From positions 1 through 34,542 of the IMG/VR virus record IMGVR_UViG_3300037634_005735: 34,542 nt of DNA, one strand, 5' to 3'. The notes beneath the pieces were generated by a model. It was given only the letters and a program-made list of their open reading frames with translations. It was not told the origin of the DNA and ran no database searches. Numbering within the stretch: position 1 is the stretch's first letter; the number at the start of each line of letters is the position of its first letter. Source of the DNA: a virus (taxonomy: Duplodnaviria > Caudoviricetes). Positions 1-34,542 of this stretch are shown here, piece by piece. Both the position numbers and the translations under genes were made by a program.

Positions 1-1883
1 CAACCCCGACTCTGGAGGGCCGCGCAAGCGGCACGGTTGGAAGCGGAGAGGTCATCGACTGATACGTTGTTGCTGTCGATGGTGATTTCCCTGCCAGCTA
101 ATGCTGTGCCGCCACTTGCGCCAGTGTCCGTTGCCCATTGACCGCTAGCGGAAATGGACAAGAGAATGTTCTCAACGGACTGTTCAGTTAAAGCGGTGCA
201 GCCGTCCCATGCGTTCTTGAAACAATTAGTGGAGACACTTGCAGGATTCCAGTCATCAAAGACACCGGCAGGGAAGGTGGTTAGGGCTGTGCAGCTATAC
301 CAGCAACTGTAGAAATAACGACTACTAGAAACGTCTATATCGGCGGGGAATGAGACGAGGGAGGTGCAGCTACGCCATGTGCTATCGAAATTTGTGCCGC
401 TAGATAGGTCGAGAGTGCTGGGGAAGGAGACGAGTGAACTACAACCATTCCAGCAGTCATCGAACCTTGTCCCGCTCGACAGGTCCAAATCTCCGGGGAA
501 TTCGGTCAGTGAAGTGCAATTCTGCCAGCTGGACCTAAAATCTGTCCCGCTCGATAGGTCTAATTCGCCGGGGAATTCGGTCAATGAAGTGCAATCCTTC
601 CAGCATCTATAGAAATCTGTGCCGCTCGACAGGTCCAATTCGCTGGGGAAATCTTCGAGTGAATTGCAATCACGCCAGCATTCATAGAAAGTTGTGCCGC
701 TCGACAGGTCCAGTGTGCTGGGAAATTGGCCTAGTGAATTGCAATTATACCAACTGTAACTGAAATTTGTTCCACTCGACAGGTCCAGAGTTCCGGGGAA
801 CTCTTCGAGTGAAGTGCAATCATACCAACTGCCACTAAAATCTGTTCCGCTGGAGAGGTCAAGCGTTCCGGGGAATTCGGTCAGTGGAGTGGCCCCCCAA
901 CTGTAACTGAAATTTGTTCCGCTGGAGAGATCAAGCGTTCCGGGAAATTCGGCAAGTGAAGCGCATTGATACCAGCAGCAGTAGAAATTTGTGCCGCTCG
1001 ATACGTCAAGTAAGGGGAATGAGGTAAGTGAAGAGCAAGACCGCCAGCACTGACTGAAATTTGTGCCGCTCGATACGTCAAGTAAGGGGAATGAGGTAAG
1101 TGAAGTGCAAGACCGCCAGCACTCGCTGAAATCTGTCCCGCTAGATGTGTCCAGCAAGGGGAATGAGGCGAGAGCGGTGCACCCATACCATGCGCCACCG
1201 AAATTGACTACATTCGACAGGGTGACGCCTGCTGGGAAAGATGTCAGGCCCGTGCAGTCGCGAAATGCCTCATAAAGACTTGTGACCCCGCTCCAATCAA
1301 CTCCAGCAAATTTGGGAGTAACGAGGTCGCCACGGCCACTGAAATAGTATTGCAGATTCCCGGTTGGGCTGAGTGTGGCACCCTTAACCTCCGACAAATA
1401 TTCAATAATCTCCGAAACTTCCCAGTCGCTTACCGTCGTAGGCAGGAGAACGTAGGCGTAGAAATTGAGGGCCGTGGAAGTGGTCTTCTGCTGCCCAAGC
1501 GCGTTTATGCTGGCAATGGAATCTGCATTTACCTCAAAGGCAAATATCCCGTTGCTTGTTGCAACAACCAAGATTCCCGCCTGCTCGACAGCGGAAGGCG
1601 AAAATTCCAACAGGCCATTGACACCATCAAAAGTGGCGAAGCCAGTAACATTGTCGTGAGTGGGCTGGTTGGGTCCAGTGTCCTGAACCATCTTCTTGGC
1701 CAACTGGTTGCTCCCACCAGCGGCTTGCTCCCATTCGGAAATCGCCCCCCCGGCAGTCGTTATCTCCCCATAGCTCTTCGCGTCGAAATACAGATATGGG
1801 TTTTTGTCCTTCGGGTCGATGGAAGACTTGACCGAGGACTTCCTCGACGAAGAGGACAACTGTAATCCGGGGGATATTCTCAT
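1..1883 (-). CDS. Putative head-spike fibre / receptor-binding protein: N-terminal anchor peptide, LamG-like segment, then BspA/DUF285-like leucine-rich repeats (3' end outside window)
   Basis: Read by hand from ATG at 1883 (MRISPGLQLSSSSRKSSVKSSIDPKDKNPYLYFDAKS...GGAISEWEQ...QDTGPNQPT...FDG); open to the window edge (627 codons) and absent from the ORF track because no stop lies in the window. Contains ~14 repeats like DLSSGTNFSYSWYNCNSLGQFPSTL. Starts 12 nt after the spike-base gene. Confidence 0.85.
   Translation of the reverse strand, partial: MRISPGLQLSSSSRKSSVKSSIDPKDKNPYLYFDAKSYGEITTAGGAISEWEQAAGGSNQLAKKMVQDTGPNQPTHDNVTGFATFDGVNGLLEFSPSAVEQAGILVVATSNGIFAFEVNADSIASINALGQQKTTSTALNFYAYVLLPTTVSDWEVSEIIEYLSEVKGATLSPTGNLQYYFSGRGDLVTPKFAGVDWSGVTSLYEAFRDCTGLTSFPAGVTLSNVVNFGGAWYGCTALASFPLLDTSSGTDFSECWRSCTSLTSFPLLDVSSGTNFSQCWRSCSSLTSFPLLDVSSGTNFYCCWYQCASLAEFPGTLDLSSGTNFSYSWGATPLTEFPGTLDLSSGTDFSGSWYDCTSLEEFPGTLDLSSGTNFSYSWYNCNSLGQFPSTLDLSSGTTFYECWRDCNSLEDFPSELDLSSGTDFYRCWKDCTSLTEFPGELDLSSGTDFRSSWQNCTSLTEFPGDLDLSSGTRFDDCWNGCSSLVSFPSTLDLSSGTNFDSTWRSCTSLVSFPADIDVSSSRYFYSCWYSCTALTTFPAGVFDDWNPASVSTNCFKNAWDGCTALTEQSVENILLSISASGQWATDTGASGGTALAGREITIDSNNVSVDDLSASNRAACAALQSRG
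187..1298 (-). repeat. Tandem 72-75 bp (24-25 aa) coding LRR-like repeat array, ~14 units plus cap
   Basis: Consensus D[LV]SSGTxFxxxWxxCxSLxxFPxxL. Nucleotides 984-1051 and 1056-1123 differ at a single base. Confidence 0.9.
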
Positions 1884-1895
1884 TTCTCTCGGGGA

Positions 1896-2153
1896 CTAGA
1901 AAATCACGCTGATATCGCGAGCGGTGGTTCCGGAGGCGAAAATCTTGGTCACGCAGAGAGGCAAGACTCCAGCCGGGACGCCCACAAGCGTAACGATGTT
2001 GCCCTGCAAGGTGGTGACCTTGATGTTTCCAGCCGTTCCGATAACAACAGCCCTTGCAACCTGTGTGAAGATTGAGTCAGCGGTGTGGTCCCAAGGCGAG
2101 GCGTCAATGCCGCTGTCCTTGAACTTGGATTTTACGTTTGCGGTGTGGTCCAT
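1896..2153 (-). CDS. Head-spike base (penton decoration) protein, RcGTA Rcc01079-like
   Basis: 85 aa with RAVVIGTAGNIKV...GNIVTLVGVPAGVLPLCVTKIFASGTTARDI, the pattern I recognise for this family; directly followed by a fibre gene as in RcGTA. Confidence 0.75.
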   Translation of the reverse strand: MDHTANVKSKFKDSGIDASPWDHTADSIFTQVARAVVIGTAGNIKVTTLQGNIVTLVGVPAGVLPLCVTKIFASGTTARDISVIF

Positions 2154-2171
2154 TGGATTTGATTGGTTCGA

Positions 2172-2900
2172 TTAGAATAAAGTTTTTACGATGCGCCCCT
2201 GAGGGGTCCATGACCCAGTTGCAACAATGATCTTAACAACAAGATACAATATAGCCACCCCTACGACAACCCATACGGCCCTCTTGTATTTAAGGGCCTC
2301 GTCTCTCTCAGCCTCTGCTTTTGCTGCTTTCTCATGGGCCCCGTCTCTCTCGGCGGCGATTTTAATGCCTATTTCTATTCTGGCATTGGCCTCCTCTAGT
2401 CTTTGGACTAGGGTCTCGTTCTGGACGGACATGGCTTCGATTTGGGACCGCAACTGCAAATTGGCCTGCTCGGCCTTGCCCAAGCTGACCTTGGCCTCTT
2501 CCAGAGCGGCTACAGCCGCCTCTCTTGCTGTGATAGACGAATCCAGCTCCACTCTGAGGTCTATAACAAAGGACCTCAGCTCGTCTGCCGCAGCAGACCC
2601 GGCCTCAAGACCGTTGGCATAGGCCTCTTCTACAGCCTTCTCTATGGCCTCTGTGGTCAACCGGGCCGCATCCAGCTTGTGCCCAACGGTTCTCACGGCA
2701 TCCTCAACCTTGCCAACTTTCTCCTCCACCTTCCTGACCTGAGCCTCAGTATTGGCAATATCTGGCTTTTTGGCCAGATTGGGGACCATTATGGCGGGAG
2801 GAGCCTGTGTCCCCGGGACCGTAGTGCAAGAAATAGCAGCCAAGGAGCTTGCAACAATTGCAAGGCCCAAGCACAGCTTCTTCTTTTTGCGGTTGTTCAT
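2172..2900 (-). CDS. Lipoprotein with long coiled coil and C-terminal TM helix (unimolecular-spanin-like architecture)
   Basis: Basic N-terminus (RKKKK), hydrophobic stretch, lipobox-like LAAIS-C; ~150 aa heptad-rich region; C-terminal hydrophobic AVWVVVGVAILYLVVKIIVA. Confidence 0.6.
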   Translation of the reverse strand: MNNRKKKKLCLGLAIVASSLAAISCTTVPGTQAPPAIMVPNLAKKPDIANTEAQVRKVEEKVGKVEDAVRTVGHKLDAARLTTEAIEKAVEEAYANGLEAGSAAADELRSFVIDLRVELDSSITAREAAVAALEEAKVSLGKAEQANLQLRSQIEAMSVQNETLVQRLEEANARIEIGIKIAAERDGAHEKAAKAEAERDEALKYKRAVWVVVGVAILYLVVKIIVATGSWTPQGRIVKTLF

Positions 2901-2904
2901 GTCT

Positions 2905-2918
2905 TCCCTCCGGAGGGA
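2905..2918. repeat. CCCTCCGGAGGG palindrome, copy 1 (intergenic, at the RBS position of 2172..2900)
   Basis: TCCCTCCGGAGGGA, perfect 14-bp palindrome; the same 12-mer recurs at 7573, 12945, 25793 and 30901. Confidence 0.9.
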
Positions 2919-2921
2919 GGC

Positions 2922-4853
2922 TTAGTCCATGGGGATCAGGGTTAGCGAAATATCGGTAACGGTGGGGTCGTCGTCCCCTGACTCGTTGGTAATGTAGACC
3001 TCTACCGTATTGGTGTTGGCCAAGCTCATAATATGCTGGACGGTCATTACGTCTTCGTGAGTGGCATTCAGGAACGTCTGGCTGACCTCTGTGGTCGCAA
3101 CGGTCGCGCCGTTTAAGCCGAGCCGCGCAGATAGCGTAGCCGTCCCAGAGGCCCCGCTCTTGACGGTCATAACGGCTGTGATGAGGAAGTTTGATGTAAC
3201 AGAACCCCCATAAGTGACCTTTGCCAGCGTTGAGGAGGGAACCGTGAAGTTGGCCCCATTAACCACCGCGAATGTCCCGGGGTGAACAATCTCAAAAGAA
3301 TCTTCGTCTAGGGATGTCGCGTTTGTGTTATTTCTGGTTCCGGCAATGACCCCAAACCCCAAGGTGGCAGCTTGCGTGGATGCGCTCAGGGTGGCTCTCC
3401 CGGCGGCTGCGTTGGCGGCAGTCATCAATGATCTGCCTGTTGCGGTGGAATCAGTTACGTCGGTTGCAATAATTTCCCCCGCCCCACTGGCACAGATGGC
3501 TAGATTCCCGTTAGCGTCTGGAACAGCAATGCTCCTAGTGCTTGAAGAATCAAAGGTGAGCTGGGCATACCCCCCGGAGGGGCCATCCATCCTAATCATG
3601 TTGGAGCCACTCGCGGGGTCGATTGTGATATTCCCGGTGAAGGTGTCCCCTGCGATATTGGCAGCCGCAAGTGCCGTCCGGAATGCCGAGGCTGAGGTTA
3701 CCCCCCTCCCGTCTCCGTCCACCAGCTTCTCAGTGCTACCCCCGCCATGGGGAAGCTGAAACTTGGTGGTGTTCGCCGCGTCCTCCAAGGCGAGTTTTGC
3801 GCCAGAGCTAAAGTTGTAACCCTCTGATGTAGAAGAGGTCACCAAAGTCTTGGCGAATGTCGGGGAGTCGGCAGCAGCCACTCCTAGAGCGGTTCTGAAT
3901 GCCCCGGCGTCCGTTATTCCCCCTCCATCTCCAAGAACAACCGTCCCATCCGCATCAGGCCATGTCACTGCGCGGTTGTCAGTGAGGGTGCCATGGTCGA
4001 TCTCCGAGTAATAAGAGGACGCCGTGTTGTATAGGCGCACCTTGGACCCCGTGAGAACCTCGAACATGTTGCTGCCCGAGTGCCTAGCCGAAAGGATAAC
4101 AGCGCCAGCCGCCTGATTGTTATCCGCGATAAGGCCCACCCCGCTGCTGCCTGCGTTATAGAAGTTCCCCCCAATTCCGCTGGCCCCCGTGTTCGATCCA
4201 TACACTGCGGTGCCGCTGCCGCCCGAGGAAAGTCCAGATATCCCCTTGCCGCTGCTGCCTGTGGCTGTCGCATAAACTGCTTTTGTCGAGCCAGTTGACG
4301 CAAAATTAGCCTCCCCGGTAGAGCCCCGCTTTACGACCTTGCTGACTGTGGCCGCAGCGGTTGCATCGCTAACTTCTGCGCTGGTATGGGTGTGCGATGT
4401 GGCGGCCTTTCCCGAGATGGCCGTGGCATTAGTTGCAACATCAGCGGTGAGCGTTGCAAGATCGCTAACGAGATCGGTAACCGTGTTTTGGGCCTGCGCT
4501 CCAGTGTGGTTGGCACGGGCAAGAAGGGTCGCGGTGGTCTGCCCACTGTCCTCAATAAGGCCGTCGGCCTTGGACATGAAAAGGTTTCCGGCAGTTGGGG
4601 TCCCGTAGATTTTCGTGTAGATCCCAGTAAGGAAAGTCGTGACCCAAGCGGTGGTTGGGATTTTCAACGAGTTGTCGGACGCGCTGACCGGAGTGGTGGT
4701 CGTTGGGGCTCCAGTGAAGATGGGAGAGGCCAAGTTCGCGACCTGAGCGCCGTCTTGGTAAATAGTCTGCCCCCGGACCTCAGCCCACTGAGTTCCAGAT
4801 TTGCCAAGTTTCCCTGTGTTGTTGGCGCTGGGGATTACATTTGGAGTAGCCAT
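2922..4853 (-). CDS. Tail fibre protein
   Basis: Typical fibre motifs ANLASPIFTGAPTT...DNSLKIPTTAWV, LARANHTGAQ and HTHTSAEVSD; Gly/Ser/Thr-rich shaft; repeated AFRTAL; beta-rich C-terminal head. Confidence 0.85.
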   Translation of the reverse strand: MATPNVIPSANNTGKLGKSGTQWAEVRGQTIYQDGAQVANLASPIFTGAPTTTTPVSASDNSLKIPTTAWVTTFLTGIYTKIYGTPTAGNLFMSKADGLIEDSGQTTATLLARANHTGAQAQNTVTDLVSDLATLTADVATNATAISGKAATSHTHTSAEVSDATAAATVSKVVKRGSTGEANFASTGSTKAVYATATGSSGKGISGLSSGGSGTAVYGSNTGASGIGGNFYNAGSSGVGLIADNNQAAGAVILSARHSGSNMFEVLTGSKVRLYNTASSYYSEIDHGTLTDNRAVTWPDADGTVVLGDGGGITDAGAFRTALGVAAADSPTFAKTLVTSSTSEGYNFSSGAKLALEDAANTTKFQLPHGGGSTEKLVDGDGRGVTSASAFRTALAAANIAGDTFTGNITIDPASGSNMIRMDGPSGGYAQLTFDSSSTRSIAVPDANGNLAICASGAGEIIATDVTDSTATGRSLMTAANAAAGRATLSASTQAATLGFGVIAGTRNNTNATSLDEDSFEIVHPGTFAVVNGANFTVPSSTLAKVTYGGSVTSNFLITAVMTVKSGASGTATLSARLGLNGATVATTEVSQTFLNATHEDVMTVQHIMSLANTNTVEVYITNESGDDDPTVTDISLTLIPMD

Positions 4854-4857
4854 TGCA

Positions 4858-5106
4858 TTAAGTGGAATTAACGATTAAATCTTCTGAGGAGTAGCCAGAA
4901 ACGGTGAAGAGGGAGTTGGTTATCGGAGAGGCCACGATGGTTATGTCCCCGTTCTCGTCATCCTCCACCCAGACTGAGGAAACGCCCCTGAAGCCGTTAC
5001 CCGTATCACAGGGCGTCAAGTCAGAGCCTGCAAGGACCCATGGGGCTTCTGTGCCGCTGGCTCCTTTGCCTCCTCCTAAAAGCTCTGTTCCTGATCGGGT
5101 AATCAC
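4858..5106 (-). CDS. Small putative virion protein upstream of the fibre (GTG start at 5106 preferred over TTG at 5142)
   Basis: In-operon ORF (WVLAGSDLTP...WVEDDENGDI). The TTG at 5142 coincides with a -35-like hexamer, and GTG 5106 lies 7 nt after a -10-like TACCAT. Confidence 0.6.
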   Translation of the reverse strand: MITRSGTELLGGGKGASGTEAPWVLAGSDLTPCDTGNGFRGVSSVWVEDDENGDITIVASPITNSLFTVSGYSSEDLIVNST

Positions 5107-5142
5107 GGTCCTAATGGTATGATAATTAAGGCGATCTAACAA
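5107..5142 (-). promoter_or_regulatory. Putative sigma70-like promoter with leaderless geometry
   Basis: TTGTTA(5142-5137)-N17-TACCAT(5119-5114)-N7-GTG(5106). Confidence 0.5.
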
Positions 5143-5428
5143 TTGGATTTCTCTGTTGGATGGGGATGGTGAACCTCAGGACAACACCTTTGTCCTCGTT
5201 AGTCGTGGTGACCGTTCCCACCCCGGTGTTTGTTCTGGTCTCCGTTACGTCACCCACCTTGGCTTCGGTGGTGGTGACGGGGTCGAGGAGGTTGGTTGTC
5301 TCTTCACTTACAAGGGTCGGGGAGGATACTTTCCTAGTCGTCGAAGCGTCATACTCCTGCGTGGATGTCTGCCCCTTGAACTGCTCGCCATCCGTTACCC
5401 GTTTAGTTATGTTGTCTGAACTAGCCAT
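5126..5428 (-). CDS. Thr-rich hypothetical virion protein
   Basis: 100 aa, starts 5 nt after the upstream stop; ends in a beta-strand VVLRFTIPI. Confidence 0.7.
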   Translation of the reverse strand: MASSDNITKRVTDGEQFKGQTSTQEYDASTTRKVSSPTLVSEETTNLLDPVTTTEAKVGDVTETRTNTGVGTVTTTNEDKGVVLRFTIPIQQRNPIVRSP

Positions 5429-5433
5429 ATTTT

Positions 5434-5850
5434 TTACGCGTCTGCGTCTCCGTAAGTGTAATTCACCTCCTCCCAGCTATTGTCGCCCCCGCCCCCGGTT
5501 GTTGTGACCTTGGGGTGGGTGATAGTTGTGCTTTCGGTGTGATTTCTGTAGACCCTTGCGACCCTCGTGGCGTCGTTGGTCTTGGTTGCAACTTCTTGCG
5601 AGTGGGGGCCAGCGGTGAGGTCTGCCACTCCAGAGGACCTTGTGGTGGTCGTGGTCCCGTCGCCCTCGGACGCATTGTTGGTCCTAGTGACGACATTGAT
5701 GTCCGTCCCCGTGACCATATTCACCTCAAAGTCAACGGCCTCGGGGAGAAGGACAATAACGCCCTCCTGACGCATTTCGTAACATGCGTCATTGATTTCT
5801 TGCAGGGCCTGCTTGACTGCGGCCTTTAGCTTGGTGGCGTCTGCGATCAT
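5434..5850 (-). CDS. Hypothetical virion protein (N-terminal helix, VDFEVNMV strand, Thr-rich tail)
   Basis: 138 aa; ATG directly abuts the upstream TAA. Confidence 0.7.
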   Translation of the reverse strand: MIADATKLKAAVKQALQEINDACYEMRQEGVIVLLPEAVDFEVNMVTGTDINVVTRTNNASEGDGTTTTTRSSGVADLTAGPHSQEVATKTNDATRVARVYRNHTESTTITHPKVTTTGGGGDNSWEEVNYTYGDADA

Positions 5851-6786
5851 TTAATATCCGGGTCTGGTTCTTGCATAGTTTGCAGGAGATCCCCTATTGG
5901 GCTGCATGGTCCTGTTTATCGCCGCGATGGCCGAAATCCCCCTCTGGAGGGAGATTTCCCTTTCCTCCTTGGTCCCTTCCCAGATGGGCGTGATGGAAAG
6001 GTCGCTGAGAGCCAATGGCAGAACGTGAGGCCTGACATACTGGTCGGGGACCGCCACCGCCACTGCTCCGTCCATTTCGGATAGATCGTGTGTTGGCGCG
6101 TCGAGGACGGCATCAAAAATGATGGTCATTTCCTTGTCTGGGATAGGGTCAAGGCGGATCATCATCCTTGCCTCGTCCTTTTGGGAGACGCCCGTATTCT
6201 CAATGACATACCTAGTGGGGTCCCCAAACTTCTGGACAGAGCTTGAGGATGCCGTGGTCCCCAAGGTCCCTGAGAACGCCCTCATTCTTCTTTCTGCCCC
6301 GATGAACCGTAGGCCATCCTCGTCCCTGTAAAGGGTGATCCCGGTGTCTAGGATTCTGGGGTGATTCACCAACCGATTGATGCTCTGGTCAGTGAGCATG
6401 ATGGTGTCGAAATGGATGGTGGCGGAAACGGACCCGGTGGACCCGCGAAACTGATTCAACATCTTGGGAGTCCCCGTCACCGAGATGATCTCATTCATGT
6501 TTGTCTCCCCGCCAATCTCAAGCGCCGCCCCCAGATGGTAGTCCTGTAAGCTCGCCCCGGTCATGTCGTTGCCGCCATTTGTAGCGGTGAACGTGATAGT
6601 TTCCTTGGCCCTGATAAGGTGCGACACTGTCGTCATCCTCATGTTTTCCGGGGCTGCGATAAACCAGTTGAATACGGCAGAGTTGATGCAATCGAGGAGA
6701 ACCAAGCGGTCCTCAACGCTCATCTGGGATAGAGTTTTACTACCCGTCCACCTCGCAAGCCTCTGTGCTAATTCCTGAACGGTCAT
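5851..6786 (-). CDS. Head-tail adaptor / tail tubular protein A-like (paralogue 2)
   Basis: MTVQELAQRLARW...LDCINSAV...GDPTRYVI...IRLDPIPDKEMTI...VPDQY...LPLA fits the podovirus adaptor pattern; lies downstream of the MCP. Confidence 0.65.
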   Translation of the reverse strand: MTVQELAQRLARWTGSKTLSQMSVEDRLVLLDCINSAVFNWFIAAPENMRMTTVSHLIRAKETITFTATNGGNDMTGASLQDYHLGAALEIGGETNMNEIISVTGTPKMLNQFRGSTGSVSATIHFDTIMLTDQSINRLVNHPRILDTGITLYRDEDGLRFIGAERRMRAFSGTLGTTASSSSVQKFGDPTRYVIENTGVSQKDEARMMIRLDPIPDKEMTIIFDAVLDAPTHDLSEMDGAVAVAVPDQYVRPHVLPLALSDLSITPIWEGTKEEREISLQRGISAIAAINRTMQPNRGSPANYARTRPGY

Positions 6787-6798
6787 GGTCGGGGGCGG

Positions 6799-7563
6799 TT
6801 ATTCTTCATCTTCCTTGGCGGCGAATTGTTTTCTGAGCTGCTCGGCCATGTGGGACTTGGTCCCCATCTCCGGGTCAGTGACTTGCAACGATTGCAAGGA
6901 CCTCGCGGCGTCCTGCTCAAACATGGGGATCTTGTCCTTCTCAAAGAAGAAGTGGGATCTCATTGCATACATTCTAGCAAGGGGGAGAAGGATTGTCTCT
7001 ACCGCATCTCCCGGGACGGCGGTCACTTCTGCCCCCGTCCAAGCCTTAACCGTGGCTGTGTCGTATGAATCAGCCTTCTTGGCAACGATCATCGATACCC
7101 CTACTGATGCTGCTGGCGCTGGCTTGATCACCAAGGTTACCAAGGATGAGTCCCTGCCTGAGTCCTCAGACCCCCTCCGCGTCCTGACAAAGTAATAGCT
7201 GGGAGCAGGAACCCCCGCCTCAACGGCCTGAGTCTCTGTTTTCCCGTAAAACCTCTGGAAGAACTGGTTGAACTCGGATTCATCAGTGATCCTATGTAGT
7301 TCCCTGCCTGTTGCTGTTATCCAGACGGGCCCAATTAGTTCATTTGCCCCAAGGAGGGCGAAGAGGTCCTTTGTGGTTTCCCCGCCTGCAAACGTAAGGT
7401 CCCCCTGCTCCTTGCGAAAATAGTCCAGAGGGCTCTGGTGCATAAGTTGCAACGCAGAGTTGATCGCCGTGGTGGCGTCCTCGTAGATGTAGTCAGGAAT
7501 GGTCCCGGCCCCCTCCAACCAGAGGACCCGTAACACATTGTCTCTAAGCTCTTTAAGAGTCAT
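6799..7563 (-). CDS. Head-tail adaptor / tail tubular protein A-like (paralogue 1)
   Basis: MTLKELRDNVLR...AINSALQ...PAPSYYFV...LVIKPAP...VPGDAVETILLPLA; same motif order as 5851..6786. Confidence 0.65.
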   Translation of the reverse strand: MTLKELRDNVLRVLWLEGAGTIPDYIYEDATTAINSALQLMHQSPLDYFRKEQGDLTFAGGETTKDLFALLGANELIGPVWITATGRELHRITDESEFNQFFQRFYGKTETQAVEAGVPAPSYYFVRTRRGSEDSGRDSSLVTLVIKPAPAASVGVSMIVAKKADSYDTATVKAWTGAEVTAVPGDAVETILLPLARMYAMRSHFFFEKDKIPMFEQDAARSLQSLQVTDPEMGTKSHMAEQLRKQFAAKEDEE

Positions 7564-7569
7564 AGTCTA

Positions 7570-7896
7570 CTACCCTCCGGAGGGTGGTGACAGTTTGGCG
7601 GGTAACTCCCTAGCCACCTTCTTCTTGGCGGCCTTCTTGGCGGCCACAGACTTCAGGATAAGCGGGACTACCCGCATTTTCCTCCCGTGGCAGAAGGGGA
7701 TAACGACGGAGCAGGCTTCGTTGAAGTCCTCCCGGTCCTCATCTTTGGAGAGGTCGTATGTGCGCCCACCGAGGACCCAGATTTCCTTCTCCATTCCCGG
7801 GACCTTGGATTTAAGGAAGTCCCCGTGGCGCGTTCCGTATTTGGTGGGGGCATATTCACCCCGGTCAGGATACTGCAATACTGCTAAAATAGCCAT
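7570..7896 (-). CDS. Hypothetical protein with basic C-terminal tail
   Basis: 108-aa in-operon ORF ending AAKKAAKKKV...PPSGG. Confidence 0.7.
   Translation of the reverse strand: MAILAVLQYPDRGEYAPTKYGTRHGDFLKSKVPGMEKEIWVLGGRTYDLSKDEDREDFNEACSVVIPFCHGRKMRVVPLILKSVAAKKAAKKKVARELPAKLSPPSGG
7572..7585. repeat. CCCTCCGGAGGG palindrome, copy 2
   Basis: ACCCTCCGGAGGGT; last codons of 7570..7896, with GGAGG 10 nt before the ATG at 7563. Confidence 0.9.
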
Positions 7897-7931
7897 ATCG
7901 GGAATATAGCGAAAAAGGGCCCCGGTTGCAA
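7897..7931 (-). promoter_or_regulatory. Putative sigma70-like promoter, leaderless, overlapping the MCP terminator
   Basis: TTGCAA(7931-7926)-N17-TATATT(7908-7903)-N6-ATG(7896). Confidence 0.6.
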
Positions 7932-7950
7932 GAATTGCAACGCGGGGCCC
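7912..7950 (-). terminator. Rho-independent terminator after the major capsid gene
   Basis: Minus strand GGGCCCCGCGTTGCAA-TTC-TTGCAACCGGGGCCC followed by TTTTT, 35 nt after the MCP stop. Confidence 0.85.
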
Positions 7951-7985
7951 CTTGAGTTTATTTCCTTACCCTAAGGGATCAGGGG

Positions 7986-9518
7986 TTAGCTGGTCACGGT
8001 CGGGAACGGGACTCCTGCGTATTGCAGTGCGTGAGTCAGGATAAGGTATCCCGGCCTACGCCCAGCAGCATCTTGCACAGGCTCCTGTCCGAAGACGGAG
8101 GTGACGAAGATGTCCTTCACGAAGCCTCCCTCATGGGAGTCCTCAGAACGCTGGTTGCGATACTTGCCGTATGCACGACGAGCAGCCTGCTTGCCCATGA
8201 GCAAGGTGTGTCCGTAGGGAACTCCATGCTGATTCACAAGGTAGATACTGGCTGTTCCAGCATCGTGGGTTTCGGTGTGGATGTCGCCGTCGAAAGCGGG
8301 AAGCGAATGGAAGTCGCCATCACTGTTATCGCTCGCTTGGAACTTGTCAGCCACGGTCAACAGGTTCCCAGAATTGGCCTCTAATTCGTAGTAGCCGATT
8401 TTGTTCGCGTGGGTAGCCGCGTTGGAGTGGTTCACAACGGCAACAAGAAAGTTCCCGCTACCATACAAGCTGCTTGCGGCAGCCAGAGTGTCAGTTGCAA
8501 GGAACTTGAACGCGAAGAGCGGGAAATACTTGAAATAAGAAGGGGCCGTAAGGGCTCCTGCCGTTTCAGATCCGCCGCCAGCAATTCTAAGGGATGCAAC
8601 GCCAGTAGTGGTGTTGGTCATGAACCCATCGGTGGTCGAGCAACCAAGCTCTGCCTTGGGGTTCAGCGGAGAAGCAATCGCACCGTATCCGTCATGGTCG
8701 ATGGGATTGTATTTCTTGATGATATTGCCCCGGACATCGGAATACCCACCAGCGAAAAGCAGGTTGGAGTAAGCGTCCGGACCAGCCTGTTCGTGAGCGT
8801 CCTTGTAATCGCCGTCCTGCTCAAGAGAGAACAGAGCGTCGGTGGTCGCAACAGTGCAGTAGCGGTTGATCGCGTTGCCGTTCTTGTCGCGTCCCATCTT
8901 CGCAGGGCTCCCGCCAAGGCGAGAAAGCTGCGTATTGGAAGAGACGATGCCGTCCCAGTCAAGGGTGTCAGCACTGAACAGAGCGTCTGAATCAGCTTTG
9001 CTGTTGGCGATGATGTGGTTTGCAGCGCCGCCGTGGTGCAGGAAGCTCATAAACAGCTTCTCGCTCTTATTGCGGCCCATCCACTTGCCAAGCTCGCGGG
9101 GGATGCCTACGGCGATTTCGCCGCGCATTCCCATGAACTCTTCAGCGCGTTCGGTGAAACGAACGCCGTGGCGCATGAAGTCCACGGACAGGGTTGCGGA
9201 GTTGATCTTGATCGACTCAAAAGCATCACCGTCATCGAAAAGCTCATCACCGTGCTTGGGCTCATTGTAGAGACCAGCCATTGTGGTGAACGTAATCTTC
9301 TGACCGCGACCTTTAGTGGTGTCGGTGACCGTTTGCAAGATAGCGTCGTTGCCGCCTTCAAGGGGAGCGAAGAAGTCAGTGGTCTGTTCGTAGACCTCGA
9401 CTCCTTTGCGCCACAACTCTCGGACCGCCCCGGCGTTACCGAATGCGTTTGCTGGGTCGTTGGAAAGGGCGTTGCCGATTCCCTGACCCGTAACATTAGA
9501 TGAATGGAAATCAGCCAT
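7986..9518 (-). CDS. Major capsid protein (N4-gp56/DUF4043-like HK97 fold)
   Basis: 510 aa; ELWRKGV...FFAPLEGG...TDTTKGRGQKITF...GDE pattern; follows the acidic scaffold gene and precedes a strong terminator. Confidence 0.85.
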   Translation of the reverse strand: MADFHSSNVTGQGIGNALSNDPANAFGNAGAVRELWRKGVEVYEQTTDFFAPLEGGNDAILQTVTDTTKGRGQKITFTTMAGLYNEPKHGDELFDDGDAFESIKINSATLSVDFMRHGVRFTERAEEFMGMRGEIAVGIPRELGKWMGRNKSEKLFMSFLHHGGAANHIIANSKADSDALFSADTLDWDGIVSSNTQLSRLGGSPAKMGRDKNGNAINRYCTVATTDALFSLEQDGDYKDAHEQAGPDAYSNLLFAGGYSDVRGNIIKKYNPIDHDGYGAIASPLNPKAELGCSTTDGFMTNTTTGVASLRIAGGGSETAGALTAPSYFKYFPLFAFKFLATDTLAAASSLYGSGNFLVAVVNHSNAATHANKIGYYELEANSGNLLTVADKFQASDNSDGDFHSLPAFDGDIHTETHDAGTASIYLVNQHGVPYGHTLLMGKQAARRAYGKYRNQRSEDSHEGGFVKDIFVTSVFGQEPVQDAAGRRPGYLILTHALQYAGVPFPTVTS

Positions 9519-9576
9519 TGTCTTAGGTGGTTGTTAATTGGGTTGGTTTGAGGACCAACGGCTCACCCCTTCAATA

Positions 9577-10845
9577 TCATTCGGCCAATCCCGACCTGAA
9601 AACCTTGTCTGCTAATTCGTCAAAGTCATCAGGGCTAGTGATTTTCGCCACCTGATCAGAAAGTGTAGCCGCCTGTCCAGTTTGGACGCCAGCAGTGCGC
9701 GAAGCGCCGCTGGCTGCGGGTAGTTGGCCGGGCTTTTCAGTCCTTGGGGGCTGGGGCGAAGGGGATTTCTGCTGAGGCGTAGCTTGCTTTTGCTCTGGAG
9801 GGGCCTTTGGGGGGCCTCCCATATTTGGCGCTATATTAAGCTCCTTTGCGACCATTTGAGCGATCAAAACGGGCTTATTAGCGTCAAAGTAGCGATTATC
9901 GTCAGTGTCCCGAAGGGCCGCGTCGATCTCTGTTGCTCTGGCGTAGAACTCTGATCCTTCGTTTCCGAATTCTGGATAAAGCTCGTTTGCTTTTGCAACT
10001 GCGGAATCAAAAGCATGATCGTGCTCATTTACTGCTGCCGTCGCTTCTTGTTCTTCACGACTGGCGAGCAATTCCATAAGCTCTTCAGTTTCGCCAAGCT
10101 GATCCATTACGTCTGCGGCCTCATCAAGGTCGCCGTCACGGAGTGCTTGGCTATGCTTTTTGCGAAGGTCCTTTAGTTCCTGCTTGGCCTCAGAAAAGGT
10201 TATCTGAGATACCGGGTCGTCCTCTTCTGCCTCTTGAGCGTCGTCTTCTTCAACTGGCTCAATTCGGGCTGTCGGTCTCTCTTCAATGCCTAACCGCTGT
10301 CTTGCAATATCAAGTGCCTGTGAAAGGTTGATCGGTGCATCAGCGGCATCTGCGGCCTTCATTATTCGCAATGCCTCAGCATCCACTTGCTCTGTCGGAC
10401 GTAATCGGAATTGTGGGATTTTCTCCCCCTCCTCTTCTACGTCTTCGGCTCCGTCTGGCTGACTTTCTTCTGCAACTTGCTCTTGCTCAACGGGTTGCTC
10501 TTCTCGTTGCTCTGGCTCTCCCTCCGGGGGGGCCTGCGCCTCCTCCTCATTCGTAGCCGTTTCCTCAGAACCCTGTTCATTTTCGAGGTTCTGCAAGAGT
10601 CCGGGGTTTTGCTCAATCTCGGCCATTAAGGCCTCGTATTCAGCTATGTCCCCGGCATCAGATATCCTGTCTGCCATTGACGGTGTGGCTTGTTCAGCAG
10701 TTTCCTGCTGGCTATCCACCTCGCCCGAACCCCCCAGATCGTCATTCCCGATCTCGGGTGCATTTTCTTGGATGCTTTCAGTGTCTGGGGCGGCTGCCTC
10801 CTCAACTGCTATATTTTCTCCCGAATGGGCCTCTGCCTCACTCAT
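9577..10845 (-). CDS. Capsid scaffolding protein (start MSEAEAH at 10845 preferred)
   Basis: Very acidic, disordered/helical protein immediately upstream of the MCP. The ORF-track start at 10920 would overlap the divergent gene and the AT-rich promoter region. Confidence 0.75.
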   Translation of the reverse strand: MSEAEAHSGENIAVEEAAAPDTESIQENAPEIGNDDLGGSGEVDSQQETAEQATPSMADRISDAGDIAEYEALMAEIEQNPGLLQNLENEQGSEETATNEEEAQAPPEGEPEQREEQPVEQEQVAEESQPDGAEDVEEEGEKIPQFRLRPTEQVDAEALRIMKAADAADAPINLSQALDIARQRLGIEERPTARIEPVEEDDAQEAEEDDPVSQITFSEAKQELKDLRKKHSQALRDGDLDEAADVMDQLGETEELMELLASREEQEATAAVNEHDHAFDSAVAKANELYPEFGNEGSEFYARATEIDAALRDTDDNRYFDANKPVLIAQMVAKELNIAPNMGGPPKAPPEQKQATPQQKSPSPQPPRTEKPGQLPAASGASRTAGVQTGQAATLSDQVAKITSPDDFDELADKVFRSGLAE

Positions 10846-10898
10846 TGTGCTGGGATTTTGGTCTTTATTTGATACTTTGCAAGACTTAAATTGCAATC
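10846..10898. promoter_or_regulatory. AT-rich divergent promoter region with two TTGCAA
   Basis: TTGCAA at 10877 and 10891; plus strand TAAATT(10887-10892)-N6-GTG(10899); minus strand TTGCAA-N16-CAAAAT before the scaffold ATG. Confidence 0.5.
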
Positions 10899-11588
10899 GT
10901 GGCCACTCCAGCAATCCCATCGGCGGAATTTAACTTCCCAAACCTGCTCTCTCCTCCGCCGGGACTGACGGTTGATGAGATGGATGTGGGGCAGGCATTT
11001 ACCCAAAATGCCAACTCCACAAACGAGGGAACAGACAAGCTAAGGTCCCTGTTGATATATTTCCACATGTTTGAAGAGGTGGAACTTGTTGATAATAATG
11101 GCTTTAAGAGGGTTTGCTTGGTTAGGAGAACGGGCAAAGAGGAGGCTCCCACCACATGCTCCTTGGGGACCTTGTTTACCGACCCCACCGATGGCGATAA
11201 GAGATACTTGCAACAGGGGACGGTGAATTCTCTTACCGCTCACACAGTAATTGGCGGGGAGGACACCAGCTTCCACCCAGAGACGAGCAGTTTGTTTGTC
11301 AGGCTAAACATAACAATGGAAACCGAGGGGGAAGGGGAAGATGCCTTTTTCACCGGGTTGTGGGCGGCCAATTCCCCCCCGGAACTGGTTCAAGACGTAT
11401 CCACCCCTATTGATGATGAGATTCGCTCCAGCAAGCCTTCGGACCTTAACATTTACGCCCCCTTGGGGAGATGGGACGAAAACACAAACGGGGATCTGGT
11501 TTGGAGCCCTGAAGGGTGCGGGGCGGTCACCTTCCAGATATGTCTGCTAAACGCCTATTGGGCCCAAGCCCATTACTTTAGGTCATAA
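10899..11588 (+). CDS. Hypothetical, probably structural (acidic, beta-rich) protein
   Basis: 229 aa with protein-like composition; no long minus-strand ORF covers this interval; TAATG coupling to the next gene. Confidence 0.7.
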   Translation: MATPAIPSAEFNFPNLLSPPPGLTVDEMDVGQAFTQNANSTNEGTDKLRSLLIYFHMFEEVELVDNNGFKRVCLVRRTGKEEAPTTCSLGTLFTDPTDGDKRYLQQGTVNSLTAHTVIGGEDTSFHPETSSLFVRLNITMETEGEGEDAFFTGLWAANSPPELVQDVSTPIDDEIRSSKPSDLNIYAPLGRWDENTNGDLVWSPEGCGAVTFQICLLNAYWAQAHYFRS

Positions 11589-12598
11589 TGCCCTACGGGA
11601 CTGAAAGAGAGAGGCTGTCTACTGAGGTCTTCCCAAAAGATGGGTGCATCTGCTGCGCCGGGTTACCCTGCCCTCCGCCAGAATTTTTCATCGAGCAGAC
11701 CGAAGGCCTATACCTTGGGTTTCAGGCCAGCCCGGCGGGATTTGACCCCTCAATAGTCAACGCCATGCCCCCGAGCGGGTTTCGTATGCTTTGGCTGACT
11801 TATGTGAACGGTGTCCACCACGACGGCGAGGTGACCACGACTCCCTCCGGGGGGCCTGCCGTTAGCCACACCAAGACCAATGTGATTGATTATGATCAAT
11901 ACATCTTTTGGCCAGAGGCGATGAGGACCTTGGGAAAGCTGGAAAACCCTACCTCTCCAGAAGCCATCAAGGTTAGCTCTGGATCGGAGGACAATGGGAC
12001 AAGGTCTGGAACTTGGGGAGTGGTGGGCGCGGTCGATCCACCGGACATGGAAAGAGGATATTCCTCTAATGGCACCGGGCTTCTAACCTACTCGTCAGGG
12101 ACGCCTGCCACGGACACTCATGCGGGAACCACCTTTGCCTCAACTGGAAGCACCACGGAATATCGCGCCGCTGTGTCCGATACTGATTTCCTGCAAGTTG
12201 CAACAGTCATAGTAAATCACTCCCCCGGAGGAGGAGGAACTGCATATGCCGGTAAATACACTATTCAAAAGGGCTTCAAAGACCCACTGCCATTCGTTTA
12301 CAGGGTGCGGCTTCCGTTCCCAACTGCCGACAGCCCAATGATGGAGGTCCTCTGGGATGTCGAGTTCAGGGTTGAGGGGGCGGCTGAATACTCCAAGGTG
12401 GGGACAGAAAGCTGGGAGGCAGTTGGGTCTGACGCCTTGAGTCTTGGCCAAGCCTTTATGTGGGAGTATCCAACCCTCGGGGACTTCCGGATCACAAATG
12501 TCCGCTTCAGATGCGGCCCGAGCCAAAGGTTTAAGGATTACGCGGTAGAGACAACAGACGGTCCTATTGCCCTGTCTACAGAAACCGCCTTTGACTAG
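11588..12598 (+). CDS. Hypothetical, probably structural protein with Cys-rich N-terminus
   Basis: 336 aa, GCICCAGLPCPPP near the N-terminus, Thr/Gly/Ser-rich beta strands; its TAG shares the CTAG at 12595-12598 with the convergent gene. Confidence 0.7.
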   Translation: MPYGTERERLSTEVFPKDGCICCAGLPCPPPEFFIEQTEGLYLGFQASPAGFDPSIVNAMPPSGFRMLWLTYVNGVHHDGEVTTTPSGGPAVSHTKTNVIDYDQYIFWPEAMRTLGKLENPTSPEAIKVSSGSEDNGTRSGTWGVVGAVDPPDMERGYSSNGTGLLTYSSGTPATDTHAGTTFASTGSTTEYRAAVSDTDFLQVATVIVNHSPGGGGTAYAGKYTIQKGFKDPLPFVYRVRLPFPTADSPMMEVLWDVEFRVEGAAEYSKVGTESWEAVGSDALSLGQAFMWEYPTLGDFRITNVRFRCGPSQRFKDYAVETTDGPIALSTETAFD

Positions 12599-12882
12599 GA
12601 GAGCTTGGCAGCCACTACGGCTCGCATGATCTTCCCTGATCTAGCCTCACTGTAGGCCCGGTATCCCAAGACCTCGTCGCAAGCCTTTATGACTCCCCTG
12701 TTTAGCTGGGTGGTCAACTGGTCACTATCCGGGTCGTTGACAATGGACTGCGCCTCGTCCCTCCTCTTTTGGATCATGGGAATAAAGTGGTCACTCCACC
12801 CTTCCTCCCTGCACATCCTCTCTACTCTCTCACCTACCTTCTGGGCGCGGTCATACTCTTGCTTCTCTTTGTCGATGCTCAT
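12595..12882 (-). CDS. Small helical post-portal protein
   Basis: 95 aa; ATGA overlap with the portal stop; W...R...RGVIKACDEVL pattern and position typical of podovirus post-portal genes. Confidence 0.7.
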   Translation of the reverse strand: MSIDKEKQEYDRAQKVGERVERMCREEGWSDHFIPMIQKRRDEAQSIVNDPDSDQLTTQLNRGVIKACDEVLGYRAYSEARSGKIMRAVVAAKLS

Positions 12883-15131
12883 ACTACAGGAGGCTGCTGT
12901 CCGGGCATATTATCCTGCGTGTTTATGGCCTGAGGATTTCCGCTCCCTCCGGAGGGAGTGCCTTGTGGGGGAATCTGGAAGCCGGGCTGGATAATCTCGT
13001 CCACATGGGAAACCTGCATTGCCTTTAGCATCTGACGGTAAAGCTGGGCGGTGCGAACCTGTAATTCTGGGGGGAGAGAATAAAACTCAATAACCTTGGC
13101 GCTGGCCTGCTGCGCCTGAACAAGCTCCTGCTCATTCTTGTATCTGGTCATCTCTAGGCGCACATCCATGTCCACCTGCTTATCGACGTTCTCTGGGCCG
13201 AATTGCAGCATTTGCGCCGCCTCGTCCTCTGTATACATGAATGCCTCCCGCACATCGAGATAGGCAAGGGTGTATACGCAGAACTGCTTGAGGAGGTCCT
13301 CTAGGCCATCTTGCAACTGGCTGAGGTAGATGGAGAACATCTCCTGACCGGATCTCTCGATATTCTTGACCCCGGTAGCCAGTTTGGCCGTATCCATCCC
13401 GAGCATGGCGGCATCGTTCACATGAGAAACTCCGCTCATGTTGATTGCAACCTGCATGAAGAACTCGATCTCCTTGTAGATTTCCCGGCCCTTAACGTCA
13501 TAGAGCGGGATGACCTTGAGGATGGTCTCTGGGTCGATGTTACCCTTGGGGGTGTATGTCCTGCCGCCATTAAGCTCCAAGTGGGGGTTCTCTTCTCCCT
13601 CCAGAGTAAGCTCAGGGTTCCAGAAGATGACATTCCCAGAGCGGGACTGAGAGTGGTTCCACCTGTTGACCAAGAGGTCCACTACTTCTTGCAAGGGCTG
13701 GAACACCTCCATGGTGCCTATCCCGTGCCAGCGCCCCTCTACCCGGTTTACCCGGGTGACATTAAACGGCCTGCGGCCATCAGGGGTCCGGTTTGCAACA
13801 TAGTCGTAGAACAAGGGCCTCCGGTTCTTCTTGTCCAGCATGATGACGATGTCCTCCTGAACGCCGTCTTCGTCCGCATCAAAATGGATGTAGACCTCAG
13901 CAATCTCCACGACTGGCTCTCCCTCTAGCCCCGTGTCCGTTTTCCTGTTGTCGTCTTCGGAGTTGACCTTGTCGTGCCCCGAGCTTTCCCCGAGTTCTGG
14001 CCTCTCCTTAGTCCCGAATGCTTTCCTGTTGTCGTCAATGCGAACAAGCTCTTGCAACGACTCGAAAATCTTGGTGGCCGTCTCCCTAGTGGTCTCACCC
14101 TCATTATCTAGGGCCGAAACATAAAGGGACGCGATTTCGATTGCTGGCTTGTCATACAGGTGGACGCATATGTCGGCCTCTCCAAGGCTTGGCGCGTCGA
14201 GGGGGGCTAAGAAGTCCTTGTAGTAAATAGGCTTGGACTCTGCCCCCCGATACTGGACCTTCTGCCTTGGGACAATCTGCACCTCAAACCTGAGCATTTC
14301 CGGGCTTTCAAGCCCCTCTGGAAGCTGTGTTTCGCCATCCCTAACCAGAATCCAAATGGGATCGCTTACCACCCCGGGGTCCTGCTCGCTCTGGGTCGCC
14401 ACTTGGGCCCACTGGTCATCCTCATAGATGTAGTCGGCATCTGCTGCCACAAAGGGAACACCCGCCGAGTCCACCGCGATAGAGGCCTCTTTGTTGAATT
14501 GGGTCCACTCTTGGCGGTAAATGGTTTTGGAGACCGTCTCCCCCCTGATGATAGCTCCCTCGACGGCGGCCATAATAGCCCCCTTGAGGTCGGCCTCCTT
14601 GGCCTTATACTTGCAATACTTGTCTGTTACGTCCGCAGGCTCTTCATCGCTTTTGCTCACCGGGTAGGCCCCGAACCATGGCTCGGTCCCAAGGAAGTAG
14701 CTAACGGCGCGGGAAATCTGTTGTTGGGCAATCCTCCTAGACAAGGGAACCGTGAGGTTGGATTCAGCGAAAATCCCCCCGACCAAGTATGCCCTCCAGT
14801 CGATCTGGTTATGGAAGGTCATCTCGTAAAGCTGCCTTTTGCCCATAAAGGACCCAGCGGCCTGCTTTACCGTGTCGTCGTGCCCCCTGCCATACCAGCT
14901 CGCTTGCGACGTTGACCCGCGACCAAGCTCATTCTCAAGGGTAGAGATCCTAGCCATGGCGTGAGTGATCAGGCGGTCCTCCTGCCGCGCAGTAAGTTGC
15001 AACGGGCTGCTAAAGACAACCTTGGGCTTCTCCTTTTCCCCGGCGTTCAGGGGTGGCTTAGGGGCGGTAATCACCTTCTCGGCAACCGCCTGAACTTGGC
15101 TTATGGCGCCAGATTGTCCTTCTTCACTCAT
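12879..15131 (-). CDS. Portal protein (P22-like podovirus type)
   Basis: 750 aa; RRPFNVTRVNRVEGRWHGIGTMEVFQPLQEVVDLLVN, DTAKLATGVKNI and a Q/P-rich C-terminus; upstream of scaffold and MCP. Confidence 0.85.
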   Translation of the reverse strand: MSEEGQSGAISQVQAVAEKVITAPKPPLNAGEKEKPKVVFSSPLQLTARQEDRLITHAMARISTLENELGRGSTSQASWYGRGHDDTVKQAAGSFMGKRQLYEMTFHNQIDWRAYLVGGIFAESNLTVPLSRRIAQQQISRAVSYFLGTEPWFGAYPVSKSDEEPADVTDKYCKYKAKEADLKGAIMAAVEGAIIRGETVSKTIYRQEWTQFNKEASIAVDSAGVPFVAADADYIYEDDQWAQVATQSEQDPGVVSDPIWILVRDGETQLPEGLESPEMLRFEVQIVPRQKVQYRGAESKPIYYKDFLAPLDAPSLGEADICVHLYDKPAIEIASLYVSALDNEGETTRETATKIFESLQELVRIDDNRKAFGTKERPELGESSGHDKVNSEDDNRKTDTGLEGEPVVEIAEVYIHFDADEDGVQEDIVIMLDKKNRRPLFYDYVANRTPDGRRPFNVTRVNRVEGRWHGIGTMEVFQPLQEVVDLLVNRWNHSQSRSGNVIFWNPELTLEGEENPHLELNGGRTYTPKGNIDPETILKVIPLYDVKGREIYKEIEFFMQVAINMSGVSHVNDAAMLGMDTAKLATGVKNIERSGQEMFSIYLSQLQDGLEDLLKQFCVYTLAYLDVREAFMYTEDEAAQMLQFGPENVDKQVDMDVRLEMTRYKNEQELVQAQQASAKVIEFYSLPPELQVRTAQLYRQMLKAMQVSHVDEIIQPGFQIPPQGTPSGGSGNPQAINTQDNMPGQQPPVV
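12943..12958. repeat. CCCTCCGGAGGG palindrome, copy 3
   Basis: CTCCCTCCGGAGGGAG, 16-bp perfect palindrome in the portal's disordered tail (TPSGGS). Confidence 0.9.
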
Positions 15132-18100
15132 CGCTTATCCTTGAGTTTTTTGTTGAATGTCTTTCTTGCCTCTAATTGGAAGTCGATGTTGCCGTAGGCG
15201 ATTCCTCTTGCCGTATCGCTGGCTCTCCTCCGGGCCTTCGAGATGTCGCCAGCAGTTCTAACGGAAATTTGCTCCTCTTGCCAGACCCTTTGATAGGCTC
15301 GTTGGAAGATGTCATATTGCAACGAAGTCATCTTGTGCTTCTGCTTGAGCCCGGTCGCCTCGTCAGTGTAGACGTATGCATTGCTGACACGGGAAGGCAT
15401 TATAAGGTCCTCCCTGTAGGGCTCCAACTTCCTCCCTCTGTTGATCATTTGGTCGTAATACTTGGGAGTGTAGGGCTGCTGCCTTGTAATCCACGAACCA
15501 AATCCCCGGGGCCTCTTGAGAAGGTCTCCATATGCGTCCCTTTGTGATCCGGGGGCAAATTTGTTTCTAGGCAGGTCTATGCCAAGCACCTTGCTGTCCA
15601 TGCTGGGATACATCTCGTAGAGAAGAAGTTTCCAGACGGGGTTGGCGTCTCCAAGAGAAAGCCTAGCATCGTATGTAAGGTTCCCATCCCTAATAGGCTG
15701 CCTGAACACGTTGGGGATTAGGAATGTCGCAAATTGCCTCGCGGCCCATTTCTCAGCAGAGATTTTGCCACTAGCTATGCCGAAGGCGTCATTCATCCCC
15801 CTCAGCGAAGTTTTGTCTGTTAGCTGGCCAAAAAGAGTGTCCGTGAATAGTTCGTATCCGGCTTCAGCTATGTTGCGCTCTTTTCTGCCAAGCCTCTTAA
15901 ATGTCTTCACCCAGTCTACTGTGGTCCCTAGGGTTATGGCCAACGGATCAATTCGCCCATAGTCGAAGGTGACTCCCTCCTCCCCCTCCGGAGTAACCAT
16001 CTCCCCTATCGGGATAGCGCCAAACAGCAATGTCGCATCTCTTTTTATCCGAATCTTAAACGGACCCAGCCCGGCCCTGATGGCCGCCTCCCTCTCTGCT
16101 GGAGCGCCCTTTGTGAACTTGGGCATGGAGCCAGTAATCAGAATTGGCTTCTCCTCGTCATCTTCATCCCCTTCAAACATCGCCAAGATTGCTGCTGCCA
16201 AAACGGTCGAAAGAAGCTGCTGGGATAATTTCCTGATGGATTCTGCCGCCTTGGGGTCTGGGTTTCCTCGGTTTTTGGCTAGATACTGACTGAGCTTAAA
16301 TGAGTGGTAGGCTACTGAGAAGGGGTTGGGGATTCTCGCATACCCCTCTCGGACAAGGTTGGCCAACACCCTTGCAAATGGAATTATTGTAATGCGGGTC
16401 ATCCCGAGAGCGATTCGCAAGGAGTCCATCTTCGCAACCTCGGTAAGTCTTATCAGGCCGGATTCTGTGACCCTTGAAACTTCCTTGGATGCCCTCAGGC
16501 CCTTCTCTGCGTTTTTGACTTTCTGATCAATTGCGTTAATTGCATAAGCAACCGCATCTCCCACAGACGCCTGTGCCCCTGTAAGATCAGATGGGAGGTC
16601 CTTGGTGAAGACAGAAACATTGGCTTCTTCTGCCGCGAGCGTCCAACTAGAGGAGCCGGGGACGGTCATCTCCCTGTGGATGAACTGCTCTAGTTCAGCG
16701 CCCTCAAGGCCTTTTCCAGTGCCCACCCTATAGGCGATTCCGCCCACATGGGAGCCTGCGACAACGAACCTCATAAACTCGTCCACTCCCATGTTGAACC
16801 TAAGGATGTTTCTCCCGAAACCGCCAAAGCTGACCTTCCTTTTAGCGCCCTTTTCCCCCAAGGCTCTTCTGGTCAGGGCTGGTCTTTCCCACTGTTTCCC
16901 AAACATTTTTTCTAGGCCCTGATCGACATAGTCGAGCAAGTGGCCCATTTGGTAGCCACGCACCTCTTCGTGGGTTTCCCCCCTGTATTCCCCTCCCTCA
17001 ACGCCGCCTTTTACGAAGGAGTTGAAATAAGCTGTCTCGGTGTCGTAAGCGAGGAATCCTTGGTATATCGCCATGCCAAGATAGGTCTTCATCCCCCTTG
17101 CGATATACTTGAACTCTCCCATCTTGGCCGCCTCCGGGTGCTTTGCCAACTTGTTCAAAAGAGACTCTGCCGCCTGCTCCCCAATCATCCTGTATCCCGC
17201 GAAGGGGACGGACATAAGGTTCACAAGAACAGTTTTGGCCGAGAACACGTTCCCATACCAAGACCCGAACGTCCGCGTCACATAGTCAATGTCAATGTCA
17301 TCAAGGGATCTGAAGGCGGCCTGAACGTGTATTGGGTTGTTTACATTAAATCCTTTTTGGGCGAGGGCCTTCACGGACGCCTTAAATGATCGGTCTAGGA
17401 CCTTATTGACATCCTGATCGGTTCCGGGCTCCGCCTTTCCGGACAGGGGGGTGCCGCTTGCAAAGGACCCCATGTTGTTCTCGTTATATCCGCGCTTAAC
17501 CAGCTCTCTCACCTTGGGCTCCAGAAGACCTCTGAACTTCTCCATGGCCCTTCTTTGCCCGGCCTTAGAGACGCCAGTCGCCGCCTCAATGGCCGCTGCA
17601 TCAGCCCCCTCTCTGGCCATTTGCACGACCTTCCGGAATTTGGGGGTTAGCTCTCCAAGGGCCGCCTGATCGGTGGTCGTCCCAATTGCGACCCCGTCAT
17701 TGGAGGAGTTGAATATTTCCTCTACAGACATGCCGTCACGACTAAGGACCCGCTTGGATTGCTCCAGCCTGTTGCGTTGCAACTTTTTCAGGTCCTCATC
17801 AAAGGCCGCTTTGCTGGACTTGGGGACACTATACCCCGCGTCCTTCTTTCCCCCGTGCTTCTTTCTTAGGGCCTGCATCTGACCCGGGGGCACCGTATTC
17901 ATCGCCATGCCAAGTGCATACGCCGCTCTTTGTGCCGGGGTCTGGAACGGGTCCCTCATCGAGGTCATCGTTCTTGCAATTTCGCCTCGCAGCTCTTGCA
18001 AGGCGTGGGCAAAGGCCATCACCTTGTCAATTTCAGCTTGGTTTCCAGATGTCAGTGCTTTCTGGAAGTCATCTGCCAGAACCTGCATCGAGGCTATTTG

Positions 18101-21100
18101 GAACTCAGGAGTTCCGGGCTGCCCCAGCTTTTCCGCCGACTCAAAGACCCTCCTCCTGATCTCGTCGTCGCCCTGTGACTTTCTCTCTGCGGAGGCCCCA
18201 GTCTTCCACTGAGGGAAGTTCTGCGCGATGAATGTCTCTTCGTAGATTTCCTGAGAAACGTCATATGCGTTCCGGACCTCTGGGGTTTCCCCCACCTTGG
18301 CCCTAGAGGGGTCGCCCTTGACGACTTTCTCCCCAGCAGCATTCCTAGAGTCTCTTTTCTTGAACAACTTGAGGCGCTCCCGAAGGGTCTTGCCTCTTTT
18401 GTCCATTCTCCCCTTGGCCCTTTCCGCGCCCTCCTCGGAGTCTTTTGGCCCCCTCTGGAGGGTGGGTCCTACAGTCCCCCCTCCCGTTTCCTGATCGAGG
18501 TCATCTTTCCCCTTATCCGAGACATCTGGCTTTCTAGCGCGATCATCTCCCTTTCTGCTTCTTTGCGGCCTGTCAATTCTAAGGCCGTATCCTTTAGCAC
18601 CTTGCCCAGTAATAAATGCCTCCGCCTCTTCTTCATCAAAGTCTTGTTCAAACCTTTCATAGTAGTCGTGTAGTGTGTCTGTTTTCTCTTTTGATTTCCT
18701 TCTCAGGACATCAATATCGTTGGTTCCCAAAATGTCTGCCACCGTTGCAAACCCTTGCAAGGAGGTTGCAAGTCCACCAGCAGAAAACGTGAGCCCCCTT
18801 GCAAGCTCCTGCCCCTCGCTGTTGATGTCTTGATGCAGCCCTTCGTGCAAGGCGACCCCCCCCACCTCGTCCAGAAACAACTGGTATAGGCCTATGTGAT
18901 AGTTTTCCTCCACGCCTCCAGCTACCTCAATGATCTCCTCCATGCTATGGGTGTCTCGTACATGCCACAATGTTGACAGCGGATCATGGTAAATGACGGT
19001 AGGGGGGGCATTCATCGGCTGGTCAGCCTTGGTCTGCTCGTCTGTAATATACGATATAGGAAGGTGAAGTCCGTATGCGTTGGTCCCAACTGCAAACCCG
19101 GCAAATCCCGCCCTGCCAAATTGCTCGTTACTTTGGTATCTCGTCGCGAGATACTTCAGGACCCTTCCTTGGACCTGATAGTAATCCTCTGCAATATCGG
19201 CAACCAGTGGGTCAGTCGCGAACTCTTCAACAAGTTCGGAGTCAAGAGTCCCCGACAAATCTAGAAAATGAAACTCGCCGGGAACGGCTGCGTCTCTGGG
19301 ATCTTGCCCCCACTCCTTGACGGCGGCGTACCGAGCAAACTTTTCCGCCTCCACGCCATACTGCTCTTCATTGCGCCACGGCCTGCGAATAAGAGCAGTG
19401 TCCCCTCTGCGGTCTATCCACTTCTGACGCCTTTGGATGTAAGCCATTTGGGACAGCTTGCCCATGAATAGCTCGATTTCGTCTTTGACCTCTTTCGAGA
19501 CAGAGTTTCTGTCGAGGCTAAACGGGTAACCTGCCTCCCCGGCGTCAACTTTCGATCTTATATTGATCGCAATGCCACTAACTGGGACAAGGGCCTCCTG
19601 ATCCACGCCAACAGCAAAATTTTCTTCAAATTGATAGATTGTTCTATTGAGTATTTTGCCCGTAACCGCGTTGCTTTGATGCTTCTTGTCCCCGTCCTTC
19701 GCGAGAATTTCTATCTCAAACAGGTCCGTTTCAATGTTCCCGTCCTCAATCACGACCCAGTCTTCGTCAGGATAACTCGCTTCGTGCGCCGCGTATCCAC
19801 TGGGCTTCCATCTCGCTATGCCAGCGAAATCACTAATCGATGGCCCCTTTAGCGCCCCGCTCCAATCTGTCTCAATTTGTTTGATGATTGGGCCGCCGGG
19901 ACCGGGGAAGTTCTCCTGAATACGTTCTTTATGTGCCTCGATTCCAGCAATGACGTATTTCCTTGTTATCTCTAGTGCCGCCTCTGGCGAGTAGTCATCA
20001 AACCAACTCCTCGGGGAAAGGCCGGGGTCTATGGGGGTGCTCGCGGGAGAAGTCGCCCCTTGTTCTACATACCCGGCGTCCTCGTATTCCCTCCCGACCC
20101 TGAGTGTGGGAGTTAGCTTTGCCGCGCCCTCTACAAAGGCAGTGGCGTTAGTCCAACCCCTCCCCCACTTTTCGTTAGCCTTGTCATTCGCATTCGGGAA
20201 TCCCAAAACATATGCCGTCCCCGTGTCGCCACCCTCAGGGGCATGGCTCACGGTCAACTTCATGCCCGGAAGGATTTCTGTTTCGTTCCCGGGCTCCAGC
20301 ATATTTTCTGGAGTTTCTATTCTCCCACGGGTTAAGTAATCCTCGTATGCGCCGGGGCCTAGTTCCAGTTGCGTCAGAATCCTCTCGCCTTTTTCGTTTT
20401 CGTTGATCGTGGACACCCTGACATTGTTGGGGCCCATCAGGAAAACGAGCTTTGCAATCCCAAACCCGCCGCCTTCTCCAACGCCCTTGCCCGAAACGAA
20501 GGCAGGGAGGAATTTCGTCCATACAAGTTCAGGAGACATTCCCACCCCATTGTCGGACATCGCGAATAGATTCCCTGCATAGGCGTCTCCATTCTTGTCC
20601 ACCAATTGCACCTTGCCACTGTCTTGCCACGCGAACCCTCCCTGATTGACCAAAATCGTGGGGTGGTAGGCCTCAAACCCTTTGGGGAAATCTCCAAAGT
20701 CAGCACTTGCCTTCCAGTTTCTGACCATGTTTTCCACAAGGACCTCGTCTTGAATACCCGCCTTCAGAGCATCTGCGCGAACAAACTCTTCTATCCTATC
20801 GTGCAACTTGGCCTCTTCTGCGGCCTTCTTCTTCATGACGGCATCCACAGAGTTCTGGAAAAGCTCTTTGCCCAAAGTCCCAGTGGGGTCGGTGCCATAC
20901 ATATTGGCGCCAACCAGCTTCAACATTCTCTTTATGTCGAAGGTGGAGGACTCCTTCAGGTCCGCTGGCTTGTCTGCGTCAGCGTCATCAATTCCTCGCT
21001 GCAATGCCGGGGCATTGATGCGCGGCACGATCTTCCTGAAGTCAGCCTCCAGTTGCTTGTCTAGTTTTCGGGACTTCAGGAATTCCCCCAGATGGGTGGG

Positions 21101-24100
21101 CCACGTTAATTGGTCATGAAAGCGCCCCCAGTGACGCCCGATCATGAGATCAAATGCAACGGCCTTCCCGTTCTCTATTGTGAAATTATTCGACCCTGCG
21201 TCACCAATGCTCAGATCCTCTGAGGGATCGTAAAAATTATATGCGTCAATAGGGATCATCCCTATATCGATCATATGCAATACCAGTTTCCCCTGCTTGA
21301 GGACCTTGCCCTTGCGCTCTAGGCTTTCATAGTCGGGAGCTACGGGCCCCAACACATCCGAGTCTTCTTGCGAGTATGGCTGCCTGACATGTGCATGGAG
21401 CTTTCCGTTCTTAACTATGAACCCAAGAAGCTCGTATGTCGCTTCGGGGAAATAGTGGTTGTGCCATATAAGCCTATTGAAATACTCCAAGAAGGAATCG
21501 TCGCCATGGAATACCTTCTCTACATACTTCCCCTTGTGGATAACCCAGTTCTCGTATCCACCCATCCCCACCGCTGCATGGTCGTGGAAAAATCGAGCCG
21601 AATCGTTGATGAGGTCATTATCCTTTGCCCATCGCTTCAGGAGCTTCCCTTCGACCTTTTTGACCCCCGGGTAGGCATACATTCTGGTTTTGGGGTCAAC
21701 CCCCGCCGCCCTCAGGACCCCATTAAACGCTTCGTCTGTTTCGTAAAGTCCTCTAAGGTGGGCGTAGGCTTCTTCGCCCGACTTGCCGATAGTTCCGAGG
21801 CTCTTTTCAAGGACTTCTTGTGACGGTCCCGCCTCCGTTTGGCGAATTCCCGTGATGGTGAGTTCCTTCTCGCGCTGAAGGGTGGGGGTGCTTTGTCCTC
21901 GTCCTCGTCCTCGGGGCCCCTTAGTTCTTGGAGCGCGACCCGTGGCAGGGACCAGTCTAGTCCCATCTTTTTGAGGCTTCTCTGCACCCTTTTTAGTTTC
22001 TGGATCTCGCTTTCCGACAAACCATTCAGGATAGAGGGATCGACTTCTCCCGGTGATGATTTTTCTTGCTCTGGCATTGCTGTTATTCTGCCACGTTTTG
22101 GTGGCCTCAGCTAGATGATTCGGTTTTTTTTCTCCGCTGGGATGGATAAGGCGGATTCCCTCCCAAGCGATTGACTGCATTTGCCGTGGCTGGATACCCC
22201 TGCGGCGAGCGGCCTCTCTGTATGCATCAGCATACAAATGATACAGCCCCGAAACTCCCTCAACTGCCGAGCCTGCCGCTCCCTTGCCGCCGAAGTTGTG
22301 TTCCACCGCAAGTGCTGTTATCCCCCACGGCATCAAGTGCGCTGCCGCCACCGCGTGAGTGTCCATGGTGACATCTCCCATCGGGCTATTAGGCGCGACT
22401 ATGTTGTTAAAGAAACTCCGGACCTTGTGTTCGGCTCCGAGAATCCTGTTAAGGTTTTCAAGGCTCCCATTCTTTAGAATTGAAATTGCATCTGCAAGTT
22501 GGGCGGCAGACCCCCAGCCATGCGTCGAGGGGGTTCCTTCTTCCCCGGATCGCAATTGAGCTTGTGTGGGGCTGTTTCTTTGGACATGCAAAATATCCCC
22601 CTCCGGGGTCATCACATCGTATTCGGCCCCCCAGTGGTGATCAGCCAGCAATCTCAGGGCCCACGCTTGAGCTTCCGCGTCTATTTTCCCTAGCTGGTTG
22701 ATGGTGTAACCATAAAGGCCCTCCATGATCACACGCCTATCATCCCTCTTCATCTCATCAAGCCTCCTGTTATAGGCTTGCCGCAGTGATGTTTGCCTCG
22801 GCGTCTCGCCATCACGCACTTTCTTCCTTGCCGACGGTGCCGCCTGCGCCTTGGCGATCATTCTCTCTATGGCTTCCCCATGAACCTTGGGGTCTATCGC
22901 CTCGTTCCGGTTATTCGCCCAAATATCAATAACCTTCTTGGCCTGTGCCGCGTTCTTGAACCAGTTATTCTTCGGGGAAAGAGATGCAATGACGCCAGCA
23001 ACCTGAACCTTGGTGTATCCGTATCTCTTTGCTAGGCGATTTGCAAGTTTGCTGGCCCCGTCATACCAATGCGATGCCCTTTCTCTTACTTCCGTTGGCA
23101 GGGCGTCATGAACGGCCAAGATATTTTCGACCATCCACTCAATTGCCTTTTCTCTCTTTCTGTGCGGATTCTTCTCTGACCGAATGCTTTGCGGGAGATG
23201 ATCGTAATCAAACGACTTCATGTGCGCCGTCAGGAGTTCCTCGCTCACCGACGCTATGCCAATGTTACTGCTGGCGTCCCGGCGCTTTCTGGAGGTCGTC
23301 GCCGTTTTCCTTGCAGTCCCAACGCGGAACCTGTCATTGCTTGCATTGGGCTTGGATGCGGCTGATTTCTGGAGGGAGAGACCGGATGTCAGCCTGCCTC
23401 TGATGGACTCCCACTCTGCCCCAAGATCAATTCCTGCGTAGAACTTGCCATCATGCTCAATAACCTTGGCGGAATTTCCATATATGGGCTTGTAGAGGTT
23501 TTCTACCAGCTTCTCGGCGGCGGCGCGTTTCTTGAATCCGGTTTGAGGCCTGCCATTAGGAAGCGCGAGGACCAAGTCCCTTTCGTCTACCGCAATGGCT
23601 CCATTGAGAAGATTTCTGTGTAACCGGGATACTAGCTCGGCATCAGCCCCCAAGGAATTCCCAACGATTTCGTTGTCTGCAAATAGCTCGGCAAAGGCTA
23701 CTCTCGCCTCGTCAGTGAGCTTATACCCTCCCTCCTTGGTTACGTCCTTATAGATGGCGTAAATGGCTGGGGCTAAGGTTGAAAAAGCTCCCTGTAGACC
23801 CGGTTCCGGAGACTTGCCTTCCTGCAAGAAGGCCTCAAGCCCTTCTGCCATTGTCTCGATAGGCCTTGAGGGATTGACCTCCTCTGCCCATGCGTTCATT
23901 TTGGCGGCATTTTGGGGCCCGATAGCCGCATCTAGAAGACTTCCTCTGGACGCGGGGTCCTGAATCTTCTGCAACACATGAACGAACTCATGCAGAAGAG
24001 TGGACGCGTCGCCTTTTTCAGAAAGGCCAATGTAAACCCTAGAGCCAGCGGGGTCTGCTTCGGCTATCCCCTTTACTTCAAGTTCGCTCTTGGCCCTTGT

Positions 24101-27100
24101 CTTCCGAACATATTCAGCATCTGCTTTTTTGTATTCGGTTTTTTGATCCTCTGTCGCCTTCTCTATCTTCTGGTCTACGTCTACCAGCTCCTTTTTGAGT
24201 TTGGCCACTTTGGGGTCAACTCCCCCCTCCCAGACAAGGGCAAGGCCCTCCGTTACAATTGCCGATATCTCTTCAGTTATCTGTTCTTTACGAGATACAA
24301 GCTGTTGCAATTTTTGTATCCCCTTTTCAGAAGGCCCTTTTCCGACCAAAGCCAAGAATCTGTCTTTGGCTCTTCGGAGTGCTGGGATGACTGCGGGGTT
24401 TCCATCTGCCACATCGGCGGTAATGGAGGTAACCATCCTACTGGCTGCCAAAGCCCTACGAGCGCGTTCCGTGAAGGTCGCGTTTTCCAGAACGGAGCTA
24501 AGGCTTTCATTTATATTTGTAACTTTTCCCAAGTAAGACTTAACCGCAGATTCAAGGGCGCCCGATCTTGCTTCTTCCCCGGCTTTAGAGGCTTTCACCC
24601 ACTCATCCACAAGGGAGGTAAACTCTCCGCCCACTTTTACTACGTTTACAAAGGCGTAGATAGTCTCTTTTGAGAGATCCGTCTTTGTTGACACTGCCGC
24701 GACCATCCCCTTGATGGCTTTCAGGACCATGTCCAGCTCGTCAACTGACAGGCGTCCCCTTACGACCTGCGAAGCGTACGCGGTTCTAGTTGCTTCATTA
24801 ACCGTGTCCTCATACTTGTGCGCGTTTTTCTCTCTCGCCTCTGCGCGAGTTGCAAAGGTTTGAGTTCGTCCCCCGGGGAGGGTTACTTCGTATTGGCCTC
24901 CCCGTAGCCTTCTAATATTTGGAGGAAGAACCACATCTTTGCGGTCTGTGATGCGGCTTTCTGGAACGGCCACGCCGAGATCGGCAAGAACTCTATCGCT
25001 TGTGTTCTCGGCAATGAGGGCCATCGCCATGCGCTCATAAAATTTCAACTCCTTCTCCAGCGTGGGGTTGCCAGCAATGATAGTTCTGATCCGGTCTAGG
25101 AACCTCCTGAGGTATTTGAGGAACAGGCCAAGGGGGCCATTTCTTACCGCTCCTCTGGCCGCCTTGCTTCTCCCCCCCTGCTTGATGGCCTGCCGCATCG
25201 TGGCCACTAATAGTGGGTCCGTGATTAGGTTTTCTACAAAGTAGCGAAGCACATCGGCATCAGAGGCGTCCTCGCCTTTCAGCGTCGCGCTCCTAGCCCT
25301 TTTGGCCATTAACTCTTGGGCCTTAGGCGGGAAGAAGTCAAAAAGGGCTTTGGCCTCTGCGTCAGAGAGAACCCCTTTGGTGCCCAACTTGGCAATGATT
25401 TCAATTTCTATCCTTCTCTGCTTCTGGTCAGACATTCCGTCCACCTTGGAGCTGAGAATTACATCTCCATCTTCCGTTATGACGTAATTTTTCCCTTTGG
25501 GAACGGGAGACTCCTCGGTCTCGGTTATAACCTTCCTAACTAGGCCAAACCCTTGCAACGCGGAGGCTACGTCCCTGCTCTCCTTTGGAGTCTTGGCGGC
25601 TGGCTTTTTCTTGGCTGGAGCGGTTTGGGTTGTTGGGGCGTCTCTGCCAATCTCCTCCACTGAGGACAAAGTCTCAGGGGCATTTATTTTGGCCGCCGCA
25701 GCATCCCCGGCCTCTGACTTGGTTTCCGCCTCTACTACAAACGTCTTGGTCTTCCCTCTGCCAACATTGATTGTGGCCCTCCACTTCTTCTTCCCTCCGG
25801 AGGGAGCGGCCTCTTCACCCGCGACAGGTTTTTCCCTAACGACAAATTCCCCGTCTTTTACTTCGACAACCTCGTAGAGGTCCTTGTCGATCTTGGGAGT
25901 CTTCCCACCGGAGAGCGTTCTTAGCCGAGTGTCTGCTTTTTGCCTAGTGTCATACGGCTCGCCTTTCGCATTTTTTATGACCTGTCTCCCTCCCTCAACG
26001 GAGACGCCCTTGACCTTGCTGGGGTCAGCAAGGCCCTCCCGCGCTTTCGGCGCTGCCTTTTCAGGCTTGGCCGCTTCCTCAGGCTTGGCCGCTTCCTCAG
26101 GCTTGGCCGCTTCCTCGGGCTTGGCTTCTTTGGGGGCAGGTTCGGCTGCTTCCTCCTTAGGTTCGGCTACCTTGGGTGCAGGTTCGGCTGCTTTGGGCGC
26201 AGGGGCCTCCCTGACTTGCTTGAGTCTGGCTTCCTCATTTAGAGATATTAAAAATTTGGCCGCATCGGGATCTAGCTGCCTAACCGTCCTTATCCCGTCC
26301 TCTGTAATTACAAGCTGGCCGTCTACCTCTCTAATAGCAGGATTCCCCTGCTCGTTTGTCGCTTTGTTTACCGCCCTGAACTCGGTTGAGGTTAGCTCGC
26401 TATCGTCATTAACCTTGCCGCTTGCAATTTTAAGCAAGCCCCGAGCCTGATGCACTTTGTCGATTTGGGCTTGCGCTTCCTCGACAAGGTTTTCGTTCCC
26501 TAGCTCAGAATAGTAGTTCCTGCTTCCAGCGGCGGATTCCTCTATGTTTTTGAGATTCTTGTGAGCCTCGATTGCAACTTGCAAGTTTTTGGCCGCAACG
26601 CCACCATCATTAGAGCCTTTCCCGGGGTTGAAGTTTATTAGCTCCAGCCCGGCCTCAACCTCCCCTTGGGTATATTCTGTTTTCCCAAAGACATCGCCAA
26701 GTGCCGCACGGGCAGTCTTGGGGTCAGAGAAGTTTTCTGCCGTCATCCCGGTTTGCCCGGCAGACATGGTCGCCCCCATGAATCCTCCAAGGACCAAACC
26801 AGCAACGCCAGCGTATGCTGATCGACCAAGGACCTCGGAAAACGAAGCGTCATCAAAGGATAGACTAGAGATGAGCTGATCGGAGAATTCTTCTGCGCCC
26901 TCGTAGAGGGAAGCGCCTGCGACGGACTTGACTGCTGATATGAACTTTTCTTTTCTTTTTGTCCCCTCGGCTCCAATGGCTCTCCAGAAATCTCTAACGG
27001 TCCACTGGTTTACTACTTTTGGTGCGAAAACCTTTTGAATGCCCGTAGTCCCAAAAGCCCTGACCACGCTCGCGGTAATCACCCCTGTAACCATCGCCCT

Positions 27101-30076
27101 GCCCCGCACCGCTGGGCTGGAAGCAAGTTCATCTTCTTCCTCTTCGGTTAGAATCCTCCCAAGCTTCTCTTGGAGCTTTGACTTGGACTCTTCATAGTAT
27201 AGTCCCCATGATAGCCCCGCAGACTGGAACCCGGCTCCGGCAGCCGACCCGCGAATGCCCCATTTTGCAGCAGCTTTATCTAGGTGTTTAACTTTCTCCT
27301 CGGCGCTCTTTGCCTTGCTTAGGGCTCCTTTAGTGACACTGCGATTGATGGACCTTTCGATCCCCTTGGTCATTGCCTTTCTTCCCACTGTTGCCCCCGC
27401 TCCGCCGGGGACAAGCGAGAACAAGAGGGACGGTCCTTCCTCAAGCAGGATGTCCGAGGCCTTGGAAAGGAGCGCAAAAGGGCCCCATGTCATTTTCGTC
27501 CCCGCGAAATCTCTGCCTTCTCTCTGCTCGGCCAAATTGTCAGATGCCCATATTGTCGCATCTTTTGCTCCGGGGATTGTAAGGACTGCGCCTATTCCTG
27601 TAAGAGTTTGAACGAACTTCCCGCCCCCCATCATAAGGCTTCTAAAGGGCCTTGATGCCGTTGCAACGAATCCGTCTCTCTTGCCTTCATACTTGGCCAC
27701 ATAGGCGGCCATCTGGTCATTGAAGCTGGGGATCTTCTCCCGGGCCTTTGCTTGCATGTCACGGAGGCTTTCCATGCCCTCCTCAAGGTTTCGGGCGCTC
27801 TCCCTGAGATACGAAGCGTCTTCCCCTGACTTCTCCTTTGTGGAAATCTCATCCCTCAGCTCTGCCAACTTCTCGCCTCTTTCTTGCAAGCCAGACTCGT
27901 AGCTTTTCCAGTCATAATAAAATTTCTTCCGGAACTCGGCTGGGGTAGGAGTCCCGCCGGGGACGGCGTATGCGGCTGAAGCGCCGTCATATATGCTGCT
28001 TGCATATGTAGTTAAAAGCCTTTGATAGGTTTGCTCGGAAAGATAGTGGTCCCTAATAACTTGCGGGGCCTTGGAGGCGTTGATAGCCGCCTTGTATCCA
28101 TCCGCATCGAACAGGTTTGTGTCCGGATGGAACAGCATGGTTCCATCGGACCTAAGCCTTATAGCCTCTTGGTCTGCCTTCTTTGGCCACGGCTTGTGGG
28201 TCTTCTCGACGTCCTCAAGGGCCTGAAACCTCTCCTGCTCCGAATACCCCTTTTCGTCGAACCACTCGTTGATCCTTTTGTGCTGCCCGGGCTGGTCGCC
28301 GTATTGCTTCCCACGCTTCGCTGACTTTACAGCAATGGCACCGCGCCGCATTAGGGCATCGAGCATACCACCAGCCGTATATGCTAAATTCTCGTAGAAA
28401 GGGCCAGAAGTAACGTCCGTGCCTGTTTCGTGCCGGAAGGACAATGGCAGCCCCATTTCGGCTTCGCCTTTGTTTAACCGGACACCAAAGCCATGCTTGC
28501 CAATTGCCTTTAGGGACCCCGGGCTGGAGCCAGCCATCTCATACAGCTCGGTTGAAAGCTCCGCAAAATTCTCGGAATTTTTCGCAAAGGCCTGCTGAAC
28601 TTGATCAGATATGTTGCGCTCCAGCTCTAATACCCTTTGCAGGATATACTCCTTTTTATTTTCGGGAGTATTAGTCAGCTTGCTAATGCGGTCATCTCCC
28701 GGGACCCCCTCGTCTGCTGTATGCCCCGCAGGGCCTTGCAGGAAATATTCAATGTCATCAGGAATCGCCTTATAGCGGCCCCTGATGAGCTTCTTCATCT
28801 CTTCGTAAGATTCGTGGATCTCTTTGTGGTAAGAGGGAGCGATGGTCTCCCCCCTGCCTTGGGTTCCCAATAATCCGGTTACCTCTTTTTGGCTCCTCGA
28901 TATCCCAGATATGGTAGACTCAATGGCCTCTTTTTGTTTCTTCTCCCACTCCTCGTGACGGGCCTTGGTGAAGCCCCGCATGTCCTCAATGGCATCACCG
29001 ATAATCGGCCTAAGGAGATCCAAGGACTCGCTCCTTGCCTTTACCTCTTTGACTCCTTTGTCGTATTCAAACCTCTCCCTCAGGTAGTCCTTCGTGGCCT
29101 CTGCCCACTCTCCCCTGAGGGTAACGCGCCCTCTCTTAATCTGATCCGGTGTCGCCCCGGATTGCAACCACTCCATGAACCCCTCTTCAAGTTCTTGGAC
29201 GTTTTTGTGATATGCACCAGCGGCCTTCTTCTCGTCCTCAGAGACGGATTTGGCTCGCTCATTATTAATGCCTACCTCTCGGTTATAGGCGTCAATAAAC
29301 GCGCTTGTTCCCTTGGGGTCCTCCTCAGCTTCTGGGGCCTCCCATGTTCTTCGCCCGTAGGTGCCGGGTCGGTCTCTTGCAAGATCCTCGGGGAAGCCCT
29401 CTGAGATTCTCCCCTGCCTCTTGATCTGTTGGTCGATTTCGGCTATTTCCGAAACAGACTTATCATCAGCATCTAGAGCTGCCCTTTGCGCGGCAATAGA
29501 CTGCTGTTTTTGCTCCAGAAAACTTTGCGCCGCTTCATCGCCGTTTTCAGCTCGTTCACGAAGAGACTCAAGGTAGTTTAGGTCTTTATCTAAATCCTCT
29601 TCAGCCGATCTTCTTTTGGCCGGGGACATCGGGGCCCTAGCCGGGTCTTTCCTGATGGCATCTATCTGGTCACCCAGACCCGAAATCTTGGCCTTGGCGT
29701 TTGCCCTGTCGGACTTTTCCCTTTGGAGGTCTTTGAGGGTCTGCCTGTGATCAGCGACCTGCTCGTCAGAAAGGGATAGCCTCAATCTGCCATCTTCGTC
29801 CTCTAGAAGATAATCAGAAAGCCCCTCATCCGAGGCTCTGGTTCTGGTGATCTTGTTCTGCCTAGCAACCCTATCGTTCTGGATTCTTTCAACTTCGGCA
29901 TCCCTAGCCCGTTGCTCTCTCTCTTTCTTCTCCTTCCTCAGTTCTTGCTCTCTATTTAGAGCGTCGAGTCTCCTCTGGTGCCTAGCTACACCAGAGCGAA
30001 GTTCGGATAAGCCATCAGAGTCCCCATAAGGATTCTGGATAGGCGCATCCTTATAAGGGTCCTCTATATCAGCCAT
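15128..30076 (-). CDS. Giant polyvalent internal virion / ejected protein (4982 aa)
   Basis: N-terminal coiled coil; Gly/Ala hydrophobic segments (~aa 810-1110); P/A/E/K linker; HEFVH (aa 2029); HhH-GPD-like domain; polyvalent kinase; GHKL ATPase plus HEGLH; C-terminal ejection-protein-like region (PFARVLAN...LITGSMP...YGRIDP...DKTSLRG). Stop overlaps the portal ATG. Confidence 0.85.
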   Translation of the reverse strand: MADIEDPYKDAPIQNPYGDSDGLSELRSGVARHQRRLDALNREQELRKEKKEREQRARDAEVERIQNDRVARQNKITRTRASDEGLSDYLLEDEDGRLRLSLSDEQVADHRQTLKDLQREKSDRANAKAKISGLGDQIDAIRKDPARAPMSPAKRRSAEEDLDKDLNYLESLRERAENGDEAAQSFLEQKQQSIAAQRAALDADDKSVSEIAEIDQQIKRQGRISEGFPEDLARDRPGTYGRRTWEAPEAEEDPKGTSAFIDAYNREVGINNERAKSVSEDEKKAAGAYHKNVQELEEGFMEWLQSGATPDQIKRGRVTLRGEWAEATKDYLRERFEYDKGVKEVKARSESLDLLRPIIGDAIEDMRGFTKARHEEWEKKQKEAIESTISGISRSQKEVTGLLGTQGRGETIAPSYHKEIHESYEEMKKLIRGRYKAIPDDIEYFLQGPAGHTADEGVPGDDRISKLTNTPENKKEYILQRVLELERNISDQVQQAFAKNSENFAELSTELYEMAGSSPGSLKAIGKHGFGVRLNKGEAEMGLPLSFRHETGTDVTSGPFYENLAYTAGGMLDALMRRGAIAVKSAKRGKQYGDQPGQHKRINEWFDEKGYSEQERFQALEDVEKTHKPWPKKADQEAIRLRSDGTMLFHPDTNLFDADGYKAAINASKAPQVIRDHYLSEQTYQRLLTTYASSIYDGASAAYAVPGGTPTPAEFRKKFYYDWKSYESGLQERGEKLAELRDEISTKEKSGEDASYLRESARNLEEGMESLRDMQAKAREKIPSFNDQMAAYVAKYEGKRDGFVATASRPFRSLMMGGGKFVQTLTGIGAVLTIPGAKDATIWASDNLAEQREGRDFAGTKMTWGPFALLSKASDILLEEGPSLLFSLVPGGAGATVGRKAMTKGIERSINRSVTKGALSKAKSAEEKVKHLDKAAAKWGIRGSAAGAGFQSAGLSWGLYYEESKSKLQEKLGRILTEEEEDELASSPAVRGRAMVTGVITASVVRAFGTTGIQKVFAPKVVNQWTVRDFWRAIGAEGTKRKEKFISAVKSVAGASLYEGAEEFSDQLISSLSFDDASFSEVLGRSAYAGVAGLVLGGFMGATMSAGQTGMTAENFSDPKTARAALGDVFGKTEYTQGEVEAGLELINFNPGKGSNDGGVAAKNLQVAIEAHKNLKNIEESAAGSRNYYSELGNENLVEEAQAQIDKVHQARGLLKIASGKVNDDSELTSTEFRAVNKATNEQGNPAIREVDGQLVITEDGIRTVRQLDPDAAKFLISLNEEARLKQVREAPAPKAAEPAPKVAEPKEEAAEPAPKEAKPEEAAKPEEAAKPEEAAKPEKAAPKAREGLADPSKVKGVSVEGGRQVIKNAKGEPYDTRQKADTRLRTLSGGKTPKIDKDLYEVVEVKDGEFVVREKPVAGEEAAPSGGKKKWRATINVGRGKTKTFVVEAETKSEAGDAAAAKINAPETLSSVEEIGRDAPTTQTAPAKKKPAAKTPKESRDVASALQGFGLVRKVITETEESPVPKGKNYVITEDGDVILSSKVDGMSDQKQRRIEIEIIAKLGTKGVLSDAEAKALFDFFPPKAQELMAKRARSATLKGEDASDADVLRYFVENLITDPLLVATMRQAIKQGGRSKAARGAVRNGPLGLFLKYLRRFLDRIRTIIAGNPTLEKELKFYERMAMALIAENTSDRVLADLGVAVPESRITDRKDVVLPPNIRRLRGGQYEVTLPGGRTQTFATRAEAREKNAHKYEDTVNEATRTAYASQVVRGRLSVDELDMVLKAIKGMVAAVSTKTDLSKETIYAFVNVVKVGGEFTSLVDEWVKASKAGEEARSGALESAVKSYLGKVTNINESLSSVLENATFTERARRALAASRMVTSITADVADGNPAVIPALRRAKDRFLALVGKGPSEKGIQKLQQLVSRKEQITEEISAIVTEGLALVWEGGVDPKVAKLKKELVDVDQKIEKATEDQKTEYKKADAEYVRKTRAKSELEVKGIAEADPAGSRVYIGLSEKGDASTLLHEFVHVLQKIQDPASRGSLLDAAIGPQNAAKMNAWAEEVNPSRPIETMAEGLEAFLQEGKSPEPGLQGAFSTLAPAIYAIYKDVTKEGGYKLTDEARVAFAELFADNEIVGNSLGADAELVSRLHRNLLNGAIAVDERDLVLALPNGRPQTGFKKRAAAEKLVENLYKPIYGNSAKVIEHDGKFYAGIDLGAEWESIRGRLTSGLSLQKSAASKPNASNDRFRVGTARKTATTSRKRRDASSNIGIASVSEELLTAHMKSFDYDHLPQSIRSEKNPHRKREKAIEWMVENILAVHDALPTEVRERASHWYDGASKLANRLAKRYGYTKVQVAGVIASLSPKNNWFKNAAQAKKVIDIWANNRNEAIDPKVHGEAIERMIAKAQAAPSARKKVRDGETPRQTSLRQAYNRRLDEMKRDDRRVIMEGLYGYTINQLGKIDAEAQAWALRLLADHHWGAEYDVMTPEGDILHVQRNSPTQAQLRSGEEGTPSTHGWGSAAQLADAISILKNGSLENLNRILGAEHKVRSFFNNIVAPNSPMGDVTMDTHAVAAAHLMPWGITALAVEHNFGGKGAAGSAVEGVSGLYHLYADAYREAARRRGIQPRQMQSIAWEGIRLIHPSGEKKPNHLAEATKTWQNNSNARARKIITGRSRSLYPEWFVGKRDPETKKGAEKPQKDGTRLVPATGRAPRTKGPRGRGRGQSTPTLQREKELTITGIRQTEAGPSQEVLEKSLGTIGKSGEEAYAHLRGLYETDEAFNGVLRAAGVDPKTRMYAYPGVKKVEGKLLKRWAKDNDLINDSARFFHDHAAVGMGGYENWVIHKGKYVEKVFHGDDSFLEYFNRLIWHNHYFPEATYELLGFIVKNGKLHAHVRQPYSQEDSDVLGPVAPDYESLERKGKVLKQGKLVLHMIDIGMIPIDAYNFYDPSEDLSIGDAGSNNFTIENGKAVAFDLMIGRHWGRFHDQLTWPTHLGEFLKSRKLDKQLEADFRKIVPRINAPALQRGIDDADADKPADLKESSTFDIKRMLKLVGANMYGTDPTGTLGKELFQNSVDAVMKKKAAEEAKLHDRIEEFVRADALKAGIQDEVLVENMVRNWKASADFGDFPKGFEAYHPTILVNQGGFAWQDSGKVQLVDKNGDAYAGNLFAMSDNGVGMSPELVWTKFLPAFVSGKGVGEGGGFGIAKLVFLMGPNNVRVSTINENEKGERILTQLELGPGAYEDYLTRGRIETPENMLEPGNETEILPGMKLTVSHAPEGGDTGTAYVLGFPNANDKANEKWGRGWTNATAFVEGAAKLTPTLRVGREYEDAGYVEQGATSPASTPIDPGLSPRSWFDDYSPEAALEITRKYVIAGIEAHKERIQENFPGPGGPIIKQIETDWSGALKGPSISDFAGIARWKPSGYAAHEASYPDEDWVVIEDGNIETDLFEIEILAKDGDKKHQSNAVTGKILNRTIYQFEENFAVGVDQEALVPVSGIAINIRSKVDAGEAGYPFSLDRNSVSKEVKDEIELFMGKLSQMAYIQRRQKWIDRRGDTALIRRPWRNEEQYGVEAEKFARYAAVKEWGQDPRDAAVPGEFHFLDLSGTLDSELVEEFATDPLVADIAEDYYQVQGRVLKYLATRYQSNEQFGRAGFAGFAVGTNAYGLHLPISYITDEQTKADQPMNAPPTVIYHDPLSTLWHVRDTHSMEEIIEVAGGVEENYHIGLYQLFLDEVGGVALHEGLHQDINSEGQELARGLTFSAGGLATSLQGFATVADILGTNDIDVLRRKSKEKTDTLHDYYERFEQDFDEEEAEAFITGQGAKGYGLRIDRPQRSRKGDDRARKPDVSDKGKDDLDQETGGGTVGPTLQRGPKDSEEGAERAKGRMDKRGKTLRERLKLFKKRDSRNAAGEKVVKGDPSRAKVGETPEVRNAYDVSQEIYEETFIAQNFPQWKTGASAERKSQGDDEIRRRVFESAEKLGQPGTPEFQIASMQVLADDFQKALTSGNQAEIDKVMAFAHALQELRGEIARTMTSMRDPFQTPAQRAAYALGMAMNTVPPGQMQALRKKHGGKKDAGYSVPKSSKAAFDEDLKKLQRNRLEQSKRVLSRDGMSVEEIFNSSNDGVAIGTTTDQAALGELTPKFRKVVQMAREGADAAAIEAATGVSKAGQRRAMEKFRGLLEPKVRELVKRGYNENNMGSFASGTPLSGKAEPGTDQDVNKVLDRSFKASVKALAQKGFNVNNPIHVQAAFRSLDDIDIDYVTRTFGSWYGNVFSAKTVLVNLMSVPFAGYRMIGEQAAESLLNKLAKHPEAAKMGEFKYIARGMKTYLGMAIYQGFLAYDTETAYFNSFVKGGVEGGEYRGETHEEVRGYQMGHLLDYVDQGLEKMFGKQWERPALTRRALGEKGAKRKVSFGGFGRNILRFNMGVDEFMRFVVAGSHVGGIAYRVGTGKGLEGAELEQFIHREMTVPGSSSWTLAAEEANVSVFTKDLPSDLTGAQASVGDAVAYAINAIDQKVKNAEKGLRASKEVSRVTESGLIRLTEVAKMDSLRIALGMTRITIIPFARVLANLVREGYARIPNPFSVAYHSFKLSQYLAKNRGNPDPKAAESIRKLSQQLLSTVLAAAILAMFEGDEDDEEKPILITGSMPKFTKGAPAEREAAIRAGLGPFKIRIKRDATLLFGAIPIGEMVTPEGEEGVTFDYGRIDPLAITLGTTVDWVKTFKRLGRKERNIAEAGYELFTDTLFGQLTDKTSLRGMNDAFGIASGKISAEKWAARQFATFLIPNVFRQPIRDGNLTYDARLSLGDANPVWKLLLYEMYPSMDSKVLGIDLPRNKFAPGSQRDAYGDLLKRPRGFGSWITRQQPYTPKYYDQMINRGRKLEPYREDLIMPSRVSNAYVYTDEATGLKQKHKMTSLQYDIFQRAYQRVWQEEQISVRTAGDISKARRRASDTARGIAYGNIDFQLEARKTFNKKLKDKR
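18469..18660 (-). CDS. Candidate nested +1-frame gene (63 aa, helical) in the linker after the GHKL cassette
   Basis: VLKDTALELTGRKEAEREMIALESQMSRIRGKMTSIRKREGGL reads as an amphipathic helix where the host frame is R/D/K/G low-complexity; the stop lies 2 nt before the PTLQR codons. Confidence 0.45.
   Translation of the reverse strand: MKGLNKTLMKKRRRHLLLGKVLKDTALELTGRKEAEREMIALESQMSRIRGKMTSIRKREGGL
18800..20950 (-). other. GHKL (Hsp90/MORC-like) ATPase module with downstream HExxH, within the giant protein
   Basis: MYGTDP..KELFQNSVDA (E aa 3071), DNGVGM (D aa 3175), GGFGIAK, GT; later YPFSLDR; HEGLH at 18833-18847. Confidence 0.8.
21130..21620 (-). other. Polyvalent-protein Ser/Thr/Tyr kinase domain within the giant protein
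   Basis: GMGGYENWV..VEKV..YFNRLIWHNHYFPEATYELLGF..VRQPY..IGDAGSNNF..AFD. Confidence 0.75.
21712..22077 (-). CDS. Candidate nested +1-frame gene in the linker after the HhH-GPD-like cassette
   Basis: MPEQEKSSPGEVDPSILNGLSESEIQKLKRVQRSLKKMGLDWSLPRVALQELRGPEDEDED is protein-like up to the PTLQR junction; CAATG start context as for MCP and scaffold; TGgCAGAAT 7 nt upstream. Confidence 0.55.
   Translation of the reverse strand: MPEQEKSSPGEVDPSILNGLSESEIQKLKRVQRSLKKMGLDWSLPRVALQELRGPEDEDEDKAPPPFSARRNSPSREFAKRRRDRHKKSLKRASELSASRAKKPTPTLEDFTKQTKRLMGS
22150..23160 (-). other. HhH-GPD DNA-glycosylase-like (DUF7178-type) domain within the giant protein
   Basis: WYDGA..VAGVIASLSPKNNWFKN..KVRSFFNNI..VTMDTHA..YADAYREAA..PRQMQSIAW. 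Confidence 0.6.
25792..25805. repeat. CCCTCCGGAGGG palindrome, copy 4
   Basis: TCCCTCCGGAGGGA encoding APSGG in an interdomain linker. Confidence 0.9.
26061..26200 (-). repeat. Coding tandem repeats: 3 x 18 bp (KPEEAA) plus imperfect AEPAPK units
   Basis: tcaggcttggccgcttcc at 26061, 26079 and 26097. Confidence 0.9.
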
Positions 30077-30093
30077 TTACTTGACGGGTTATT

Positions 30094-30804
30094 TCACCGG
30101 GAGAGCCCTATCTCCCTGCCGCCTGCTGCGTTTATGCGGCTGCCGCCTGCTGCGTTTATGCGGCGTCTCGGCTTCCCCGTCGTCCCCGTTGCCCCGCTTC
30201 CTCCGGTCGCTCCCTTGTTTCCGGCAACCGTTGTGCCATCTCCATCTTTGCCTTCACCATACTCAGGGACTTCAGTTTCGGGCGTCTTCGGCTTCTCCGT
30301 TGGATTCCTGTTCCGGAAGTCATAATCGAAATCTTTCGCAAGTTTGGCCTCGTCGGTGAGGGACTGAATATTTCGCTCCCGCTTCTTGGCGTAATCGCCT
30401 TCGTTCATGGGCCGGAACTGATCCCTTTGCTTGTCGGACATCTTCTGGAATTGCCTGTGGGCCTGAATATCGACCTCCCCCTGTGTCATGCCCTTGTGCT
30501 TGCCTCCCGTGTATCTATATGCCCCTTTTGTCTTGCTGGACATGGTCCTTCCTCCCCTGTTCCCGCGATGCAGGGCCAAAAATCTCTCAAACCCAGTATT
30601 CCCAGCTCCCGCATTCTCAACGGGGGCGACACTGGCGGCCTTTCCTGTTGGGTCTGTTTCAGTAGCGCCGGGGAGATCGCGGGACCTCTTCCGAATATTG
30701 GACTTGCTAAACATTTCGCCATATCCTCCCATTTGATTCCAAGAGGTTGGCCGCTGGGGGATGGCCATGGGTGTTTTTGGGCGCGTTACAGGTGTTGGGG
30801 GCAT
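30094..30804 (-). CDS. Basic, disordered putative ejection/internal virion protein
   Basis: 236 aa, first gene of the minus-strand unit, ends 17 nt before the giant gene; Gly/Lys/Arg-rich. Confidence 0.65.
   Translation of the reverse strand: MPPTPVTRPKTPMAIPQRPTSWNQMGGYGEMFSKSNIRKRSRDLPGATETDPTGKAASVAPVENAGAGNTGFERFLALHRGNRGGRTMSSKTKGAYRYTGGKHKGMTQGEVDIQAHRQFQKMSDKQRDQFRPMNEGDYAKKRERNIQSLTDEAKLAKDFDYDFRNRNPTEKPKTPETEVPEYGEGKDGDGTTVAGNKGATGGSGATGTTGKPRRRINAAGGSRINAAGGREIGLSR
30116..30163. repeat. Perfect 24-bp tandem duplication (RINAAGG x2)
   Basis: ctgccgcctgctgcgtttatgcgg at 30116-30139 and 30140-30163. Confidence 0.95.
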
Positions 30805-30860
30805 GGTCTTTAGTCTTTAAGAACTTGCAACATTACACCATGCAACTTATTTCCTTGCAA
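30805..30860. promoter_or_regulatory. Divergent promoter region with phased TTGCAA/ATGCAA/TTGCAA
   Basis: Hexamers at 30825, 30840 and 30855 (15-bp period); plus strand TTGCAA-N17-TATTTC-N6-ATG(30860). Confidence 0.55.
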
Positions 30861-31501
30861 TGCCTAAAAAGAAGCCAGAAAGCATACCTTTGCCCTCCTC
30901 CCCTCCGGAGGGAACAGTCGAGAGGGAGACAATTGTCAAAGAAACGGAAGGCAAAATCAAAAAAGCAGCCGAAGAGGGCCGCCTTTCCATCCGAGCCGCT
31001 GATCTGGCTCCCAAGATCATCGAGTCACTTGCAATTAAGTTTGGCCCGGATCAGGTAGTTGCAAAAATTGCAGAGTGCATGTCGGCCACCAAGACGATGG
31101 CCATTGGGGGGAAGCCGTTTGAGACTCCGGATTACAAGACCCGGCTGGATGCCCTGAAGCTCCTATTGCAATATCAGGTTGGGATGCCCGTTTCCCGCAG
31201 TGAGGTGGTGACCCATAATGTGGATACCATGCAAACACTGGAATCCAAGATGCAGAAATCCCCGGCGCTGAGAAGGGCGGTCGGCAGAATGCTTGATCGG
31301 TCGAAAGAGGAGGATGGCGAGATTCTGGAGATCACCAATGAGCCAGTCGTCGATGGCGACATAGAGGAGGCCGAGGAGGTCTTGCAGGAGAGGCCTGAGC
31401 CCAAAGAAACCCCTGTGGAATCAGAGGTGAGAAAGAAGATCCTTTCTAAAGATCTCAAGGTCAAGGGGTCGCTGGGGGCGGTGGAGAAATACTCCCGGTA
31501 A
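30860..31501 (+). CDS. Terminase small subunit-like protein
   Basis: PDYKTRLDALKLLLQYQVGMPVSRSEV resembles the helical hairpin plus beta tail of many TerS proteins; no TerL in the window. Confidence 0.45.
   Translation: MPKKKPESIPLPSSPPEGTVERETIVKETEGKIKKAAEEGRLSIRAADLAPKIIESLAIKFGPDQVVAKIAECMSATKTMAIGGKPFETPDYKTRLDALKLLLQYQVGMPVSRSEVVTHNVDTMQTLESKMQKSPALRRAVGRMLDRSKEEDGEILEITNEPVVDGDIEEAEEVLQERPEPKETPVESEVRKKILSKDLKVKGSLGAVEKYSR
30901..30912. repeat. CCCTCCGGAGGG palindrome, copy 5
   Basis: Exact 12-mer 41 nt into 30860..31501 (PPEG). Confidence 0.9.
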
Positions 31502-31508
31502 TTTACAC

Positions 31509-31544
31509 TTGTAAGTGCCTTGCAAATGTGGATTATAGTAGGGC
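31509..31544 (+). promoter_or_regulatory. Putative promoter with leaderless geometry
   Basis: TTGTAA(31509)-N19-TATAGT(31534-31539)-N5-ATG(31545); TTGCAA in the spacer. Confidence 0.4.
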
Positions 31545-31784
31545 ATGGACAGGCCACAGAGCCCTGTTAGTGAGTTTCCGCCTATTTTAAAGGAAGGCGG
31601 GTGGGTCGATATCGGCTACGACTCGGCCCTAAAATTTAGCGAGGGTAAACTTTGGCACAGGCTGAACGGGAAAATTGTTTCCCGTCCTGAGGGGTGGCTC
31701 ATGGTCGAAAGGCCATTGCTGGTTTGGATTCTGCAATACGCGACTCGGGAAACTTGTGTTGACACAGGGTGTAAGCCTGCGTAG
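31545..31784 (+). CDS. Hypothetical protein
   Basis: 79-aa ORF following a promoter-like gap. Confidence 0.6.
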   Translation: MDRPQSPVSEFPPILKEGGWVDIGYDSALKFSEGKLWHRLNGKIVSRPEGWLMVERPLLVWILQYATRETCVDTGCKPA

Positions 31785-31794
31785 GCTGACACAC

Positions 31795-31995
31795 ATGGAT
31801 GCAGAACTTCTAAGCCAGCTCAAGGCCACCCTATATGCTCATGCCAAAACCGTTGAGTGCCTAGCGACACTTAACGCAATGCGTGTTGAGAACGAGGATC
31901 ACAGATCAAAAGGAAAACCCGACCCCCATCCCGCTGAGTCTTTCAGGGATGTAGCAACAGAGATTTCCCAATATGCCGAGGAGCTTGCAGACTAG
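31795..31995 (+). CDS. Hypothetical helical protein (start MDAELL at 31795)
   Basis: 66 aa; ATG 10 nt after the previous stop avoids the overlap in the longer ORF-track call. Confidence 0.6.
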   Translation: MDAELLSQLKATLYAHAKTVECLATLNAMRVENEDHRSKGKPDPHPAESFRDVATEISQYAEELAD

Positions 31996-32281
31996 CTTCG
32001 ACACACGCGAGGAAGCCTATTCTGCATTGCCAGACTGGCTTGGTCATTACCAGCCAGTAAACATATCCTCACAGTGGGTATTTGACTGGGAAGCGATTGG
32101 CTCACTTGTTAGGAAGCGGCGAATGAATACGGGGATGTCCCTGCGTTCAATGGCGAAGTGGATGAGCATCTCCGCGACATACCTTTCCGATCTGGAGAGA
32201 GGTCTGAGGCCGTGGCCTCTTGAGAGGTTACATGATGCGTCGAGTGTTTTGGATATGGCCGAGAGAAAACAATCTGAATAA
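31973..32281 (+). CDS. XRE/Cro-C1 helix-turn-helix protein
   Basis: IGSLVRKRRMNTGMSLRSMAKWMSISATYLSDLERG, classic HTH_3 pattern. Confidence 0.85.
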   Translation: MPRSLQTSFDTREEAYSALPDWLGHYQPVNISSQWVFDWEAIGSLVRKRRMNTGMSLRSMAKWMSISATYLSDLERGLRPWPLERLHDASSVLDMAERKQSE

Positions 32282-32800
32282 ATGGCTAAAGAGGAAGAAA
32301 TAGAAACTCCGGAGGAGATCATTGAGAAGATCCTCCCCGAGGAGAAGGATCAGGTTAAGCAGTTAGTCACCGGGCTAACGAACGAGTTGATGGAGAAGGA
32401 CCAACAACTCCGAATGCTTCAAAAGGAGCTAAAACAGGCCATTAAGCGCAAGAAGCCAAAGTATGACCCGCGACTTGGCAAGGTTGCCATGGTGATGTTC
32501 TCCCGGCCCAAGGAGGAGGATGCCAAGATCAGGATGCACACCGCCGATAAGGTTCAGGCGAACTTGGCATTACAGACGGTGAAGAACATGCTCTCCGACT
32601 CCGATAACGATTTCATTGGTGCCTATTTCCTATGCCCCATGAAGGGGTATGACGATGGGTATGAGAGACTCCAGACTAATGCCGAGGCTGCTTGGCACTT
32701 GTTTGAGTTGCTGGACAAGGACCTGAAAACACAAGACCCAGATGCTAAAAACCAAGATACCGGACAAGAGGACGAGGAGAAACCTCAGGAAGAAGAATAA
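32282..32800 (+). CDS. Hypothetical protein with N-terminal coiled coil
   Basis: 172 aa; ATG abuts the previous TAA. Confidence 0.75.
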   Translation: MAKEEEIETPEEIIEKILPEEKDQVKQLVTGLTNELMEKDQQLRMLQKELKQAIKRKKPKYDPRLGKVAMVMFSRPKEEDAKIRMHTADKVQANLALQTVKNMLSDSDNDFIGAYFLCPMKGYDDGYERLQTNAEAAWHLFELLDKDLKTQDPDAKNQDTGQEDEEKPQEEE

Positions 32801-33194
32801 CTTCAAGATCACAACGGAGGACTGTGGCTTCTGCTATGTCTCCTCTGGGATTGTCACCGGGTGTGACCCCGGGCGCGAGGCTGGCGAGGATGGCTATTGC
32901 AGTCGATGCAGGTCGCCCCTGCCCCCCAAGGGGAAGATACTCTCGCAAAAGCGGCTTGAAGTTCTGGACGCTGACAAAGATAAAGTTGCGCTGGGATATG
33001 TCATTAAAGTAAAAAGAAAGCTCGACGGCAAAGAGGACTGGTATCTCTTCCACTGCACTGGGGGCGCTACGAGCAGGCTATTCGGGGCGATGGGGATGGA
33101 TGCGGAGGGAATTAAGGGGTTCCTCGCGGAGAAAAACTTGGTAGCATTCTGGCCGAGTGGACCCGCTCTCTCATTCTGCCCATTTGCAACATGA
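32742..33194 (+). CDS. Hypothetical protein with putative zinc ribbon
   Basis: CGFC...CSRC; start uncertain (59-nt overlap with the upstream gene). Confidence 0.55.
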   Translation: MLKTKIPDKRTRRNLRKKNNFKITTEDCGFCYVSSGIVTGCDPGREAGEDGYCSRCRSPLPPKGKILSQKRLEVLDADKDKVALGYVIKVKRKLDGKEDWYLFHCTGGATSRLFGAMGMDAEGIKGFLAEKNLVAFWPSGPALSFCPFAT

Positions 33195-33277
33195 TAGCTG
33201 AAGACACTGAGCTATTCGTCTTTCTGATAATCGCCACCTTGATAATTGCCTTTGCGTTGAAGACGTTGGACGAATAG
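33191..33277 (+). CDS. 28-aa single-TM microprotein (not in ORF track)
   Basis: MIAEDTELFVFLIIATLIIAFALKTLDE*; ATGA overlap with the upstream stop; ends 2 nt before the next ATG. Confidence 0.6.
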   Translation: MIAEDTELFVFLIIATLIIAFALKTLDE

Positions 33278-33279
33278 CA

Positions 33280-34236
33280 ATGGAGGACCCTACCAAGTCT
33301 ATCCCGGCTGACCGGGAAAACATCATCAACCTCTCGCTGTGCGATGACTTGGTGCCCGGGGAGGTTTTCGCCGCGCTCAGGGAGAACATAAAGTCATACC
33401 GCCTGCGCGTGTGGGACAAGCTATTCTGCCGCGACAAGCTGGGACACAAGAAGATCACCCCGTGGGGGGTGTGGACTCACCGCAAGAAGGGTATGGCCAG
33501 CTTGGAGGGCTCGCTCAATAATGTCTGGCTCGACTCAGACCTCTCATCTCCATTTCTGGATGGTGAGAAACAGGAGTCCCTCCAAGAGGAGATGAGGCTC
33601 GGGGGAGGGGTGACATTGCAAGATAGCCTTTTTGCAAGAATGCAGGTCCGGTCGATAGCCCGGGATCTGATTTCCCATAGCGGGGATAATGTCCCCAAGG
33701 AGATACTCGACCTGATTCCCTTGTTCCTCCCCCCAGAGGGAGAAGCAGTCAAAGATAAGTGGATATTCCTCGATTTGCCCTCATTGGCGACCCTGAGTTG
33801 GGACGAAATCAGCAATTGCGGCGAAAAGGTGTGGTTATTGTGGGGTTTAAGGGCCTGTCTGGCCGGATTTCCCGCAGCCGTGGTCAGTAGGGAGGGGATG
33901 TTGTCCCCAGAGAGGCCTTTATCGCCTGTTTCTGCCCGGTTTGACCCGATTCAGGCCGTAATTTCAGCCTGCTGGGCGCTAGGAGCGGCTGATGATTACC
34001 AAGTAGTCATCTCACTTGACCATCCAGTTAAGAAAAAAAGAGGGGCATACATCAGGGCCTCGTTCTCCGGGGAAGGGAGGTCCCGCCTGATCAGCACAAA
34101 CGCCAAGCTGGGCAACTGGAAAGAGGCAAAACTAAACCCCCCATCGGGGATGGGCGACCAGACAGGGTCAGAGGTGGTCGAGAAATACAAACAGGCCAAG
34201 CACTCGTTCGTGAAGCGCCCCTCCCAATCACAGTAA
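33280..34236 (+). CDS. Hypothetical protein
   Basis: 318-aa ORF; no motif recognised. Confidence 0.7.
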   Translation: MEDPTKSIPADRENIINLSLCDDLVPGEVFAALRENIKSYRLRVWDKLFCRDKLGHKKITPWGVWTHRKKGMASLEGSLNNVWLDSDLSSPFLDGEKQESLQEEMRLGGGVTLQDSLFARMQVRSIARDLISHSGDNVPKEILDLIPLFLPPEGEAVKDKWIFLDLPSLATLSWDEISNCGEKVWLLWGLRACLAGFPAAVVSREGMLSPERPLSPVSARFDPIQAVISACWALGAADDYQVVISLDHPVKKKRGAYIRASFSGEGRSRLISTNAKLGNWKEAKLNPPSGMGDQTGSEVVEKYKQAKHSFVKRPSQSQ

Positions 34237-34369
34237 TAATTAAGCCCAGATCGGCGCAAGCCGGATGGGCATCATTTTTTTTCGGGAAAATGGGCACTTC
34301 CACCGCGTAAGCCACCAAGGAGCCAGTGCAGCAAGCCCATCAATGGTCATCAGACCCAAATCCCCATCT

Positions 34370-34428
34370 GGAGTCCCGTTCCATCCCCGGAGTCCCAAAA
34401 TAGGGGTCCCAAAGCAATTAGGAGTCCC
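34370..34428 (+). repeat. Four GGRGTCCC direct repeats in a probably non-coding region
   Basis: GGAGTCCC at 34370, 34389 and 34421; GGGGTCCC at 34403. Confidence 0.7.
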
Positions 34429-34542
34429 GTATTCACCAGTAGAAGCCCCGGCCTAGACGTAAGGGTATCTTTACGTGGGGAGACCTCGGGCCCATGGGAC
34501 CCAAAGCGGGGGTTGGGGTATGCCGGGGTGCCCCCTTGCAAC

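Follow-up and report, generated by a model that had tools for sequence, protein, structure and literature searches.

A glutamine-ending junction word at the cassette boundaries of a giant phage polyvalent protein, a candidate signal for cutting the chain

Described multi-enzyme virion proteins and the giant protein

The closest described systems are the zincin-bearing polyvalent proteins (Iyer et al. 2017, PMC5512222), which, in the portion of that paper available to us, are likewise giant multi-enzyme proteins encoded within a virion gene block and carry HExxH with a downstream Glu, as does the giant protein described here; Kinase-PolyVal is common to that class and the giant protein, and ART-PolyVal to that class and the relatives of the giant protein. 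Autoproteolytic processing was already proposed there, with P1 DdrB being processed and the N4 virion RNA polymerase having an HExxH domain yet being packaged uncut, and cassette recombination was suggested for Verrucomicrobium kinase loci. The same portion gives no recognition motif, cut sites or lineage-specific junction words, and GHKL has 0 occurrences in it. Bbp10 of Bordetella phage BPP-1 is listed as a T7 IVP-D homologue (PMC4819975), and its domain seeded a family sister to the self-cleaving CLCA proteases (PMC3650047). Bbp10, gp32 of Cobetia phage Carin-1 and gp16 of Pseudomonas phage AF share one peptidase profile with the giant protein (E 5e-29 for the latter), and a Gln-ending word lies 29–37 residues ahead of HExxH in these three proteins and at their apparent cassette starts. 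Gln words stand at 903, 1492 and 1605 in gp32 and at 668 and 970 in gp16. In these proteins the cassettes come first and the peptidase, flanked by the word, after them, whereas in the giant protein the cassettes follow the peptidase and no word stands ahead of it, and its C-terminal region is unmatched to theirs. The fused RNA-polymerase polyprotein of crAss-like phages, with zincin gp65 (bioRxiv 10.1101/2020.03.07.982082), is also a virion polyprotein for which zincin cleavage was proposed, but it has three fixed subunits, whereas the giant protein has variable effector cassettes and no RNA polymerase was found in it.

The window, i.e., the whole 34,542-nucleotide stretch that was analysed, holds the giant gene at 15128–30076 (minus strand) as a single ORF of 4,982 aa. 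Immediately downstream comes the portal gene (12879–15131; Pfam SU10_portal, E 4e-13), which is followed by capsid (7986–9518; PHROG 334, E 4e-10) and adaptor genes, together forming a virion gene block. The product, encoded in a podovirus-type structural block, is a member of the phage polyvalent proteins, a known class, as the first-pass annotation had seen. DUF7178, Kinase-PolyVal, GHKL and a zincin-like domain, several unrelated enzymatic domains, are combined in one polypeptide, and of the class-typical domains Kinase-PolyVal was above cut-off here and ART-PolyVal in relatives L008, L010 and L011. Gene context, together with the listing of relatives as internal virion proteins, makes it likely that the protein is carried in the head and injected. 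No prophage relatives were found in GTDB genomes.

Layout of the chain and its junction words

The order along the chain is a constant N-terminal part, the zincin-like domain, a repeated unit of cassette plus junction word, and a constant C-terminal part. The four junctions, all on the minus strand, are LSLQK at aa 2233 (Q2236; 23366–23380), PTLQR at aa 2731 (Q2734; 21872–21886), PALQR at aa 3023 (Q3026; 20996–21010) and PTLQR at aa 3871 (Q3874; 18452–18466); each was recovered in the translated ORF where it had been reported, and the three codon strings quoted for them were correct.

The zincin-like metallopeptidase domain spans aa ~2001–2138 (23663–24076, minus strand). Its motif had been given as STLLHEFVH; HEFVH is present at aa 2029 (23992–23978), and the nine-residue string is not covered by the interval given for it (23978–23992), which spans HEFVH and not STLL. 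H2029, E2030, H2033, E2074 and E2081, that is HExxH with a Glu on a later helix, were invariant in 23/23 aligned sequences, and these catalytic and metal residues are kept across the protein's own family down to ~21% identity. The CLCA_X consensus HExxHxxxD (PMC3650047) is not matched by HEFVHVLQK of the giant protein, which was therefore not filed under CLCA_X; the Bbp10 profile is what links the two. In the peptidase model (pLDDT 60), strands precede the HExxH helix, and fold searches with this model gave no clear structural match; when a complex of the domain was predicted with Zn and the peptide of junction 4 it scored 0.00, which we counted neither for nor against.

Cassette 1 (21875–23368, minus strand; 498 aa, 55 kDa), whose tail is rich in Arg and Gly, was assigned to DUF7178 (92.8 bits) and has a putative HhH-GPD glycosylase-like fold, DNA glycosylases making up 18 of the top 20 rows for its model at a middling score (best Z 7.6, rmsd 4.0, 183 residues), with a Foldseek E of 0.55. 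Cassette 2 (20999–21874, minus strand; 292 aa, 33 kDa) keeps the kinase label it had been given, Pfam Kinase-PolyVal scoring 49.5 bits where the cut-off is 27. Cassette 3 (18455–20998, minus strand; 848 aa, 93 kDa) is a GHKL (HATPase_c_3-type) ATPase; the Pfam match was weak (E 0.06), and the label was sustained by an Atlas score of 0.97 to HATPase_c_3 clusters and by the N box, G1 and G2 motifs (ELFQNSVDA, DNGVGM, GGGFG), invariant or near-invariant in 3/3. A second HExxH (HEGLH, 18847–18833, with E3745) lies near the end of this cassette. The DUF7178 and GHKL units resemble stand-alone viral proteins of 385–631 aa. The conserved C-terminal region (15131–18454, minus strand; 1,108 aa) had no match in Pfam, PHROG, NCBIfam or PDB sequences, nor to any Bbp10-type C-terminus, and from gene context is likely a structural or ejection part. 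PDB sequence searches with the peptidase, DUF7178, GHKL and C-terminal alignments gave no significant relevant match.

P[TA]LQR was seen 3 times against 0.007 in shuffles, for a pattern chosen post hoc, and shuffled copies carry 8.6 four-letter gapped words recurring three times per shuffle. LQ[RK] occurs 8 times in the giant protein, 4 of them away from junctions. A repeat within this 4,982-aa protein alone could thus be chance; single-protein statistics are not decisive once the post hoc choice is allowed for, and the significance of the word comes from the relatives.

Cassette exchange and word variation among relatives

Among relatives of 33–91% identity, the motif is where cassettes have been added, dropped or moved to another place in the order, gain and loss being what the first-pass annotation had predicted; cassette number ranges from zero (P0004, which has a single word) to seven (P0016). 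In L004 and L008 a pair of further cassettes, ART-PolyVal and one without a name, is inserted at junction 3, after the kinase and before GHKL, each ended by the word, and DUF7178 comes first in the giant protein and fifth in L019. The signal conserved over 35 junctions, picked by eye from homology and motif, was [P/I/V/L]-x-[L/F/M]-Q; the LQ[RK] that had been put forward as the cleavage signal was present at 8/35 and was rejected, the residue after Q being S at 10, R at 7, K at 5, G at 4, Q at 3 and others at 6. Positions -3, -1 and 0 are held, and their neighbours vary. In the variable regions of 8 proteins there were 40 matches to the word against 18.5 shuffled, a count reached by 0/300 shuffles. 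Using as anchor a block defined free of the motif (GK[FY]YA), the word was found <=40 residues downstream in 7/7 proteins having the block, and at the C-terminal anchor of 8 proteins there was a Q word in 5, IQLS in 2 and a degenerate form in 1. P0016 was not among the proteins from which the word was defined; between its peptidase and C-terminal region there are 8 N-[LAT]-Q joints (9 overall versus 1.5 shuffled), a pattern read post hoc. L018 uses S at 3/6 joints, L025 has a degenerate last joint, and L032, with an intact peptidase and cassettes present, has no clear word. These comparisons indicate that the junction code is real. A literature search found no junction motif for polyvalent proteins, and the parts of PMC13730344 and PMC12407071 available held nothing relevant.

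In the wider peptidase family, taken as the best 150 of 4,763 matches, [LFY]Q peaked 31–40 residues ahead of HExxH (42 in that bin, others mostly 4–18), and there were 267 such words against 130 shuffled; [LFY]Q stood upstream of only 64/126 peptidase sites, with controls at 30 and 36. Q words were enriched only in the peptidase class of the giant protein (293 vs 177). ART-PolyVal domains stop just ahead of the word in P0032, P0151, P0123, P0057, P0008 and P0069. A motif-blind test of alignment ends in 137 proteins gave a modest, noisy peak (43–47 at ends vs ~28), and the control word also peaked at starts. Other lineages use other junction words (NYSI, RFMP), and in every dialect hydrophobic residues alternate as they typically do in a beta-strand. 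The last residues of the ADP-ribosyltransferase cassette switch to match the host protein: it ended in Q in 5/7 rows from hosts with the giant protein's peptidase type and in 0/18 other rows, counts that, like those of Q words by peptidase class, were not dereplicated, kin sharing both traits. Because lineages differ in the word and the end of this cassette matches its host protein, we take the word to be read at the protein level. Protein-level conservation, which the first-pass annotation had favoured from the differing codons, is supported, and junction codons do vary among relatives; shared junction residues had identical codons at 94/196 against 74 expected from codon usage, and a second comparison gave 60/98 against 48.

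One distant lineage has 88 N[YF]S[IL] joints across 25 giant proteins against 1.7 expected. The domain at its zincin position was matched by hhalign (82.8%, E 9e-6), and the HExxH position reads RDFSQ/RDVAQ/REFAQ in 13, EExxH in 11 and is truncated in 1; P0159 is of the RDFSQ type and P0168 has EEIHH. At 6 of these loci (26–29 kb of 34–40 kb contigs) no HExxH was found in ORFs >=150 aa.

Cutting at the word and other explanations

From these sequence patterns we consider it probable that the word would mark where the chain is to be cut, each enzyme coming away on its own; whether the zincin within the chain would do the cutting we rate as evenly balanced. The protein would be packaged and then injected before cassette release; the chain's own zincin would read [P/I/V/L]-x-[L/F/M]-Q and cut there, so that the glycosylase-like unit, the kinase and the GHKL ATPase would become enzymes in their own right, with putative host-takeover or anti-defence roles. 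The zincin domain is the candidate reader in that word and peptidase state vary together. The scissile bond would be one of two, after Gln or before Leu/Phe; 3C-type viral proteases cut after Gln, and zincins often prefer cutting before Leu/Phe. RNA-virus polyprotein joints of 3C/3C-like proteases follow a hydrophobic-x-Leu/Phe-Gln pattern; these enzymes are cysteine proteases of a fold other than zincin, and the resemblance of the phage word would be convergent at most. Cassettes could be exchanged freely because a newcomer needs only the word at its end.

The joints of the distant lineage bear directly on this reading: obligatory self-cleavage is disfavoured, since NYSI joints persist where the zincin has lost HExxH. 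Words kept there, with joint Ser encoded by both AGC and TCC, would suit a docking strand: each joint would be bound by the ejection conduit or by a domain of zincin fold, whether active or not, so as to pack, pace or thread the cassettes during ejection, and the chain would stay whole; so would the beta-strand-like alternation of every dialect, and the N4 virion RNA polymerase, which in the portion available of PMC5512222 is packaged uncut yet requires its peptidase region for encapsidation. We think docking rather unlikely for the giant protein, given catalytic and metal residues that are invariant in its own family and a word directly ahead of the peptidase in the cultured relatives, as release would predict. 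Cutting by some other protease, host periplasmic or cytoplasmic or from a separate phage gene, with the zincin aimed at a host factor or the cell wall, is less probable again. The lineage lacking HExxH would still need a reader, a second HExxH is present in the GHKL cassette, and the 43,988-base contig that matches the window extends ~9 kb beyond it; but there was no protease family match among 22 other window ORFs scanned, the capsid lacks the word, and the tracking of word with peptidase type between proteins is hard to reconcile with one host enzyme. The word was also considered as a head-maturation signal and set aside: it is absent from the capsid, and the single match, close to a scaffold start that is itself uncertain, is doubtful.

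That the word is a footprint of DNA exchange, a short homology used and homogenised by recombination with no reader protein, seems to us very doubtful, and as sole cause it is largely refuted. The somewhat raised codon identity, the duplicated flanks (~40 aa) of L018 and genes for a Bet-like annealing protein and an exonuclease in a distant relative would fit it; codons nevertheless differ at about half of shared residues, conservation is confined to three positions, and P0004 retains its lone word though cassette-free. That the repeat arose by chance, the protein being so long, has next to no probability left despite the recurrent words of the shuffled copies, as the word is at homology breakpoints and is conserved in relatives, which refute it.

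Cutting at the word, if it occurs, would give exact predicted ends to a zincin processing that has been proposed since 2017 with no site, with predicted fragments of 55, 33, 93 and 123 kDa, and Carin-1 and AF are cultured and harmless phages on which the word could be tested. Extended to tailed phages in general, the idea is tentative and falls somewhat short of an even chance: a plug-in polyprotein system in which each giant ejection protein pairs a four-residue word of its own (xLFQ, PxLQ, NYSI, RFMP and others) with a zincin-fold reader suited to it, cassettes being licensed by taking that word, and the reader cutting in some lineages and being a non-catalytic docking module in others. The lineage with an altered zincin and intact words offers a sharp contrast between cutting and docking. 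The word may also provide a rule by which giant phage genes could be split up so that each candidate effector, often one without a name, stands alone, and, if the reading is true, the polyprotein logic of RNA viruses would be found in DNA phages.

Architecture of the giant protein and its gene block

The minus strand of the window carries a podovirus-type structural block with the giant ORF (4,982 aa; 15128-30076, minus), portal, a scaffold-like ORF, capsid and adaptor. The four junction motifs (LSLQK, PTLQR, PALQR, PTLQR), their quoted codons and the HEFVH of the zincin-like peptidase were all found where the first-pass annotation had placed them. The cassettes are DUF7178 (cassette 1; 92.8 bits), Kinase-PolyVal (cassette 2; 49.5 bits) and a GHKL ATPase (cassette 3; Pfam E 0.06; Atlas 0.97). 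The first and third of these have look-alikes among stand-alone viral proteins; the C-terminal region had no match in family and PDB sequence searches. The earlier label for cassette 1, HhH-GPD-like, is reasonable, DNA glycosylases being 18 of the 20 top structural matches to its predicted model, but not firm, because these matches are only middling in Z (best 7.6).

An Arg/Gly-rich tail, possibly nucleic-acid-binding, lies right before junction 2 (window ~21887-21960, minus) and was present in 5/5 aligned DUF7178 cassettes. A second HExxH (HEGLH; window 18833-18847, minus) stands at the end of the GHKL cassette, is retained in four related giants (L004, L008, L025, L030) and is echoed in the GHKL unit of another, P0003. 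KPEEAA occurs three times in a linker rich in Pro, Ala, Glu and Lys within the giant protein (window ~26050-26200, minus). Elsewhere, an acidic 447-aa ORF (9577-10920, minus), scaffold-like by position and with no family match, lies between portal region and capsid; two ORFs of 229 and 336 aa (10899-12598, plus), opposite to the enclosing structural block, had no Pfam or PHROG match; a ~21-codon unit recurs two to three times close to the start of the window (881-1198); and GC skew changes sign at ~31000, where the minus-strand structural block borders plus-strand genes that include, beyond the change, one for an HTH protein (31973-32281, plus).

Cassettes are exchanged at a word conserved at the protein level

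The close family was gathered by scans with the peptidase and with the C-terminal region, giving giants at 33-91% identity. L004 and L008 hold two additional cassettes between kinase and GHKL, with the word at the end of each; L018, L019, L024 and L026 hold different cassettes in different orders, the DUF7178 cassette being first in the window protein but fifth in L019. At the extremes of the family are P0004 (aa 2160-2200), with a single word and zero cassettes, and P0016 (aa 396-1885), with seven cassettes and eight N-[LAT]-Q joints from peptidase to C-terminal region, several of them coinciding with starts or ends of matches to known cassettes. L032 (2915-15715) has an intact peptidase and several cassettes without a clear junction word. 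The ~40-aa duplicated stretches flanking ART-type cassettes in L010 (aa 2850-2875, 3080-3135, 3300-3335) point to cassettes that were duplicated or recombined recently.

The first-pass annotation read the motif as LQ[RK], which stands at every junction of the window protein but describes only 8 of 35 joints across seven proteins. These joints, chosen by eye using homology and motif, had at position -3 P 13, I 10, V 7, L 3 and other 2; at -1 L 21, F 11 and M 3; at 0 Q 32 and S 3; and thereafter S 10, R 7, K 5, G 4, Q 3 and other 6. Anchor and shuffle checks were less circular. A Q word stood in 7/7 proteins with the upstream anchor and in 5/8 with the downstream anchor, where two had IQLS and L025 was degenerate.

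P[TA]LQR occurs three times in the giant protein vs 0.007 in shuffles, but this repeat alone proves little, because in shuffles of the protein 8.6 gapped four-letter words reach three occurrences. Word matches in the variable regions of eight proteins (L032 included) numbered 40 vs 18.5 shuffled, a level reached in 0/300 shuffles, and we give chance almost no weight. Identical codons at shared residues (94/196 vs 74 expected) indicate some shared ancestry, as a recombination footprint would leave, but selection on the peptide; that the word is such a footprint is very unlikely.

Words within and beyond the peptidase class

H2029, E2030, H2033, E2074 and E2081 were invariant in 23/23 sequences. 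The peptidase profile matched 4,763 proteins. Among the 150 best matches, [LFY]Q peaked 31-40 residues upstream of HExxH (42 in that bin) and was found upstream at 64/126 sites vs 30 and 36 in controls, and a broader word occurred 267 times vs 130 shuffled. Pfam cassettes in 16 scanned proteins frequently ended just ahead of a word, and ART-PolyVal of P0032 (1130-1285) is bracketed by words at 1107 and 1297; a motif-blind alignment-end test on 137 proteins gave a modest peak only. This peptidase type also occurs in the cultured phages BPP-1, Carin-1 and AF, where reading by eye placed a Gln word 29-37 residues ahead of HExxH and at apparent cassette starts.

Other lineages, sampled via DUF7178 (best 120 of 507 matches), not via the peptidase, have different words: N[YF]SI, RF[MI]P, [ST]FSL and R[FY]S[PA]. 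The ART cassette tail varies with its host protein (ILYQ, INLQ, INYS, IRFM or ISFS), ending in Q in 5/7 rows with this peptidase type (the remainder one S and one false match) vs 0/18 other rows; Q-word enrichment was confined to this class (293 vs 177, including kin, which share both traits). Together these point to a reader of the word that would be encoded in each protein.

In 25 related giants, N[YF]S[IL] words number 88 vs 1.7 expected. At the zincin position these giants have a domain (hhalign 82.8%, E 9e-6) that shows RDFSQ, RDVAQ or REFAQ in 13 proteins, shows EExxH in 11 and is truncated in one; HExxH lies elsewhere in 1/25. Giants of the P0159 family and of L036:10001-19069, L040, L053, L067, L069 and L070, with N[YF]SI words, read RDFSQ, REFAQ or EEIHH there. 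Six of 37 fetched loci, 26-29 kb each, had no HExxH in ORFs of at least 150 aa. One L036 tail gene matches PHROG 'peptidase'; genes for an integrase, an exonuclease and a Bet-like annealing protein lie in L036 as well. Since words are kept in giants whose zincin-position domain lacks HExxH, a canonical in-chain zincin is not needed for their persistence.

Cutting at the word and its alternatives

PMC5512222 defines the polyvalent protein class and proposes self-processing, with P1 DdrB processed and N4 vRNAP packaged uncut; we found no site motif in its section 8 and related passages. Zincin cleavage of crAss-like polyproteins has been proposed (10.1101/2020.03.07.982082), HExxH was noted in N4 vRNAP (PMC13434306), and Bbp10 of BPP-1 has a domain linked to self-cleaving CLCA proteases (PMC3650047) and is listed as IVP-D (PMC4819975); 10.64898/2026.04.10.717836 and PMC9503650 give context only. 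We found no description of junction words in the open-licence literature (subscription papers fall largely outside this scope).

The likeliest reading, to which we give an even chance, is that the in-chain zincin recognises the junction word and then cleaves the chain there, which would free enzymes of 55, 33 and 93 kDa and a 123 kDa tail (computed sizes). The word resembles 3C-protease sites, and zincins have a P1' preference. The sequence comparisons show the architecture, the exchange of cassettes and conservation at the protein level; that the protein is packaged and injected and its chain cut, at which bond, and what the enzymes would target, we infer. The word might instead serve for docking without cutting, as the persistence of words beside zincin-position domains lacking HExxH would allow; we regard docking as unlikely. 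Cutting by a different protease is less probable still, given that the match of words to the protein that carries them points to a reader within each chain. A candidate for such a cutter is the GHKL cassette, whose HEGLH may make it a module of GHKL unit and metal site.

The junction code is real, within a known class of proteins; tentatively, and at somewhat less than even confidence, it may belong to a general system of words and their readers, in which some lineages cut and others do not.

Follow-up and report, generated by a model that had tools for sequence, protein, structure and literature searches.

The window, the whole 34,542-nt stretch of Caudoviricetes DNA that was analysed, carries a phage head module on its minus strand, with a portal gene (15131-12879), a major capsid gene (9518-7986) and an adaptor-like gene (6786-5851). 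These adjoin a giant gene whose product combines DUF7178, Kinase-PolyVal, GHKL ATPase and zincin domains, a setting and composition that place it in the class of polyvalent proteins as defined in the main text of Iyer et al. 2017 (PMC5512222). No MuF domain was detected in the window. Two ORFs of 229 and 336 aa (10899-12598) run on the plus strand, against the direction of the head module; they are flanked by the portal region and a 447-aa gene and have no Pfam or PHROG match. The best-matching sequencing runs are marine metagenomes. The features of the locus are as follows.

15128..30076, minus strand: host gene, located in the head module immediately upstream of the portal gene and coding for a polyvalent protein of 4982 aa that includes DUF7178 and Kinase-PolyVal domains
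24277..24510, minus strand: third conserved nested +1 ORF, 77 aa, Trp/Pro-rich, with ATG and length identical in three of three phages
21712..22077, minus strand: sibling candidate nested +1 gene of 121 aa, closing the DUF7178 cassette
18587..20995, minus strand: cassette of GHKL ATPase, middle domain and HExxH zincin, host aa 3028-3830, net charge -53
18833..18847, minus strand: zinc-binding motif HEGLH (host aa 3744-3748), which the nested ATG follows at a distance of 62 codons
18661..18690, minus strand: leader of the candidate nested gene, G-poor and A/C-rich, without a Shine-Dalgarno (SD) site, one G in the last 15 nt
18469..18660, minus strand: candidate nested +1-frame gene, 63 aa, ATG to TAG, net charge +11, heptad repeat in residues 35-56
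18587..18660, minus strand: dual-constrained part, where the last host helices (YERFEQDF...GAKGY, aa 3806-3830) lie over nested codons 1-25
18469..18586, minus strand: linker part, host aa 3831-3869, of low complexity in the host frame and better conserved in the +1 frame (0.47 vs 0.37)
18452..18466, minus strand: PTLQR cassette-boundary motif, aa 3871

Motifs of the PTLQR/PALQR type at aa 2731 (21886-21872), 3023 (21010-20996) and 3871 delimit the cassettes of the giant protein, and two relatives carry about 600-900 additional residues between the kinase and GHKL cassettes. PTLQR, PALQR or PSLQR also recur at cassette boundaries elsewhere, five times in protein P0001, and are possible cleavage or recombination marks.

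The ExxxNxxDA, DxGxG and G-rich lid motifs of GHKL ATPases are invariant in 62 cassette sequences. Profile matches of the cassette are to TRAP1/HtpG (E 1e-11), and the best Foldseek match of its model (pLDDT 75.5) is Hsp90/TRAP1 (E 2e-10), with a low whole-chain TM score. The HExxH motif is likewise invariant in the 62 sequences, but it had served to select the loci. Pfam matches to WLM/YgjP were obtained in stand-alone relatives only and below the cut-off. In the window's clade the residue ten past the first His of HExxH (window 18847-18815) is Glu, where most other cassette lineages have His, and the third zinc ligand may have changed in this clade. In cultured phages the zincin end has no match, and what these phages share with a stand-alone relative is limited to rIIA-type ATPase domains. 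A scan of the genome collection returned two weak partial matches, which were left out of the counts. Stand-alone cassette proteins exist and end close to the position where the nested gene starts; two of them (P0045 and P0058) have an N-terminal hydrophobic, signal-like extension, which suggests an exported form of the cassette outside phage polyproteins.

The original prediction placed a +1-frame ORF inside the giant gene, closing the GHKL cassette. Such an ORF is present: 63 codons in the +1 frame of ORF 30076-15128, complete and lying wholly within another gene in a different frame. Its stop codon (18471-18469) ends 2 nt ahead of the first PTLQR codon (18466), as had been described, and the quoted host peptide, +1 peptide and leader are all exact. 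Since the giant gene holds about 30 stop-free +1 stretches of at least 45 codons, the length of the ORF is not beyond chance; 11% of 46-codon +1 windows in the locus are open. Among four other sequencing runs, two gave contigs over the entire ORF, a third covered part of it and the fourth gave no coverage, with zero letter differences. Because these contigs agree letter for letter, the ORF is not an assembly error, and no population variants of it occur among them. Short contigs of two other runs show a gapped match of about 50 nt at 18949-18900 followed by unrelated sequence, which may be a chance match to another organism.

The leader had been said to resemble the real leaders of this phage, and the comparison bears this out: 12 of the window's own 15 genes have no SD site (three have one), and the 18660 leader is similarly G-poor. 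Of 150 +1-frame ATGs in the giant gene, it precedes one of the nine that have no more than one G in the 15 nt before them. Two later starts were rejected: the leaders of 18636 and 18546 are richer in G, 18636 is ACG in one relative, and the +1 signal begins already at 18660. No internal sigma-70 promoter was found in 18300-19300, and RNA structure at the start region is weak, like that of shuffled sequences.

The host frame had been described as degenerate over the ORF. This holds after GAKGY (aa 3830) but not over nested codons 1-25, where host identity is 0.50-0.76 and the ORF starts inside a conserved host helix; the basic N-terminal half of the nested protein is partly the product of this acidic helix read in +1. 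The proposed amphipathic helix also survives in part. Its 100-degree hydrophobic moment (0.30-0.34) is unremarkable against a host median of 0.24 and a 90th percentile of 0.43, but a heptad at residues 35/39/42/46/49/53/56 is hydrophobic in three of three close phages.

The whole giant genes of two related phages (G001 and G002) were codon-aligned with the window, giving three pairwise comparisons that are not independent. Mismatches at first codon positions exceed those at third positions in seven of 166 windows of 30 codons. Six of these fall within three +1 ORFs (24510-24277, 22077-21712 and 18660-18469), and the seventh is a poorly conserved stretch at aa 1771. Identity in the +1 frame exceeds host identity in four of 142 windows of 35 codons, all within the same three ORFs, and the ATG column of each is identical in the three phages; that of 18660 is retained despite a Tyr/His difference in the host frame. 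Over the rest of the cassette, mismatches at positions 1/2/3 are 0.41/0.34/0.63, with host identity 0.47 and +1 identity 0.26. The corresponding values are 0.42/0.17/0.33 (host 0.50, +1 0.54) over nested codons 1-8, 0.24/0.14/0.29 (0.76, 0.59) over codons 9-25 and 0.48/0.32/0.30 (0.37, 0.47) in the linker. The +1 signal thus starts at 18660, with constraint on both frames over codons 1-25 and, in the linker, mainly on +1. The +2 and in-register antisense frames were rejected as candidates, having stops in relatives and no family-wide peak comparable to that of +1.

Ten of ten lineages compared within the window's clade have no +1 stop between codons -24 and +21 relative to the host GY; the lineages were treated as independent, and the stretch tested was placed on the window's own ORF. 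Synonymous shuffles gave 0.002 and 0.02 for the two halves of this stretch. A control window just upstream is open in three of the ten. Homologues could have had +1 stops, or conservation following the host frame only; the comparison showed neither, the +1 frame being open and conserved. By these sequence measures the conservation of the ORF exceeds chance, and its frame is under purifying selection. The start varies in the window's wider clade, where an ATG stands at -24/-25 in five of 11 lineages. Four lineages (L015, L019, L020 and L016) have an SD-like run in the host SQGG codons ahead of an ATG at or near GY, so part of this wider clade may use an additional start further downstream, which would give peptides of 25-35 aa.

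The survey of the cassette family covered 161 loci, taken from the best 80 of 83 and the best 80 of 127 matches of two scans; 157 have both motifs, and they form 63 clusters at 70% identity. Among these loci, the +1 frame is open over HExxH+70 to +100 in 60 of 63 clusters. Elsewhere it is open in 6-24 of 62-63 clusters in nine windows from -200 to +40, in 34 at +100 and in 17 further on; clustering at 50% leaves it open over HExxH+70 to +100 in 42 of 45. One of the three exceptions has a shorter nested ORF, another a later one, and L061, a long branch, lacks both the linker and the ORF. In 31 of 60 clusters the first +1 ATG comes 0-5 codons after an in-frame stop, and an SD site (-5 kcal/mol or better) is found at this ATG in 36 of 60, against 16% of 803 control +1-frame ATGs elsewhere in the cassettes. 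On this sequence evidence the nested frame has its own translation start signal, an SD site in these 36 clusters and a G-poor leader in the window. The nearby stops, the SD enrichment and the G-poor leader together favour independent initiation over frameshifting.

The host segments flanking the cassette are diverse, falling into 42 groups among 60 downstream and 47 among 58 upstream, so the nested gene travels with the cassette and not with its neighbours. A viral scan with the main family of small nested proteins returned 44 loci, some on contigs used already, and in all 44 the small gene is nested in a long ORF; it lies behind HExxH in 42 of 42 with sufficient upstream DNA and behind the GHKL motif in 41 of 41. 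Six close members of this family show linker mismatches of 0.21/0.13/0.08, with host identity 0.71 and +1 identity 0.85. The small ORF (<150 aa) directly follows the enzyme domain and is tightly linked to it, but the enzyme is not C-terminal as in MuF-type toxins: the host ORF extends at least 150 codons past HExxH in all 63 clusters. No GHKL cassette that ends its ORF and is followed by a separate gene was found among the 157 loci (from the best 80 of 83 and the best 80 of 127), and no stand-alone cassette gene with DNA among the best 80 of 127. In a quick, provisional FastTree phylogeny of the cassette, the nested gene is kept on both sides of the deepest split. Stand-alone proteins are interspersed among the polyprotein lineages in this tree, so a stand-alone ancestor is not demonstrated. 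A selected +1 gene is thus tied to the GHKL cassette independently of the flanks, but a pairing of enzyme and small partner is not a general rule for cassettes: neither the window's kinase cassette nor the extra cassettes common to G001 and G002 have a nested +1 signal.

Most clusters encode a small protein of 70-75 aa. The main family (34 sequences) is confidently modelled as a four-helix bundle (pLDDT 91.6); it belongs to no named family, and no Pfam family is common to its 34 members. Its profile found only five proteins of 34-167 aa, its fold has no match in BFVD at E<=0.001, and the best matches in a PDB set are generic helical bundles (Z up to 7.9). A match to the colicin D immunity protein, at rank 30 with Z 5.2, was not trusted. 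An Atlas search with one member gave nothing usable.

The window's clade forms one supported branch of the quick tree and has shorter nested proteins. Comparison with the main family gave a best HMM E-value of 0.3, not above 172 decoys, and an hhalign probability of 0.2%. The two kinds of protein thus occupy the same place in the same frame with no homology detectable at sequence level, and so the fold and SD data of the main family apply to the window's clade by position only. The 63-aa protein has no Pfam or PHROG match; a homologue search with it gave no candidate, a viral scan returned only its own contig, and the best feature score in the Atlas search (0.81) is a lead only. Complex prediction for the window's cassette and the 63-aa protein scored 0.01 against a mark of 0.32, with controls not folded, and is evidence neither way.

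The other nested ORFs bear on how the overlap may have arisen. The 18660 ORF had been likened to that at 22077, and the two do share the +1 offset and the position of the start, 64 codons before its PTLQR for the 22077 ORF and 65 for the 18660 ORF; the former, however, extends about 56 codons beyond the motif. Synonymous constraint is stronger in the 24510-24277 ORF than anywhere else in the gene (0.11-0.15); this ORF lies over a well-conserved host segment, not over a linker, and has no Pfam match above the cut-off. For the DUF7178 cassette we collected 40 loci (L233-L272) with 28 distinct sequences. In 14 of the 28 the host ORF ends 51-73 residues past the last DUF7178 motif, making the enzyme C-terminal, and 11 of these 14 copies are followed, in the +1 or +2 frame, by one unnamed partner family (seven of the partners built the profile and four were found with it; two of the 11 have it as the first part of a longer ORF). 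Five of 14 internal copies carry this family as well, nested in +1 (E 1e-15 to 1e-7; 307 decoys). The 22077 protein resembles it weakly, with E 0.03 for a relative and a window copy not above the 307 decoys.

The small gene had been predicted to be an overprint on the host gene. Because the DUF7178 partner family occurs both downstream and nested, the direction in the linker is probably the reverse: the linker would be the overprinted frame, with the small gene older and the host read-through newer. An enzyme gene and an overlapping downstream partner gene would have been captured together into the polyprotein, and the enzyme frame would have come to read through the partner gene, leaving a low-complexity linker. 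We infer this capture model from the sibling DUF7178 cassette, which displays both the separate-gene and the nested state and so offers a rare view of an overlap arising by read-through of an older gene.

Judged by its sequence characteristics, the 18660-18469 ORF belongs to the same kind of embedded same-strand genes as Rz1, comS and the hidden insertion of phage ShiLan. In the Rz/Rz1 embedded spanins of lambda, a same-strand +1 nested gene codes for a product that partners that of its host gene. The nesting is alike, but the proteins are unrelated to those described here; Rz1 is a lipoprotein in a short lysis gene. The comS gene of Bacillus subtilis is a small other-frame gene inside the giant multi-domain gene srfAB, and its product acts on the protease complex MecA/ClpCP, but in the available text of PMC12915044 ComS does not target the product of its own host gene and is not part of a mobile cassette. 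In ShiLan, an out-of-frame HNH insertion in a phage methylase gene is a hidden gene that appears in the host frame as a stop-free loop, the host reading being secondary. That insertion encodes a selfish homing endonuclease and may be there or missing at its site (PMC11855218), whereas the gene described here codes for a helical protein and is found in nearly all cassette copies. A hidden homing endonuclease of this type was rejected for our locus: the 63-aa sequence has no HNH motif, and the main-family model is all-helical.

Another parallel is found in the MuF polymorphic toxins, where a phage head-module gene with a variable enzyme domain has directly behind it a small ORF that belongs to no known family and is a proposed immunity gene (89.4% of 191 toxin genes in PMC5576092). 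Here, by contrast, the enzyme lies within a polyprotein, whose frame continues over the whole of the small gene, and toxicity is putative. DUF7178 and its partner have the small-ORF-after-enzyme layout described in that text (PMC5576092), in both a free and a buried state. In our reading the 63-aa protein and its module may work like a toxin-immunity pair without the C-terminal enzyme position of the MuF type. The prophage enzyme Bxa is likewise restrained in the producer by binding immunity proteins (Bsi, BAH), but these come from separate genes and the chemistry is that of an ADP-ribosyltransferase, as far as the available text of PMC11699363 goes. With the polyvalent proteins of PMC5512222 the giant protein shares its place among virion genes, its multi-enzyme make-up, Kinase-PolyVal and an HExxH zincin. 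The main text of that paper has 0 mentions of GHKL, HSP90 or linker and uses "nested" for a hairpin fold only, while its supplements could bear on domain naming. In the available text of a review of jumbo phages, GHKL is mentioned for topoisomerase and rIIA only (PMC7824862). A literature search, with subscription journals and most supplements outside it, found no published account of nested genes in polyvalent proteins. What is added here is the family-wide tie of a GHKL module to a nested gene, and the free and buried states of a sibling cassette.

Taken together, the 63-codon frame is very likely a real protein overlooked by annotation. It is very probably translated, and the protein probably acts on its own module. 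That it is the module's own immunity-like inhibitor, produced together with the polyprotein but not packaged with it, has in our view an even chance. Translation of a single late mRNA would start at the internal ATG as well, yielding a small helical protein alongside the giant one. It would bind the ATPase-protease module and silence it during virion assembly, and could possibly guard against the same module from a superinfecting relative. Remaining in the producer cell, it would leave the module active once injected into a new host.

The small protein could instead be an activating partner, such as a co-chaperone, an adaptor, a preferred substrate of the ATPase-protease or a pre-packaging folding aid. 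The two-way linkage of cassette and small gene fits this equally, the N-terminal part of the module resembles Hsp90/TRAP1, and the Hsp90 family works with co-chaperones. ComS, nested in srfAB, acts via binding a protease adaptor complex (available text of PMC12915044). Nevertheless we consider an activating role unlikely: an unfused cofactor would need separate packaging and injection, and the small proteins diverge beyond recognition between clades while the catalytic motifs are invariant, a pattern that immunity would fit better. It is also rather improbable that the gene serves some other function, acting for instance on a host protein or DNA, and was simply captured with the cassette. Physical linkage alone would hold it there, the window's protein is basic (net +11), and unrelated-looking proteins sit at the same spot in different clades, but the small family is never found away from the cassette in 44 loci, the gene is kept across the deepest split of the cassette tree, and the sibling cassette has its own, different partner family.

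An explanation with no independent gene, in which the frame serves as a frameshift entry giving a shortened polyprotein with another tail or tunes ribosome traffic, seems very improbable. The frame does overlap the domain end and stops near the cassette-boundary motif in three of three close phages, but the in-frame stops just before the first ATG in 31 of 60 clusters, the SD enrichment there and a product family modelled to fold on its own all speak against it. Chance openness of +1, arising from the composition of a G/R/D/E-rich linker, is largely refuted and barely credible, for although open +1 stretches of such length are common in the giant gene, they would not account for the inverted codon positions, the excess of +1 over host identity, the kept start column, the SD enrichment and the family-wide openness.

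What looks like a disordered linker becomes a gene that goes with one enzyme module and has been missed by annotation in dozens of lineages of uncultured phages. If the small gene is a partner of its module, this would explain how several harmful enzymes can be made and packaged without damage to the producer cell, and a candidate inhibitor for each cassette would permit cloning, assay and structural work. More tentatively, and with somewhat less than an even chance, giant polyvalent proteins may partly be strings of captured enzyme-immunity operons, whose effector cassettes move with an immunity gene that survives in +1 within an apparently floppy linker. If so, hidden genes would mark the injected domains that are dangerous to the producer, and each such domain would come with an inhibitor at hand, in this case against an uncharacterised Hsp90-like, ATP-gated protease.
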